NCBI RefSeq assembly: GCF_019968905.1 | Contig: NZ_CP079946.1 | Span: forward strand, 5,985,356-6,049,355 | DNA length: 64,000 bases | From: Corallococcus sp. EGB | GTDB taxonomy: Bacteria > Myxococcota > Myxococcia > Myxococcales > Myxococcaceae | Reading direction: 5' to 3' | Part shown: one piece after another, positions 1 to 64,000 of the stretch | How the letters are laid out: each line of letters opens with the position of its first letter | Numbering within the stretch: the stretch's first letter is position 1 | Notes under the pieces: model-generated | Seen by the model: only the letters and a program-made list of their open reading frames with translations | The model's database searches: none | What the model was told of the DNA's origin: nothing | Position numbers and translations under genes: made by a program

Positions 1-2172
1 GCCCCGGACGGTTCGCCCCTGCGCATGATGTACCTGGGCAGCCACGTGGGCTGGCAGGGCCTGCCCACCCTGCTGCGCGCCACCGCGCTCGCGGCCCAGC
101 AGGTGGACGTGCGTCTGACGCTGGTGGGCGCGCACCACCCGGACTGGAAGCCCCACCTCGAGGACCTGGTCAAAGACCTGGGCATCAAGGAGAAGGTCGA
201 CTTCCAGCCGCCTGTCGCGCACGACGACCTGGTCAAGGTGCTGGCGCTGGCGGACGTGGGCGTGCTGCCGCTGGACGACTCGGAGCGCAACCGGCTCCAG
301 GGGGGACCGCTGGCCAAGGTCTCCGAGTACCTGGCCGCCGGCCGGCCGGTCATCGCCGCGGACCTGCCCGTCACGCGCGAGCTGATTCCGAAGGACGCGG
401 CCACCTTCTTCCCCCCGGGCGACGCCCGTGCCCTCTCCGAGCGCATCCTGGACCTGGCGCGCGACGTGCCCCGCCGCGTGGCGCTGGGCAAGGCGGGGCG
501 CGCGTTCGCGCAGAAGGTGCTGGACGCGGGCATCATCCGCGGTCAGCTGCTGGACCTCTACGACTCGCTCCTGGAGAAGCGGGGCCACGTGCCGGTGGAG
601 GCCGCCAGCGAGCCGCCCGACGTCACGATGACGGGCACTCCCACGAACCGGCTCGCGAACCTGGGCATGCCAGAGGCGTCCAGGCCCGCGCCCACGCCAC
701 CCGCGAAGCCCGCCACGCAGGACGCGGCCGAATCCGCCGCGTCCCCTACCGCGAAGGAAGGCGCGGAGGACGCGCCCGTGGTCATGGGCATGGCCCTGGA
801 AGACGGCATGGACACGCGGCTCGTCAAGACCGAGCCGGACATGCGGCCCGACGAAGTCCCCTTGGTCCTGGGTCTGCCGCTGCGCGAGTCCGCCGCGCCC
901 CAGCCCCAACTCGAAGAAGCCGCGCGTCCACCCGAGCCCGCGCCCACGGCCAGGACGACCGACGACACCGCGAGGACATCGCTGCCCTCCGCCCCCTCGA
1001 AGCAGGAGGCGGTACCGGAGCCCCTGGGAGGCCGTGGTTCGGAGCCGGCGCCCCCCACGGAGATGGTGACGAGCCCCCTGGCGAAGTCGCTCGGCTTGAA
1101 GAGCGCCGACGGGGACGATGCCGGGGAGCCGGACGAGAAGTCCCGCGCCTCCGAGGATTCCTCCTTCGGTGCGACGGCGGTGGTGCGCAGTCCGCTGGAA
1201 GACGACTCGAGCACGCCGGCCCCCACGCCCATCGTGCGCCGCCCGGCTTCGGACGAAGAGGAACGGGCCCCCACGCCCGTCGTGCGCAGGCCCCTTGAGG
1301 ACGAAGCCCCCGCGCCCACGCCTGTCGTGCGCCGCCCCGCGTCCCTCATGGAGGACGAGGAGCGGGCCCCCACGCCCATCGTGCGCCGGGCCGGAGTCAT
1401 GCGGGAGGAGGAGGAAGCCCCCGCGCCCACGCCCATCGTGCCCATGCGCTCCTTGATGAACGGGACGCGGAGCACGGGCTCCAGCCGGCCGCAGCGCCCG
1501 TCGGAGCCGGTCCCCTCGGAACCTCCCCGCCTCTTCCCCTCTCCTTCTCCCATGGCCGACGCGGACAAACCGCCCATCCGTGGCGGCGCCGCCGCGGATC
1601 CAGGCCGGCCCGCCACTTCCCGTCCTCCAGTGCTCACGGAGTCCGACAAGCCGCCCATCCGAGGAGGCTCTGTCTCCGACGCGGACCGCCCGCCGCAGCT
1701 GCCGCCCCGCGCCGCCGCGCCGCCGCCCGTTCCGCGCCAGGGCCCGCCCCGGCTGATCCCCACGCCCCCCGTGCTGACGCCGTCGAGGGCCGCGTCCGCG
1801 GACGACGAGCCGGAGGAGATCGCCGCCGACGAGGCCCAGTCCCTGGACGACGACGCCGGCCACACGCCCTCCAACGCCAGCGCGGCGCTGGACGAGGCGG
1901 AGGAGATCGGCAACGACGAGGTCCACGACGCGGACTCGCTCGAGGTGGAGGCCGCGGACGCCGAGGACCCGGGTCCCCCGCCCCAGCCCCCCGGATCCGC
2001 CCTCAACCCGTGGTTCGCGCAGCTCGCGCACGGGTACTGTCCCCCGGAGGGGGCCCGCTTCGCCCGGCACACCCCGCCCACCAACTTCCCAGGGCGGGAT
2101 CCGGACGGCGGCGTGTCCCCGGGGTCGGTCTCCCCTGTCGGCCAGGGAGCGGTTCGCGGCAAGAACTCGTGA
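1..2172 (+). CDS. Glycosyltransferase family 4, C-terminal domain, fused to a roughly 520-aa Pro/Ala/Glu-rich disordered tail. The gene is partial at the 5' end because the frame is open back to base 1.
   Basis: The motif GRPVIAADLPVTRELIPKDAATFFPPGD matches the GT1/GT4 C-terminal fold. The tail is low complexity with 5 repeats of APTP[IV]VRRP and 2 of DKPPIRGG. GC3 is high throughout. Confidence 0.6.
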   Translation, partial: APDGSPLRMMYLGSHVGWQGLPTLLRATALAAQQVDVRLTLVGAHHPDWKPHLEDLVKDLGIKEKVDFQPPVAHDDLVKVLALADVGVLPLDDSERNRLQGGPLAKVSEYLAAGRPVIAADLPVTRELIPKDAATFFPPGDARALSERILDLARDVPRRVALGKAGRAFAQKVLDAGIIRGQLLDLYDSLLEKRGHVPVEAASEPPDVTMTGTPTNRLANLGMPEASRPAPTPPAKPATQDAAESAASPTAKEGAEDAPVVMGMALEDGMDTRLVKTEPDMRPDEVPLVLGLPLRESAAPQPQLEEAARPPEPAPTARTTDDTARTSLPSAPSKQEAVPEPLGGRGSEPAPPTEMVTSPLAKSLGLKSADGDDAGEPDEKSRASEDSSFGATAVVRSPLEDDSSTPAPTPIVRRPASDEEERAPTPVVRRPLEDEAPAPTPVVRRPASLMEDEERAPTPIVRRAGVMREEEEAPAPTPIVPMRSLMNGTRSTGSSRPQRPSEPVPSEPPRLFPSPSPMADADKPPIRGGAAADPGRPATSRPPVLTESDKPPIRGGSVSDADRPPQLPPRAAAPPPVPRQGPPRLIPTPPVLTPSRAASADDEPEEIAADEAQSLDDDAGHTPSNASAALDEAEEIGNDEVHDADSLEVEAADAEDPGPPPQPPGSALNPWFAQLAHGYCPPEGARFARHTPPTNFPGRDPDGGVSPGSVSPVGQGAVRGKNS

Positions 2173-2259
2173 GGCAGCCGACCGAGCACCGCTCGGAAAC
2201 TTTTCAAGCCGCGCTCCCGCCCGATAGGATGTGGCGGTTTTCACTGCACTTTTTGCTGG

Positions 2260-5200
2260 GTGAAGGGCTTCATGGAGCGTCGCGTCCTCATCGTCGAAAG
2301 CCAGAACGACTTCGCACTCAGCATGGCCTCCGTGCTCAAGAGCGCGGGCTACAACACGGCCATGGCCACCACTGCGTCAGACGCGCAGCGGGAGTTGGAG
2401 AAGCGCCGACCCGACCTCGTCGTCGTGCGCGCGGAGCTTCCGGACCAGTCCGGTTTTGCCCTCTGTGGGCAGATCAAGAAGGGCAAGTGGGGCCAGAACC
2501 TCAAGGTCCTCCTGCTCTCCTCCGACTCGGGTGTGGAGGGCCTGAACAAGCACCGTGAGACGCCGGCCGCCGCGGACGGCTATCTCGTCATCCCGTTCGA
2601 GATGGGCGAGCTCGCCTCCATGAGCGCCGGCATCGTGCCGCCCGGCACCGATGATTCGGACGCGGACCTGGATGCCGCGCTCAACGGCGCGCCTCGGGAA
2701 GCCCCGCCGCCCATGCCCGGCGTGCGCACGGGCGCCCCGCCCAAGCTGCCCAAGCGCGAGCGCCGCAGCGCGATGACGGACGAGGACAAGGCCTTCATGG
2801 ACCGGGCCTTCTCGTCCATCGCGGACCGCAAGGCGGAGCTGCTCGCGGAGTCGCGCCAGCTCAAGCGCCCGCCCCCGCGCCGCGAGCTGATGGGCACGCC
2901 CGAGGGCAAGATCCAGATCCTCCGGGACGAGCTGAAGACGCGTGAAGCCCAGCTCGCGCGCCTGTCGGAGATCTGGAGCGTCCGCGAGCGCGAGCTGCTC
3001 TCCGTGGAGGACCGCCTCCACGAGAAGGACGTGGAGCTGCAGGGCCTGAAGATGCAGGTGGACGACCTGCTCCGGCGCTTCAACGACGCGCAGCAGTCCA
3101 TCGTCCAGAAGGAGCGCGAGCACGGCGCCACCGTCGACGACCTGCTCCTCCAGAAGTTCTCCTCGGAGAAGGACCTCATCGAGGTCGTCGCCTCCAAGGA
3201 GAAGGACATCAACGTCCTGCGCAAGGAGGTCAACCTCCGCGACGAGGAGCTGGCCCGGCGCGGCGCGGACCTGGAGAGCTGGCGCAACGAGTTCGACAAG
3301 CTCGAAAAGCACCTCGGCGTCATCACGCTGGAGTTCGAGGTCAAGGAGCAGAAGCTCCAGGACACCGTCCGCGCCAACGAGGCGGACATCCTCCAGCTGC
3401 GCGAGCGCGGCGACCAGTTCGAGTCCGAGCTGTCCCGCACCATCAGCGAGCGCGACAACCGCTACGCCGAGCTGGGCGGGGAGATTCAAGCCCTCCAGGA
3501 GCGGCTGACCCAGACCGAGCAGGAGCGCGACGCCACCGTGCGCGGCCTGGAGGCCCGGGCCACCACCGCGGAGGAGCACGCCAGCCGTTCGGACGCGGAG
3601 ATTGAACGCCTCAACGCCGAGCGCGCCGCGCTGGAGCAGCGCCTCACGCAGCAGGTGGCGGACCTGGAGTCCGACATCTCGCGCGTCACCGGCGAGCGCG
3701 ACCAGCTCCGGCTGGACAAGGACGCCCTGGAGGCGGACCTCACGCAGCGCGTGGAGGAGCGGGACGGGAAGATCTCCGCGCTCGACCGCGAGCTGCAGGA
3801 GGCCATCGCCCGCAACGAGAACAGCGAGGCGGAGCTCAACGCCACCATCCAGCAGCACCGTGAGCGAATCGGTGAGCTGGAGGGCGAGGTCGAAGCCGTC
3901 AAGACGCACCTGGAGGACCGCGAGAACGAGCTGAACGCGGAGCTCCAGGCGCTGCAGCAGGCCAAGGACGCGCTGGAGCAGGACCTCACCAGCCAGTTGG
4001 AGGACCTGCGCGCGGCCAAGGACGCCCTGGAGGCGGACCTCAACGGCCAGATTCAAGCGCTCACCGAGCAGCTGGACGCGGCCCAGCGCCAGGGCGAACA
4101 GCTCTCCGCGCGCGTGGCCTCGCTGGAGGACACCGTCTCCCAGCGCGACGGCACCATCGAGGGCCTGCAGACCGACGTCGCCGACCGCGACGCCCGCATC
4201 GCCGAGCTGACCGGCAACCTGGAGGCCACGAGCCAGCAGCTCTCCGAGACGCAGGGCACGCTCTCCAGCACGGAGGCCACCCTCGCGGAGACACGCGGCG
4301 AGCTGGAGGCCACCAGCCAGCAGCTCTCCACCACGCAGAACACGCTCTCCACCACGGAGGCCACGCTGGCGGAGACGCGCGGCGAGCTGGAGGCCACCAG
4401 CCAGCAGCTCTCCGAGACGCAGACGCGCCTCGCCCAGACGGAGGAGACGCTCTCCACCACGCGCGGCGAGCTGGAGGCCACCAGCCAGACACTGGCCACC
4501 ACGGAGGGCACCCTCGCGCAGACGCAGGACATGCTGGCGCGCACGGAGGCCACGCTCGCCGGCACGCAGAACACGCTCGCCAGCACCGAGGGCACGCTCG
4601 CGGAGACGCGCGGCGAGCTGGAGGCCACCACCCAGACGCTGACGGACACCCAGTCCCGCCTGGCGCAGACGGAGGAGACGCTCTCCACCACGCGCGGCGA
4701 GCTGGAGGCCACCAGCCAGACCCTCTCCGACACGCAGGCCACGCTGGCCCGCACGGAGGGGACGCTCGCGGAGACGCGCGGCGAGCTGGAGGCCACCAGC
4801 CAGACGCTGACGGACACGCAGGCGCGGCTCGCGCAGAGCGAGGCCCACCTGGCGTCCACCCAGGGCGAGCTGGAGGCCACCAGCCAGACACTGGCCACCA
4901 CGGAGGGCACCCTCGCGCAGACGCAGGACACGCTGGCGCGCACGGAGGCCACGCTCGCGGACACGCAGAACGCGCTCGCCAGCACCGAAGGCACGCTCGC
5001 GGAGACGCGCGGCGAGCTGGAGGCCACCAGCCAGACGCTGACGCAGACCCAGGAGACCCTGGAGGTCACCCGCTCCGACCTGGCGAAGATGACCTCGCAC
5101 CGCGACGAGCTGGACGCGGAGCTGAACGAGACGCGGAACCTCCTCCAGGAGACCAACGGCCTCCTCGCCCGCACCACCGAGGAGCGCGACCAGCGCATCG

Positions 5201-6870
5201 CGGAGCTGCAGGCGCTCAACGCCGCGAAGGACGCGCTGGAGCAGGACCTCACCGGCCAGATTGGCAACCTGCGCGCGGAGCTGTCTGAGACGCAGGGCCT
5301 CTACGACGCGGAGCGCACCGCCCACGCGGCGCTCGCGGAGGAGACCACCGCGCGCATCCACGCCCTCACCGGCGAGCGCGACCAGCTGACCGCGGACCTG
5401 GGCGCCACGTCGCAGCAGCTGGCCGACACGCAGGGCCAGCTGGCCAGCACGCAGGACGCGCTGGCCCGCGAAGAGCAGGCCCACGCCCAGGCCCGCCAGG
5501 CCGCCGCGGACATCCAGGCGGAGCTCACGCGCCAGCTCACCGAGGCCCAGGCCAACGGCGAGGACCTGGCCGAACAGCTCATCGTCACCAAGCACGAGCT
5601 GGGCACGCGCGTGTCGGAAGTCACGCAGCTGACGTCCACGCTCGCGCAGACGGAGGACGCGCGGCACCACCTGGAGGACCGCCTCCAGACGCTCACCCAC
5701 GAGTCGCAGCGCCGCGAGGAGCTCCTCCAGAACGAGGTCGACACCAAGGGCAAGGAGCTGTCCGACACGCTCCGCAAGCTCACGCACGTGACGCAGGAGA
5801 AGATGCGTCAGGCGGAGGTGCTCAACCGCGAGGTCGCCACCCGCACGGAGCAGGTGAAGCAGCTGGAAGGCCAGCTGGAGACGCAGGCCGCCGAGGCGAA
5901 GAAGCAGGCGGACGCGCTCAACCAGCAGCTCGCCAACGTCTCCGGCGAGCTGGACGGAGCGCGCAAGGCCCTCGCGGAGCGCGACACGCAGCTGCAGCAG
6001 GCCGGGCAGCAGCAGAAGAAGCTCACCAGCGAGCGCGACGGGCTGGCCGGACAGCTCCAGCAGGCCCAGGCCCAGGCGCAGCAGCAGGCCCAGCAGGCCC
6101 AGGCCGCCGCCGCGGAGGCGAAGAAGCAGTCCGACGACCTGGCCGCGAAGCTCGCCAAGGCGGAACAGCGCATCGCGCAGCTCTCCCAGGAGGCCCAGAA
6201 GTTCGCCGCCGACACGGAGGCGAAGCTCAAGGAGGCCCAGGCCCAGCTGCAGGCCCGCACCAAGAAGGCCCAGGACCTGGAGCTGGCGCTGGAGAACGCC
6301 CAGAGCACCCGCGCCCGCGCGGAGAAGGAGCTCACCGCCCGCGTCACCGCGGCGGAGGCCAAGGCCAACGAGGCGGCCGCGAAGCTCGCCACCGCGCAGA
6401 AGGAGCGCAAGGACCTGGAGGCCCGTCAGGCCAAGGAGCTCGAGGACCTCAACGCCAAGCAGAAGGCGGAGCTCGAGCGCCGCGAGGCCATCAAGGCCCA
6501 GGAGGTCGCCCGCCTCCAGACGTCCGTCCAGGAGAAGAGCAAGGCACTCAAGGTCGCCGAGCTGGAGCTGGCCCGCTACAAGACCAAGGCCCCGGCCGCC
6601 GCCGCGCCCGCCGCGAAGGCCGCCAAGGCCACCGAGGAGGAGCACCTGGCCGCCACCGTCCAGGCCAACCCGGTCATCCCGGCCGCCGCCAAGCCCCCGG
6701 CCAAGGCCGCTCCCGCCGCCAAGACCGCCGCGAAGAAGGCCGCCCCGACCCCGGCCCCGGTGCCCCAGGACGAGGACGCCCCGGAGCGCACCATGGTCAT
6801 GCAGCTGCCCACCGCCCCCGAAGGCGGCGAGGACGACTGGACGGCGCTCGTCGACGAGCTCGACAAGTAG
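2260..6870 (+). CDS. aglZ: AglZ-like gliding-motility protein: N-terminal pseudo-receiver (CheY-like) domain followed by about 1400 aa of coiled coil.
   Basis: The N-terminus MERRVLIVESQNDFALSMASVLKSAGY...DLVVVRAELPDQSGFALCGQIKKGKWGQNLKVLLLSSD is receiver-like. The rest is a heptad-rich E/L/Q/A/T coiled coil, 1536 aa in total, matching the AglZ architecture of Myxococcus. Confidence 0.7.
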   Translation: MKGFMERRVLIVESQNDFALSMASVLKSAGYNTAMATTASDAQRELEKRRPDLVVVRAELPDQSGFALCGQIKKGKWGQNLKVLLLSSDSGVEGLNKHRETPAAADGYLVIPFEMGELASMSAGIVPPGTDDSDADLDAALNGAPREAPPPMPGVRTGAPPKLPKRERRSAMTDEDKAFMDRAFSSIADRKAELLAESRQLKRPPPRRELMGTPEGKIQILRDELKTREAQLARLSEIWSVRERELLSVEDRLHEKDVELQGLKMQVDDLLRRFNDAQQSIVQKEREHGATVDDLLLQKFSSEKDLIEVVASKEKDINVLRKEVNLRDEELARRGADLESWRNEFDKLEKHLGVITLEFEVKEQKLQDTVRANEADILQLRERGDQFESELSRTISERDNRYAELGGEIQALQERLTQTEQERDATVRGLEARATTAEEHASRSDAEIERLNAERAALEQRLTQQVADLESDISRVTGERDQLRLDKDALEADLTQRVEERDGKISALDRELQEAIARNENSEAELNATIQQHRERIGELEGEVEAVKTHLEDRENELNAELQALQQAKDALEQDLTSQLEDLRAAKDALEADLNGQIQALTEQLDAAQRQGEQLSARVASLEDTVSQRDGTIEGLQTDVADRDARIAELTGNLEATSQQLSETQGTLSSTEATLAETRGELEATSQQLSTTQNTLSTTEATLAETRGELEATSQQLSETQTRLAQTEETLSTTRGELEATSQTLATTEGTLAQTQDMLARTEATLAGTQNTLASTEGTLAETRGELEATTQTLTDTQSRLAQTEETLSTTRGELEATSQTLSDTQATLARTEGTLAETRGELEATSQTLTDTQARLAQSEAHLASTQGELEATSQTLATTEGTLAQTQDTLARTEATLADTQNALASTEGTLAETRGELEATSQTLTQTQETLEVTRSDLAKMTSHRDELDAELNETRNLLQETNGLLARTTEERDQRIAELQALNAAKDALEQDLTGQIGNLRAELSETQGLYDAERTAHAALAEETTARIHALTGERDQLTADLGATSQQLADTQGQLASTQDALAREEQAHAQARQAAADIQAELTRQLTEAQANGEDLAEQLIVTKHELGTRVSEVTQLTSTLAQTEDARHHLEDRLQTLTHESQRREELLQNEVDTKGKELSDTLRKLTHVTQEKMRQAEVLNREVATRTEQVKQLEGQLETQAAEAKKQADALNQQLANVSGELDGARKALAERDTQLQQAGQQQKKLTSERDGLAGQLQQAQAQAQQQAQQAQAAAAEAKKQSDDLAAKLAKAEQRIAQLSQEAQKFAADTEAKLKEAQAQLQARTKKAQDLELALENAQSTRARAEKELTARVTAAEAKANEAAAKLATAQKERKDLEARQAKELEDLNAKQKAELERREAIKAQEVARLQTSVQEKSKALKVAELELARYKTKAPAAAAPAAKAAKATEEEHLAATVQANPVIPAAAKPPAKAAPAAKTAAKKAAPTPAPVPQDEDAPERTMVMQLPTAPEGGEDDWTALVDELDK

Positions 6871-6927
6871 CCCCCCTGCCCCGCCCTCCCCTCACCCGGG
6901 AGGGCCGGGCCTTCCCGGAAACGACAA

Positions 6928-6972
6928 GGGCCCGCGCACTCCGTGGAGTGCCGGGCCCTTCGTCGTTCTCGA
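6928..6972 (+). terminator. Rho-independent terminator downstream of the aglZ-like gene.
   Basis: GC hairpin gggcccgcgcactc-cgtg-gagtgccgggccc followed by ttcgtcgttctcg. Confidence 0.4.
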
Positions 6973-6988
6973 GACTGACCTGCGCCGG

Positions 6989-7216
6989 TTACAGCGCCGT
7001 GGCCGCCTTGGCCTCACGGATGAGGTCCCGGAAGTGCAGCGCCCCCACCACGTCCCGCACCACCGACACCGGACGGCCTTCCTCGCGGGCCTGCACCTGC
7101 GCCACCCGCCAGCGCTCCAGCAACGTCCTCGTCGCGATGTACGCCAGCACGAGGGGAAAGCCCCCCGGCATCACCACCACCAACACCGCCATCGCCAGCT
7201 TCAACCACGCCCACAT
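6989..7216 (-). CDS. Small hypothetical membrane protein of about 75 aa.
   Basis: The ORF MWAWLKLAMAVLVVVMPGGFPLVLAYIATRTLLERW... has one transmembrane helix, high GC3 and a TAA stop. The alternative upstream start lies in an AT-rich promoter-like stretch. Confidence 0.3.
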   Translation of the reverse strand: MWAWLKLAMAVLVVVMPGGFPLVLAYIATRTLLERWRVAQVQAREEGRPVSVVRDVVGALHFRDLIREAKAATAL

Positions 7217-7365
7217 GACCCGCGACCTCGTCGTCCTGAGATACGCCCGCATAGATGCACGGTGCATGCCCGCGGTGCGAAAATATTTACGCACCCTGAT
7301 TCCAAGGGGTTACGGCTCCCAAGGCCCTCAAGAGTGCGGACGACGCCCCCACAACCCTGGCATTT

Positions 7366-8349
7366 TTGCCGCAGTGGCCACGGGAGCCGTCGGTTAAGTT
7401 GACGGGCGTGAGCCCCCCTCAACTGACCTCGGAGATTCGCTCGTTCACCAGCGTGGAGGACGCAGCGCGTCGCCTGGAGGCGGTGGGCTACCTGTCGTCC
7501 CCCGAAATCGCCACGGCGGTGTTCCTCGCGGACCGGATGGGCAAGCCCATCCTGGTGGAGGGCCCCGCCGGCGTGGGCAAGACGGAGCTGGCCAAGGCCC
7601 TGGCCCAGGCGTTGGACCGGACCTTCCTCCGGCTCCAGTGCTACGAGGGCCTGGACGAAGCCAAGGCCCTCTACGAGTGGGAGTACGCCAAGCAGCTGCT
7701 CTACACCCAGCTGCTCAAGGACAAGATTGGCGAGCTGACGCAAGGCACGGCCACGCTCGCGGAGGCCGCGGACCGGCTCGCGTCCGGGGACGCGGTGTTC
7801 TTCTCCGAGCGCTTCCTCCTGCCCCGCCCCATCCTCCAGGCCCAGCTGTCGGACACGCCCGCCCTGCTCCTGGTGGACGAAATCGACAAGGCGGATCCGG
7901 AGTTCGAGGCCTTCCTCCTGGAGGTCCTGTCGGACAACGCTGTCACGGTGCCGGAGCTGGGCACCATCCGCGCGAAGCATGTCCCGCGCGTCATCCTCAC
8001 CAGCAACAACGCCCGCGAGCTGTCGGACGCGCTCAAGCGCCGCTGCCTGCACCTGCACATCGACTTCCCGGACCGCGAGCGCGAGCTGCGCATCGTCCGC
8101 GCGCGCCTGCCGGAGGTCCCCCAGGTCCTGGCCGAGCAGGTGGTGGAGGCCGTGGCCGCCATCCGCGCGCTCGACTTGAAGAAGGCCCCGTCCATCAGCG
8201 AGACGCTCGACTGGGCGCAGAGCCTCGCGCTGCTCAACGCCGAAGCGCTCAGCTCGGACGTCGTCGCGGCCACGCTCAACCTCGTCCTCAAATACGAGGG
8301 CGACATCGAGAAGGCCCGCGCCAACCTGCCCACCATCGCGCAGGCCTGA
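7366..8349 (+). CDS. MoxR/AAA_5-type AAA+ ATPase.
   Basis: Walker A VEGPAGVGKTELAKALAQAL and Walker B LLLVDEIDKADPEFEAFLLEVL; about 300 aa, typical of the MoxR family. The start is uncertain (TTG at 7366 or a GTG downstream). Confidence 0.8.
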   Translation: MPQWPREPSVKLTGVSPPQLTSEIRSFTSVEDAARRLEAVGYLSSPEIATAVFLADRMGKPILVEGPAGVGKTELAKALAQALDRTFLRLQCYEGLDEAKALYEWEYAKQLLYTQLLKDKIGELTQGTATLAEAADRLASGDAVFFSERFLLPRPILQAQLSDTPALLLVDEIDKADPEFEAFLLEVLSDNAVTVPELGTIRAKHVPRVILTSNNARELSDALKRRCLHLHIDFPDRERELRIVRARLPEVPQVLAEQVVEAVAAIRALDLKKAPSISETLDWAQSLALLNAEALSSDVVAATLNLVLKYEGDIEKARANLPTIAQA

Positions 8350-8463
8350 CGCAGAGCGCCGCACAGGGCGTGCGAATCGTTGGCACTTCACGCTTTGCGT
8401 CCCAGGTGCACCTGGGTACAAGTTCTTCAGCGGTCCCACCCCTAGCCCGAGAGGTACTTCCCG

Positions 8464-9414
8464 ATGAGCTCGACCTCATCCACCGTGCTGCGCGCCGAAC
8501 ACATCTGGCTCGATGGGAAGCTGATGAAATGGGACGAGGGCAACGTGCACGTGATGACGCACGCCCTCCACTACGGCCTGGGCGTCTTCGAGGGCATCCG
8601 CGCCTACAAGACCCATGACGGCCGGCTCGCCGTCTTCCGGCTGCGCGAGCACATCCGCCGCATGATGGATTCAGCGCACATCATCATGCTGAAGATGCCC
8701 TACACCGAGGATGAGCTGGTGGAGGCCACGCTGGAGCTCTTGCGCACGCAGAAGGCGCAGTTCGCCAACGGCGCGTACCTGCGCCCGGTCGCCTTCATGG
8801 GCGACGGCGCCATGGGCCTGGGCGCGGTGAACCCCACCCGCGTGGGCATCACCGCCTGGGACTGGGGCGCGTACCTGGGTGACAAGGGCTTGAAGGAAGG
8901 CATCCGCGCCAAGGTCAGCTCGTTCACGCGCAACCACGTGAACGTGAACATGGTGCGCGGGAAGATCACCGGCCAGTACGTGAACTCCATCCTCGCCAAG
9001 CGCGAGGCGGTGCTCGCCGGCTACGACGAGGCCATCCTCCTGGACATCAGCGGCTTCGTCGCGGAGGCCTCCGGGGAGAACATCTTCCTCGTGAACAAGA
9101 AGGGCATCATCAAGACGCCGCCCCTCTCGTCCCCCGTCCTGGACGGCATCACCCGCGACACGGTGCTGCGGCTGCTGCGCGACGCCGGCCACACCACCAT
9201 CGAGGAGGTCACCGTCACCCGTGACGCCCTCTACATCTGCAACGAGGTCTTCTTCACCGGCACCGCCGCGGAGATTACCCCCGTGCGCGAGGTGGACAAC
9301 CGCCAGATTGGCGACGGCAAGCCCGGCCCCATCACCCGGTACATCCAGGACATGTACTTCCGCGTCGTGCGAGGCCAGGAGGCCCGCTATGCGGACTGGC
9401 TGACCTACGTCTGA
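8464..9414 (+). CDS. ilvE: Branched-chain amino acid aminotransferase.
   Basis: HIWLDGKLMKWDEGNVHVMTHALHYGLGVFEGIRAY and the overall class IV aminotransferase pattern. Confidence 0.9.
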   Translation: MSSTSSTVLRAEHIWLDGKLMKWDEGNVHVMTHALHYGLGVFEGIRAYKTHDGRLAVFRLREHIRRMMDSAHIIMLKMPYTEDELVEATLELLRTQKAQFANGAYLRPVAFMGDGAMGLGAVNPTRVGITAWDWGAYLGDKGLKEGIRAKVSSFTRNHVNVNMVRGKITGQYVNSILAKREAVLAGYDEAILLDISGFVAEASGENIFLVNKKGIIKTPPLSSPVLDGITRDTVLRLLRDAGHTTIEEVTVTRDALYICNEVFFTGTAAEITPVREVDNRQIGDGKPGPITRYIQDMYFRVVRGQEARYADWLTYV

Positions 9415-9474
9415 CGACAGTCCCTGGGACGCGAAGCCCCGGCGGCCGGGGGAATCGGGTAGAACCCGTACCCG

Positions 9475-10812
9475 ATGCCTCCCGCCGGCTACGCCTACGA
9501 AGACAATCCCTTCAAGCTGGAGAACCCGTCCATCCTCGACATCGCTCCGGGGGAGCCGAAGTCGCTGGAGGACACGGGACTGAGGATGGGTCTGTTGTCG
9601 GACCTGGGCCTCAAGTTCCTCTACTACGCCGGCACCGGCACGGGCGTGGCCATCGCGGAGAGCATGTGCCTGCCCTGGTCCGGCGTGGTGGAGCACGTGG
9701 TGGACTTCCTCGCCGCGGAGAAGCTCGTGGACCTGCGCGGCGGCAAGGGCTTTGGCCGCGCGTCCGTGGAGTTCGCCCTCACGGAGAAGGGCCGCGAGTA
9801 CGCCCGCGACGCCCTCACCCGCTCCACCTACGTGGGCCCCGCCCCCGTCCCCATCGAGCAGTACAACGCCCTCATCAGCAGCCAGACGGAGGAGACGCCC
9901 GTCGTGGGCCAGGAGGACCTGGTCGCCGCCCTGAGCCACCTCACCGTCTCCGCGGAGCTGATGGACAAGCTGGGCCCGGCCGTGAACTCCGGCCGCTCCC
10001 TCTTCCTCTATGGCCCGCCGGGCAACGGCAAGACGAGCCTGGCGGAGGCCATCTCCAACATGTTCGGCGGCGAGGTCTTCGTCCCGCACTGCCTGGAGAT
10101 CGACAACCAGATCATCAAGGTCTTCGACCGCATCATCCACACGCCCGTGTCGCTGGAGATGGACCGCGACGCCAGCGGCCGCCGGCAGACCTTCGAGATG
10201 GACAAGCGCTGGGCGCTCTGCCGGCGCCCCGCGGTGGTGGTGGGCGGCGAGCTGACGCTGGAGACGCTGGACCTCATCTACTCGGAGAGCACCCGCTTCT
10301 ACGAGGCGCCGTTCCAGGTGAAGGCCAACGGCGGCATGCTCCTCATCGACGACTTCGGCCGCCAGAAGGTCCACCCCACGGACCTGCTCAACCGGTGGAT
10401 CGTCCCCCTGGAGAAGCGGGTGGACTTCCTCACCCTGCACACCGGCAAGAAGTTCGAGATTCCCTTTGATCAGCTCCTCGTCTTCTCCACCAACCTGGAC
10501 CCCAAGGAGCTGGTGGACGAGGCGTTCCTGCGCCGCATCAAGTACAAGATAGAGGTCGGCAACCCGGACGAGGAGTCCTACCGGGAGATCTTCCGCCGGG
10601 TGTGTGAGGCGGCGGGCATCCCCTACGTGGACCAGGCCATCACCTACCTGGTGGAGCACTACTACAAGCCGCGCAGCATGGAGATGCGCTCCTGTCACCC
10701 GCGCGACCTGGTTTCACTCATCCGGGACGCGGCCCGATACCGGCAAATCCCGCCAGCCCTTTCAAAAGACCTCCTCGATCAGGCCTGTGAGGTGTTCCTG
10801 GTGAATCTGTAG
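9475..10812 (+). CDS. AAA+ ATPase with an N-terminal winged-helix-like domain; the Walker motifs resemble the DnaC/IstB clade.
   Basis: Walker A GPPGNGKTSLAEAI, Walker B MLLIDDFGRQKV, and sensor/Arg-finger region VFSTNLDPKELVDEAFLRR. Confidence 0.75.
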   Translation: MPPAGYAYEDNPFKLENPSILDIAPGEPKSLEDTGLRMGLLSDLGLKFLYYAGTGTGVAIAESMCLPWSGVVEHVVDFLAAEKLVDLRGGKGFGRASVEFALTEKGREYARDALTRSTYVGPAPVPIEQYNALISSQTEETPVVGQEDLVAALSHLTVSAELMDKLGPAVNSGRSLFLYGPPGNGKTSLAEAISNMFGGEVFVPHCLEIDNQIIKVFDRIIHTPVSLEMDRDASGRRQTFEMDKRWALCRRPAVVVGGELTLETLDLIYSESTRFYEAPFQVKANGGMLLIDDFGRQKVHPTDLLNRWIVPLEKRVDFLTLHTGKKFEIPFDQLLVFSTNLDPKELVDEAFLRRIKYKIEVGNPDEESYREIFRRVCEAAGIPYVDQAITYLVEHYYKPRSMEMRSCHPRDLVSLIRDAARYRQIPPALSKDLLDQACEVFLVNL

Positions 10813-10823
10813 TCGGGTTTTAT

Positions 10824-11771
10824 TTGTTCCAACCGCGCGGAATTTCTAGAATCCACGTGCCGTTGTACCCCCCGGCGCAGTCTCCGGGATCAGCGCCCGG
10901 GGCGGGCCGGGGCGACAAGGAGCCGCAGTCCGTGAAGGAACGCTACCAGGACATCGACGAGAAGAACGAGCAGCTGCGCGAGTACCTCGAGATCTACAAG
11001 GACAAGCAGCCCGCGCGTGAGTTCCTCGACCGTTTCGAGATGTCGTGGATCTACCACGACGCCGCGCTCGAAGGCGTCGTGTACACGCACCAGGAGCTGA
11101 TGGCGGCGCTCTTCCCCGAGCGCACGGCGGCGGAAGCCTCCATGATCCCGGTGGTGCTGGAGATCCGCAACCACAAGGCGGTGGCGGACTTCATCCGCGA
11201 GGAGGCCGCGGGCGCGAAGAAGCAGTCCGCGCTCACGCTCACCACCATCAAGCGGATGCACGACCTCTTCCTGGGCAACACGCCGGAGGCCCTGGCGGAG
11301 CGCGCCCGCATGGAGCGCCGGGAGCGCACGGAGAAGGAGCTGGCCAAGGAGCGCGACCGCGCGGGGCTGCGCAAGGACATGCCCCTGCACCGCACCTACT
11401 TCCACGACATCACCCAGCCGGCGAAGATCCAGGCCCGGCTGGAGAAGCTCGTGGACCACACGGCCAGCGCGGAGTTCCGCGAGTTCCACCCCATCAAGCA
11501 GGCGGCGGTGGTGCAGCACGAGTTCCTGCAGATCTTCCCCTTCACCGAGCACAGCGGGAAGGTGGGGCGCATGTGCAGCAACCTCATCCTGCTGCGCAAC
11601 GGCTACATGCCCGCGGTCATCCACTCCATCGACCGGCAGCGCTACTACGAGTCCTTCCGCGCGCCCGTGGCCACGTTCCGCACGGTGCTGATGGACGCGA
11701 TGGAGAACTCGCTGGACAACGGCGTGAAGTACTTCCGCGACCTCGGCCGCAAGTACAAGACCGTCGAGTAG
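10824..11771 (+). CDS. Fic/Fido-fold protein with a degenerate, probably catalytically inactive core motif.
   Basis: The Fic fold signature HPIKQAAVVQHEFLQIFPFTEHSGKVGRMCSNLILLRNGYMPAVI is present, but the motif is FPFTEHSGKVGR instead of HPFx[DE]GNGRxxR, so the catalytic His is replaced by Phe. Confidence 0.55.
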   Translation: MFQPRGISRIHVPLYPPAQSPGSAPGAGRGDKEPQSVKERYQDIDEKNEQLREYLEIYKDKQPAREFLDRFEMSWIYHDAALEGVVYTHQELMAALFPERTAAEASMIPVVLEIRNHKAVADFIREEAAGAKKQSALTLTTIKRMHDLFLGNTPEALAERARMERRERTEKELAKERDRAGLRKDMPLHRTYFHDITQPAKIQARLEKLVDHTASAEFREFHPIKQAAVVQHEFLQIFPFTEHSGKVGRMCSNLILLRNGYMPAVIHSIDRQRYYESFRAPVATFRTVLMDAMENSLDNGVKYFRDLGRKYKTVE

Positions 11772-11799
11772 CCGCGGAGAGAGCGACGAAGTCGAAGCC

Positions 11800-12633
11800 G
11801 TGCGCATCGGGGCTCACGAATCCATTGCCGGGGGCGTGAGCCAGGCCTTCCAGCGCGCCGAAGCGCACGGTGCGCGCGCCCTGCAGATCTTCACGAAGAA
11901 CGCGCGGGGCTGGAGCGCCCCCGCGCTGACGGACGAAGAGGCCCGGGCCTTCCGCGCGGAGGCCCGCCGCACCGGCCTCCCCGTCATCGCCCACGGCAGC
12001 TACCTGGTGAACCTGGCCGGTGAGGCGCCGGAGGCCCGCGAGAGGTCGCTCGCGTGCGTCACCGAGGAGCTCACCCGCTGCGAGCGCCTGGGCATCCCGA
12101 TGCTCATCCTCCACCCGGGTTCCCACGCGGACGAAGCGCGCGGCCTGCGCCTCATCGCCGAAGGGCTGGATGAAGTGCACCGCCGCTGCCCCGGCATGAA
12201 GGCCCGCCTCTGCCTGGAGGTGACGGCGGGCCAGGGCAACGCGCTGGGCTGGCGCTTCGAGCACCTGGAGGAGCTGCTCTGCCGCGTCGAGGACGAAGCG
12301 CGGCTGGCGGTGTGCCTGGACACGTGCCACCTGTTCGCGGCGGGCTACGACCTGCGGACCCCCAGGGGCTACGCGGCCGTGATGGACGAGTGCGACCGGC
12401 GGGTGGGGCTCCACCGGGTGCGCGCCTTTCATCTCAATGATTGCAAGAAAGACCTGGGTTGCCGGGTGGACCGGCATGAGGAACCAGGCAAGGGAACAAT
12501 CGGACTGACGGCCTTCCGCTGCCTGATGAAGGACGCGAGGTTCGTCGACACCATTGGGGTGCTGGAAACACCCTTTCCGGAACGTTATGGGGAGAACATC
12601 CGACTTCTCGAATCCCTGTGCCGGAGGAAGTAA
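11800..12633 (+). CDS. nfo: Endonuclease IV (AP endonuclease family 2).
   Basis: MRIGAHESIAGGVSQAFQRAEAHGARALQIFTKNARGW...HGSYLVNLAG...LILHPGSH. Confidence 0.9.
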   Translation: MRIGAHESIAGGVSQAFQRAEAHGARALQIFTKNARGWSAPALTDEEARAFRAEARRTGLPVIAHGSYLVNLAGEAPEARERSLACVTEELTRCERLGIPMLILHPGSHADEARGLRLIAEGLDEVHRRCPGMKARLCLEVTAGQGNALGWRFEHLEELLCRVEDEARLAVCLDTCHLFAAGYDLRTPRGYAAVMDECDRRVGLHRVRAFHLNDCKKDLGCRVDRHEEPGKGTIGLTAFRCLMKDARFVDTIGVLETPFPERYGENIRLLESLCRRK

Positions 12634-12646
12634 AAGAAGAGCCCCC

Positions 12647-13768
12647 ATGCCTGTCACCCCCTCCCTCCAAAGCCGCCGCACCCAGCCTCCTGCGGGGAGC
12701 GAGCTCACGGAGCCTCCGCCAGCGCGGTTGGCGAAGATGCCAGCCTCCGACAAGCTGGGCCGTCTGCTCCAGGTGGCCAAGGGCCACCGCCGGGCGCTCA
12801 TCCTGACGCACGACAACCCGGACCCCGACTCGATGGCGGCGGCGGTGTCGCTCGCGCACCTGCTGGAGCGCAAGGCCGGCCTCGAGGCCCACGTGGGCTA
12901 CGGCGGCATCATTGGCCGCGCGGAGAACGTCGCCTTCGTGCGCGTGCTGCGGCTGCCGGTGTCGCACGTGTCGCAGATCGACTTCAGCCAGTACGACCTC
13001 TTCGGGCTGGTGGACACGCAGCCGCCCGTGCGCAACCACTCGCTGCCGGCGCGCTACCGCGCGGACCTGGTGGTGGACCATCACCCGCTGCGCGAGGAGA
13101 GCCTGCTGGCCCCCTTCGCGGACGTGGGCGGCGACTTCGGCGCCACCTCCACCATGCTGGTGGAGTACCTGCGGGCCGCCCGCCTGGAGCCGTCCGTGGA
13201 GATCGCCACCGCGCTCTTCTACGGCATCAAGGCGGACACGCGGGACCTGGGCCGCGAGACGACCCAGACGGACGTGGACAGCTACCTCTGGCTGTTCCCC
13301 CGCTGCGACAAGCAGCTCCTGGGACAGATTGAGCACCCGGAGCTGCCCGCTCGCTTCTTCCAGCTGTTCCACACGTCCATCGAGAAGGCGAAGGTCTACG
13401 GCACCGCCATCATCACCGACCTGGAGGAGGTCTACTCCCCGGACCTGGTGGCCGAGGTCGCCGAGCGGATGATGTACCTGGAGGGGATGAAGTGGTCCCT
13501 GGCGTACGGGACGTTCCGCAACCAGCTCTTCTTGAGCCTGCGGGTGAAGGACCGGCGCATGAACGCGGGCCGCCTCATCCGCGAGCTGTGCGACGACCTG
13601 GGCGGCTCCTCCGGCGGCCACGGCAGCATGGCGGGCGCGCGGCTGCCCCTGTCCGGCAGCGCGGCCAAGCGCAAGGCGCTCAAGCGCGAGGTGGTGTCGC
13701 GCTTCCTCGAAGCCTTTGGCGTCTCCGAGGAGCGGCCGGTGTCGCTGCTGTCCGCGCAGGACACGTGA
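12647..13768 (+). CDS. nrnA: DHH/DHHA1 phosphoesterase (NrnA-like oligoribonuclease / pAp phosphatase).
   Basis: ALILTHDNPDPDSMAAAVSLAHLL, DHHP, and the DHHA1 C-terminus GGGHGSMAGARL. The start is ambiguous between 12647 and 12737. Confidence 0.75.
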   Translation: MPVTPSLQSRRTQPPAGSELTEPPPARLAKMPASDKLGRLLQVAKGHRRALILTHDNPDPDSMAAAVSLAHLLERKAGLEAHVGYGGIIGRAENVAFVRVLRLPVSHVSQIDFSQYDLFGLVDTQPPVRNHSLPARYRADLVVDHHPLREESLLAPFADVGGDFGATSTMLVEYLRAARLEPSVEIATALFYGIKADTRDLGRETTQTDVDSYLWLFPRCDKQLLGQIEHPELPARFFQLFHTSIEKAKVYGTAIITDLEEVYSPDLVAEVAERMMYLEGMKWSLAYGTFRNQLFLSLRVKDRRMNAGRLIRELCDDLGGSSGGHGSMAGARLPLSGSAAKRKALKREVVSRFLEAFGVSEERPVSLLSAQDT

Positions 13769-14907
13769 TCTACTGGGACCACAACGCCGCCGCGCCGGTG
13801 CGCGCGGAGGTGGGCGCGCTGCTCGCCCGGGCCTTCACGCAAGGAGGCTTCGGCAACGCGTCCAGCGTGCACGGCGGGGGGCGAGAGGCCCGCGCCCGGC
13901 TGGACGCGGCGCGAGCGAAGGTGGCGCGCGTCCTGGGCTGCGAGCCGAAGGAGATCACCTTCACGGCGTCAGGCAGTGAGGCGGATGCGCTCGCGCTCGT
14001 TGGCGCCTACGCGGCCCGCCCGGTGAAGGAGCGCCGCCGCGTGGTGTCCACCACGGTGGAGCATCCGTCGGCGCTCGGAGCGCTCACGCAGTTGGAGAAG
14101 GACGGCGCGCAGGTGGTGCGGCTGTCCCCTGCTTCCGACGGCCGCGTGCCGCTGGAGGCCGTCCTGGAGGCGCTCACGCCGGACACCGCGCTGTGTTCGC
14201 TGATGTGGGCCAACAACGAGACGGGCGTGCTCCAGCCGGTGGCCGAGGCCGCGCGCGCGTGCCGTCAGCGCGGCATCCTCTTCCACACGGACGCCGTGCA
14301 GGCCGCGGGCAAGGTGCCGCTCACCTTGCGCGAAGCGGACGCGGACCTCCTCTCCCTCTCCGCGCACAAGTTCGGCGGTCCCCAGGGCGTGGGCGTGCTC
14401 GTGGTGCGCAAGGGCGTGGACGTGCGGGCGCTCACCCCAGGGCACCAGGAGGGGGGCCGGCGAGGAGGCACGCAGAACGTGCCCTACGCGGAGGCCCTGG
14501 CCCTGGCCCTGGAGCTGGCCGCCGGGGACCAGGCCGCCACCGCCGCGCGGGTCGCCGCCCTGCGGGACGCCTTCGAACACCAGGTCCTCCAGCGGCTGCC
14601 CGGAGTGACGGTGAACGGGGGCTCCGCGCCTCGCGTGCCCAACACCAGCAACCTGCGCTTCGAGGGCGTGGAGGGTGAAGCACTGCTGATGGCGCTGGAC
14701 CTGGAGGACATCCGCGTCTCGTCGGGAGCGGCCTGTGCATCCGGCACGCTGTCCCCGTCCCACGTGCTGCGCGCCATGGGCCTGTCCCCGGCCGAAGCGC
14801 GTGGGAGCCTGCGCTTCAGCCTGGGCCCGTCCACCACGCACGCCGAGGTGGAACGCGTCGTGGAAGCGCTCTGCACCCACGTCCCCCTCGTGCGCGCGCT
14901 GGGCTGA
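13765..14907 (+). CDS. Cysteine desulfurase (class V aminotransferase, IscS/NifS-like).
   Basis: VIYWDHNAAAPVRAEV...GNASSVHGGG...SAHKFGGPQGVGVL. The GTG start overlaps the upstream stop as GTGA. Confidence 0.85.
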   Translation: MIYWDHNAAAPVRAEVGALLARAFTQGGFGNASSVHGGGREARARLDAARAKVARVLGCEPKEITFTASGSEADALALVGAYAARPVKERRRVVSTTVEHPSALGALTQLEKDGAQVVRLSPASDGRVPLEAVLEALTPDTALCSLMWANNETGVLQPVAEAARACRQRGILFHTDAVQAAGKVPLTLREADADLLSLSAHKFGGPQGVGVLVVRKGVDVRALTPGHQEGGRRGGTQNVPYAEALALALELAAGDQAATAARVAALRDAFEHQVLQRLPGVTVNGGSAPRVPNTSNLRFEGVEGEALLMALDLEDIRVSSGAACASGTLSPSHVLRAMGLSPAEARGSLRFSLGPSTTHAEVERVVEALCTHVPLVRALG

Positions 14908-15084
14908 TCACCACTTCTGGTCCGGCAGGTTCTTCTCGCGCACGTCCGGGTCGGGCTGTCCGTAACCCGGGAGGCCATCCTCCTTGGCCTCGTCGCGCTT
15001 GGGCGGAAGCCGCTCGTCGCCCCGGCGCGTCTCGCGGGTGGGCTCGTCCTGCTCGGGCTGCTGCTGCTTGCGCTCGGTCGCCAT
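14908..15084 (-). CDS. Small, highly charged hypothetical protein of 58 aa.
   Basis: MATERKQQQPEQDEPTRETRRGDERLPPKRDEAKEDGLPGYGQPDPDVREKNLPDQKW. A GGGAGGA ribosome-binding site lies 5 nt upstream of the ATG, GC3 is very high, and the gene sits immediately downstream of the kinase gene on the same strand. Confidence 0.4.
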   Translation of the reverse strand: MATERKQQQPEQDEPTRETRRGDERLPPKRDEAKEDGLPGYGQPDPDVREKNLPDQKW

Positions 15085-15192
15085 GGGTTCCTCCCGGTGC
15101 GTGTTCGCAGGAGGAAAGGTCATCATCCCAGGCAGGCGCCGCAGCGGGCTCCACCGTCCGGCAAGCCGCACGCCAGGGCCCTGCCCGCCCGG

Positions 15193-16185
15193 CTACCCGT
15201 TGTCTTCCGAGGAGCTGCTGGACGGCGAGCTCCGGTACACGGGCATCTCATCCGTGGTGCCGAACAGGCCACGCACCACCGCCGCGATGGCCAGCGGTGT
15301 CCCCACGCGCTCGTCGAAGTGCGGCGCCAGGGCCTTCGCGTACTCCTCCGCGGACGGGAAGCGGTCCTCGGGGTTCTCCGCGAACGCGCGCGCCAGCACA
15401 TCATCCAGGGCGTGGGGGACGTCAGGACGCACGGCGCGCAGGGGCCGGTACTTGCGCGACAGGATGCCGGCGAAGACCTCCTCCGGCGTCGTGCCCACGA
15501 AGGGCCGGCCCAGCGTGAGCAGCTCGTAGAGCACCACGCTCGCGGCCCACAGGTCCGCCTCCGGCGTGACGGCGCCCTGCAGCGACTCCGGGGACAGGTA
15601 GTACGGCTTGCCCAGCACCTCGCCGCCCTGGAGCTTGCCGTCCACCAGCACGCGAGACACGCCGAAGTCGCCCAGCTTGATCTCTCCTACGCGGGAGATG
15701 AACAGGTTGGACGGGGACACGTCGCAGTGGACGATGCCCAGCGGCTTGCCTTCAGGCCCGGTGGCCGTGTGCGCGTACGCGAGCGCCTCCAGCAACACCT
15801 TCGCCAGGTACACCGCGAAGTCGACGGGGAGCGGGATCCCGCGCGCCTTGCACCGGCGCAGGATGTGGCCCAGGTCACGCCCGTCCACCAGGTCCATCAC
15901 CAGGAAGGACACGTCGTCCAGCATCCCGGCGTCCAACACCTTCACGATGTTCGGGTGGTCCAGCTGGCGCGACAGCTGCGCCTCGCGGCGGAAGAGGTCC
16001 ACTGACGCCGGATCGCGGGTGAGCGCGGGCAACAGCCGCTTGAGCGCCACCGTCCAGCCCTCGTACGGACCGGAGCGCACGCGGGCACGGTACACCTCGG
16101 CCATGCCGCCCTTGCCCAGCAGCGATTGGATTTCGTAGTTGCCGAAGACCCGGACGGGCTTCGAGGCGGAGTTCGGCGCGTTCAC
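15193..16185 (-). CDS. Hanks-type Ser/Thr protein kinase.
   Basis: YEIQSLLGKGGMAEVYRA (Gly loop plus lysine), HCDVSPSNLF catalytic loop and DFG motif (KLGDFG). Confidence 0.85.
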   Translation of the reverse strand: MNAPNSASKPVRVFGNYEIQSLLGKGGMAEVYRARVRSGPYEGWTVALKRLLPALTRDPASVDLFRREAQLSRQLDHPNIVKVLDAGMLDDVSFLVMDLVDGRDLGHILRRCKARGIPLPVDFAVYLAKVLLEALAYAHTATGPEGKPLGIVHCDVSPSNLFISRVGEIKLGDFGVSRVLVDGKLQGGEVLGKPYYLSPESLQGAVTPEADLWAASVVLYELLTLGRPFVGTTPEEVFAGILSRKYRPLRAVRPDVPHALDDVLARAFAENPEDRFPSAEEYAKALAPHFDERVGTPLAIAAVVRGLFGTTDEMPVYRSSPSSSSSEDNG

Positions 16186-17198
16186 GGGCTGGCGCTTCCA
16201 GCTCCTTGCGACTCACGGCCCTGGACCCGCTTGCGACTGCGGGCCTGCTTCACCAGCGCCTCGTACCCCGCTCCTTCATTGGAGAACTGCTGGAGCTCGC
16301 GCTCCACCAGCAAGTTGCCTTCCGGCGCGGTCCACCCATCCGACAGCGCGCGGCGCAACGCGTCCTGCGCGAGGCGCGTCTCCTGGGCCGCCCGCTTCAC
16401 GCACGCCGTCCAGAAGTTGACCTCCCCCCGGGCCAGCCCCGCCCCGCTGCTCGCGAGGCGCGCCTGCTCCAGGTACTTGAGCGCCTCCGGCTGCTGCTTG
16501 CGCAGGTAGTGGGACACGCCCATGCCGGTCAGCGCGGAGACGTTGTTCTTCTCCTTCTCCTGGGCCAGCACCAGCTGGAACTGCTGCGACGCGGCGAAGG
16601 GGTTCGTCGCCAGGAGCGCCTGTCCCTGCTTCAACGTGGCCGCCACATCCACCGGCTCCAGCCGGCGCTGCGCCGCCACCTGCGCGGCCCCACCCGACGG
16701 CGGGGGCGGCACTGGGGCCTGGGCCTGACGCTGCTCCGACGCCTGGCGCGCTTCAGCGGCTGGCGCCGGCGCGGGCGTCAGGGATGCGCCCTGCTCCGTC
16801 GCCCGGAGCACCAGCATCCGGCTCTTGGGCAGCGCGGGAGAGTCGCACTCCGGCTCCAGCCTCACCACGCCGCCCAGCGCCCGCTCCTCCTCGTTGTAGA
16901 CGAGCATCACAGGGAAGGACACGGACGGCGTGCAGGTATCCCCCGTCTGACAGAGCGTGAGCTCGCCCAGGAAGACGTTGCCTTGGAAGGCGCCCTTCAG
17001 GATCTGCTCGGCGGCCGGGCGCTGGCAGGGCCCGCCGGCCGGCGCGGTGCCGACCAGGTGCACCCCGTCCGAGCGCAAATCGATGGGACCAAAGGCATCC
17101 GCCTGGTAGGTACTGTTCAGCTGCGGACCCGCCCAGGCGGATCCGGAGGTGAGGCAGGCTACCGCCGCGAGAGCCAATGTTGGGGTCGGACGCAACAT
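16182..17198 (-). CDS. Secreted protein with a C-terminal TPR-like region, translationally coupled upstream of the Ser/Thr kinase.
   Basis: Signal peptide MLRPTPTLALAAVACLTSGSAWA and an ATGA overlap with the kinase start. Confidence 0.55.
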   Translation of the reverse strand: MLRPTPTLALAAVACLTSGSAWAGPQLNSTYQADAFGPIDLRSDGVHLVGTAPAGGPCQRPAAEQILKGAFQGNVFLGELTLCQTGDTCTPSVSFPVMLVYNEEERALGGVVRLEPECDSPALPKSRMLVLRATEQGASLTPAPAPAAEARQASEQRQAQAPVPPPPSGGAAQVAAQRRLEPVDVAATLKQGQALLATNPFAASQQFQLVLAQEKEKNNVSALTGMGVSHYLRKQQPEALKYLEQARLASSGAGLARGEVNFWTACVKRAAQETRLAQDALRRALSDGWTAPEGNLLVERELQQFSNEGAGYEALVKQARSRKRVQGRESQGAGSASP

Positions 17199-17289
17199 GT
17201 CAGGGACTCGGGCATCATAGAAGTCCCCGGGGCGGCTTGTAAACGCGCGAGGACGGCTTGACCGCACGCTTCTCCGTCCTTATCATTTT

Positions 17290-17520
17290 CCCAGAACGAC
17301 CTGGGAATTTCCCAGTGATTCTAAGGACTTGTAGCGAGATTTGAGCAGTAAAGGTCTGTTCCCTGCGGGGTGCGTGATGCCCAGCAGAAATTCGAACCGA
17401 TACGTCCATTCCGGGGTCCGTTTCGGTCGCCATGTGCAAGCCCTCCCCCTTCACCGGGGATGAGGGAAGCCTGCGGTGACATGATTTCGGTCCCCACCTG
17501 GCTTCTAAGGGTTCAATGGA
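17290..17520 (+). ncRNA. ssrS: Candidate 6S RNA (ssrS); weak, based on context only.
   Basis: A 300-nt non-coding stretch with locally reduced GC lies immediately upstream of the 5-formyltetrahydrofolate cyclo-ligase gene (the conserved ssrS-ygfA arrangement), and a strong terminator follows the pair. Confidence 0.2.
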
Positions 17521-17568
17521 CGCTGGGCACACGGCTCGGCGGGGGACTCTTTCTTTGGAGCGGCGGCG

Positions 17569-18198
17569 GTGAGCGAGACGGCGGTGGATACGGCGGCGGC
17601 GGCGGAGAAGAAGGTAACGCTTCGTGAGGAACTGACGGCGCGCCGCAAGGCGATGACCAACGACCTCATTGATGAGCGGGGCCTGAAGGTCCAGTCTCGA
17701 TTCCTGGCGTCGCCCTACTATCAGAACGCGCGCACGGTGGCCCTCTACGCCCCCATCCGGGGCGAGGTGCCCACCCGGGACATCCTCATCGCGGCGCTGC
17801 AGGACGAAAAGATCGTCTGCTACCCGCTGTCCCACGTGCACGGGCGCATCCTGGCCTTCCGGGCCATCAAGTCGGAGAGCGAGTTGGAGCCGGGGCGCCT
17901 GGGCGTCCGCGAGCCCACGAACTCCTCGGACCTGATTCCGGTGGACCAGATCGACCTCTTCGTCGTCCCCGGGCTGGGCTTCAGCCCGGACGGCAAGCGG
18001 CTGGGGCGCGGCGGCGGCTACTACGACGCCACCCTCAAGGCGGCCAGCCCGCGCAGCCGCCGGGTGGGGCTCGCCTTCGACGATCAGATCGTCCAGGCGC
18101 TGCCCACCACGAGCGACGACGTGGACATGGACCAGGTCGTCACCCAGAGCCAGACGCTGCGCGGTCTCTGCCGCAGCTGGGATTTCCTGGACACCTGA
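17569..18198 (+). CDS. ygfA: 5-formyltetrahydrofolate cyclo-ligase.
   Basis: LREELTARRKAM...VALYAPIRGEVPT...LFVVPGLGFSPDGKRLGRGGGYYD. GTG start with a GGAG ribosome-binding site. Confidence 0.85.
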   Translation: MSETAVDTAAAAEKKVTLREELTARRKAMTNDLIDERGLKVQSRFLASPYYQNARTVALYAPIRGEVPTRDILIAALQDEKIVCYPLSHVHGRILAFRAIKSESELEPGRLGVREPTNSSDLIPVDQIDLFVVPGLGFSPDGKRLGRGGGYYDATLKAASPRSRRVGLAFDDQIVQALPTTSDDVDMDQVVTQSQTLRGLCRSWDFLDT

Positions 18199-18227
18199 GC
18201 GGCTCCCGAGCATCGGGGCGGACAACC

Positions 18228-18276
18228 ACGGGCGGGGCGGACACGGAAGTCCCGCCCTGCCCGTCGTCTTTTTTGG
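18228..18276 (+). terminator. Rho-independent terminator after the cyclo-ligase gene.
   Basis: Hairpin acgggcggggcggacacggaagtcccgccctgcccgt followed by cgtcttttttgg. Confidence 0.5.
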
Positions 18277-18294
18277 GCTAGTGTCCGCGGCGCC

Positions 18295-19557
18295 ATGAAC
18301 CCGGACGCACTGCGCAAGGCGACCCCCGAAGAACAGTTCGAAGAAGTCACCCGAGGCACCGTGGACCTGCACGTGCCGGAGGACCTCAAGAAGAAGCTCC
18401 AGCGCTCGTATGACCAGGGCAAGCCGCTGGTCATCAAGGCGGGCTTCGACCCCAGCCGTCCCGACCTGCACCTGGGCCACACGCTGCTGCTCACGCGCAT
18501 GCGGCGCTTCCAGGAGTTCGGCCACACGGTGGTGTTCCTCATCGGTGACTTCACCGCGCTCATCGGGGACCCGTCCGGGAAGAACGCGGCCCGTCCTCCG
18601 CTCACCCGCGAGCAGGTGAAGGTCAACTCGGAGACCTACAAGCAGCAGGTCTTCAAGGTCCTGGACCCGGACAAGACGGTGGTGAAGTTCAACTCGGAGT
18701 GGCTCGACGCGCTGGGCACCGAGGGGATGATCCGCCTGGCGGCGCGCTACTCCGTGCAGCGCATGCTGGAGCGCGACGACTTCAAGAAGCGCTACCGGGA
18801 CAACCTCTCCATCGCCATCCACGAGTTCCTCTACCCGCTCTTGCAGGGCTACGACTCCGTGGCGCTGAAGGCGGACGTGGAGCTGGGCGCGACGGATCAG
18901 CTCTTCAACCTGCTGGTGGGCCGGCAGCTGATGAAGGAAGAGGGCATGGAGCCGCAGGTCATCATGACCGGCCCCATCCTGGAGGGCCTGGACGCGAAGC
19001 TGGTGGACGGCGTCATCAGCGGCGCGAAGATGTCCAAGAGCCTGGACAACTACGTGGGCATCGACGAGCCGGCGGACACCATCTTCGGCAAGTTGATGAG
19101 CATCACGGACGACCTGATGTGGCGGTACTACAAGCTCTTGTCGTCCATGCCGCTCAAGCAGGTGCTGGAGCTGGAGGAGAAGACGAAGTCCGGCCAGGCC
19201 CACCCCAAGGCCGCGAAGGTCGCCTTCGCGCGGGAGATGGCCGCGCGCTTCCAGGGTGAGGAGGCCGGCCGCAAGGCGGCGGAGGACTTCGAGAAGCGCT
19301 TCGCCAAGAAGGAGCTGTCCGCGGAGGACCTGCCGCTCGTGGAGGTGTCGCTCGCGGGGGCGGAGAAGCTCTTCGTCACGAAGCTGCTGCCGGAGACGAA
19401 GCTCGTCGCGTCCGCCACGGAGGCGCGCAAGCTGATGACCCAGGGCGGCGTCCGGGTGAACGGCGAGAAGGTCACCGACCCCAAGGCGGAGCTGGGGGCC
19501 GGCGAGTACACCGTGCAGGTGGGCAAGCTGAAGGCGGCGCGGGTGAAGCTGGCCTGA
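18295..19557 (+). CDS. tyrS: Tyrosyl-tRNA synthetase.
   Basis: HLGH as [15 protein letters not shown] as [10 protein letters not shown], and a C-terminal S4 domain. Confidence 0.9.
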
Positions 19558-19589
19558 GCGCCGCGGTCAGGTGCCGCCCGGGCCTGGGT

Positions 19590-20414
19590 TCAGGTCGCGG
19601 GCGGCTCCTTCGGGAGCCCGCCTTCGTACATGGCGGCGGAGCGCCCCACGAGGAAGCCCTGGGGCAGCACCTTGAACATCGTGGCAAGGAAGCGGTTGAG
19701 GATGCCGGGGATGGCCAGCTCGCGGCGGCGGACGAAGGCGTCCACGGCGATGCGGGCGCAGGCCTCCGCGGACATGATGCCCAGGTCCCCCGCCTTGAAC
19801 TTCCGGTCCAGGCCGGACAGCGACAGCATCTCCGTGGCGATGCCGCCCGGTGCGAAGACGGTGATGGACACGCCGGCCTTGCGCAGCTCGTAGGCCAGGC
19901 TGCGCCCGTAGCTGATGACGAATGACTTCGTCGCCGCGTAGGCCGCCTGGTACGGCAGCGGCGAGAAGCCCGCCATGCTCGCCACGAGCATCAGCGCCCC
20001 GCCCCCCTCCCGCTTCGCGAAGTGCGCGCCGAAGAGCTGCGACATGCGCACCACGCTCGTGATGTTGGTGGCCAGCATCGCGTCAAAGGACTCGGGCGGC
20101 TGATCCAGCGCGTGGCCGAAGTAGGTGATGCCAGCGTTGAGGATGACGCCGTCGACGCTGCGGCCCGAGGTGGCGGTCTCGAAGACGCGCGCGGCGTCAC
20201 CGGGCTTCGTGAGGTCCGCGGACAGGGGCAGCACCTGCACACCGTGCGCGGACTCGAGCTCCGTCTTGAGCGCGGTGAGCCGGTCCTCGCGGCGGGCGAC
20301 GGCGATGATGTGGGCGCCGTGCTCCTTCGCGAGCAGGCGGGCCATCTCCAGCCCCAGGCCGGACGACGCGCCGGTAATGAGCACCCAGCGGCCTCGGAAA
20401 TTCATCGGTTTCAT
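19590..20414 (-). CDS. Short-chain dehydrogenase/reductase (SDR) oxidoreductase.
   Basis: WVLITGASSGLG Rossmann motif and a YxxxK region. Confidence 0.85.
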   Translation of the reverse strand: MKPMNFRGRWVLITGASSGLGLEMARLLAKEHGAHIIAVARREDRLTALKTELESAHGVQVLPLSADLTKPGDAARVFETATSGRSVDGVILNAGITYFGHALDQPPESFDAMLATNITSVVRMSQLFGAHFAKREGGGALMLVASMAGFSPLPYQAAYAATKSFVISYGRSLAYELRKAGVSITVFAPGGIATEMLSLSGLDRKFKAGDLGIMSAEACARIAVDAFVRRRELAIPGILNRFLATMFKVLPQGFLVGRSAAMYEGGLPKEPPAT

Positions 20415-20500
20415 AGCGGGCGCGTTTATTTCGCGGCGCGGCGCCGGGCGCAACCGGGGAACAGCGGGCTTCGGGCGCGCCTGTTAGAGTCGGGCGCATC

Positions 20501-21598
20501 ATGCGCCTTTCCGGGTCGCTCGCCTGCTTCTTCCTGGCCCTCTCCGTGTCTCCCATGGCGCTCGCGGGCAGCGGCGTCTTCACCACCGACGAGGCCGTGG
20601 ACGCGGTGGAGCAGCCCGAGTCCTCCAGGGTCGTCTTCTCCGTGCAGCCGGGTGTGTCCTATCCGCTCGTGAAGAAGGGAGGCCCCAACCGCGCGTGGTG
20701 CAAGCTCCAGGGGCCAAAGGCGGAGGGCTGGGTGCTCTGCGATGGCACGCCCACGGACGCCGTGCGCAAGGCGCCGGGCACGGACGCGCTCGTGCGCGCG
20801 GACCACGAGAACACGCGCCAGCAGCAGGCGGCCCGGGGCGTCGACGCGGCGGAAGAAGAAACCGTGGCGGTCCGGGCCCCCGCGGGCCGTGCCGCGGCTC
20901 CGGGCGTAGGCGCGGCCTGCGCGAGCACGTGTGATCAACCGCCCCTCTTCGCCAAGGTTCCGGCGCTGACCGCGCTGGACCGCGAGGTGCTGGACCTGTG
21001 CCCCGCGCGCCCCGACGCGAGCGTGAGCGCCGGGGACGTGCAGCGCTTCTTCGCGAAGCACTACGACGACGCGCGGGTGCAGCGCGCGCTGTCCGCGGCA
21101 GGCCGTCCGGGCTCACGGCAGGCGAACATCGAATGGCTCACGAGCCTGTGGGTGAGCACCGGCCCGCGCAACGCGTTCACGCATGTCTTCTGCGGGGACG
21201 ACTGGCAGCGCGGCCCGATTGGCGGCCTCCATTTCCTGCCCCGCTACGCGCAGCTCGAGGCGGAAGGGAAGGTCTGCTACCAGGGCCCCGCGAAGGGCGA
21301 GGACGCGGTGCAGGGCGACCAGTACCTCATCCGCTTCAAGGGCCTTTCGCCGTGGTCCTGCGGCGTGAAGCGGACGGGTGGCTTCTCGACGTCGCAGGAC
21401 GCGGTCTCCATCGCCGCCATCGGAATCCGTGCTTTCGCACGGTGCTGTGCGCGCGGCGGGGCGAAGAAGGAAGGCGGCGTCTACGCGGCGCCGGACATCG
21501 GCGGTGGTAACTGGCGCATCTGGTGCGGCACGCGCAACGGCACCTATGGCATCGCCACGCTGCACCCCACCGACGAAGCCGCCACCTGCGCGGAGTAA
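20501..21598 (+). CDS. Secreted protein with an N-terminal SH3b-like region and a C-terminal EndoU-like domain (putative RNase).
   Basis: Signal peptide MRLSGSLACFFLALSVSPMALA. FTHVFCGDDW...GGLHFLP resembles the XendoU/EndoU motif (HVFxGE...GxHNW). Confidence 0.45.
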   Translation: MRLSGSLACFFLALSVSPMALAGSGVFTTDEAVDAVEQPESSRVVFSVQPGVSYPLVKKGGPNRAWCKLQGPKAEGWVLCDGTPTDAVRKAPGTDALVRADHENTRQQQAARGVDAAEEETVAVRAPAGRAAAPGVGAACASTCDQPPLFAKVPALTALDREVLDLCPARPDASVSAGDVQRFFAKHYDDARVQRALSAAGRPGSRQANIEWLTSLWVSTGPRNAFTHVFCGDDWQRGPIGGLHFLPRYAQLEAEGKVCYQGPAKGEDAVQGDQYLIRFKGLSPWSCGVKRTGGFSTSQDAVSIAAIGIRAFARCCARGGAKKEGGVYAAPDIGGGNWRIWCGTRNGTYGIATLHPTDEAATCAE

Positions 21599-21642
21599 CG
21601 GACCGGCGCCACACGGGGCGCCGGCCCCCTCCCCACCGAGGC

Positions 21643-24600
21643 CTACGGCGCCTTGTCCACGGTGAGCACCGCGCCGGTGGAGTACGCGGTGAACTCCGGC
21701 GCGTACATGGACTGCACCGTCGCCGGGCCCACGCGGAAGGTGCCCGCGAGGTTCGCGCGCAGCCGGTACTTGAACGTGTACTCACCGGCCGGCAGCGACT
21801 CGAAGAAGAAGTTCGTCCCCGAGTCGCGCGTCTCCTCGTACCAGACGATGCCCAGGTCCCACCTGTGGCGCGACTGAGCGTTCTCCGGCTCCAGGCCCGC
21901 GGCGCGCGGGTCCCTCAGGTGCACGTACTCCGCCGCGTGCTTCGTGCGCAGCGACAGCTGCACCTCCACCTCGTCACCGGGCCGCAGGGTCGCGCCGTCG
22001 GACAGCGGGCGCAGGAGCGTCTGGTTGCCCTCGCGGATCCGCACGAAGTAGCGGCGTGACACCTGGAAGAAGTCCCCGCGCTCCTCCTTCGGCAGCTCCT
22101 CCGTGGAGAAGTGCCACGTCGCGGAGGCGATGGCGAAGCCCGGGGTCGTCTTCTCCACCACCGTGCTCGCGGTGCTCGCGTTGACCTCCGGCCCGGAGAG
22201 GACCACCTGGTTCTTCTTCCCCGTGTACACGTCCGGTGAGAAGGCCATGGAGACCACCTTCGGGCCCACCGTCACCTTCAGCTCCTCGCGCACGGCCAGC
22301 GAGCCCTCCGCCTCCATGTAGTTCACCAGCGCGTAGAGGGCCTCCGCCGTGGCGCGCGTGGACTTCCAGTGGCCCAGCTTCTTGTCCAGGAGCAGCCACT
22401 GCACCAGGCCCGCGCGGCGAGGATCCTTCGGGCGCAGCTCCGACAGCGTGCGCAGCGCGAAGGCGTGCGTCTCCGTGGAGTCGTTGTACCAGAGCCACCC
22501 CCGGTCCTCCGGCGCCCAGTACGTGCCCAGGTCCTGCGACGTCTTCGCGGAGTCCATCACGCTGTCCCAGACCTTCTGCGCGTCCTTCGTGCGTTTCGCG
22601 CGGTTCAGCGTCAGCGCCAGGTACCCCTTGAGGTACGGCGAATGCTGCTTCCAGTGCTTGAAGGAGAAGTCGAGCATGCCCTGCCGCTCGGCGGCGCTGA
22701 GCGCCTCGCCCGTGTAGCGCGCATCCGGGTACGCCGACGCCACGAAGTTGAGGAACGTGAGGAACTCCCAGCCCTGGTCCTTCTTCATCAGCTGGTTCGC
22801 GTAGTCGTTCCGGAAGTGCATGGTGAGGTATTCCCACGCCTGCGCGGTCATCGAGGGCGGCACCTCCACGCCGTGCTCCATCGCGCGCGACAAGCCGTGC
22901 AGCAGGTAGAGCGTCATGTACGGAGACGACGGGCCGCCGGGCCACCAGGGGAAGCCGCCGTCCGCGTTCTGCGATTTGCGCAGCTTCGCCATCGCGGACA
23001 CGCGCTGGGCCTGGGCCACCTTCGGATCCAACACGCGCAGGAGCGCGTCGTCGGAGCCCGTCCCGCCCTTCGCCTCGTTGAGCCAGGGCGTCTCCTCCAG
23101 CGCCATCTTCCGGTTCGGGTCGACGTCGTCCCAGGTCTCGAAGCGCGTGCTGCGCTGGCTCAGGTCCTTGGCTACCTTCGCCACCGCGGGATACTTGCCG
23201 AAGAGGCTGGAGACGATGCCGGTGGACACGAAGCGGTTGAGCGTCTGCTCCGTGCACTCGTAGGGGTAGTCCACCAGGTACGGCAGCGCCTGGAGCACGG
23301 AGTAGAAGAGCTGCGCGTCCACCGTCACCACGAGCTGCTCGTTCACGCGCGTGGGGTCGTCCGACTTCTTCAGGTCGTCGAACGTCAGCGCGCGGCGGTC
23401 CTGGTTGTTCAACATCGCGAAGCGCGACTGGGACAGGTGCATGCGGCCTGGCAGCACCGGCAGGGGACGCAGCTCGCCATCACTGAACGCGCCCGTCTTC
23501 GCGACGACGCGGAAGGCCACCGGTCCCACACGCGCGGGCGTGGTGATGGGGAAGCGCAGGTGCGTGCCCTTCCCTGCCGCCACCGTGAAGGCCTGCGTGG
23601 CCGTCTTCACGCCGAAGTCCGAGAGCAGGCTCTTCTGCGTGTCCGGATCCACGATGTCGAACGTGAGCTGGCCCTGCTGCGTCTGGCCCCCCGCGTTGTT
23701 CACCACGACCTCCAGGTCCGCACGGTCACCCTCGCGCAGGAAGCGCGGCAGGTACGGGCGCACCATCAGCTCCTTCACGCTGCGGGTGGTCTTCTGCGTG
23801 GAGCCCCCGCGCAGGTCGCGCGTGAGCGCGTGCACCCAGATGTCCCAGGCCGTCACCGAATCCGGCACCGTGAACTCCAGCACCGCCGCGCCATCCGGGC
23901 CGGTAATCAGCTGCGGGATCCAGAACGCCGTCTCCGCGAAGTTCGAGCGCAGCGGCTGCTCCCCCGACGCATCGGCCCCGGCCACGGGCTCGCCATTGAT
24001 GCTCACGATGCGCTCGCGCCGCTTCTGCTCCTGCGCCCGCTCGCCCGACGGTTTGGGCATCGCGGCGGAGGGCGCGGGGGCCGGCGGCGGAGGAGGAGGC
24101 GCCGCGCGATCCTCTGATTCCCGCTGCACGGCCCCAGGCTTCGAGGCGGCCATGGCACGCATGGGGCGCCCCCCGAAGTAGTTTCGGTAGCCCGGCCCAC
24201 CCAGGCCGTAGCCGTCCTCGAACTTCAGCGTGTCCTCGCGGGGCTCCGACACCGCGGTCCTGCCCTGGTTGAGCTCGTCGAAGAGCCAGTCCGCGCCAAA
24301 GGTTCCCCCGGACGACCGGACGTCCACGTACACCGACTGCTGCGGATACAGCTGCGCCACTTGCGGCGGCGTGTGCGGTCCGAAGACGTTCAACGACTGA
24401 TCGTACATGTACGCGAGCAACTCCGCGGCGCCCGCCTCCAGCTTCGCGCCCTTCGGCCCCTTCACCGTCACGCGGAAGGTCTCCTTCGCGCCGGGCCGCA
24501 GCGTGTCGCGGAACGTGGCGAACTCCACGCTGAGCTCCTTGTCGTCGAAGGGCACGGCCACTGTCTGCTGGAAGCTCAGTGCCTGCCAGTCGCGAACCAT

Positions 24601-27600
24601 CGACAGCACCACCGTGAAGCCGCCGCGCAGGGCCTCCGTCACCGGAAGCTCCACCACCGCCCGCCCCTGCCCCGCCTTCAACTGACGGTGCTCGATGCGC
24701 TGGCGCCCCTGGTACACGTCCATCACCAGCAGCTGGCCCTCGAAGCCGGAGGTCACCAGCAGCCGCGCCACCTCACCCACGCGCACGCTCGTGCGCTCGG
24801 CCGCCAACACCGCCGGCACTCCCGCCGGTGCGCGGGCCCCCGCCACCAGGAAGTCCTGCTGCGCAGTGGCCTTCTGACCGAACGCGTCCGTCGTCTCGTA
24901 ACGCAGGCGGTACGCGCCCGCGCGCAGGGCCGGCAGCTTCACGGTGGCGACACCATCCGCGCCATGCGTCACCGCCGCCTGCGCCACCTCCGCGCCGTCG
25001 TCCCAGCGCCGCAGCGTCTGCTCCACGTCGAAGGTCGTATCCCAGCGGGCCTTGAGCGCATCACCCGGCGTGGGCGTCATCTCCTTGCCCGCCTGCGCCT
25101 CCGAGTCCAGGGACTGGAGCTTTTCGACCGGCACCTCCGACGGCATCAGCGGACGGGCCGGCGCCTTCAGCGCGATGAGCCGCCAGCGGCCCGGGCCAGC
25201 CTGAGGAGCGCCGTCCAGGTTGGAGCGCACGAGCCGCACCTCCGACGGGAAGTCCTCGCGCACGAAGCCCGCGTCGGACTCCACGCGGCCCTCCACCGAC
25301 ACGAAGCCCAGGCGGAAGGCCCGGCTCGCGGAGCGCGTCTCGCCGCCCTCGTCCGTCAGGTCCGCCTCCACGCGGTAGCGCCAGGACATGCCCTGCGCCT
25401 TCGCGAGCCGCTCGTCCGCCTCCGGCGTGAAGGCCACGGTGAAGCCGCCGTCCTCGCCCACCGTGGCGGTGCCGGAGGCCACCAGCTCCGCAGCGGTCGG
25501 GATGGGCTCCCAGAACCACCAGCGCGGGAGCACCGGCTCGCGCGACACGCGCCACTTCACCGCGCCGCGCGTCACTGGAAGGCCAAAGTAGTAGCGCGCC
25601 TCACCCTGGAAACTGGCGCGTTTGTTGATCCGCAGCGCATCCTGCGCGTCCTTCAGCGTCACCTCGAAGGTGGGCCGCTTGTACTCCTCCACGCGCACCC
25701 AGCTATAGCCGTTGGGGCTCGTGTGCACGCTCCACTGCCCCAGGGGTCGCCCGGAGGGAATGTCGAACTCGCCGGCCACGGAGCCGAACGCGTTGGTGCG
25801 CGCCTCGCGCTTCGCCACCTCCTGGCCGTTGGGGTCCATGAGCGTCACCGTCACCGGCGAATCCGGCAGGACGCGGTAGCGCTTCGATGCCTCCTCCGGC
25901 TGGTAGGCCACCACCTTCCACAAGAGCTTCTGCTGGGGCCGGTAGACGGTGCGGTCCGTGTAGATGAGCGTCTGGGCCTGCGAGGGCGCCTCATGGAAGG
26001 GCGCGAGGTACACCGCGCCCGGGAACACCATCGCGCCCTTCCCCCGGCCCACCACCAGAATCATGTCCTCGTAGCTGCCCGCATCCGTCCCTGCCAGCAG
26101 CAGGTCTCCGTTGGCGTCGGTGCGGCGGCTGGCGATGGTGAAGCGGCGCGTGCGGTAGTCCTGCTTCACCAGCCGCACCTCCACGTTCGGCGCACCCGCA
26201 CCCGTGGCCCCGTCCACCACGCGCACCTCCGCCTGATGGGGATAGATTTTGCGCACCGTCACCGCCCACGGCGACACGGACATCGGCAGGGACAGGAGCC
26301 GGCTGTCCTTCTTCGCGAAGTCCTCGCGCGTGGACACGACGATGACGTAGGTACCCGGCTTGAGCGCGGGCAGCGTCACGAAGGTCTGGTGCCGCTGGAA
26401 GTCAGGCGTGGGCGGCAGCGCCGCGCTCCACGCGGCGTCCGCCTTGCGCGACGTCAACAGGCGCAACGCCTCCGTGTTGTTGGCGTATAGCGACAGGTCC
26501 GCATCCGGCTTCGCGAGCCGCGCTTCCACGTCCAGCGCGTACGCCCGGAAGTACACCGCTCCCAGGTTGCGGTGCTGCACCTGGATGGAGCGCTGCCCCG
26601 GTCCGTCCACCTGCATCACGGACGCGTACAGCTCCGGGGTCTCTTGCTCCGCCATCAGCGCCCGGCACTCCGCGCCTCCCAGCGACGTCGGCCACGCCTC
26701 CGCGCCCGCCTTCGCCAGCGCATGCGCCGTGATGGGCCGGCCCGCCTGGTCCTCCATCTCCGCGAGCTGGTGCTGGCCCATGGACCACCACGGCACGTCC
26801 CGGAAGCCCTTCAGGTGCTCGGCCAGGTGCTCACGGATGCGCCGCCGATCCGCCGCCTCGGTGAACGACGTCGACAGGACCTCATAGCGCCGCAGCCGCG
26901 CCTCCAGCGCCGCCTCGCGCCGGCCCGCCGCCAGGTGCCACGCCTCCAGGTCTCCCAGCACCGCCGCCACCTTCAGCAGCGGATGCACGGACGGAGCCTT
27001 CAGCTCCACCTTCGGCGTGCCGGAGAGCAATGCGCCCAGGTCCAGCCGGTACACGCCCTGCTCCTGCTCCGGGCGCCACAGCCCCGTGTTCGCCAGCGAC
27101 TCCACCCACAGGTACGTCACCGCGTCGCGCACCGTGGAGCGGATGCCCTCCGGATACGTGTTGGGCTCGATGTACTCGGACAGCACCTTCACGGGCTCGG
27201 TGCCGAACTTCGCCCGCGTCTCCCAGACGGCGGCGTAGGTGCGCTGGATCTCCGTCACCAGCTGATCCTTCGTCCACGCCTTCAGGTCCACCGGCCCGGA
27301 GGTCACCACCTGCTCGCGCTGGCCAATCTCGTAGCCGTAGGCCTGCAGGTAGTTCGCGAGCACCGCCGCGTAGAACAGTTGCAGCGTGGCCTGCTGCCGT
27401 ACCCCCTCCGGCCAGGGCTGCTCGCGCAGGAAGCGCACCGTCGTCTCGTAGCCGTGAAGCCGCGAGCGCAGTTGCACCGTGCGCACCAGCGCGCGCGTCC
27501 ACTCGTCCGCGTCGCCCTGGGCCTTCGCCTCGGCCAGCCGGGCCTCGGCGCCCTGCGCGGCGGACTCCACCTTGTCATCGGCGACGAGCGCGTCGATGGC

Positions 27601-27714
27601 CTTCCACGTCGGGGGCGCCTTCGCTGCGGGCGCCGCCACGGATACGGAGGACACGACGAGGAACAGCAGGCACAACACGGAGGCGGATGGACGCGGGCGC
27701 GGTGGAGAAGACAT
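21643..27714 (-). CDS. Alpha-2-macroglobulin family protein, 2023 aa, with an intact thioester.
   Basis: Signal peptide, YECTEQTLNRF thioester motif (CxEQ), very large size and MG-domain-like repeats. Confidence 0.85.
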   Translation of the reverse strand: MSSPPRPRPSASVLCLLFLVVSSVSVAAPAAKAPPTWKAIDALVADDKVESAAQGAEARLAEAKAQGDADEWTRALVRTVQLRSRLHGYETTVRFLREQPWPEGVRQQATLQLFYAAVLANYLQAYGYEIGQREQVVTSGPVDLKAWTKDQLVTEIQRTYAAVWETRAKFGTEPVKVLSEYIEPNTYPEGIRSTVRDAVTYLWVESLANTGLWRPEQEQGVYRLDLGALLSGTPKVELKAPSVHPLLKVAAVLGDLEAWHLAAGRREAALEARLRRYEVLSTSFTEAADRRRIREHLAEHLKGFRDVPWWSMGQHQLAEMEDQAGRPITAHALAKAGAEAWPTSLGGAECRALMAEQETPELYASVMQVDGPGQRSIQVQHRNLGAVYFRAYALDVEARLAKPDADLSLYANNTEALRLLTSRKADAAWSAALPPTPDFQRHQTFVTLPALKPGTYVIVVSTREDFAKKDSRLLSLPMSVSPWAVTVRKIYPHQAEVRVVDGATGAGAPNVEVRLVKQDYRTRRFTIASRRTDANGDLLLAGTDAGSYEDMILVVGRGKGAMVFPGAVYLAPFHEAPSQAQTLIYTDRTVYRPQQKLLWKVVAYQPEEASKRYRVLPDSPVTVTLMDPNGQEVAKREARTNAFGSVAGEFDIPSGRPLGQWSVHTSPNGYSWVRVEEYKRPTFEVTLKDAQDALRINKRASFQGEARYYFGLPVTRGAVKWRVSREPVLPRWWFWEPIPTAAELVASGTATVGEDGGFTVAFTPEADERLAKAQGMSWRYRVEADLTDEGGETRSASRAFRLGFVSVEGRVESDAGFVREDFPSEVRLVRSNLDGAPQAGPGRWRLIALKAPARPLMPSEVPVEKLQSLDSEAQAGKEMTPTPGDALKARWDTTFDVEQTLRRWDDGAEVAQAAVTHGADGVATVKLPALRAGAYRLRYETTDAFGQKATAQQDFLVAGARAPAGVPAVLAAERTSVRVGEVARLLVTSGFEGQLLVMDVYQGRQRIEHRQLKAGQGRAVVELPVTEALRGGFTVVLSMVRDWQALSFQQTVAVPFDDKELSVEFATFRDTLRPGAKETFRVTVKGPKGAKLEAGAAELLAYMYDQSLNVFGPHTPPQVAQLYPQQSVYVDVRSSGGTFGADWLFDELNQGRTAVSEPREDTLKFEDGYGLGGPGYRNYFGGRPMRAMAASKPGAVQRESEDRAAPPPPPPAPAPSAAMPKPSGERAQEQKRRERIVSINGEPVAGADASGEQPLRSNFAETAFWIPQLITGPDGAAVLEFTVPDSVTAWDIWVHALTRDLRGGSTQKTTRSVKELMVRPYLPRFLREGDRADLEVVVNNAGGQTQQGQLTFDIVDPDTQKSLLSDFGVKTATQAFTVAAGKGTHLRFPITTPARVGPVAFRVVAKTGAFSDGELRPLPVLPGRMHLSQSRFAMLNNQDRRALTFDDLKKSDDPTRVNEQLVVTVDAQLFYSVLQALPYLVDYPYECTEQTLNRFVSTGIVSSLFGKYPAVAKVAKDLSQRSTRFETWDDVDPNRKMALEETPWLNEAKGGTGSDDALLRVLDPKVAQAQRVSAMAKLRKSQNADGGFPWWPGGPSSPYMTLYLLHGLSRAMEHGVEVPPSMTAQAWEYLTMHFRNDYANQLMKKDQGWEFLTFLNFVASAYPDARYTGEALSAAERQGMLDFSFKHWKQHSPYLKGYLALTLNRAKRTKDAQKVWDSVMDSAKTSQDLGTYWAPEDRGWLWYNDSTETHAFALRTLSELRPKDPRRAGLVQWLLLDKKLGHWKSTRATAEALYALVNYMEAEGSLAVREELKVTVGPKVVSMAFSPDVYTGKKNQVVLSGPEVNASTASTVVEKTTPGFAIASATWHFSTEELPKEERGDFFQVSRRYFVRIREGNQTLLRPLSDGATLRPGDEVEVQLSLRTKHAAEYVHLRDPRAAGLEPENAQSRHRWDLGIVWYEETRDSGTNFFFESLPAGEYTFKYRLRANLAGTFRVGPATVQSMYAPEFTAYSTGAVLTVDKAP

Positions 27715-27773
27715 AGGGGCGGCACTCTAGACGCCGCCCGCGCCGCTGGCGTTCCCTTCTCGTTTCAGGGGAG

Positions 27774-28385
27774 CTACGGCGCCGGGGCCTTGCGGCGCAG
27801 CCCCACCACGTAGACCTCCATGCTGGCGCCGCGCGTGGCCTCGGGGCGGACGATCTTCACCTCCTCGAAGTGCTGGCGTACCTCGTCACGGAAGGCCTCG
27901 AAGTCGCCCCCCATGAAGACCTTGGCCACGAAGGTGCCGCCTGGCCGGCCGCGCGTGGCGGCCACCTCCAGCGCCTTGCCCGCGAGCCGCAGGCTGCGCG
28001 CCTCGTCCGTGCTCTTGATGCCGGACGTCTTGGGCGCCATGTCGGAGATGACCGCGTCGTAGGGGCCGTCGTACATCGCGGCCAGCTTCGCGTCGAAGTC
28101 GTCCGCGAGCACGTCCAGCACCGCCGTCGTCACCCACTTCTGGGTGAAGGGCCGGATGGCCACGATGTCCACGCCGACGACGCGCCCGTTCATCCCCACC
28201 GCGTCCGCGAGAATCTGGAGGAACCCGCCCGGCGCCGCGCCCAGATCCAGCACCGCCGCGCCCTTCTTCACGGAGCCGGGAAAGCGCTTGAGGATCTCGT
28301 CCACCTTGAACGCGGAACGCGCGCGCAGGCCCTCTTGCTTGGCTTTCTGGAAATAGTGGTCTTTAGGACGGTAGGGCTTGCCCAT
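27774..28385 (-). CDS. rlmE: 23S rRNA (uridine-2'-O)-methyltransferase RlmE/FtsJ.
   Basis: SRSAFKVDEILKRF...VLDLGAAPGGFLQI...DMAPKTSG. Confidence 0.9.
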   Translation of the reverse strand: MGKPYRPKDHYFQKAKQEGLRARSAFKVDEILKRFPGSVKKGAAVLDLGAAPGGFLQILADAVGMNGRVVGVDIVAIRPFTQKWVTTAVLDVLADDFDAKLAAMYDGPYDAVISDMAPKTSGIKSTDEARSLRLAGKALEVAATRGRPGGTFVAKVFMGGDFEAFRDEVRQHFEEVKIVRPEATRGASMEVYVVGLRRKAPAP

Positions 28386-28486
28386 GTCAGAAGCCGTCCC
28401 TAGCATCCGCTACTGTCTTCGGAAAGCCGGAGCAGTCGCGGCCTGTTATGAGGTCGCGCCAACGGAGTTTCCGGAGGGTTGGTGGC

Positions 28487-28894
28487 ATGGGCACCCGGAG
28501 CGTGACAGCGGCCTTGTGCATCTCCCTGTTCTGCGCGGGCGGGGCTGCGTTCTGCTACGCCCGTTCCGAGGCCCTGCAGGCCGAGGGCCGCTGGCTCATG
28601 GCCCGAGGCAGCGCCCAGGCCTCCGACTTCGCCCAGAAGCTGGACGGCACCTCCGTGGACGCCCAGCTGAAGACCTTCAAGGAACGCCGCGGGGTGATGG
28701 AGCAGGCCTACCGCTGGCAGCGCGGCATGCTGCTGGGCATCATGGCCGCCGTCCTGTCCGCCCTGTCCGCCTATGTCCTCTTCCTGCTGAAGCGGCTGGA
28801 CGACCAGCTCCTGGACGCCACCGGCGAGCTGCGCCGGCCCCCGGAGGCCTCCTCCCTGCCCACCCCGGCGTTCGCGCCCAGCGTCCAGCGTTAG
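28487..28894 (+). CDS. Hypothetical membrane-anchored protein.
   Basis: N-terminal transmembrane/signal segment plus a second transmembrane helix; high GC3. Confidence 0.4.
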   Translation: MGTRSVTAALCISLFCAGGAAFCYARSEALQAEGRWLMARGSAQASDFAQKLDGTSVDAQLKTFKERRGVMEQAYRWQRGMLLGIMAAVLSALSAYVLFLLKRLDDQLLDATGELRRPPEASSLPTPAFAPSVQR

Positions 28895-28945
28895 ACGGGA
28901 CTCTGGCAGGATGCCCCCCGTTACCGTCTGACGGGGAGGACCGCC

Positions 28946-29233
28946 ATGCCCGGCTGCGCGCACTGCGGACACAAGCTCGACATCATCGCCAACCAGGTGG
29001 GCCGGCGCGACACGTGTCCCGGCTGTGACGAGGACCTGCGCTCGTGCCGCAACTGCCGGCACTTCGACGAGTCCGTGGCCAAGGCCTGCAAGGAGCCCTT
29101 CGCGGAGGTCCCCCGAGACAAGGACGAGGCCAACTTCTGCGAGCTCTTCCAGTTGGGCGAAGGCGGCCTGCACCAGAAGGCCTCGCGCGACGCGATGCTC
29201 AGCGCCGCCGCGGCCCTCTTCGGCAAGAAGTAG
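28946..29233 (+). CDS. Small Cys-rich zinc-ribbon protein.
   Basis: CAHCGHK...CPGCDEDLRSCRNCRHFD...C..C, 95 aa. Confidence 0.5.
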   Translation: MPGCAHCGHKLDIIANQVGRRDTCPGCDEDLRSCRNCRHFDESVAKACKEPFAEVPRDKDEANFCELFQLGEGGLHQKASRDAMLSAAAALFGKK

Positions 29234-30373
29234 CTAGAACCCGTACAGCTTGGAGATGATCTCCTTCATCACCTCGGAGGTGCCGCCGCCGATGGTGATG
29301 AGCCGCACGTCGCGCCACATCCGCGCGATGGGCGTCTCCTCGATGTAGCCCATGCCGCCGAAGAACTGCTGGCAGTCGTAGGCCACGCGCTGGGCCAGGT
29401 CTCCGGCGAAGAGCTTCGCCATGGAGATCTCCTTCACCGGGTTCTCCTTCCGGTCGTAGAGGTCCACCGCGTGGTAGGTGAGCCGCCGCGCCGCCTCCAC
29501 CGCCGCCAGGTGCTCCACGAACTTGTGGCGCCACACCTGGAACTTGATGAGGGGCCGGCCGAACGCCTCGCGCTCGTTGCCGTACTGGATGGCGTCCTCC
29601 AGCATCCGGTCCATGCCCCCCACCGTGGTGATGGCGCCCACCAGGCGCTCGCCCTGGAAGTTGGTCATGATGTGGTAGAAGCCCGCGTTCTCCTCGCCCA
29701 GCACGTAGCGCGCGGGGATGCGGCAGTCCTCGAAGTAGAGGATGGCCGTGTCCGAGGACAGGTTGCCCACCTTGTCCAGCTTCTTGGAGACGCCAAACCC
29801 CTTCACGTCCGTGGGGAACGTCACCAGCGAGATGCCGCCGTAGCCCTGCTCACCCGTGCGCACCGCCAGCGTGATGAAGTCCGCGCGCGTGCCGTTGGTG
29901 ATCCACATCTTGGAGCCGTTGATGACGTAGTCGTCCCCGTCCCGGCGCGCCGTCGTCTTGATGCTCGCCACGTCGGAGCCGCAGCCCGGCTCGCTCACGC
30001 CCAGCGCCGCGATGCGGTCGCCCTTGAGCGCGGGCTCCAGGAACTCGCGCTTCTGCTCGTCCGTGCCGATTTCATTGATGATGGGCGTGGCCATCTGGCT
30101 CTGCACCAGGAGCGCCATGTTCACGCCCGCATTGCGGCTGCGCGACAGCTCCTCCGCGAACGCCGTCACGTACCAGTAGTCCAGGCCGCTGCCGCCGAAC
30201 TTCGGGTCGTGGTTGATGCCCAGAAAGCCCAGGTCGCCGCACTTCTTGAACAGCTCGCGCGGGAAGATGCCCGCCCGGTCCCACTCCAGACCGTGGGGCG
30301 CCATCTCCTTCTCCACGAAGGTGCGCACCGACCTGCGAAACGCCTCATGCTCCTCGGTGAACGGGTTGAGCAT
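29234..30373 (-). CDS. Acyl-CoA dehydrogenase.
   Basis: [27 protein letters not shown]...; ACAD N-, middle and C-domain pattern with the C-terminus ...ISKLYGF. Confidence 0.9.
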
Positions 30374-30611
30374 CGCGAGTCCTCGGGGGTTGTCCCGCTG
30401 TGGGTTGATTCGCGAGTCAATAGCAGGCGCCCGCCGTCAGTCACAAGCGACGCGCCGCGTCCCCTCCCCGCCCGGTGCCCCTCCCTGCTGGTGACGCGGC
30501 GCACCGGCAACGGTGTTGTGAAGAAGTCTGAAGCCCCGCGCAGCAAGCGGCCAACCCCGCAGGATGACTGGAGAGTGGATAGTCCGCACTCCGGAGTATC
30601 CTCTTGACAGA

Positions 30612-30645
30612 TAATCGAGTGTCGGTAATTTCTAGCCCACAAAGA
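30612..30645 (+). promoter_or_regulatory. Sigma-70-like promoter for the RND efflux operon.
   Basis: cTTGACAgataatcgagtgtcggTAATTTc: -35 TTGACA, a 17-nt spacer and an AT-rich -10, within a local AT-rich patch. Confidence 0.3.
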
Positions 30646-30706
30646 ATTAGCCGGAGCAGGTGCCAGGGCGGGTGTCCCGCCGGCGAACCGGCAGGAGTTC
30701 GGACGC

Positions 30707-31807
30707 GTGAATCAGCGAATCTTGGCTGCCGTGGTGGCCGTGGCGGTGTCGACGGCGGGGTGCTCGAAGGCGGGCGCGGAGAAGGCGCAGCTTCCGGCGC
30801 AGGCGGAGGGTTCCAACGCGCTGGGCGTCAAGGCCATCACCCCGGCCACGGAGCTGGAGCAGGACGTGACGCGGGTGACCGGACAGGTCCGGTCCAAGCA
30901 GGAGGCCGTGCTGGGTCCCCAGGCGACCGGCACCCTGGCGAAGGTGAACGTCCGGGTGGGTGACAAGGTGAAGAAGGGCGACGTGCTGGCGCAGCTGGAC
31001 ACGTCCAACGTGGCCATCGCGGTGGACCAGGCGAAGGCGGCCAAGGACATGGCGGACGCCGCGCTGCAGCTGGCCACCAGCACCCTGGAGCGCACCCGCA
31101 AGGTGGCCGAGTCCGGCGGCGTGGCGGCCAACGCGCTGGAGCAGGCGGAGATCGGCCAGAAGCAGGCGGCGGCCCAGGCGGCGCAGGCCGGCGCGGCCTA
31201 CCGGATGGCGCTGGAGAACCTGCGGGACCACAACATCGTGGCGCCCTTCAACGGCATCATCACCGCGCGCAACAAGAACGTGGGTGACTCGGTGGCGATG
31301 ACGCCCTCCACCCCGGTGTTCAGCATCGTGGACACGGACGGGCTGGAGGTCCGGATGATGGTGCCGGAGTCCGTCATCGACAACGTGACGCCGGGCTACG
31401 TGACGCCGGGCACCGTGAACCCCAGCGGCATGCGCTTCGAGGCGAAGGTGGCCAACGTGGGCGCCGTCATCGACGGGCAGAGCCGCACCGTGGAGGTGCT
31501 GGCGGACGTGGTGGGCCAGACGGAGCACCCGCTGCGCCCCGGCGCGCTGGTGGAGATGGACTTCTCCAAGGCCGCGGCCAACGCGGGCAACGGGCTGTTC
31601 CTGCCGGCGCAGGCGGTCAGCGCCAAGGGCCAGACGGGCTTCGTGTGGGTGGTGCAGGACGGCACCGTGCGCAAGCGCGACGTGCGCGTGCAGCGTGTGC
31701 TGCCGGGCTACGTGAAGGTGCTGCAGGGCCTGACGGCGGAGGAGCGCGTGCTCGCCGACGCCTCGCTGGACGTCAAGGAGGGGACCGCCGTGCGCGTGGC
31801 GCAGTAG
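30707..31807 (+). CDS. RND efflux periplasmic adaptor subunit (membrane fusion protein).
   Basis: Lipoprotein signal MNQRILAAVVAVAVSTAGCSK and HlyD/AcrA-like coiled-coil and beta-barrel regions. Confidence 0.85.
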   Translation: MNQRILAAVVAVAVSTAGCSKAGAEKAQLPAQAEGSNALGVKAITPATELEQDVTRVTGQVRSKQEAVLGPQATGTLAKVNVRVGDKVKKGDVLAQLDTSNVAIAVDQAKAAKDMADAALQLATSTLERTRKVAESGGVAANALEQAEIGQKQAAAQAAQAGAAYRMALENLRDHNIVAPFNGIITARNKNVGDSVAMTPSTPVFSIVDTDGLEVRMMVPESVIDNVTPGYVTPGTVNPSGMRFEAKVANVGAVIDGQSRTVEVLADVVGQTEHPLRPGALVEMDFSKAAANAGNGLFLPAQAVSAKGQTGFVWVVQDGTVRKRDVRVQRVLPGYVKVLQGLTAEERVLADASLDVKEGTAVRVAQ

Positions 31808-31842
31808 CGGTCCCTTCCCTCCTCTTTCCTTCTGGATCCTGA

Positions 31843-35000
<3,158 letters not shown>

Positions 35001-35001
<1 letters not shown>

Positions 35002-35564
35002 TGCGCCGCCCCACCTCCATCACGTCCCCCTCGGAGCTCGAAGGACGCTCCGAGGGGAAGGACGAGGCCTCCGACGCGAAGGCCGCGATGGATCGCCTGC
35101 TCCAGGAAGGGGACCAGTCCACGCCGGACTCGCGCCGCTTCATCGGACTCATCCGGGAGCTGGCCCACTTCCGCTCCCTGAGGGATCCACTGGCCAGTCT
35201 CTGCGACGACATGCGGCTCACCCCGACGCAGGTGCACGCGTTGGGGTGGCTGGGTATGGACGGTCCCATCCAGGTCGGGGTGCTGGCCCAGCGCATCGGC
35301 ATCACCAAGAAGACCATCACCGGGGTGGTGGACCGCCTGGAGGACATGGGCATGGTGGAGCGCGGCCGGGACACCGAGGACCGCCGCGCCGTCACCGCCC
35401 GGCTCACCGAGCGGGGCTGTGAGGTCTACCGCCTCATCCAGCTGATGACGGACGCAGGCATCCGCCGCCTGATGGGCCTGCTCTCCGAGGATGACCGCGA
35501 GGCGCTGTTCGGCATCATCGAGCGGATGCTCGCCCGCATGAAGGCGAGCGCCCCGCCGCGCTGA
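35001..35564 (+). CDS. MarR-family transcriptional regulator, translationally coupled (TGATG) to the RND permease.
   Basis: LTPTQVHALGWL...GITKKTITGVVDRLEDMGMVERGRDTEDRRAV winged helix-turn-helix. Confidence 0.85.
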
Positions 35565-35616
35565 CGAGGCACGGCAGGTGCGTGGAGGGGCGCGGGCTGC
35601 GACACTGCCTGCGCCC

Positions 35617-36726
35617 ATGCTCCCCTCCTTCGTGGCCCTGCTCGGGCTTGGCCTGAGCGCCGCCCCCCCGCCCTCCCCCGCTGTCCCTTCCGCGACTGCG
35701 CTGCTCCACGCGCAGTGCCGCACGCACGGGGCGGATCCCTCCCATCCCTGGGCGCTCGCGCACGGCATGGATCTGGACGGGAAGTCCTTCCGCGCGCGGG
35801 ATGGCCGCCCGGCCTCGGACGCCATCGTCGCGGGGTTCCTGCGCCGCGAGTCCCCCGACGCGGGAGGCGCGGCCCGCTACTTCTTCGAAGCCTTCACGCA
35901 GGACGGCACGCCCGTGGAGCCCCACCCGGCGCTCCAGGTGAAGACCTTCGTGCTCGCGGGCTACCCGCGCTCGCACGCGTTCCCCGCGGCGTGGGGCAAG
36001 GTGACGCTGCGGGAGCTGGTGGCATCGCTCCAGAGTGACTTCCGGCCCGAGCTCGCCACATCGCCGGATGGCGCGTGGGCGCTGGACGCGTTGTCGCACG
36101 TGCTGGAGCCCGGGGGCTCGTTCGTCAACGGCGCCGGGGAGACGGTGCGCATCGACGCGGTGATGGACACGGCGCTCGCCACGCTGGAGTCCGCGAACGC
36201 GGAGCTGATGCAGGGCATGAAGGCGGGCCTGCCGCAGGTGCCCAAGAACAAGCAGGGCATCTACGCGCACCCGTGTGGCGGGCTCCACTTCTTCCAGGCC
36301 GTCGCGGGCTGGGCGCGCTTCCCGTCCGTGCGCAAGGCATGGGGCGCGCGGCTGGACGCGCAGGTGGACGTGCTGGTGTACCGGCTGGGTTCGGAGTCGC
36401 GCCAGTACGAGGCCGCCCTCGCCGCCGCGCCCGCGTACCGCGTCCCGGTGCTGGTGCAGATGGTGAAGTTCTACGGCCACCTCCTGGAGGCGCTGGGTCG
36501 CTACCGGGATGAGACAGGCTGGAGGCCCACGCCCGCGCAGGCCCGCGCGGTGGCGGAGGCGAAGGCCGCGCTGGAGCACGCCACGCTCCGGCTGGAGGCC
36601 ACGGGCGCGTTCCGAGACACGGAGGCGCTGTCCCGGACGCAGCCCCAGCTCGCCCTGGACCTGGTGGGTGATGCGTGCCACGCGGCGCGCGGCTGGGATT
36701 CGTGGGCCTCCGCGCAGGGACGTTAG
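35617..36726 (+). CDS. Hypothetical secreted protein.
   Basis: Signal peptide MLPSFVALLGLGLSAA, balanced amino acid composition and high GC3. It is judged the real gene over the overlapping antisense ORF. Confidence 0.5.
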   Translation: MLPSFVALLGLGLSAAPPPSPAVPSATALLHAQCRTHGADPSHPWALAHGMDLDGKSFRARDGRPASDAIVAGFLRRESPDAGGAARYFFEAFTQDGTPVEPHPALQVKTFVLAGYPRSHAFPAAWGKVTLRELVASLQSDFRPELATSPDGAWALDALSHVLEPGGSFVNGAGETVRIDAVMDTALATLESANAELMQGMKAGLPQVPKNKQGIYAHPCGGLHFFQAVAGWARFPSVRKAWGARLDAQVDVLVYRLGSESRQYEAALAAAPAYRVPVLVQMVKFYGHLLEALGRYRDETGWRPTPAQARAVAEAKAALEHATLRLEATGAFRDTEALSRTQPQLALDLVGDACHAARGWDSWASAQGR

Positions 36727-38445
36727 CGGCGGGCTCTCAGCCGCTGGAGCACCGCGCGCCCGGACGCCATCCATCTGCGCCCCCCGCTGCCGCGCGACCA
36801 TCACCGAGCCCAGGAGCAGCCGCTGCGCGCGCAGCTGGAGCAGATCCGCGCGCAGCTCCATTGGCGTCACGGTGCGGATGCGGCCCTGTTCGTAGGACTC
36901 GGTGATGGCGCGGCGCTGGAGCTTGCCGCTGCTCGTCTTCTGGAGCTGGCCGTAGCGGATGAAGTGGACGTCCTGGGACGCGAGCTTCACGCCCACCCGC
37001 TCCAGCACCGACTGGCAGACCTGGCCGCGGCTTTCCTCCAGGCGCTCCAGCGCGGACGGGGCGTTCACCTCCGCCAGCACCACGAGGCGGCCCTTCACCT
37101 GGATGACGGCGGTGCGGCCCGGGCGGATGAAGGGCAGCCGCTCGACGGCCTGTTCGAAGTCCGCGGAGAAGAAGCTCTGACCGTTCAGCTTGATGCGGTC
37201 GTTGATCCGCCCGGTGATGAAGAGCTCGCCCTCCTGCTGAAAGCCCAGGTCCCCCGTGGCGTAGAAGCCGTCAGCGTCACGCAGGGGCCGGTCGTCCAGG
37301 AAGTACGACGGCGCAAGGCTGCCGCCGCGCAGCTCAATCTCGCCCAGCGCGCCCTCACCGCACACCCGCCCGTCCTCCGCGCGCAGCCGCACCTCGAACT
37401 CCGTGAGCGGCCGGCCCACGGAGATGGCGGGCTGGCCATTGGGCGCGGTGACGACGCGCACGGTCTTGTACGGCGGCGCGCTCGCGACGAGCAGCACCGT
37501 CTCCGCCATGCCGTAGCAGGGCATGAACACGTCGCGCCGCAGCCCGCACGGGGCCAGCAGGTCCAGGAACTGTTCCAGGTTGGGGATGTTGATGGGCTCG
37601 CTGCCCAGATAGATGCTTCGCACGCGCGACAGGTCGAGCCGCTTCAGGTCCTCCGCGCCCGCGGCCTTCAGCGACTTCAGCGCGTAGTCGATGGCGAAGT
37701 TGGGGATGACGGAGCCCATCACCCGCTCTTGGGAGATGAGCTCCAGCCAGCCCAGCGGATCCATCAGGAACGCGGCGGGCTGGGACAGGATCAGATCATT
37801 GCCCACCATGAGGCAGGTGAGCAGCCCGCCGATGAGCCCCATGTCATGGTACAGCGGCAGCCAGCTCGTCACCCGGTCCTCGGAGGTGCGCCCGTCGTGC
37901 CGGGTGATCATCCGCAGGTTCGCGGCCAGGTTCTCGTGCGTGATGGGCACGCCCTTGGGGAACGACGTGGACCCCGACGAGAACTGCACGAAGGCCAGCG
38001 CTCCGGGCGCCACCTCGCGCAGCTTCACGCCCGGACCCCTGGCACCATCCGGCGGCAGCGGCAACCGCTCCAGGGGCAGGTCCAGCCCGGCCAGGCTCGG
38101 TCCATCCAGCACGACCGTGGCGCCGTAGCGCTCGCGGATCCGCGCGAGGAAGTCCCGGTAGGGCCCCTTCGGAGTGCTCAGGATGTACGGCTTCACGGAC
38201 AGGGGCAAAGCACCCAATTCCATCAGCCCCAGGAAGGCGAAGATGACGGACGCGGAGGTCTCGAAGGGCAGCACCACGCGCGTGCCCGGCGCCACGCCGC
38301 GCGCGCGGAAGTGCTCCGCCGCGCCAGCGACTCGGGCGGAGAACTCACGGTAGGGCACGAACTCCGGCGGCCCGATGAAGTCCTCGTAGAGGAACAGGCC
38401 GCGCCGAGGATCCGCCGCCTCCAGCCGCTGGATGACATCGAGCAT
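36727..38445 (-). CDS. Fatty acyl-AMP ligase (FAAL). The 3' end is uncertain because the frame has no stop until 35515.
   Basis: FVQFSSGSTSFPKGVPITHENL, YGMAETVL, GDLGF and the C-terminal KTSSGKLQRRAI. The adenylation domain ends near 36870; further downstream the translation becomes Arg-rich shadow sequence. Confidence 0.7.
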
Positions 38446-38459
38446 GAGGAAGGGCTCCC

Positions 38460-38876
38460 CTACGCGCGCGACGCTTGAAGGAACTGCTGCAACGACGCGA
38501 GCTCGCGGGTCCTCGCGTCCAGGAAGGCCACGCTCACCAGCGCCTCCACGGCCGGGGGGCCGCCGCTCGCGAGGAACACCCGCTGACGGAAGCGAGCGCG
38601 GTAGTTCAGGCCGTCCGGCTCCAGCTCGTCCTCCGCGGGCGACTCCAGCGCGGTGTGCACCACCACCTCGCCCGGGGGAATCTCACGCCGGTAGTCCACC
38701 TCCGCGCGCGACACCACCGCGACCACCGCCCCGCGACGCGTCAGCCCCTGCTGCTCCAGCCAGGCCCACCGGCCCGCCTCCAGGTACTCCAACGCCGTCG
38801 CGTGGTTCACGTGGCCCAGCACGTCCAGGTCGTTCGGGCGCACGCGCAACGTGAGGGAGGACGCTTCGAAATGCAC
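38460..38876 (-). CDS. Hotdog-fold acyl-CoA/acyl-ACP thioesterase (4HBT/YbgC-like).
   Basis: RVRPNDLDVLGHVNHATALEYLEAGRWAWLEQ. Confidence 0.75.
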   Translation of the reverse strand: MHFEASSLTLRVRPNDLDVLGHVNHATALEYLEAGRWAWLEQQGLTRRGAVVAVVSRAEVDYRREIPPGEVVVHTALESPAEDELEPDGLNYRARFRQRVFLASGGPPAVEALVSVAFLDARTRELASLQQFLQASRA

Positions 38877-38915
38877 GAAAGGGACCTTCCCGCTGCCAGG
38901 GCCGCGGCAGCGACT

Positions 38916-39281
38916 TCAAGGTGAAGGAGCGCGCGTGACGAGGACCACCGTCGAAACGAACCCGCCGCTGTGGGACAGCGAGACGGCGACCTGCCAGCCC
39001 TCGCGCTCCAGGTGCTCGGCGAGCACGCCGTGGAACCGGAAGCGCGGCGCGTGCCGCGCGTCGTGAACGAGCTCGGCGTCGGTCCAGTACCAGCCTTCGA
39101 TGGCGGGCAGCGCCTTGAAGAGCGCCTCCTTGGCGCTGAAGCCCGCCGCCAGGCTCTGCTCCGGAGAGACGGATGCCGCGAAGCGCTCCAGCTCCGCGGC
39201 CGTGAAGAACACGTCCGGCTCGCGCAGGGCCCGCACGGCCTCCAGCTCCGGGATGGCCTGGAGGTCGTGGCCCAACCCCAT
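38916..39281 (-). CDS. acpS: Holo-ACP synthase-type 4'-phosphopantetheinyl transferase.
   Basis: MGLGHDLQAIPELE...FSAKEALFKALP...WQVAVSLSHSGGFVSTVVLV. The start forms an ATGA overlap with the upstream gene. Confidence 0.7.
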   Translation of the reverse strand: MGLGHDLQAIPELEAVRALREPDVFFTAAELERFAASVSPEQSLAAGFSAKEALFKALPAIEGWYWTDAELVHDARHAPRFRFHGVLAEHLEREGWQVAVSLSHSGGFVSTVVLVTRAPSP

Positions 39282-40246
39282 CAGCACCCGACGAGTTCCA
39301 TCCAGGTGTCCTCCACCGCCTGGCGCGAATCCACGGCGATGCCGGTGATGCGCTTGAGCGCGTGGAACATCAGCTGCTCCTTCTTGCGCAGCGCCTCCGG
39401 GGCGTACTGGCCTTCGCGGTACTCCAGCCGGTCCCACCAGTTGACGTGCGTCTCACGCTGCTCCAACCGCTCGCGCTTGCTGCCCAACAGCTCACCGCCG
39501 CTGCGCAGGAACAGGTGCCCCACCGCGAACGCCTCCTTCGCGTGGTAGGCGCCCGTGTCCACCAGCGCCTTGGCGAAGGAGATGAAGTACGTCATGTGCT
39601 GCACTTCATCCGCGGCCACCAGCCGGAAGAGCTCCTTCAGGCCCGGGTCCTGCGTCATCCGCGCGCACTCGCCGTAGTTCACCGCCGCGAGGATCTCCGA
39701 GAACGTCACGATGGTGAGCGTCCGCAGCATGTCGTCGTCGGGGAACACCTTGCGGAACTCGATGAAGGTCGTGTCGCTGATGGGCTCCAGCTTCAGCACC
39801 GACGACAGGCGGTTGAACACCGTCTCGTGGTGCGCCTCCTCCTCGTTCCAATAGCGGCTCCACGTCCCGCACGCCTGCATGATGACGGCGACCGTGGGGT
39901 TCACCGCCTGCCACCGGCGGCACTCCGCGTCCGTCTGGCGCTCCAGGCGGTCCGCGCTCGGCTTCGTGGTGATTTCGGAGCGCCCCGCGTTCCACACGAT
40001 GTTCCGGTCGGACTCGCTCAGCCGCGCGAAGTCCACCCGCGCCAGCTGCTCCATCGCGCTCCAGCGCCGCGACTCGTGCAGCCGCTGCTGCTCCCACGAC
40101 AGGTCCACCAGCGACATGCGCCGCCGGGTGATGGCGTCGTAGAGCTCCGTCATGATGTACGGCCGCCCTTCCGTCTCCCCGCCCTCCGACGGAGGAAGGA
40201 TGAGCGTCTGATCCGCGTCCTCGGGCATGCGAACCTGGAAGCTCAC
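39281..40246 (-). CDS. Ferritin-like di-iron carboxylate protein (acyl-ACP desaturase-like or AurF-like oxygenase).
   Basis: Ligand pattern E(102/108)...EEAHH(136-140)...E183...DEVQH(213-217), with spacings comparable to soluble acyl-ACP desaturases. Confidence 0.6.
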   Translation of the reverse strand: MSFQVRMPEDADQTLILPPSEGGETEGRPYIMTELYDAITRRRMSLVDLSWEQQRLHESRRWSAMEQLARVDFARLSESDRNIVWNAGRSEITTKPSADRLERQTDAECRRWQAVNPTVAVIMQACGTWSRYWNEEEAHHETVFNRLSSVLKLEPISDTTFIEFRKVFPDDDMLRTLTIVTFSEILAAVNYGECARMTQDPGLKELFRLVAADEVQHMTYFISFAKALVDTGAYHAKEAFAVGHLFLRSGGELLGSKRERLEQRETHVNWWDRLEYREGQYAPEALRKKEQLMFHALKRITGIAVDSRQAVEDTWMELVGC

Positions 40247-40539
40247 GCGAGGCTCCCTTCCGGCTGGACCACCTGGTTCAGGAACATCGTGAGCACCTTC
40301 GACATGGGCGTATCCAATGACAGCACGGGCAACCTCACGCGCAACCCATGGTCCTTGCGCAGGCCGTTCGCGGTCCGCGCGAACGCCTCCATCAGGTCTA
40401 CGCTATTGGTCATGTGCTCGGAGCGGGCCAAGACGGCCCCCAGGGTCAGGTCTTCCGCGAACAACTCACCCTCCGACATGCCTACGTTTTCAGCGAACTT
40501 CCGTCGGATATAGGACTCGAACTCCTGCGCGTCGGGCAC
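40243..40539 (-). CDS. Standalone acyl carrier protein (phosphopantetheine-binding).
   Basis: TNSVDLMEAFARTANGL resembles the DSL phosphopantetheine site. GTG start with an AGGAAGG ribosome-binding site, and an ATGA overlap with the di-iron gene. Confidence 0.55.
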   Translation of the reverse strand: MPDAQEFESYIRRKFAENVGMSEGELFAEDLTLGAVLARSEHMTNSVDLMEAFARTANGLRKDHGLRVRLPVLSLDTPMSKVLTMFLNQVVQPEGSLA

Positions 40540-40687
40540 GGGGGACCTTCCTTCGCAAGGCTTGAAAGTCGATTTCCCTGTCTGAAAACAGGAAAGATCT
40601 AACTGTGTCTCCACGGCTGTCAATCAGCAACGGGTCACTTTGGATCCGCGGGCGAACGTGACCTGCTGCGTTCGCTCCACGCGTCAT

Positions 40688-41866
40688 TCATGCAATCAGG
40701 CGCGAGATTTCCTCAGCCGTGAAACCCGCGTCTTCCAGGATGACGCGCGAGTCCTGTCCCAGCGTGGGCGGTGGACGCAGCGCGACGTCGCCCATGCGCA
40801 GGGGCGTGAGCAGGTGCGTAACGCGAATGCCACGCCGCGCGTCCTCCGCCTCCACGAAGAGGCCGCGCGCGCGCAGCTGTGGATCCGCCAGGACCTCGTC
40901 GCCCTCGGACACCGGCTCCACGCAGAACTCCGGGCCGCAGAGCTGCTCGCGCCAGTGCGCCAGCGGCTGTTCCGCGAAGATGCGGGTGAGCTCCGCCTTC
41001 ACGCGAGAGCAGGCCTCTCCGCCCGAGTACGCGTCATCCAGCAGCTCCGGACGGCCCAGCTTCGCGCAGAGCGCGCCGAAGAACTTGGGCTCCAGCGCCC
41101 CCACGGCGAGCCAGCGGTCGTCCGCGGTGCGGTACAGCCCGTAGCTCGGGTATCCGCCGTTGAGCGCCTCCGTCCCGCGCTGGAGCGGTGAGCCCTGCGG
41201 CCCCATGAAGAGGCGCGAGGCCAGGTGCAGGTGGAGGAACGCCAGCGCGCCGTCCGTCATGGACACGTCCACGAAGCGGCCCACGCCGGTGCGCTCACGC
41301 TCGTGCAGCGCGGCGAGGATGCCCACCAGCGCGAAGAGGCTGCCTCCGCCGATGTCCGCCACCTGGACGCCCGGGAACGCGGGCGCGCCGCCGGCCTCTC
41401 CGCCGTAGCCCAACAGCCCCGCGCGGGCCACGTAGTTGAGGTCGTGCCCTGCCTTGAGCCGGTCCGGCCCCGTCTGGCCGTAGCCGGAGATGGCGCAGTA
41501 GATGAGCCGCGGGTTCTTCTGGCGCAGCGCCGCCTCGCCCAGGCCCAGCTTGTCCATCACGCCGGGGCGGAAGCTCTCCACCAGCACGTCGTAGCGCGTC
41601 ACCAGGCGCAGGAGCGCGTCACGCCCTTCCGGCGACTTGAGGTTCAGCGTGAGCGAGCGCTTGTTGCGGTGCAGCCCGTAGTAGAGCGCGCCCTCCCCGT
41701 CCCGGTGCGGCGGCATGTGGCGGGTGGCGTCCCCCACGTCCGGGTCCTCCACGGTGTCCACGGTGGCGCCCAGGTCCGCCAGGACCAGCGTCGCGTACGG
41801 GCCGGGCAACAGGCGCGACAGGTCCAACACCCGCAGGCCGGCGAGAGGGGAAGACGGCTCGGACAT
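40688..41866 (-). CDS. Family III CoA-transferase (CaiB/BaiF/MCR-like).
   Basis: LAGLRVLDLSRLLPGPYATLVLADLGA. Confidence 0.85.
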   Translation of the reverse strand: MSEPSSPLAGLRVLDLSRLLPGPYATLVLADLGATVDTVEDPDVGDATRHMPPHRDGEGALYYGLHRNKRSLTLNLKSPEGRDALLRLVTRYDVLVESFRPGVMDKLGLGEAALRQKNPRLIYCAISGYGQTGPDRLKAGHDLNYVARAGLLGYGGEAGGAPAFPGVQVADIGGGSLFALVGILAALHERERTGVGRFVDVSMTDGALAFLHLHLASRLFMGPQGSPLQRGTEALNGGYPSYGLYRTADDRWLAVGALEPKFFGALCAKLGRPELLDDAYSGGEACSRVKAELTRIFAEQPLAHWREQLCGPEFCVEPVSEGDEVLADPQLRARGLFVEAEDARRGIRVTHLLTPLRMGDVALRPPPTLGQDSRVILEDAGFTAEEISRLIA

Positions 41867-41956
41867 CAGGGGAGGCTCCAGGGGGAGGTGGAGACATGCA
41901 GACGGCGCGTCCCCACGAGGGTGACGCGCCGTCGGTACGACACGATACGCAGAGGC

Positions 41957-42286
41957 TCAGCTCAGCAGCTTCGCCAGCTTCATGGCGAGGCCCATGTCCA
42001 TCGGCTTGAACTTGAGCTTGCCCGACATGGCGGCCATCTGCGGGTTCAGCTTGCCCTCGCGGATCTTCACGAAGTCGTCGTTGCTGACGGAGACCGTCAT
42101 CTTCGACGCGCCGTTGAGCCCCTCGGACACCCAGCCGTCCGGCTTGGTGGTGTCCAGCGTCCACTTGCCGCCACCGTCGCCGGAGACGTCGAAGTGGATG
42201 ATGGCGTTGATCTCCTTCGCCAGCTCTGGCTTCGCCTGCAGCTTCGCCGGAATCTGCGTCTCGATGATGTCCTTCGCGGTCGACAT
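41957..42286 (-). CDS. SCP2 sterol-carrier domain protein.
   Basis: MSTAKDIIETQIPAKLQAKPELAKEINAIIHFDVSG...GKLKFKPMDMGLAMKLAKLL. Confidence 0.7.
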   Translation of the reverse strand: MSTAKDIIETQIPAKLQAKPELAKEINAIIHFDVSGDGGGKWTLDTTKPDGWVSEGLNGASKMTVSVSNDDFVKIREGKLNPQMAAMSGKLKFKPMDMGLAMKLAKLLS

Positions 42287-42385
42287 GACTCGCTCCTTTT
42301 TGAGCAGCATTGATTGATGAATCAAGCCCGCGTGGACCGTAGTGGCGCACCACTACCGGGTCAAGCGCGGCACCGCGCGGCGTCC

Positions 42386-42760
42386 TCAGACGCGCGACGT
42401 GTCCACTGCGGGGCGCAGGGACTGTCGCACCATCGACAGCAGGTCGTTGAGCTCGAAGGGCTTGGCCAGGTGGCCCACCGCGCCAATGTCCTTCGCCTTG
42501 CTGCCGACGTTGCGGTCCGCGCTGAGGACGATGAGCGGGATGCCCGCCACGTCCGGCTTCTGGCGCATCCGCTGGGCGAACTCCCAGCCGTCCATCACCG
42601 GCATCATCAGGTCCAACAGGATGAGGTCGGGAGGCTCCGGCTCCAGGCGCTCCAGGGCCTCCTTGCCATTGCGGGCCCGGCGGATCTCGAAGCCTTCAGC
42701 CTCGAGGATCTCCGACAGGGCTTCCAAGATGTCGGGATCGTCGTCCACGACGAGCACCAC
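42386..42760 (-). CDS. Single-domain response regulator (CheY-like receiver).
   Basis: MVLVVDDDPDILEALSEIL...LILLDLMMPVMDG...AKPFE. Confidence 0.85.
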   Translation of the reverse strand: MVLVVDDDPDILEALSEILEAEGFEIRRARNGKEALERLEPEPPDLILLDLMMPVMDGWEFAQRMRQKPDVAGIPLIVLSADRNVGSKAKDIGAVGHLAKPFELNDLLSMVRQSLRPAVDTSRV

Positions 42761-42959
42761 GGGTGCGCCAGCATGCTGTGCGTTGAGCGAGGTCAGAGGT
42801 GTCTCCTCGATACCGCTACCTGGGACGATTCTTCACCATCACTGGCCCCCCGGGCACAAGAAATCAAGGGGCGTCAACCCGGCGTGGGAGCCCGTTGCAA
42901 AACCGACAGTCACTGCCCACCCTTCCAGTGATTCGAGGGACGACCAGGGGGAGGTACGC

Positions 42960-44009
42960 GTGACGTGGTCGGGGGAGACGCGAGGAGGCAACGAAGCCGC
43001 GCCGGGGCTCGCGCTGATGCCCCGCCAGGGGGCGCCGCGCCTGCTCGGTCCCCTGCTCCTGGACTACCTGGGGTTGGAGGCCCTGCCACCCGCCCCGGGC
43101 GCGACGGGCGTCGACGGGCTGATGTCCGCCGCGGGCTTCCACCGCAGGGACGGCCAGCGAAACGTCTGGGAGCGCGACGAGCGCACCCTCCTGGTGGGCG
43201 AGGAGCCCCTGGAGGACGGCGGACGGCTGGTGTGGGCGCTGCCGGTGCCCTGGAGCGCCGACCCGGATGGCCCCCAGGCCTCGGAGGCGAGCGAGCGCGT
43301 GGCGGACCGCGTGCGCTACCTGTCGCTCGCGTCGCATGACCTGCGCGGCTCCCTGGCCAACATCCGCTCGTACGCGGCGCTGCTGCTCAACGGCCGCATC
43401 CCGCTGGAGCCCAAGGTGCAGCGCTACATGGAGACCATCCTGCGCAACGCCGACCGGGCCATCTCCTTCGCCCAGGACTTCTTCGATTCCAGCCGCGCGA
43501 ACCTGGGTGCGCTGGCGTGCGAGCGCGAGCGCCAGCCGCTGCTGCCCATCCTGGATGCCGCGGTGGAGCGCATGCGGAGCACCGCCTCCTCCGCCAACGT
43601 GGAGCTGGTGCTGGACGCGCTGCCGGAGCTGCCCGACGTGAACGTGGACGCGGGCCGCATCCAGCACGCGGTGGAGGCCTTCCTCCACCACCTGCTGGGG
43701 CGCGCGCAGCCGGGCGAGTCCCTGCATGTGCGCGCCGAGCGACTGGGACACCAGGTGCGGGTGGAGGTGCGCCGCGAGGGGGCGTCCGTTCCGGAAGAGG
43801 ACATCCACACCGTCTTCCAGTGCGAGGCACGCGCCCTGCGTGAGCGCAAGCTGGAGGATCCGCTGCGCGTCTTCCTGGCACGGCAGGAGGTGGAGGCTCA
43901 CGGAGGCCAGGTGGGCGCCCGGGTGGATCCGGACGGGACCACCCTGTACCTCACGTTGCCCTTATCGGTGCCAGAGGAAGCCGGACAGCCAGCGGGCTGG
44001 CAGGCGTGA
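42960..44009 (+). CDS. Soluble sensor histidine kinase.
   Basis: H-box LSLASHDLRGSLANI and a HATPase_c domain; GTG start with a GGGGGAGG ribosome-binding site; no transmembrane segment. Confidence 0.75.
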   Translation: MTWSGETRGGNEAAPGLALMPRQGAPRLLGPLLLDYLGLEALPPAPGATGVDGLMSAAGFHRRDGQRNVWERDERTLLVGEEPLEDGGRLVWALPVPWSADPDGPQASEASERVADRVRYLSLASHDLRGSLANIRSYAALLLNGRIPLEPKVQRYMETILRNADRAISFAQDFFDSSRANLGALACERERQPLLPILDAAVERMRSTASSANVELVLDALPELPDVNVDAGRIQHAVEAFLHHLLGRAQPGESLHVRAERLGHQVRVEVRREGASVPEEDIHTVFQCEARALRERKLEDPLRVFLARQEVEAHGGQVGARVDPDGTTLYLTLPLSVPEEAGQPAGWQA

Positions 44010-44086
44010 GCCCTGCACGCGGGAGTTGCTAGCGCGCCCCCCCTCCCACCGGTATGCTCCCCGCGCATTTCGTGAGGAGTGAAGCC

Positions 44087-44320
44087 ATGGGATTGAAGCT
44101 TCCTGAGATTCTTCTGATTTTCGCGGCGCTGCTGCTGCTGTTCGGTGGCTCGCGGCTGCCGCAGCTCGGCTCGTCCCTGGGCAGCGCGCTCCGCAACTTC
44201 AAGCGCGGCTTCTCCGGTGACGAGAAGGACGAGGTCAGCGACAAGAAGCCCGGCACGCTGTCCGCGTCCACCACCGTGGACAAGGACGTCGCGGCCAAGT
44301 CGCCCAGCCACAACGCCTGA
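44087..44320 (+). CDS. tatA: Twin-arginine translocase TatA/E.
   Basis: MGLKLPEILLIFAALLLLFGGSRLPQLGSSLGSALRNFKRGF. Confidence 0.8.
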   Translation: MGLKLPEILLIFAALLLLFGGSRLPQLGSSLGSALRNFKRGFSGDEKDEVSDKKPGTLSASTTVDKDVAAKSPSHNA

Positions 44321-44499
44321 CCTCCGTCCGGGTGGGCCCGGGAAGGCCCCGCCCCGGTCGGACGACATCACAGCCTCAAGACGTTCTCCCGTGACGCCCG
44401 TACCCTGACCGCTTGAAGCGGCCATGGACGGGCGTCGGGCTTTTGGGGCCATGCCCCCCGCGACCTTCAGGTCACGGGGGGCCACGGCGGTGGGGACGG

Positions 44500-46371
44500 T
44501 CAGTCTCCGCCCTTGCCGCTCGCGTACATGGCGTCGATGAGCATGGCGTACTTCTGGCTGGCCACCTTGCGCTTCACCTTGAGCGTCGGCGTGAGCTCGC
44601 CGGACTCCTGCGTGAAGTCCGCCTTCATCACCTGGAACTTCTTGATGGTGGAGTACGGAGGAATCTCCGCGTTCACCTTCTTGAAGATCTCCTCGATGGC
44701 CGCGCGGATCTCCGGCCGCTGCGAGTTCTGCTCGTAGCTGCCCACCGCGATGCCCTTTTCCTCCAGCAGCTTGCGCGCGGGCTCCTCGGAGACCGTGACG
44801 AGCGCGACGAGGTACGGCTGCTTGTCACCGACCACCATCGCCTGGCTGATGAGCGGGAAGGTCTTGAGCGTGTTCTCGATGTTCTGCGGCGCCACGTTCT
44901 TGCCGCCCGCGGTGACGATGATGTCCTTCTTGCGGTCGGTGATGCGCAGGTAGTTGTCGGAGTCCACCTCGCCGATGTCGCCGGTGTGGAACCAGCCGTC
45001 CGGATCCAGCACCTCCGCGGTGGCAGCGGGGTTCTTGTAGTAGCCCTTCATCACGCAGGGGCCACGCACCAGGATCTCTCCGTCCGCGGCGATCTTGATC
45101 TCCGTGCCCGGCACCGGCGGGCCCACGGTGCCGATCTTGATCTTCTCCACCCGGTTGGCGTTGCACGGGGCGCTCGTCTCCGTGAGGCCGTAGCCCTCCA
45201 GCACCTTCAGGTCGAGCAGGTCGAAGAAGTAGGCGATCTTCCGCGACAGCGGCGCGCCGCCGGAGATGAAGATGCGCATGTTGCCGCCCAGCTTCTCATC
45301 CAGCGTCTTGCGCACCTTGGAGAACACCAGCCGCTTGGCCAAGCTGAACTGGAGCGAGCTGTACTCGCGGCCCTGGGCCTTGGCCTCGGCGTACTCGTCA
45401 AAGAGGCCGAAGGCCCACTTGAAGAGCTTGCCCTTCATGCCGGGCGCCGCCGAGCCGTTGGCCACGACGTTGTTGTAGACCTTCTCGAAGACGCGCGGCA
45501 CGGACGGCAGCACCGTGGGGCGCGTCTCCGCCAGGTTCGCCAGCAGCTTGTCCACCGACTCCGCGATGATGAGGCGGAAGCCCATGGACAGCCACGCGGC
45601 CTTCACCACCTGCGCGAACACGTGCGCCAGGGGCAGGAAGAGCATGACGGAGTCGTCCGGCTTCATCATGCCCATGGCCTGGGTGGCCTTCGCTTCATAG
45701 GCCCAGTTGCCGTGGGTGAGGATGACGCCCTTGGGGTCGCCCGTGGTGCCGGAGGTGTAGATGAGCAGGTTGGTGTCGTCCGTCTTCACCTGCGCCACGC
45801 GCTCGGCGAACGCGGCCTCGGAGGCGAACGGCTGGCCCTTGCCGGAGGCCACCACCTCCGCGAGCGTCAGCTCCTTGCCGCCGTCGGCGACGGGGCCCTC
45901 GAAGACGACGATCTTCTCCAGCTTGGGGATGTCCGCGAGCTTGGAGCGCACGCGCGACAGGCGGCCCGCCTGCTTGGCGTCCTTCTCGTCGTTGTCGACG
46001 AGCAGCAGCCGCGTCTCCGAGTGGTTCAGGATGTAGCGGCACTCATCCGGCGTGTTGGAGCCGTAGATGGGCACCGTGATGGCCTGGGCCGCGCTGATGG
46101 CCAGGTCCGCGATGATCCACTGGAGGCTGGTGTTGGCGAAGATGGCCACCCGGTCCCCGGGCTGGATGCCCTGGGCGATGAGGCCCGCCGCCAGCGCCTT
46201 CACGTCCTCCAGCACCTGCGCGTACGTGACGTCCTGCCAGCGCCCGTCCTTCTTGTGGGTGACGCCTACCTTGGAGGCGTTCTGGGCCCGCTGAACGAGC
46301 AACTGGACGAGGTTCTGCTCCTGCGTCCCGCCCGCCGCGGGAGCCGTCGTGACCTGACTCTCTGCCCTCAC
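44500..46371 (-). CDS. Long-chain fatty acid-CoA ligase (AMP-dependent synthetase).
   Basis: IYTSGTTGDPKGV, GYGLTE, HTGDIG; the GTG start is GTGA-coupled to the upstream gene. Confidence 0.85.
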   Translation of the reverse strand: MRAESQVTTAPAAGGTQEQNLVQLLVQRAQNASKVGVTHKKDGRWQDVTYAQVLEDVKALAAGLIAQGIQPGDRVAIFANTSLQWIIADLAISAAQAITVPIYGSNTPDECRYILNHSETRLLLVDNDEKDAKQAGRLSRVRSKLADIPKLEKIVVFEGPVADGGKELTLAEVVASGKGQPFASEAAFAERVAQVKTDDTNLLIYTSGTTGDPKGVILTHGNWAYEAKATQAMGMMKPDDSVMLFLPLAHVFAQVVKAAWLSMGFRLIIAESVDKLLANLAETRPTVLPSVPRVFEKVYNNVVANGSAAPGMKGKLFKWAFGLFDEYAEAKAQGREYSSLQFSLAKRLVFSKVRKTLDEKLGGNMRIFISGGAPLSRKIAYFFDLLDLKVLEGYGLTETSAPCNANRVEKIKIGTVGPPVPGTEIKIAADGEILVRGPCVMKGYYKNPAATAEVLDPDGWFHTGDIGEVDSDNYLRITDRKKDIIVTAGGKNVAPQNIENTLKTFPLISQAMVVGDKQPYLVALVTVSEEPARKLLEEKGIAVGSYEQNSQRPEIRAAIEEIFKKVNAEIPPYSTIKKFQVMKADFTQESGELTPTLKVKRKVASQKYAMLIDAMYASGKGGD

Positions 46372-47108
46372 TTGAGCTCCTCCTGGATGTCGGCATCCAC
46401 CTTCTTGGCCCACTGCTGCACGCGCTGCCCCTCCGCGGGGTTGTAAGCGGTGCTTCCCTGCTTGACCTTCTCGATGGCGGCGCTCGCCTCCTTCGCCTTG
46501 CCGTCCTTCAGGAGCGTCTCGGCGAGGTAGTAGTGCGCGCGCAGCGACTGCGGAAACTTGGCGATGGCCTTCTGGTAGAACTCGGCGGACTTGCCGAGGT
46601 CGCGCTTGGGCCAGGGCAGCTCATAGAAATATCGCCCCTTCACCAGCCAGGGGCCGCCGAACTCGTACGTGGGGTCGATCTTCAGCGCGGTGTCCAGGCG
46701 CTCGTTGAACTTGCCCTCCAGGCCGTCACCCAGGGCCTTCATGATGCCCACGGCCTGCGAGTAGGAGCCGATGCCGCAGGCGGCGAAGTAGTAGCCCTCC
46801 ACGCGCGCGGGCTGCAGCCTGGCCGCCTTGTCGCCCGCCTCCCAGGTCTGCTTGCCCAGGACCATCTTGAGCTTCTTCTCCGTGGCGCCGTCCGCCTGCC
46901 ACTGGAGCATGCGCGCCTTGCGCCACGCGAGGTCGAAGTCGTCCGGCGCGGCCTTCAGCGCCTCGGAGAGGCCCGCGTCCAACGCCTTGAGGGAGTCCGC
47001 GTCATTGCGTTTGGCGTACAACGCGTCGAGTTGGTCGAGCAGCGCGGGATCCGCAGCGTGTGCTGGGATGGCCCAAAGCACCCAAAGGGCAAGCAATTTC
47101 AAGCGCAT
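46368..47108 (-). CDS. Secreted TPR-like hypothetical protein.
   Basis: Signal peptide MRLKLLALWVLWAIPAHA and helical repeat character. Confidence 0.55.
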   Translation of the reverse strand: MRLKLLALWVLWAIPAHAADPALLDQLDALYAKRNDADSLKALDAGLSEALKAAPDDFDLAWRKARMLQWQADGATEKKLKMVLGKQTWEAGDKAARLQPARVEGYYFAACGIGSYSQAVGIMKALGDGLEGKFNERLDTALKIDPTYEFGGPWLVKGRYFYELPWPKRDLGKSAEFYQKAIAKFPQSLRAHYYLAETLLKDGKAKEASAAIEKVKQGSTAYNPAEGQRVQQWAKKVDADIQEELK

Positions 47109-47167
47109 CGAAAAGCCTTAGCACGCACGCTCGCTCACCATCAACCGAACGCGGAAGACGCAGCGCG

Positions 47168-47210
47168 GCAAAAAAAGAAGACGGGGCAGGCAAGGTGCGA
47201 ACACCCCGCC
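47168..47210 (-). terminator. Rho-independent terminator after the sigma factor gene.
   Basis: On the minus strand: ggcggggtgttcgcaccttgcctgccccgtc followed by ttctttttttg. Confidence 0.45.
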
Positions 47211-47247
47211 AAACCCCGTCGCCGGTGCAACAGTCCCTGCCCGCGCT

Positions 47248-47991
47248 TCAGGCGGCATCAACCGCCGTGGCCGGATGCTCCTCGTTCTCGTTGAAGGCGA
47301 CGAGGTAGCGCTCCAGGAAGTTCTTCGTCTTGAGCTCCACCTGGCGCACGCGCTCGCGCGACACGCCCCAGCGCTGGCCCAGTTCCTCCAGCGTCAGCGG
47401 CTTGTCCTGCGTGAGGCGCTCCTGGAGGATGTCCCAGCCCAGGTCGCCGATGCGCTTGCGCACCTTGGCCAGGGCATCCTGGATCTCCGTGTCCTGCTCG
47501 CGGGAGAGGAACGACTCCTGCGGCGAGGGACCGCCGTCCTCCAGCCGGTCGAGGAAGGTCGTCTCACCCTCCTCGTCGATGGTGGCGTCCAGCGAGAAGT
47601 CCACCATGCTGCCGCGCTCGGCCTCGCCACCGCGCACCTGGCTGCGGTTGTCCTTCAGGTAGCGGGTGATGTAGGCGCGGATCCACCACACGGCATAGGT
47701 GGCGAAGCGCACGTTCTTCTTGGGGTCGAAGTGCTCGATGGCCTTCATGAGGCCCACGTTGCCTTCCTGGATGAGGTCGTCCAGGCGGGCACCGCGGTTG
47801 GCGAACTTCTTCGCCACGGCGACCACGAAAGCGAGGTTGGAGCTGGCGAGCGTCTGTCGGGCGCTCTCGTCACCCTTGCGGGCCTGGCGGGCCAGCTCGT
47901 ACTCCTGTTCACGCGTGAGCTGCTGGTGCCCGCCCAGGTGACGCAGGTAATGCGAAAGGCCCTCTGCCGCGTACTTCGTCGAGTTGGCCAT
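47248..47991 (-). CDS. Sigma-70 family RNA polymerase sigma factor, group 3 (RpoH/SigB-like).
   Basis: Region 2 NLAFVVAVAKKF...LDDLIQEGNVGLMKAIEHFD...YAVWWIRAYI and a region 4 helix-turn-helix LEELGQRWGVSRERVRQVE. Confidence 0.85.
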   Translation of the reverse strand: MANSTKYAAEGLSHYLRHLGGHQQLTREQEYELARQARKGDESARQTLASSNLAFVVAVAKKFANRGARLDDLIQEGNVGLMKAIEHFDPKKNVRFATYAVWWIRAYITRYLKDNRSQVRGGEAERGSMVDFSLDATIDEEGETTFLDRLEDGGPSPQESFLSREQDTEIQDALAKVRKRIGDLGWDILQERLTQDKPLTLEELGQRWGVSRERVRQVELKTKNFLERYLVAFNENEEHPATAVDAA

Positions 47992-48221
47992 GATTTCCCG
48001 TCCTTCCGTTCGTAACTGCCGGACGCGATGTGTCCCCCGACGAACCGCGTCCACCTGTCACTAGGACGCGCAACGGCGGAAAGGGTTTCGCATTCCTTCC
48101 AAGAAGGGCATTTCGACCGCCTGCCCTTGTCAAAAGGCCGTCACGCACTCGCACTTCCGGGCCTTTGGAAGCACGCGACGCGACGGGTGGGACAGCACCT
48201 ACGTTTCCGGCCACGAAGGCT

Positions 48222-49649
48222 TCAACGCTTGAGCGCGGGGAAGATTTTCTCCGGGTTGAGCAGGCCTGATGGATCAAAAAAGGTCTTCAGACGGCGCTGC
48301 AGCGCGAGCAGCTCCGGCGACTGCTCCAGCGCCAGATATTCCCGCTTCGCGTGCCCCACGCCGTGCTCGCCGGTGATGGTGCCTCCCAGCTCCACGGTGA
48401 GCACCAGCATGCGCTTCAGCGCCTCATCGACAAGGGGACGCTGGGCGGGACCTTCGTACAGGATGTTGGCGTGCAGGTTGCCGTCGCCCGCGTGGCCATA
48501 CGTGGCCACGGTGAGCCCCAGCTCCTCGCCCATCCGCTTCAGCCGCTCGATGATGTCGGGAATTTTCGAGCGGGGGACCACGATGTCCTCGGAGATCTTC
48601 GCGGGCTTGAGCGCGCGCAGGGCCGGGGAGATGACCCGCCGGGCGGCCCAGAGCTTCTCGCGCTGACCATCGTCCTGGGCCACCAGGGTCTGGGTGGCCC
48701 CGTGCTGGTTGCAGATGTCCCCCAACAGCTGAAGCTCCGCGAAGACGCCTTCGGACGTGTTGCCGTCGACCTCGGCGATGAGGGCGGCGCCCGCGTCCGG
48801 AGGGAACTGGAAGCTGCCCCGGTGCACGATGGCCTGGACGGCGACCTCGTCGATGAGCTCCAGGCAGCGCGGCAGGATGCCGGCGGCGAGCACCGCGGAG
48901 ACGCCGCGCGCCGCGTCCAGCACGGAGGGGAACACCACCAGCGCGGTCATCACCTGGCGGGGAAGTGGGATGAGCTGCACCGTGATTTCGGTGGCCACGC
49001 CGAGCGTACCCTCGGAGCCGACGAACAGCCCCACCAGGTCGTAGCCGGCCACGCCCTTGATGGTGCGCCGGCCCACGCGCAGCACCTCACCGTCCGGCAT
49101 CACCCACTCCAGGCCGATGACGTAGTCGCGCGTGACGCCATACTTCAGGGCGCGCGGGCCGCCGGCGTTCTCCGCCACGTTGCCGCCCAGCGTGCAGAAC
49201 TCCCAGGAGTTCGGATCCGGCGGATAGAAGAGCCCTTGCGCCTCCACCGCCTTCATCAGGTCGCCCGTCACCACGCCGGGCTCCACCACCGCGATGAGGT
49301 CCTCCTTGGAGATGGAGCGGATTCTGTTCATGCGCTCCAGGCTCACCGCCATGCCGCCCTTGAGGGGCAGCGAACCGCCGCTCTTGCCGCTGCGCGCGCC
49401 GCAGGGGGTGAAGGGCACGCCGTGCATCTGGCACGCCTTGAAGATGGCGGACACCTGCGCGGTGTTCTCCGGCAGGAGGACCGCGTCGGGCCGGTACACG
49501 CCGCTGTCGGACTCGTCGCGCGAGTAGGCGTCGAGCGCGTCCGCGTCGCGCTTCACCTGGCCTTCGGACAGCACGCCCGCCAGGGCCTCCAGCACCTTCG
49601 CGACGCGCTCGGGCGCCACCCGTTCGAAGGCCTGGGCGGCGGGGTTCAT
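48222..49649 (-). CDS. FAD-linked oxidase (GlcD/D-lactate dehydrogenase family).
   Basis: FAD-binding PCMH domain (GARSGKSGGSLPLKGGMAVSLERMNRI) and a C-terminal oxidase domain. Confidence 0.85.
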   Translation of the reverse strand: MNPAAQAFERVAPERVAKVLEALAGVLSEGQVKRDADALDAYSRDESDSGVYRPDAVLLPENTAQVSAIFKACQMHGVPFTPCGARSGKSGGSLPLKGGMAVSLERMNRIRSISKEDLIAVVEPGVVTGDLMKAVEAQGLFYPPDPNSWEFCTLGGNVAENAGGPRALKYGVTRDYVIGLEWVMPDGEVLRVGRRTIKGVAGYDLVGLFVGSEGTLGVATEITVQLIPLPRQVMTALVVFPSVLDAARGVSAVLAAGILPRCLELIDEVAVQAIVHRGSFQFPPDAGAALIAEVDGNTSEGVFAELQLLGDICNQHGATQTLVAQDDGQREKLWAARRVISPALRALKPAKISEDIVVPRSKIPDIIERLKRMGEELGLTVATYGHAGDGNLHANILYEGPAQRPLVDEALKRMLVLTVELGGTITGEHGVGHAKREYLALEQSPELLALQRRLKTFFDPSGLLNPEKIFPALKR

Positions 49650-50230
49650 CGCGGGGACCTCGTCGTCGCCAGACCTGGACGTGCCGCGAGGCGGGCCCAC
49701 AGCTCGCGGCGCAGGGGGCCGTCGCGGCGCAGGCGCCCTTCATAGGCCTCCGCGTGGGTGACGGCGTCGCGCTGGTGATCCGCCCTCAGTCGCAGGCACG
49801 CCTGCTCCGCCTCCAGGATGCAGGCGGTGGCGGGGCTGTCCAGCACCCGAGCAAGCGAGCGCGCCACCTGCCGCGCCAGGTCTTCCTGGAGGATGAGCCG
49901 GTGCGCGAAGCAGTCCACGAGCGCGCCAATGCGTCCGAAGCCCACCACGCGCGTCCCCGGCACGTAGGCCACGTGCGCGCGGCCGGTGAAGGGCAGCAGG
50001 TGGTGCGGACACATGGAGTGGAAGCGCAGGTCCGTCACCACCACCAGCTCTCCCGACGAGTCCGCGGGCGCGGGGTAGGTCTTCCCGAGCGCCTCCTCGG
50101 GCGTGCGTCCGTAGCCGTCGAGGAAGCCATGGGCCCACACGTCGGCCACGCGCGTGGGTGTGTCCACCAGGTTCACGTCCTGGAGGTCGAGCCCCGCGGC
50201 GGTGAGGAAGTCGCGGACCGCCCGGGCCAT
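49646..50230 (-). CDS. folE: GTP cyclohydrolase I.
   Basis: FHSMCPHHLLPFTGRAHVAYVPGTRVVGFGRIGALVDCFAHRLILQE. Confidence 0.85.
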   Translation of the reverse strand: MARAVRDFLTAAGLDLQDVNLVDTPTRVADVWAHGFLDGYGRTPEEALGKTYPAPADSSGELVVVTDLRFHSMCPHHLLPFTGRAHVAYVPGTRVVGFGRIGALVDCFAHRLILQEDLARQVARSLARVLDSPATACILEAEQACLRLRADHQRDAVTHAEAYEGRLRRDGPLRRELWARLAARPGLATTRSPR

Positions 50231-50572
50231 GGCGGCGGAGTCGGGGCGCGCGGCGCGAGGGGCCGGGGCCTTGGCGGCGGGGGCGCGGAGGCGGGAGCGG
50301 GAGGGAGGCACGGGCGGCGGAACTCCTGGCGCGAAGGGACATGACGGTGATGCGCGCCCAACCTAACCGATGCGGCGCGGAGGCACGTCCGGAATGAAAA
50401 CACAGCTCCCGTGTCGTCCTGTTTCGGCGGCATGCCCCCGACGGAGGTCCGAGTGCCGATGTTAAATCGCCGCGCCGCTTCATCGTCCGAGGCTGGGAGT
50501 CCCAGGAGACGGATGCACCCTGCCTGCCTTGACACTCCTGGGGGCCGACAGTAAGCCAGCCGGGACCCTGTG

Positions 50573-50992
50573 ATGCTCTCGCGCGCCCACAGCCTTGCCC
50601 GTCTCACCGCGATGCTGCTCATCGCGCTCTGGGGTGCCCAGCCGCTGGGCCTGGCGCTGCACGTGGAGCAGCACGCGCACCGGTTCTGTCCGCAGCACCA
50701 GACGTTCGAGGAGGACGCGCGGAGAGCGAATCCGGCGCTGGCCCGCTTCACCGAGCGCGCCCCCGTCGTCGCGTCCGTCCCGCCCGCCGTGGCGGACGCG
50801 CCGGGCCTCAACCACGAGACGTGCCCGCTGCTCACGGCCGCCCCGCAGGTGGAGGCCCTCTTCGCCGGGGTGTTCGCCCTCGCTTCGGCGTGCGTGGAGA
50901 GCAACCACCCCGCCACCGCGCCGCCGCGCTCCTTCACGCCGCTCGCTGTCCTCGACACCGCGCCCAAGGCCTCGCCTCCGACGCACGCGTAG
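50573..50992 (+). CDS. Hypothetical secreted His/Cys-rich protein (putative metal-binding).
   Basis: Signal peptide, then HVEQHAHRFCPQH; it lies immediately upstream of the zinc-uptake locus. Confidence 0.4.
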   Translation: MLSRAHSLARLTAMLLIALWGAQPLGLALHVEQHAHRFCPQHQTFEEDARRANPALARFTERAPVVASVPPAVADAPGLNHETCPLLTAAPQVEALFAGVFALASACVESNHPATAPPRSFTPLAVLDTAPKASPPTHA

Positions 50993-51094
50993 TTCCGCGT
51001 GTCGTGTCCGTGAAGCAGGTCATCAGGTCGATGTTCGTTACGTGGCGCGCGGGTATGCGCTCCACGAACGGCTGGTTTCGAGGAGCCCACATCC

Positions 51095-52468
51095 GTGTCA
51101 TCCCATCCGCGCAGGAATCCCCGCGCCCTCGCCGTCGTGCTTGCAGCGCAGCTGTCCGCGAGTGCCGCTTGGGCCCAGCAGTCCACCCCTCCCTCCACCG
51201 CGTCCCCTCCTCCCGCTGACGCCCCCGCCCCGGCCGCGCCTCAATCTCCAGAGGAGGCACCGGCGCTGAGCCCCGAGGAGATGGCGGAGATCGAGAGGGC
51301 GCTGGGCACGGACACGAGCACGCGCGCGCGTCCATCCGGCGACACGTCACCGGCGTCGCCCACCGCGACGAATGACTCCGGCACGACGCCGCTCAAGCTG
51401 CCCAACGCCATCTCCGGCGGCACCAACTTCCTCAACCTGAGCTTCATCCTGGACATGGCCCTGGCGGCATTCTCCAGCAAGGAGCCGCTGCAGGGCGGCG
51501 GGCACGACCCGACGAGGAACGGCTTCAACCTCCAGCAGTTGGAGCTGTCCATCGGTTCGGTGGTGGACCCGTACTTCCGCTTCGACAGCAACATCGTCTT
51601 CAGCCAGTTCGGCGTCGAAATCGAGGAGGCCTACGTCACCACGCTGGACCTGCCGGCGAACCTCCAGGTGCGCGCGGGCCAGTTCCTCACGCGCTTCGGG
51701 CGCATCAACGCCACGCACCCGCACGCGTGGGACTTCGTGGATCAGCCCTTCGTGATGAGCCGCTACTTCGGCGCGGAGGGCAACCGGGGCCTGGGCGTGG
51801 AGGGTTCGTGGCTCACGCCACTGCCCTGGTACGTGGAGGTCATTGGCAGCGCCACGGACGCGACCGGCGAGGCCACCGCGCGCAGCTTCTTCGGCGCCTC
51901 CGCCGAGCGCGTGCTGTCCCCGCTGGACTTCCAGCTGACGGGCGCGGTGAAGCAGTTCTTCCCGCTGTCGGACGACCTGTCGCTCATGTGGGGCCTGTCC
52001 GCCGCCACGGGCCCCAATGACACGGGCTACCGCAACCACAGCACCATCTATGGCACGGACCTGTACTTGAAGTTCCGGCCCATCACGTCACAGAGCGCGC
52101 AGCAACTGGTGCTCCAGGCGGAGGTGCTCTACCGCCGCAGGCAGGTGCCGGAGGACGTGCTGTCCGACTGGGGCGGCTACGCGCAGACGGTGTGGCGCTT
52201 CTCCAACCGCTGGGCCACGGGCCTGCGCTACGAGTTCGGCTCGCCCGCGAAGACGCAGGAGGGCCGCATCGCGACGGATCCGCTGGACCCCGAGTGGATC
52301 TCCAACCGCCAGCGCATCACCGCGGCGGTGACGTTCTGGCCCACGGAGTTCTCCCGCCTGCGCCTGCAGGCCGCCACGGACCGCGTGGGCTGGCGTGAGT
52401 CGCCGGACTACTCGGCCTTCCTCGCCTTTGAAGTCGTGACTGGCGCCCACGGTGCCCATGCGTTCTGA
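51095..52468 (+). CDS. Outer-membrane beta-barrel protein, a putative metal-uptake channel associated with znuABC.
   Basis: Signal peptide, Pro/Ala-rich linker, alternating amphipathic beta-strands and a C-terminal Phe (…GAHAF); the gene overlaps the znuA start. Confidence 0.6.
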   Translation: MSSHPRRNPRALAVVLAAQLSASAAWAQQSTPPSTASPPPADAPAPAAPQSPEEAPALSPEEMAEIERALGTDTSTRARPSGDTSPASPTATNDSGTTPLKLPNAISGGTNFLNLSFILDMALAAFSSKEPLQGGGHDPTRNGFNLQQLELSIGSVVDPYFRFDSNIVFSQFGVEIEEAYVTTLDLPANLQVRAGQFLTRFGRINATHPHAWDFVDQPFVMSRYFGAEGNRGLGVEGSWLTPLPWYVEVIGSATDATGEATARSFFGASAERVLSPLDFQLTGAVKQFFPLSDDLSLMWGLSAATGPNDTGYRNHSTIYGTDLYLKFRPITSQSAQQLVLQAEVLYRRRQVPEDVLSDWGGYAQTVWRFSNRWATGLRYEFGSPAKTQEGRIATDPLDPEWISNRQRITAAVTFWPTEFSRLRLQAATDRVGWRESPDYSAFLAFEVVTGAHGAHAF

Positions 52469-53414
52469 CCTCTTCTTCCGGAGCCCTTCCATGCGTTCCC
52501 TTCGCCTGTTCGCGGCCCTTTGCGCCGCAGTCGTCAGTCTCACCGCCGTTCCCGCTCGCGCGGATTTGAAGGTCGTCGCCACGCTCCCGGACCTGGCCGC
52601 GCTGGCCAAGGCCGTGGGCGGGGACAAGGCGGACGTCACCGCGCTCGCGCTGCCCACTCAGGATCCGCACTTCGTGGACGCGAAGCCCAACCTGGCGCTC
52701 GCGCTCAACCGCGCGGACCTGCTCATCGCCGCGGGCCTGGACCTGGAGATCGGCTGGTTGCCCACGCTCCAGATGGGCGCGCGCAACAACCGCATCCAGA
52801 CGGGCAACCCGGGCTACCTGGACGCGTCCCGGTCCGTGAGCCTCCTGGAGGTGCCCGCGGGGCAGGTGGACCGCAGCCAGGGCGACGTGCACCCCGGCGG
52901 CAACCCGCACTACCTCTATGATCCGCGGCAGGCCCTGAAGGTGGCCGTCGCCATCGAGGCGCGCATGTCGCAGCTGGATGCGAAGAACGCCGCCACCTAC
53001 AAGGCCAACCTCGGGAAGTTCACGCAGGAGCTGCAGACGGCGCAGGCGGGCTGGGAGAAGCGGCTCGCGGGCCTCAAGGGCGTGCCGGTCATCGCGTACC
53101 ACCGCACGACGGCGTACCTGCAGGACTGGCTGGGCTTCAAGACGATCGCGTTCCTGGAGCCCAAGCCGGGCATCCCGCCGAACCCGTCCCACGTCGCCCA
53201 GGTGCTGGCGCAGGGCAAGTCCAGCCAGGTGAAGCTGGTCCTCAAGGAGGACTACTACCCGGACAACATCGCGAAGCTCGTGGCGTCCAAGGTCCCCGCC
53301 GCGCTCGTCACGCTGCCGGGCGGGACGGACTTCCGCACCGGCCAGACGTACGTGCAGCGCATGGACCTGATGGTGGGCCGACTGGAGAAGGGTCTCTCCG
53401 GGAAGGGGGAATGA
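52452..53414 (+). CDS. znuA: Metal ABC transporter substrate-binding protein (ZnuA/TroA family).
   Basis: ADLKVVATLPDLAALAKAVGGDKADVTALA...DPHF...NPHY. Confidence 0.85.
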   Translation: MPMRSDLFFRSPSMRSLRLFAALCAAVVSLTAVPARADLKVVATLPDLAALAKAVGGDKADVTALALPTQDPHFVDAKPNLALALNRADLLIAAGLDLEIGWLPTLQMGARNNRIQTGNPGYLDASRSVSLLEVPAGQVDRSQGDVHPGGNPHYLYDPRQALKVAVAIEARMSQLDAKNAATYKANLGKFTQELQTAQAGWEKRLAGLKGVPVIAYHRTTAYLQDWLGFKTIAFLEPKPGIPPNPSHVAQVLAQGKSSQVKLVLKEDYYPDNIAKLVASKVPAALVTLPGGTDFRTGQTYVQRMDLMVGRLEKGLSGKGE

Positions 53415-53418
53415 CACC

Positions 53419-54282
53419 ATGAAGCACATTCCCTCCAAGGCCTGGCTGCTCCCCGTCGCGCTGCTGACCGGGTGCGCGTTCGACGCGGGCGAGGGCTTCG
53501 CCGTGCTGGAGCCCTCCGTCGAGGCCGCGTACACGCCCCTGTCCCGCCGGAACGCGGGGGATGGCTACCAGGCGCTCGCGACCGACTTCCAGCTGCGCGT
53601 GGACGCCGGCGCGGTGAGCCTGGGCAGCATCGACCTGCAGGCCAGCTCCGGCGGTGGCGGCTCCACGACGTTTGATCCGTCCTCGCCGCCGCCGGGCTAC
53701 ACGCTGTGCCACGGCGGGCACTGCCACCGCGAAGACGGGGCGCTCGTGGACTACGCGGACGTCGAGGCGGAGCTGAACGGCGGTGGCGGCAGCAGCACCG
53801 TCACGGTGGCCAAGCTCCCCGTGGACGCGGAGCTGGACCTGCTGTCGCCCGCGGTGCGCGACCTCACCTGCGAGCCCGCGTGCGAACTGGGCAAGACGTC
53901 GCTGTCGCGCGGGCGCTGGTCCGTCACGGGCCTGCGCATGACGGGCCGCGTGCGGGATGGCCGCGTTCCGGCGCGCTTCGCGGGAGCCCTTCCCTTCCGC
54001 TTCACCGCGGCGATGACGGGCGACGAGGCCACACCGGTGGCCGTGCTCACCGGCGACCTGGATGTCCCGTCCGACCGGGAGAACGAGCCGCGCGTGACGC
54101 TGGGCCTGAAGCTGGAGCTGACGCCGGCCCTCTTCGACGCGGTGGACTGGTCCGCGGTGACGGTGGGCGCCGACGGCGTGGTGGACCTGGACGCGCCCGC
54201 GAACAAGACGGTGCGCGCCGCGCTGCTGGAGAAGGTGGCCGCACTGAGCCCCACCGCGGAGGTGAGCCGTGGCTCACGGTGA
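53419..54282 (+). CDS. Hypothetical lipoprotein with a Cys/His cluster, inserted into the znu operon.
   Basis: Lipobox LLTGC and the motif GYTLCHGGHCHRED. Confidence 0.55.
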   Translation: MKHIPSKAWLLPVALLTGCAFDAGEGFAVLEPSVEAAYTPLSRRNAGDGYQALATDFQLRVDAGAVSLGSIDLQASSGGGGSTTFDPSSPPPGYTLCHGGHCHREDGALVDYADVEAELNGGGGSSTVTVAKLPVDAELDLLSPAVRDLTCEPACELGKTSLSRGRWSVTGLRMTGRVRDGRVPARFAGALPFRFTAAMTGDEATPVAVLTGDLDVPSDRENEPRVTLGLKLELTPALFDAVDWSAVTVGADGVVDLDAPANKTVRAALLEKVAALSPTAEVSRGSR

Positions 54283-55090
54283 TCACGAGACAGAGCTGGA
54301 CCGGGGGCACCGCGCCGTGCCGCCGCCGGAGCCGGGGGAGCCGCTGCTCAAGTGCGAGCAGCTGGTCATCGGCTACGGGGGCAAGGACATCCTGCCGCCC
54401 ATGGACCTGGTGGTGCGCCGCCGCCAGTTCGTGGCGGTGGTGGGCCGCAACGGCTCTGGCAAGAGCACCTGGTTCAAGACGCTGCTGGGGCTGATTCCTC
54501 CGGTCTCCGGCCGCATCAGCCTGGCAGGGCCGCACATCCGCAGCGCGTACGTGCCGCAGATGTCGTCCATCGACTCGCTGCTGCCCGTGCACGCGCGAGA
54601 GCTCACCAGTTGGGGCCGGCTGTCCGGGTGGAACTTCCTCCGGCCCGTCCCCAGCAAGACGGACCGCCAGAAGGTGGAGGCGGCGCTCGACACGGCGGGC
54701 GCTCGCGGCATCGCGAAGCGTCCGTTCCGCGACCTGTCCGGCGGCGAGAAGCAGCGCGCACTGCTCGCGCGGGTCATCGCGACCGAGGCGGACGTGGTGC
54801 TGTTGGATGAGCCCACCGCGGCGATGGACGCGGTGGCGGAGAAGCAGACGATGCTTCGGCTGTGCGCGCTCGCGCACGACCGGGGCCTGGGCGTGGTGGT
54901 GGTGAGCCACGACATGTCCGTCGCCGCCGAGCACGCCGACGTCATCCTCTTCGTGGACCGCGAGCACCGCTGCTTCGTCATGGGCGACGCGCGCACCGTG
55001 TTCTGTCACCCCGCCTTCCGCCGCCAATACGGCGACGACTACTGCCACGCCGCGCCCCAGGGACCCCACCGTGGAAACAACCCTGCTTGA
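54269..55090 (+). CDS. znuC: Metal ABC transporter ATP-binding protein.
   Basis: GRNGSGKST Walker A, LSGGEKQR signature, VLLDEPTAAMD Walker B. Confidence 0.85.
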   Translation: MAHGDHETELDRGHRAVPPPEPGEPLLKCEQLVIGYGGKDILPPMDLVVRRRQFVAVVGRNGSGKSTWFKTLLGLIPPVSGRISLAGPHIRSAYVPQMSSIDSLLPVHARELTSWGRLSGWNFLRPVPSKTDRQKVEAALDTAGARGIAKRPFRDLSGGEKQRALLARVIATEADVVLLDEPTAAMDAVAEKQTMLRLCALAHDRGLGVVVVSHDMSVAAEHADVILFVDREHRCFVMGDARTVFCHPAFRRQYGDDYCHAAPQGPHRGNNPA

Positions 55091-55943
55091 ACCCTCGAAG
55101 TGGGAGCAGTTCCAGGCGGGCTGGGAGCTGTTCCGAGACCCCATCCTCTGCGCGCTCATCGCCGGGTGCGTGCTGGGCTTCCTCAGCGTCTACGTCGTGC
55201 TGCGGCGCATGGTGTTCGTCAGCGCGGCGGTGACGAACACCGCGGGCCTGGGCGTGGCGCTGGCCTTCTTCGCGGAGATCCACCTGGGCGTGCACGTGGA
55301 TCCGCTGGTGGGCGCGGTGGTGCTGTCGGTCGCGTCCACGCTGCTCCTGATGATCGAACCCGCGCGGCTGCGGCTGTCCCGGGAGAGCCTGCTGGGGTGC
55401 GCGTTCGCCTTCGCGGGCGGCGCGGCCATCCTGGTGGGTGACCGCATCGCACAGGAGGCGCACGACATCCAGGGCATCCTCTTCGGCACCGCGGTGCTGG
55501 TGACGCCCGATCAACTCCAGGCCGTGGCGGTGGCGGGCGCGGTGCTGATGGCGCTGCACCTGTGGTGGTTCCGGGGCATCGCCTTCGTGAGCTTCGACCG
55601 GGTGGGCGCCACCGTGCAGGGGCTGCCGGTGAAGCTGCTGGACACGGTGTTGATGGTGTCCATCGGCATCATGGTGGGCGTGTCCGCGCGGGCGCTGGGC
55701 GCCCTGCCCGTCTTCGCGTTCTCCACGCTGTCGGCCATCGCCGCGCTGGTGCTGGACCTGCGGCTGCCGTGGACCTTCTTCACGGCGACCGTGCTGGGCG
55801 GCATCGCGGGCGCGGGTGGATACCTGTTCGCGTACTTCTACGACTTCCCGGTGGGCGGTTCGCAGACCGTCCTGTCCGGGGTGCTGGTGCTGCTGATGAT
55901 GCTCGTGCGCCTGGTGCGCCTGCCCTTCCAGCGCAGGGCATGA
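55071..55943 (+). CDS. znuB: Metal ABC transporter permease.
   Basis: Polytopic ABC-3 family membrane protein of 290 aa. Confidence 0.85.
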   Translation: METTLLEPSKWEQFQAGWELFRDPILCALIAGCVLGFLSVYVVLRRMVFVSAAVTNTAGLGVALAFFAEIHLGVHVDPLVGAVVLSVASTLLLMIEPARLRLSRESLLGCAFAFAGGAAILVGDRIAQEAHDIQGILFGTAVLVTPDQLQAVAVAGAVLMALHLWWFRGIAFVSFDRVGATVQGLPVKLLDTVLMVSIGIMVGVSARALGALPVFAFSTLSAIAALVLDLRLPWTFFTATVLGGIAGAGGYLFAYFYDFPVGGSQTVLSGVLVLLMMLVRLVRLPFQRRA

Positions 55944-55973
55944 GCGAAGAGGGCCGCCGTCGTCCGGGACTCC

Positions 55974-56522
55974 TCAGCGGACGGCGGCGGAGACCTTCTT
56001 GAACTCGGGCGTGCCCGCGCGGCCCAGCATGTCGAACAGGGCCGACTCCACGGTGAGGATGCGCGCGCCCGCGTCGCGGCACAGCTCCAGGCCCACGCGG
56101 CGGTCCTCCTCCGCGCGGGACAGCACCGCGTCCGCGAGCAGGCACGGCTCACGTCCGCTGTCCGCCAGGTCGCGTGCTGTCTGGAAGACGCAGATGTGCG
56201 TCTCCATGCCGGTGATCAGCACCTGCTTGCGGTCTCCCAGCAGCGCCAGCACGTCTGGTGTGGCGGCGGAGAATTCCAGCTTCTCCAGCGGCTTGAAGTC
56301 CCCCAGGCGCAGCTTGAGGAGCGAGTGCGTACGGCCCAGCCCCTGCGGGTACTGCTCCGTGACGATGACGGGCAGCCCCAGGGCCCTCGCGCCCTCCACG
56401 GCGGCGCCGGTGCGCGCGAGCATGCGGTCCAGGGCGTCGCGCTCCATCGCGGCGCACAGGCGCTCCTGGATGTCGACGACGAGCAACGCGGCCTGCTCGG
56501 GCTTCAGGCGGAACGACGGCAT
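55974..56522 (-). CDS. Isochorismatase-family cysteine hydrolase.
   Basis: ALLVVDIQERL...LPVIVTEQYPQ...HICVFQTARDL. Confidence 0.85.
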   Translation of the reverse strand: MPSFRLKPEQAALLVVDIQERLCAAMERDALDRMLARTGAAVEGARALGLPVIVTEQYPQGLGRTHSLLKLRLGDFKPLEKLEFSAATPDVLALLGDRKQVLITGMETHICVFQTARDLADSGREPCLLADAVLSRAEEDRRVGLELCRDAGARILTVESALFDMLGRAGTPEFKKVSAAVR

Positions 56523-56596
56523 GGGGCGGCTCCTTGGCGGATGCAGCCCAAGTGACGTGAACGCCGCGCCTGCGTCAAGCGCGGCGGCGTGCCCCC

Positions 56597-58339
56597 TCAG
56601 CGTCCGTGCACGGTCCAGGTCGCTCCCCCGCCCCGAGGGCCGTGCGCGGTGTCCACCGGTGCATCCGGCACCCTACGGAGCGCGACGGTCCGGCCCCGGT
56701 GGCCCCGGGCCTTGAAGCCTCGCGCGCGTTGCAGGCCCGGCAGGTGCGGGTCGGCGTCGCGCCACAGGTCCAGGACCACGGCGAAGTCGTGCTCCGCCTC
56801 GGACATGCATTCGCACGCGACGTGGGCCTCCGCGACCAGGAGCATGCAGTGGCCACAGCCGGGCCGCTCCCCGGCGCGCTCCAGCGCCAGCTCCAGAGCC
56901 TTCTCCTCGCGGCCGGAGCGCAAGCGCACGCGGGCCAGCGTCTCACGGGGCGGCCGGCAGAAGAGCGCGGGGCCCACGGGGCGCAGGCGACGCTCCAGGC
57001 GCAGCGCCCGCGTGAGCGCGGCCTCCGCCCGGCCGCAGTCTCCCCGTCGCGCGTCCAGCGTGCCCCGCAGCTCCTGCGCGGCGACCTCCACCGTGCGCGC
57101 CACGTCGCGAGCACACAGCGCGCGCCCCTCCGAACGCGGCGCCTCCGACAGGGTGAGGACCAGCGCATCCAGCGCTCCGCACGCGCGCTCCGCGTCGCCC
57201 AGCCGGCCCGTCTCCAGGGCGCAGACGCCTCGCGTGTAGAGGCGCACGCCGTCGCGCAGCCCCGCCTCCGCGACGGTGGCGCTGTCCCCGAGCTCCATGG
57301 GGACCTCCGCCGCCGCCCGATTGAAACCGAAGCGCAGGTGCGCGGCGACGAGCGTGGTGGCCGCGAAGAGCACCGCCTGCGGCTGACCTCCCGAGTCCTC
57401 CACGCGCTGCCGCAGCTTGCGCGCCCAGGCCTGTGCCCCTCGGTACTGCCCCACCTCCGCGCAGCCTTCGCTCAGCAGGCGCAGGGCGGTGTCCGCGCTC
57501 GGAGCCACCTCCAGGGACAGCGACTCCCGCGCGAGGTACGCGTCGTCCGCCGCCACCGCTGCCTCCAGGACGCGGTTCGCCTCCGAGGCCTTGCCCAGGC
57601 GCAGGAGCAGACGTCCGACGGCGAGCAGCGCGGGACTTCCCGCGGGCACGAGCGACGGCAGCTTTTCCGCGCTCTCCAGCGCCATCTCCGGCCGGGCGCT
57701 GGGCAGCCATGCGTGCAGCCAGGCCAGGTGCACGCCCGCGTGGCGCGGGTGCGCGCGCAGCAGCTCGCGCAGGAGCAGCTGCGCGTACGGCTGTCCCTGT
57801 CCGGGACGCCCGTCGGATTCGTACCCGTCCAGCAGGAAGCCCGCGAGCAGCAGGCGCGGCTCGGGCTCCTCGGGGAAGCGGTCGATGAGGCACTCCATCT
57901 CGCGCACGAACGCATGTCTGCCATTGGCGGGCCCCTTGTCCGCGAGGAGGCTGGCCGCGACGACCAGCCGCTGCTCCATGTCGGTGGTGCCCTCCGCCAG
58001 TGTCAGCGCCTTGCGGATGGCCGCCGCGCGGTCCGGGCTGAAGCGCTGCCCCGCACCGCGGGCGAGCGCGAGCCCCCACCACGCCATGGCGAGGGATGAA
58101 TCCTGACGCGCGGCCTCCGCGAAGGCGCGCCGGGCCTCCAGCGCCCAGCCCAGGTGCAGGAGGCGCAGGCCCTGATCAAAGTACGCCTGCGCCAGGGGGA
58201 CCCGCGTCGTCACGGGAAGGTGCGCGTCTCCCAATCCGTCCATGAGCGGCGGCGTGGGAAGGGCTTCGTCCGGCAGGTCCTCCCACGCGACGTGGGAGTG
58301 GACGGACGGGACATCGGCTCGGAACAGACGTGCCAGCAT
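56597..58339 (-). CDS. Tetratricopeptide-repeat protein.
   Basis: Helical repeats rich in A/L/R with periodic W/L/A, about 580 aa. The longer ORF start at 59002 is rejected as Arg-rich junk. Confidence 0.55.
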   Translation of the reverse strand: MLARLFRADVPSVHSHVAWEDLPDEALPTPPLMDGLGDAHLPVTTRVPLAQAYFDQGLRLLHLGWALEARRAFAEAARQDSSLAMAWWGLALARGAGQRFSPDRAAAIRKALTLAEGTTDMEQRLVVAASLLADKGPANGRHAFVREMECLIDRFPEEPEPRLLLAGFLLDGYESDGRPGQGQPYAQLLLRELLRAHPRHAGVHLAWLHAWLPSARPEMALESAEKLPSLVPAGSPALLAVGRLLLRLGKASEANRVLEAAVAADDAYLARESLSLEVAPSADTALRLLSEGCAEVGQYRGAQAWARKLRQRVEDSGGQPQAVLFAATTLVAAHLRFGFNRAAAEVPMELGDSATVAEAGLRDGVRLYTRGVCALETGRLGDAERACGALDALVLTLSEAPRSEGRALCARDVARTVEVAAQELRGTLDARRGDCGRAEAALTRALRLERRLRPVGPALFCRPPRETLARVRLRSGREEKALELALERAGERPGCGHCMLLVAEAHVACECMSEAEHDFAVVLDLWRDADPHLPGLQRARGFKARGHRGRTVALRRVPDAPVDTAHGPRGGGATWTVHGR

Positions 58340-58349
58340 GGTGTCCTCC

Positions 58350-58961
58350 TCACGCTCCAACCAGTGGAGCGGCATGGGTGTTGACGGAGGCGTCGGTCGC
58401 GCGCACCCGCACGGCCAGCCGCCTCCAGGCGTTGGACAGCTCTTCTGCTGCAATCGGTGATGCCTTGCGCCGCGCCGACAGGCACTCGCGCCGCCAGGCC
58501 AGGCCGACGTCGCGGGCCACCCACGCCTCGTACTCCGCGAGCCAGTCCGCCAGCCGCGCGAGCCCCGCCCGCGCCGCCGTGCGCTCCGGGCCCGTGGCGG
58601 CGTCCCTCTGGACGCCCACATCGTCCACGCGGAAGGCCTTGCCACACGCGCCCTCCACCCACCGGGGCACGAAGCCATCGCGCGGCACGAAGATGGCGGC
58701 GCCGCACGACTCGCACAGCGCGCCGAAGCCCCACAGCGTGAGGCGCCCCCCGTCCAGGAGCCGCCCCTGATACGCGCTCTGACCCTCCACTCCCGGCGGA
58801 CGCGCCTCGCGCACCAGGCCATACCGGAGCAGCACGTTGCCGTCCGGGCAACGCACGTCCTGGCCCAGGCACCACATGGCCACGTCGAACAGACGGTCGC
58901 CGTCGCGGCGCACGTCGCAGGGGAGAAGAGGACTGGCACTGCCAGAAGAGACCTTGGACAT
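58350..58961 (-). CDS. Hypothetical protein with Cys pairs (CPDGN...CESCG).
   Basis: High GC3 and balanced composition from MSKVSSGSASPLL onward. Confidence 0.45.
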   Translation of the reverse strand: MSKVSSGSASPLLPCDVRRDGDRLFDVAMWCLGQDVRCPDGNVLLRYGLVREARPPGVEGQSAYQGRLLDGGRLTLWGFGALCESCGAAIFVPRDGFVPRWVEGACGKAFRVDDVGVQRDAATGPERTAARAGLARLADWLAEYEAWVARDVGLAWRRECLSARRKASPIAAEELSNAWRRLAVRVRATDASVNTHAAPLVGA

Positions 58962-59010
58962 GGGGCGCCTCTCGGTCCGCCAGGAAGCGGCCGTCTTCGC
59001 AACAGGGTGA

Positions 59011-59505
59011 TCAGCCGTGGTCGTGGTCGTGCGCGCCCGCCTCTTCGATGACGAGCGACACGGAGGAGAGCGTCGAAGGCCCGAAGGTGAGCGTGTGCGT
59101 GCCCACGGTGAGCGGCACGACGTAGCGGCCCTGGATGTCCGTGCAGAGCGGGGAGCTGGTGGCGCTCTCCTCGAACTCCACCGCCACACCGCTGCCGTTG
59201 GTGACCTTCACCGGCACAGTGGCGCTCGTGTAGAGGACGTAGTCGGTGGCATCGGAGACGGCGAAGGACACCGCGCCGCCCTTCCCCCCAGCGACGTCCG
59301 CCAGCGCGATGTCGTAGCGCTTGTGGTCGTTGCTCACGGCCGGGCCCGCGCCGCTGGCGGCGGCGGTGACGGCGACGCCGGGGCCCTTCTGCAGGTGCTC
59401 GCAGCCCTCCTCGTCGACGTGGTTTTCCTCCGCGTCGTCACCACCGCAACCGGCGGCGAGGAGGGCGGTGGACAGCAGCAGGGCGGACAGAAGCTTCTTC
59501 TTCAT
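59011..59505 (-). CDS. Lipoprotein with a His-rich C-terminus.
   Basis: MKKKLLSALLLSTALLAAGC lipobox; the C-terminus is ...EEAGAHDHDHG. Confidence 0.6.
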   Translation of the reverse strand: MKKKLLSALLLSTALLAAGCGGDDAEENHVDEEGCEHLQKGPGVAVTAAASGAGPAVSNDHKRYDIALADVAGGKGGAVSFAVSDATDYVLYTSATVPVKVTNGSGVAVEFEESATSSPLCTDIQGRYVVPLTVGTHTLTFGPSTLSSVSLVIEEAGAHDHDHG

Positions 59506-59788
59506 GATGGGACTCCTGGAACACGGGGGGATGGACTGCGGGAACTCCAGCCGCATGGCCCCGCGCGCACCGCTCCCGTGAGAGGAGCGTCCGTGGAGGA
59601 CCGGATGGGACTGGAAGGCGGGACCGCGGCACGAAGCGCGCGCCCCTGCGCGTGGCGGGGAAATCCACGTGCGTGCGGCGGATCCGTTCAGCGAACAGGA
59701 ACGCGCACGACCCGGACTCCGGTGGCCACGGCGCACCCTGCTCCACGCGAACACCTGGAGCCGGGACGGCGGGCTTCGACGGCGGAGA

Positions 59789-60232
59789 CTAGACGCGCGG
59801 CGGCGACGACTTGGGCGCGAGCCTCAACAGCGCGACGGGCGCCGCGTGGAAGCGGAACACCGCCAGCGCCGGGCTGGAGCGCGTGGAGACCGCGGCCAGG
59901 ACAGGCGCGGACTCGGCCGGAGGCGGGGCCTCACGGCGGAAGAAGGCATGGTGGCAGTGGGCTTCACCACCGTGGGGAGCGGCCTTCGACACCGGCGCCT
60001 TCGCCACGCGCGCGTCGTCGAAGGAGAGCTCCTCCTCCAACGGGCTGTCATGGGAGACGTCGCTCACGTGCATCACGTCCCCGTGCTCCAGGCACGTGGT
60101 GTGCTGCACGAGCGCGAAGTGGAGCACGCTGCCCACATACACCAACACGCACACGAGCACCCACGGCAGCGCCAACAGGCGCGGCAGGGAGCGACGGGTG
60201 CTGAGCTGGGGATGGAGGCGGCTCACGTCCAC
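59789..60232 (-). CDS. Hypothetical membrane-anchored protein with an HCHH motif.
   Basis: Transmembrane helix LPRLLALPWVLVCVLVYVGSVL; GGEAHCHHAFF. Confidence 0.4.
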   Translation of the reverse strand: MDVSRLHPQLSTRRSLPRLLALPWVLVCVLVYVGSVLHFALVQHTTCLEHGDVMHVSDVSHDSPLEEELSFDDARVAKAPVSKAAPHGGEAHCHHAFFRREAPPPAESAPVLAAVSTRSSPALAVFRFHAAPVALLRLAPKSSPPRV

Positions 60233-60409
60233 TCAATCTCGAAAAGCAACTGAGTTGTTTTAAGCGACCTCCCCTGCCCGGTGCAAGCCGGGACGCACCT
60301 GCCCTGGTATGGAGGGCGAGGTGGCGGACACAAGCCCCCGGCGGCGCGCGCTTCGCGTGGTGGACCCCCGAGCCTCCGGGGTCGTAGGTTCCCGCGCGTG
60401 CACGAGCTC

Positions 60410-61867
60410 ATGGATGTCCTGCGCAGGCAGGCACACTATTTCGGACCGGAACTGGCGAGGACCGCCTACCAGCGCGGCCTCGCGGTGACGAAGCCGGATG
60501 GCAGCACCCAGCCCATCCCCATCACCGCCACGCCGGTCATCCTGGACGCGGAGGAGATCAAGCGCCGCGCGCTGCTGTCCGCGAAGCTGGCCTCCGCCAC
60601 GATGAAGATGGCGCGCGCCATCCTGGGAGGCCCGGACGCGGAGGTGCTCCTGGGCGCCCTGTCTCCGCTGGAGCGCCGCCTGGCCGAGTCCACCTGGGAG
60701 GCGAGCCGCAGGCTGGCCACCACGCGCGTGGACTACTTCGTCTCCGGCGGCCAGCCCTGGGCGCTGGAGGTGAACGCCACCATCCCGGCCATGCAGGGCT
60801 ATTCGGACATCGCGGCGCGCACCTTCATCGAAGTCGTGGCGCGGCACCTGCGCTACCCGGAGAAGGCGATCCCCGCGCTGCTCACGCTCAACGGCAACAA
60901 CGCGCTGGCGCTCTACCGCGGGCTCCTGGATGGCTATGCCGCCGAGCGCAACGGGAAGCTGCCGGACACGGTGGCGCTGCTCTGCCGCAAGAACGACGCG
61001 CAGATCACGGAGCTGCGCTGGCTGTGCGAGCGCTTCCGCGAGTTCGGCGCGGACGCGGACGTGGTGCACCCGGAGGACGTGTCCGGCGACGACGCCTTCA
61101 CGGTGAACGGCAAGAAGTACGACCTGGTCTACCGCCACCTCTTCGTGCGCCGGCTGGAGCAGAACCCCGCCCCGTGGGTGGAGGACTTCCTCGGCGTCGT
61201 CCCGGGCAAGAAGGCCGTGTTCCTGAACCCGCCCGCCTCGCAGGTGGAGGTGAAGACGACGTTCGCGCTCCTGTCGCAGGCGGTGACGGACGGGGCGCTC
61301 GCGGAGCGCGCGGGCCTTACGCCGGAGGAGCTGGAGGCGGTTCGCGCGTCGGTGCCGTGGACGCGTCCCTTCCGCCACGGACCCGGCGTGGGCCCCGATG
61401 GCGCGAAGGTGGACGACATCGTGGCTCGCGTCGCGGCGGAGCCCGCCCGCTTCGTGCTCAAGCGCGCGTGGGACTACGGCGGCAAGGCCGTGTTCCTGGG
61501 CCGCTCGGTGGGCACCGTGCCCTACGAGGAGCGCGTGAAGGGCGCCTACGGTGAATCCAAGACGTGGGCCCAGCTGTGCGAGCACGCCGCCACGGACACG
61601 CAGGGCGGCGGCTTCGTGGTGCAGGAGGTGGTGGACACGCAGCCTGAGGACCACCTGCTCTGCGGAACGAACCAGGTGCTGCCCACGTCCTTCTTCGTGG
61701 ATTACTCGGCGTATGCCTCTGTTGGACTGGCGAAGCAGCCCGCGTGGGGCGGTGTGTGCCGTGGGTCCATGTCGGAGATCGTCAACATCGTGGGCGGCGG
61801 CGGCGTGCTGCCGCTCATCACGACGGACGTCGCGTCGAAGCTTTTGGTGGCGTGGAAGGCCCTTTAA
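60410..61867 (+). CDS. Hypothetical protein, possibly ATP-grasp-like (circularly permuted type).
   Basis: VDYFVSGGQPWALEVNATIPAMQGY and about 486 aa, reminiscent of the CP-ATP-grasp / glutathionylspermidine-synthase-like fold. No alpha-E or transglutaminase partner is present. Confidence 0.4.
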   Translation: MDVLRRQAHYFGPELARTAYQRGLAVTKPDGSTQPIPITATPVILDAEEIKRRALLSAKLASATMKMARAILGGPDAEVLLGALSPLERRLAESTWEASRRLATTRVDYFVSGGQPWALEVNATIPAMQGYSDIAARTFIEVVARHLRYPEKAIPALLTLNGNNALALYRGLLDGYAAERNGKLPDTVALLCRKNDAQITELRWLCERFREFGADADVVHPEDVSGDDAFTVNGKKYDLVYRHLFVRRLEQNPAPWVEDFLGVVPGKKAVFLNPPASQVEVKTTFALLSQAVTDGALAERAGLTPEELEAVRASVPWTRPFRHGPGVGPDGAKVDDIVARVAAEPARFVLKRAWDYGGKAVFLGRSVGTVPYEERVKGAYGESKTWAQLCEHAATDTQGGGFVVQEVVDTQPEDHLLCGTNQVLPTSFFVDYSAYASVGLAKQPAWGGVCRGSMSEIVNIVGGGGVLPLITTDVASKLLVAWKAL

Positions 61868-61940
61868 GGCGTCCTCCAGGGGTCCTCGTTAAAGAGATGC
61901 CGGGGCGAAGGTGGCCCCGGCCCGAAAGGAAACGAAACAC

Positions 61941-62657
61941 ATGGCGTGGGAAACTTCAGGTGGGTGGCAGGGCGGGCAGACGAGCCCGGTGGACGACATC
62001 CTGGTGCAGGAGTCCCAGCGCGCGTTCATGTCGCGCGTGCACGGCTGGATGTTCGCCGGCCTGGCGCTCACCGGCGTGATGGCGCTCCTGACCGTGACCA
62101 ATGAGGCCATGCTCCGGTTCGCGGCCCAGCACTACCTGGGCCTGAGCATCGCGGAGGTGGGCCTGGTGCTATTGCTGTCGACGCTGGCCCCCCGGCTGTC
62201 CGGTCCGGTGGCCGCGGTGATGTTCCTGGGCTACGCGGCGCTGACGGGCTTCGTGCTCTCGGTCATCTTCCTCCTCTATACGGCGGGCTCCGTCGCCCAG
62301 GTGTTCTTCATCACATCGGCGGTGTACGGCGCGATGGCCATCTACGGCACCGTCACGAAGAAGGACCTGAGCGGCTGGCACACGTTCCTCTTCATGGGGC
62401 TCATCGGCCTGCTCATCTCGGGCGTGGTGAACCTCTTCCTCCGCAGTGATGCGGTGTCGTTCGTGAGCGCCTGCGTGGGCGTGCTCGTCTTCGCGGGCTA
62501 CACCGCGTACGACACGCAGAAGCTGCGCGAGTTCCACGCGGACACGGGCTTCAAGAGCACGGCCACGGTGAGCATCGTGGGCGCGCTGATGCTCTACCTG
62601 GACTTCGTGAACCTGTTCCTGTCGCTCCTGCGCCTGCTGGGCAAGCGCCGCGACTGA
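61941..62657 (+). CDS. Bax inhibitor-1/YccA family membrane protein.
   Basis: Seven transmembrane helices and the hallmark AYDTQKL. Confidence 0.8.
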   Translation: MAWETSGGWQGGQTSPVDDILVQESQRAFMSRVHGWMFAGLALTGVMALLTVTNEAMLRFAAQHYLGLSIAEVGLVLLLSTLAPRLSGPVAAVMFLGYAALTGFVLSVIFLLYTAGSVAQVFFITSAVYGAMAIYGTVTKKDLSGWHTFLFMGLIGLLISGVVNLFLRSDAVSFVSACVGVLVFAGYTAYDTQKLREFHADTGFKSTATVSIVGALMLYLDFVNLFLSLLRLLGKRRD

Positions 62658-62687
62658 TGCCCGGCTCCCGGTGAAGGTCCAGCGACC

Positions 62688-63323
62688 ATGACGGTCACCC
62701 AATCACTGCTGGCCTTCATCGTGGCGGCGGGCGTCCTCGCCATCACGCCCGGGGTCGATACGGCCATGGTCCTGCGAACGTCCGCCCTCGAAGGCACGAG
62801 GCAGGCGGCGTTCGCGGCCCTGGGGATCTGCCTCGGCTGTGTCGTCTGGGGCGGAGCGGTCGCGCTGGGACTGGGCGCGCTCCTGGTCGCGTCAGGAGTC
62901 GCCTACACGGCGCTCCGCTGGATTGGCGCGGCCTACCTGGTGTGGCTCGGCATCGGGCTCCTGCGGAGGCCTCGCTCGAACCTGGAGGCCACCAAGGCCG
63001 TCCCTCCCGTGGCGGTCCAGCATGGCGCGATGGCCTGGATGCGGCGCGGGGTACTGACGAACATCCTGAACCCCAAGGTCGGGGTCTTCTACGTCACCTT
63101 CCTGCCGCAGTTCGTGCCGGTGGACGTCCCCGTCGCGCCCTACACCTTCCTCCTCGCGACGATTCACGTCGTGCTGGGGGCCGCGTGGTTCGCGCTGCTC
63201 ATTGGACTGACGGTTCCGCTGGGCCGCCTCATGCAACGCCCTGGCTTCATGAAGACGATGGACCGGCTGACGGGCGGCGTGTTCATCGCGTTCGGCGCGA
63301 AGCTCGCCCTCGCTCGACGCTGA
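62688..63323 (+). CDS. LysE/RhtB-family amino-acid exporter.
   Basis: MTVTQSLLAFIVAAGVLAITPGVDTAMVL...; six transmembrane helices. Confidence 0.85.
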   Translation: MTVTQSLLAFIVAAGVLAITPGVDTAMVLRTSALEGTRQAAFAALGICLGCVVWGGAVALGLGALLVASGVAYTALRWIGAAYLVWLGIGLLRRPRSNLEATKAVPPVAVQHGAMAWMRRGVLTNILNPKVGVFYVTFLPQFVPVDVPVAPYTFLLATIHVVLGAAWFALLIGLTVPLGRLMQRPGFMKTMDRLTGGVFIAFGAKLALARR

Positions 63324-63338
63324 GGCCGGAGGGCGCCT

Positions 63339-63674
63339 TCAGCGCTCCGCCTTCTTGTTGAAGGGCATCAGGAGCCGCTCCACGGGGCGGCCCTGCACCA
63401 GATGCTCCTCCACGATGGCGGGCACGTCCTCCACCTTCACGCCGCCGTACCAGGTGCCCTCCGGGTAGACGACCACGGAGACGCCGAACGCGCAGGTGTC
63501 CACGCAGCCCGCCGCGTTGGCGCGCATGCGCCCCTTGAGCCCGCGCTTGTCGAGCTCCTCCTTGAAGGCGGCCCGCACCTCTTCCCCACCCTTGGTGGCG
63601 CAGCACCCCTTGGGGTGACCGTCCGGGCGGCGGTTGGTGCAGATGAAGACGTGGCGCTGGAAGGGAGGCGGCAT
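63339..63674 (-). CDS. Thioredoxin-like [2Fe-2S] ferredoxin.
   Basis: HVFICTNRRPDGHPKGCCATKGG...CVDTCAFGVSVVVYPEGTWYG. Confidence 0.8.
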   Translation of the reverse strand: MPPPFQRHVFICTNRRPDGHPKGCCATKGGEEVRAAFKEELDKRGLKGRMRANAAGCVDTCAFGVSVVVYPEGTWYGGVKVEDVPAIVEEHLVQGRPVERLLMPFNKKAER

Positions 63675-64000
63675 GGTTCGCCTCCTAACGCGACCGTGCG
63701 TCGAAATCGATGCCGCCGTTCAGCAGGCGACCGTCCCACCGGGCCCTCCCCGGCCGTTTTGTCGCGGAGGCGTGACAGCGCTCCTACGCTCGGCACACGG
63801 ACTGACAGCAAACATCCGCGAGTGATCACAAGCGCTTGGACGCGCCCCCTCCGTTGCTGGACGGTCACCGCATGGCCATGACGATACGTTGCCAGCCACG
63901 GCAGCCGTTGCCACCCGGGCGAGGGTTATTAGATCAGCCTTGGACGCAGATCCGGGCGCCTCAGAATGTCCACCAAATGAAGTGTGTAAGCAGCGCCCGG

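What the first reader, a model, noticed from the sequence alone, without database searches (positions are those of the whole stretch)
36700..41866. Compact acyl-tailoring cassette: standalone ACP, soluble di-iron protein, AcpS-type PPTase, hotdog thioesterase and FAAL, flanked by a CoA-transferase
Five minus-strand genes are chained by ATGA/GTGA start-stop overlaps and by a 16-nt coding overlap between the thioesterase stop and the FAAL ATG. This pattern indicates a single translationally coupled operon. In order they are an acyl carrier protein (ACP, 40243-40539), a ferritin-like di-iron protein with an E...EEAHH...E...DEVQH ligand set (39281-40246), a phosphopantetheinyl transferase (PPTase, 38916-39281), a thioesterase (38460-38876) and a fatty acyl-AMP ligase (FAAL, to 38445). 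There is no polyketide synthase, non-ribosomal peptide synthetase or ketosynthase. The inferred logic is that the FAAL loads a free fatty acid onto the dedicated ACP, which its own PPTase activates. The soluble di-iron enzyme then desaturates or hydroxylates the acyl-ACP, and the thioesterase releases the product. This parallels the JamABC alkyne/olefin cassette, except that the membrane desaturase is replaced by a soluble acyl-ACP-desaturase-like di-iron protein. To my knowledge that combination is not a described pathway. A CoA-transferase and an SCP2 lipid-carrier gene lie adjacent.
Basis: partly seen in the sequence, partly recalled or inferred. Interest (0 to 1): 0.72.

Follow-up and report, generated by a model that had tools for sequence, protein, structure and literature searches.

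The report
Orphan fatty-acid tailoring cassette with di-iron enzyme
A compact operon in Corallococcus sp. EGB encodes a fatty-acid-activating ligase, its own unusual carrier protein, the enzyme that primes that carrier, an uncharacterised di-iron oxygenase and a release enzyme; the same cassette recurs in about 70 species of several bacterial phyla, and I found no description of its product.

Summary
The five minus-strand genes are real. Pfam, PDB and fold evidence support the carrier protein, di-iron protein, AcpS-type PPTase, hotdog thioesterase and FAAL-like ligase. The window is the Corallococcus sp. EGB chromosome.

- Only two junctions overlap (GTGA and TGATG). The thioesterase and ligase genes are separated by a 14-nt spacer, not a 16-nt overlap.
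- The ligase ORF has no stop near 36700. An extra G in a G6 run (36780-36785) shifts the frame relative to four Corallococcus relatives.

New findings:
- The cassette keeps its gene order in 70 genomes of Myxococcota, Actinomycetota, Cyanobacteria, Acidobacteriota and Proteobacteria. No other gene family is shared across phyla.
- Most copies carry a sixth gene, an alpha/beta-hydrolase, which is cleanly absent here.
- The di-iron protein belongs to a tight, isolated family whose only detectable relatives are soluble acyl-ACP desaturases. It lacks the CylC halogenase motifs.
- The carrier protein matches no Pfam or NCBIfam model and no solved carrier protein by sequence, but folds as an ACP.
- The ligase has a truncated FAAL-specific insertion.

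Best reading: thiotemplated oxidation of a fatty acyl-ACP, as in polyyne and CylABC cassettes. The reaction and the product are unknown. This is a new variant of a known kind.

The parts
40540..40687 (-). 148-nt non-coding leader between the CoA-transferase stop and the carrier-protein start. It is the likely 5' boundary of the cassette transcript. A GAAGGAAGG ribosome-binding motif lies just before the GTG at 40539.
   Evidence: Sequence read directly. No Rfam family and no sigma-70-type promoter match. The promoter is not identified.
40243..40539 (-). Stand-alone divergent acyl carrier protein, 98 aa, WP_223634110.1. Candidate phosphopantetheine site Ser46 in N-S-[VIL]-D-L-M-E.
   Evidence: No Pfam, NCBIfam or PDB sequence match. 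AF2 pLDDT 85.8. Foldseek top hits are nearly all carrier proteins, including amxACP 7auf, AcpM and DltC, with TM 0.5-0.68. Asn45-Ser46 is invariant and sits at the N-terminus of helix 46-64.
39281..40246 (-). Soluble ferritin-like di-iron oxygenase or desaturase-like protein, 321 aa, WP_223634107.1. Start overlaps the ACP stop (GTGA).
   Evidence: Partial PF03405 match (29.3 bits, profile 94-221 of 325) and Rubrerythrin. Invariant in 69 homologues: E91, E108, E135-E137, H140, E184, D213, E214, H217. A family-only profile hits only DesA2 (E 0.006). A broadened profile that includes bridging distant relatives hits DesA2 at 1.4e-10 and plant acyl-ACP desaturases at about 1e-6. No transmembrane segment: maximum KD19 is 1.13.
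38916..39281 (-). AcpS-type 4'-phosphopantetheinyl transferase, 121 aa. ATG overlaps the di-iron stop by 1 nt (TGATG).
   Evidence: PF01648, 36.7 bits. NCBIfam holo-ACP synthase models match, all below their cut-offs. GxD and KEAxxKA motifs are visible in the translation. Junction read.
38460..38876 (-). YbgC/FadM-type hotdog (4HBT) thioesterase, 138 aa.
   Evidence: PF13279, 59.5 bits, and PF03061. PDB hits 2fuj and 1njk (YbaW/FadM). N-terminal RVRPNDLDVLGHVN motif with the candidate catalytic Asp.
38446..38462 (-). Thioesterase stop plus the 14-nt spacer before the ligase ATG. This is also the junction where the 959-bp alpha/beta-hydrolase segment present in other Corallococcus is missing.
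   Evidence: Sequence read directly. Window 38700-38463 aligns to L058 11540-11777 and window 38461-38251 aligns to L058 12737-12947, so L058 11778-12736 has no counterpart.
36723..38445 (-). FAAL-like acyl-adenylate ligase. 573 aa after frame correction; as sequenced the ORF runs on to 35515.
   Evidence: PF00501 165 bits and PF23024. The best solved relatives are FAALs: 7r7e at 1.7e-58, E. coli FAAL 3pbk at 1.1e-55, FadD32/23/28; CoA ligases score about 1e-20. The insertion after YGMAE is 28 aa, against about 45 in FAALs and 18 in the window's ordinary acyl-CoA synthetase.
36780..36785 (-). G6 homopolymer with one extra G relative to four Corallococcus relatives. It causes a frameshift at codon 554, in the lineage-specific C-terminal tail of the ligase.
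   Evidence: DNA alignment. Coordinates and corrected translation. GC3 frame analysis shows that real coding below about 36750 belongs to the convergent plus-strand gene 35578-36726.

Best explanation
This is a self-contained, horizontally mobile cassette for thiotemplated tailoring of a fatty acid.

Inferred sequence of events:
1. The AcpS-type PPTase converts the cassette's own divergent carrier protein to the holo form at Ser46.
2. The FAAL-like ligase adenylates a free fatty acid and transfers it to that holo-ACP rather than into the CoA pool.
3. The soluble ferritin-like di-iron enzyme is translationally coupled to the ACP. Using O2 and host ferredoxin-type electrons, it oxidises the ACP-tethered acyl chain. 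Desaturation or hydroxylation is most likely, because its only detectable relatives are soluble acyl-ACP desaturases.
4. The hotdog thioesterase hydrolyses the product from the ACP. In the fuller six-gene versions an alpha/beta-hydrolase assists or replaces it.

Shown here: gene identities, predicted folds, the conserved ligand set, conserved gene order across phyla, and the absence of other conserved partners.

Inferred: every catalytic step, the substrate and the product.
For: - Domain assignments.
- ACP fold with invariant Ser46 at the start of helix II.
- Di-iron ligands E91/E108, E137-x-x-H140, E184 and E214-x-x-H217 are invariant in 69 homologues.
- The nearest relatives of the di-iron protein are soluble acyl-ACP desaturases.
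- The di-iron protein has no transmembrane segment.
- Stop/start overlaps link ACP to the di-iron gene and the di-iron gene to the PPTase.
- Of 60 well-flanked loci from at least five phyla, 58 have the ACP, 57 the thioesterase, 57 the ligase, 45 the PPTase and 37 the alpha/beta-hydrolase, in the same order.
- Only these six families are shared across phyla.
- A cyanobacterial copy sits between MurD-like and GlyS housekeeping genes.
- Precedent for the logic: polyyne cassettes with FAAL, ACP, desaturases and thioesterase were reconstituted experimentally (PMC9828172). CylC and NocO are soluble di-iron enzymes acting on FAAL-loaded acyl-ACP (PMC12101540).
Against: - No experiment exists for any member that I could find.
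- The desaturase link is weak and partial. It covers only the two central metal-binding helices and scores 29 bits. The family-only profile gives E 0.006 to DesA2.
- The di-iron structure model is poor, with pLDDT 57, so the substrate cavity could not be examined.
- The ligase lacks most of the FAAL-specific insertion and falls below the NCBIfam FAAL cut-offs. CoA ligation, or a substrate other than a fatty acid, is not excluded.
- No ferredoxin or reductase gene is in the cassette.
- Ferritin-like oxygenases on acyl thioesters can also halogenate or cleave C-C bonds.
- In this strain the ligase frameshift and the missing hydrolase raise the possibility of an impaired copy.
Confidence: 0.5

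Rival explanations
1. The carrier logic is the same but the chemistry differs. The di-iron enzyme performs oxidative C-C cleavage or chain shortening of the acyl thioester, as BioE or ADO do, yielding a dicarboxylate or a shortened acid or hydrocarbon rather than an unsaturated or hydroxy fatty acid.
For: BioE, an ADO-like ferritin-like oxygenase, cleaves C14-C18 acyl-ACP or acyl-CoA to pimeloyl thioester (PMC12704756). ADO and R2lox appear among the profile and fold hits. The ligand spacing of 29 and 30 residues resembles that of ADO, as I recall it.
Against: No biotin genes or BioL accompany the cassette in any phylum. Acyl-ACP desaturases score better than ADO (1e-10 to 1e-6 against 6e-4). 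No acyl-ACP reductase is present for an ADO-type route.
Confidence: 0.12
2. The di-iron enzyme is a CylC-type dimetal halogenase that chlorinates the ACP-bound fatty acyl chain.
For: The partnership is the same as CylA/CylB/CylC and NocO: FAAL, ACP and a soluble di-iron enzyme (PMC12101540). Cyanobacterial members of the cassette exist.
Against: The defining QExxH and HxxDExxH motifs (3 His / 3 Glu, PMC12101540) are absent. This family has E-E-E-A-H-H and V-A-A-D-E-V-Q-H, a 2-His / 4-carboxylate set of the desaturase and hydroxylase type. Its profile relatives are desaturases, with only faint AurF matches.
Confidence: 0.03
3. Logic of the isonitrile-lipopeptide type. The hotdog protein is not merely hydrolytic; it adds a nucleophile to an activated acyl-ACP or otherwise transforms it. 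The iron enzyme then acts on the released small acid, installing a new functional group.
For: The component list parallels Rv0097-Rv0100 and ScoB-E, from my own knowledge: a FAAL without the classical insertion (FadD10), a small ACP, a hotdog 'thioesterase' and a non-haem iron oxidase. The truncated insertion in this ligase fits that parallel.
Against: FadD10 and FcoT are not among the PDB hits of the ligase or the thioesterase. The oxidase class differs: ferritin-like di-iron here, Fe/2-oxoglutarate there. The ACP and di-iron genes are the tightly coupled pair, which argues for action on the tethered substrate.
Confidence: 0.1
4. The copy in Corallococcus sp. EGB is a decaying or non-functional remnant. 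The alpha/beta-hydrolase is deleted and the ligase is frameshifted.
For: A 959-bp segment present in all other Corallococcus loci is missing. An extra G at 36780-36785 removes the ligase stop, giving a 976-aa ORF that reads antisense through the neighbouring gene. The di-iron and ACP proteins are only 72-77% identical to other Corallococcus, while flanking genes are 89-96% identical.
Against: The five-gene layout without the hydrolase occurs in 10 of 60 loci in several lineages. The di-iron protein deviates at only 2 of 78 family-conserved columns, both conservatively. The frameshift lies after the catalytic domains, in a Myxococcaceae-specific tail that Streptomyces homologues lack. It sits in a homopolymer, where sequencing errors are common.
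Confidence: 0.15
5. The di-iron protein is an ordinary housekeeping acyl-ACP desaturase for membrane lipids, as the NCBI annotation 'acyl-ACP desaturase' implies.
For: The NCBI name and the PF03405 hit above the gathering score.
Against: - It has a dedicated non-canonical ACP, PPTase, ligase and thioesterase.
- Its distribution across phyla is patchy and mobile.
- Only a partial PF03405 match is found.
- The family is isolated from true desaturases in a search of 1.84 billion representatives.
- 69 of the 95 listed homologues that carry a source name are called only 'hypothetical protein' or 'ferritin-like domain-containing protein'.
Confidence: 0.05

Closest known systems
Bacterial polyyne/alkyne cassettes (CayA-F and PgnD-I; JamABC; TtuABC)
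   Same: Stand-alone thiotemplated fatty-acid tailoring without PKS or NRPS. A FAAL loads a designated ACP, O2-dependent di-iron desaturases act on the tethered chain, and a thioesterase releases the product (PMC9828172, PMC11837247). Some also carry a P450, as the actinobacterial copies here do.
   Different: Those desaturases are membrane-bound histidine-box enzymes, usually three of them, helped by rubredoxin. Here there is a single soluble ferritin-like protein with no transmembrane segment, no redox partner gene, a hotdog rather than an alpha/beta thioesterase in the window, and a dedicated PPTase.
CylA/CylB/CylC and NocO dimetal-carboxylate halogenase systems
   Same: A FAAL, an ACP and a soluble ferritin-like di-iron enzyme acting on unactivated carbons of an ACP-tethered fatty acyl chain (PMC12101540, PMC8406957).
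   Different: The CylC family carries QExxH and HxxDExxH motifs (3 His / 3 Glu), resembles AurF, is almost confined to cyanobacterial PKS/NRPS clusters, and feeds assembly lines. This family has the 2-His / 4-carboxylate set, its relatives are desaturases, and it has no assembly line and its own thioesterase.
Soluble acyl-ACP desaturases (plant delta-9, delta-6 and delta-4; Mycobacterium DesA1/DesA2; PF03405)
   Same: They are the only family detectably related by sequence. They share the E...ExxH...E...ExxH ligand helices, including WxxEExxH and DExxH, and an acyl-ACP substrate.
   Different: Only the central part aligns, about 115-130 residues. Identity is below 20%. The family forms an isolated island in sequence space. 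It works with a private non-canonical ACP loaded by a ligase rather than with the ACP of fatty-acid synthesis.
BioE (ferritin-like oxygenase that makes pimeloyl thioester) and cyanobacterial ADO
   Same: Ferritin-like di-iron oxygenases acting on fatty-acyl derivatives. BioE acts directly on acyl-ACP or acyl-CoA (PMC12704756). ADO appears among the weaker profile and fold hits.
   Different: There is no bio-operon or BioL context, no acyl-ACP reductase, and the similarity is weaker than to desaturases.
Isonitrile lipopeptide core (Rv0097-Rv0100; ScoB-E)
   Same: A ligase of FAAL type without the classical insertion, a small ACP, a hotdog 'thioesterase' and an iron oxidase, arranged as a compact core (from my own knowledge).
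   Different: The oxidase is Fe/2-oxoglutarate-dependent and an NRPS follows. No sequence relationship was detected here.

Membership tests
Soluble acyl-ACP desaturase (PF03405) | Ferritin-like four-helix core with 2-His / 4-carboxylate ligands (E...ExxH...E...ExxH) | tested here: met
   E91/E108, E137-x-x-H140, E184 and E214-x-x-H217 are invariant in 69 homologues. They align to WTAEEHLH and DEVRH of DesA2.
Soluble acyl-ACP desaturase (PF03405) | Full-length match to the family profile | tested here: not met
   Only profile positions 94-221 of 325 match, at 29.3 bits against a 22.7 cut-off. There is no NCBIfam hit. Most homologues carry no precomputed Pfam domain. The family is isolated in the representatives search.
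Soluble acyl-ACP desaturase (PF03405) | O2- and ferredoxin-dependent desaturation of acyl-ACP | not testable with these tools
   Requires an enzyme assay.
CylC-type dimetal-carboxylate halogenase | Conserved QExxH and HxxDExxH motifs, 3 His / 3 Glu (PMC12101540) | tested here: not met
   This family has N-E-E-E-A-H-H-E and V-A-A-D-E-V-Q-H. There is no Gln before the first ExxH and no His three residues before the DE.
CylC-type dimetal-carboxylate halogenase | Encoded with a FAAL and an ACP that present the substrate | tested here: met
Fatty acyl-AMP ligase (FAAL) | Closer to characterised FAALs than to acyl-CoA ligases | tested here: met
   PDB hits: 7r7e 1.7e-58, EcFAAL 3pbk 1.1e-55, Legionella FAAL 3kxw, FadD32/23/28. 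FACS-type enzymes score about 1e-20. A DIP2-like C-terminal domain is present.
Fatty acyl-AMP ligase (FAAL) | FAAL-specific insertion of about 20 residues after the YGxAE motif | tested here: not met
   The query is about 17 residues shorter than 7r7e and 3pbk exactly there. It has 28 residues between YGMAE and GxP in 45 cassette ligases, against about 45 in FAALs and 18 in the window's FACS. The placement of the insertion rests on my knowledge of Arora 2009 and on PMC8460268.
Fatty acyl-AMP ligase (FAAL) | Curated NCBIfam FAAL model cut-off | tested here: not met
   PRK09192 scores 262.7 bits against a cut-off of 600.
Fatty acyl-AMP ligase (FAAL) | Transfers acyl-AMP to holo-ACP and rejects CoA | not testable with these tools
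   Requires an assay.
Acyl carrier protein (PF00550 PP-binding) | Sequence match to carrier-protein profiles | tested here: not met
   No Pfam or NCBIfam hit. A family profile against PDB finds no carrier protein. hhalign against E. coli AcpP gives probability 0.3%.
Acyl carrier protein (PF00550 PP-binding) | Small helical carrier fold | tested here: met
   AF2 pLDDT 85.8. Most of the top Foldseek PDB hits, including all 14 best, are ACP, PCP or DltC chains or complexes that contain AcpM, with TM up to 0.68.
Acyl carrier protein (PF00550 PP-binding) | Conserved Ser at the N-terminus of helix II | tested here: met
   Asn45-Ser46 is invariant. The helix begins at residue 46.
Acyl carrier protein (PF00550 PP-binding) | Phosphopantetheinylation | not testable with these tools
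   Requires mass spectrometry of the protein.
AcpS-type PPTase (PF01648) | Single ACPS domain of about 120 aa, with a profile match above the cut-off | tested here: met
   PF01648 scores 36.7 bits against 25. TIGR00556 scores 45.0 against 45.35, which is borderline. GxD and KEAxxKA motifs are seen in the translation.
4HBT/YbgC-type hotdog thioesterase (PF13279) | Profile match and the N-terminal acidic catalytic motif | tested here: met
   PF13279 scores 59.5 bits. It aligns to 2fuj and to 1njk (FadM). The NDLDVLGHVN motif is present. Catalysis was not tested.
Polyyne/alkyne thiotemplated cassettes | Membrane histidine-box desaturases related to JamB, plus rubredoxin | tested here: not met
   No such gene lies in or next to the cassette. 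The oxidase here is soluble.
BioE pimeloyl pathway | Linked to bioFDBA and the BioL regulator (PMC12704756) | tested here: not met
   No family beyond the six cassette genes is shared across phyla in 70 loci. The flanks that were Pfam-scanned, in one cyanobacterial locus, one Chromatiales locus and the window, hold no biotin genes. Direct sequence comparison with BioE was not possible.

The most novel reading that the evidence does not exclude
The di-iron protein founds a new functional subfamily of ferritin-like oxygenases. It would perform a transformation not yet known for this fold on a privately tethered fatty acyl chain, giving a previously unrecognised small lipid (a signal, antibiotic or surfactant precursor). 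That lipid would be shared, through horizontal transfer of a four-to-six-gene module, by soil actinomycetes, myxobacteria, filamentous cyanobacteria and others. The partner proteins would also be new subtypes: a carrier protein that no Pfam or NCBIfam model and no solved-structure sequence search recognises, and a FAAL-like ligase with a truncated insertion.
Probability: 0.25. Interest if true: 0.8.

Novelty: new variant of a known kind. Interest (0 to 1): 0.6.

Why it matters
Selective oxidation of unactivated carbons in fatty chains is hard chemistry, and each newly characterised di-iron family (desaturases, ADO, CylC, BioE) has brought a new reaction. This is a compact, portable cassette of four to six genes with its own carrier protein and priming enzyme, so it should be easy to express in another host. 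It is conserved at 55-70% identity between phyla and present in at least 70 species, yet I found no assigned product. It also shows that standard annotation misses a whole carrier-protein family. The ACP gets no Pfam or NCBIfam hit, NCBI calls it 'hypothetical protein', and the oxygenase is labelled as an ordinary acyl-ACP desaturase.

Tried and rejected
1. **CylC-type halogenase.** Rejected on motifs (PMC12101540).
2. **BioE-like pimelate supply.** No biotin context was found. BioE itself could not be aligned because no sequence was available.
3. **Acidomycin cluster.** This was a lead from a literature hit. That cluster has an NRPS, a P450 and an AMP-binding protein but no di-iron protein, so it is unrelated.
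4. **Sequence-level proof that the small ORF is an ACP.** It failed. Fold prediction was needed.
5. **AF2 model of the di-iron protein.** Built from a 13-sequence alignment, it was poor (pLDDT 57). Its Foldseek hits (E > 0.1) serve only as weak corroboration, and no cavity analysis was attempted.
7. **The look-up of encoding contigs for the EGB ACP** found nothing. Organism identity came from the listing of cluster members.
8. **Rfam and promoter/terminator scans** of 35.0-43.0 kb gave nothing useful.
9. **Six literature searches** found no description of this cassette. The library lacks most subscription-journal papers, so a description may still exist.
10. **CoA-transferase and SCP2 as part of the pathway.** Rejected as core, because they are conserved only within Myxococcaceae. 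A role like the PtmU4 thioacid CoA-transferase was considered but not tested.

Full report
**Source and setting**

The window has about 70% G+C. It is the chromosome of Corallococcus sp. EGB. The di-iron protein is identical to WP_223634107.1, which NCBI names 'acyl-ACP desaturase'. The small upstream protein is identical to WP_223634110.1, 'hypothetical protein'. Both come from a 9,431,171-bp contig.

**Check of the observation**

All five minus-strand genes exist at the stated coordinates.

| Gene | Coordinates | Evidence |
|---|---|---|
| Ligase | starts at 38445 | AMP-binding 165 bits plus a DIP2-like C-terminal domain |
| Thioesterase | 38460-38876 | 4HBT_2, 59.5 bits |
| PPTase | 38916-39281 | ACPS, 36.7 bits |
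| Di-iron protein | 39281-40246 | FA_desaturase_2, 29.3 bits over profile positions 94-221 of 325, and Rubrerythrin |
| ACP-like | 40243-40539 | No Pfam or NCBIfam hit |
| CoA-transferase III | 40688-41866 | CoA_transf_3, 350.8 bits |
| SCP2 | 41957-42325 | SCP2, 66.2 bits |

- ACP/di-iron is a GTGA overlap.
- Di-iron/PPTase is a TGATG one-base overlap.
- The PPTase and thioesterase genes are separated by 39 nt.
- The thioesterase stop and the ligase start are separated by 14 nt that contain GGGAG. There is no 16-nt overlap.

A 148-nt non-coding stretch separates the CoA-transferase from the ACP gene.

The ligase reading frame has no stop until 35517-35515, which gives 976 aa. The GC3 frame plot shows that true coding below about 36750 belongs to a convergent plus-strand gene, 35578-36726. 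Alignment with four Corallococcus relatives shows one extra G in a G6 run at 36780-36785. Removing it gives a 573-aa protein ending at TAA 36725-36723, with a tail that matches the relatives. The shift lies after both catalytic domains, in a tail that Streptomyces homologues lack. It may be a homopolymer sequencing error.

**The carrier protein**

Sequence methods do not recognise it. There is no Pfam or NCBIfam hit, a family profile finds no carrier protein in the PDB, and hhalign against E. coli AcpP gives nothing.

Other evidence supports a carrier protein:
- Sixty-odd homologues share an invariant N-S-[VIL]-D-L-M-E motif.
- An AlphaFold2 model built from 28 sequences is confident (pLDDT 85.8). 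It places Ser46 at the N-terminus of the long second helix.
- Foldseek returns almost only carrier proteins at the top: the anammox ACP, AcpM and DltC, with TM up to 0.68.

I therefore accept it as a divergent acyl carrier protein. Phosphopantetheinylation remains untested.

**The di-iron protein**

It is soluble, with a maximum 19-residue hydropathy of 1.13. Homologues are unusually conserved: 62-75% identity between Myxococcota and Actinomycetota, and 76% mean column identity in a 13-sequence alignment.

Invariant in 69 sequences are E91, E108, E135-E137, H140, E184, D213, E214 and H217. This is the classical 2-His / 4-carboxylate set. WNEEEAHH and ADEVQH align to WTAEEHLH and RDEVRH of DesA2.

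A profile search of 1.84 billion representative proteins shows that the family is an island. Only about four full-length 50%-identity clusters were found. The next relatives are about 400-aa proteins at roughly E 1e-10, and then DesA2-like proteins at about 1e-6. A broadened profile that includes those bridging relatives ranks the solved structures as follows:
- DesA2, 1.4e-10
- plant delta-4, delta-6 and delta-9 acyl-ACP desaturases, 1e-7 to 1e-6
- R2lox, 1e-5
- ADO, 6e-4

My AF2 model of this protein is poor (pLDDT 57). Its fold hits are the same enzyme classes but with E > 0.1, so they count only as weak corroboration.

The CylC halogenase signature (QExxH and HxxDExxH; PMC12101540) is absent.

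**The ligase, thioesterase and PPTase**

The ligase's best solved relatives are genuine FAALs: 7r7e at 1.7e-58, E. coli FAAL at 1.1e-55, then FadD32, FadD23 and FadD28. CoA ligases score about 1e-20.

The alignments show the query about 17 residues short in the segment after YGMAE, where the FAAL-specific insertion lies. Across 45 cassette ligases this segment is 28 residues, against about 45 in FAALs and 18 in the window's ordinary acyl-CoA synthetase at 44500-46413. It is therefore FAAL-like with a truncated insertion. PMC8460268 argues that the insertion is not the main determinant of CoA rejection, so loading onto the ACP remains the likely role but is unproven.

The thioesterase is a YbgC/FadM-type hotdog protein with the N-terminal acidic motif. 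The PPTase is a single-domain AcpS type.

**Conservation elsewhere**

A scan of one genome per species found 70 loci:
- Corallococcus, Citreicoccus, Hyalangium, Nannocystaceae and Sorangium
- Streptomyces, Kitasatospora, Frankia, Catellatospora, Saccharothrix and Solwaraspora
- Oscillatoria and Symploca
- a Pyrinomonadaceae, a Gallionellaceae and Thiohalocapsa

The order ACP, di-iron, PPTase, thioesterase, ligase is kept. Among the 60 loci with enough flank, gene presence is as follows:

| Gene | Loci (of 60) |
|---|---|
| ACP | 58 |
| Thioesterase | 57 |
| Ligase | 57 |
| PPTase | 45 |
| Alpha/beta-hydrolase (between thioesterase and ligase) | 37 |

The sixth gene matches Hydrolase_4 and Abhydrolase_1 and has an AHSMAG nucleophile motif. 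Thirty-three loci have all six genes. Ten have the window's five-gene form.

Clustering all predicted proteins of the loci shows no other family shared across phyla. One cyanobacterial copy lies between MurD-like and GlyS genes. The CoA-transferase, SCP2, the 382-aa gene and MarR are conserved only in Myxococcaceae. I treat them as local synteny rather than as part of the module.

In the window the hydrolase is missing by a clean 959-bp difference located exactly at the thioesterase stop.

**How it most likely works**

The anatomy has five features:
- a ligase of FAAL type
- a private carrier protein with its own priming enzyme
- an O2-activating di-iron protein translationally coupled to the carrier
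- one or two hydrolases
- no condensing enzyme

This fits a thiotemplated tailoring line that takes a free fatty acid, oxidises it while it is tethered, and releases it. The logic has been reconstituted experimentally for bacterial polyynes, which use a FAAL, a designated ACP, three membrane desaturases and a thioesterase (PMC9828172). It is also used with a soluble di-iron enzyme in the CylA/B/C and NocO systems (PMC12101540).

Because the only detectable relatives are acyl-ACP desaturases, I consider desaturation or hydroxylation the most likely reaction. BioE shows that ferritin-like enzymes on acyl thioesters can also cleave chains (PMC12704756), so the chemistry is open. Every catalytic step is inferred.

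**Novelty**

I found no paper describing this cassette or this di-iron family. The searchable library is incomplete, so a description may exist. The logic is known and the parts are new subtypes. I therefore rate it a new variant of a known kind and a good target for expression in another host, with interest 0.6.

Noticed in passing
window 36780-36785 (minus strand G6 run); ORF 35515-38445: One extra G relative to four Corallococcus relatives removes the ligase stop codon. The annotated-length ORF (976 aa) then reads antisense through the convergent gene 35578-36726. This is either a homopolymer assembly error or a real read-through tail.
   Followed up: yes
window 38460-38462, against L058 11778-12736: A 959-bp segment carrying an alpha/beta-hydrolase gene is present in every other Corallococcus locus and is cleanly absent from strain EGB. 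The same gene is present or absent patchily in all phyla (37 of 60 loci).
   Followed up: yes
window 39281-40539, against L001-L011 and L058: The ACP and di-iron proteins of strain EGB are only 68-77% and 72-76% identical to those of other Corallococcus. The flanking CoA-transferase (87-96%), the 382-aa protein (82-93%) and the ligase (81-90%) are much closer. The other Corallococcus di-iron proteins are 81-92% identical to each other. This suggests replacement of the ACP/di-iron pair by recombination or transfer.
   Followed up: partly
L014, L015 and L016 (Hyalangium and relatives), about 8087-10903: Two tandem ACP/di-iron gene pairs precede a single PPTase-thioesterase-hydrolase-ligase set. 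The first pair groups with the single pair of Myxococcaceae bacterium GXIMD 01537 (63-65% identity). This suggests two paralogous subtypes of the ACP/oxygenase pair.
   Followed up: partly
L071 (Streptomyces sp. LZ34) 1-9565, and clusters 5, 18, 23 and 24: In L071 the cassette is preceded by P450 and MFS transporter genes. Further upstream lies a divergent set: an AMP-binding enzyme, a ThiS-like protein, a 278-aa unknown, two acyl-CoA dehydrogenase-like proteins and a PP-binding protein. Subsets of the actinobacterial loci share upstream gene families: a ~544-aa family in 21 loci (identity not assigned), and ~586-, ~276- and ~88-aa families in 10-13 loci whose lengths match the AMP-binding, 278-aa and ThiS genes. 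This may be a larger cluster built around the cassette.
   Followed up: partly
L064 (Thiohalocapsa) 3472-9651; also L066 and L069: The ligase lies upstream of the ACP, a different gene order. In Thiohalocapsa the cassette sits next to a sulfotransferase, a PEMT/ICMT-like methyltransferase and an FAD-dependent oxidoreductase with weak halogenase-like matches. This hints at further decoration of the product.
   Followed up: no
window 35578-36726 (+): This convergent 382-aa gene has a signal-peptide-like N-terminus and no Pfam or NCBIfam hit. It is conserved next to the cassette in Myxococcaceae at 63-93% identity. Its function is unknown.
   Followed up: no
window 31843-35564 (+) and 44500-46413 (-): An AcrB-type RND transporter gene overlaps by one base the start of a MarR-family regulator gene (FabT-like weak match). 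It lies just downstream of the cassette region. An ordinary long-chain acyl-CoA synthetase lies 3 kb upstream. Both are lipid-related neighbours that might be functionally linked.
   Followed up: no
window 40688-41866 (-): The family III CoA-transferase falls below every NCBIfam equivalog cut-off (best 203 bits against 750). It keeps its position directly upstream of the ACP gene in several Myxococcaceae genera. A role in the pathway, for example CoA-thioester handling of the released acid, cannot be excluded.
   Followed up: partly
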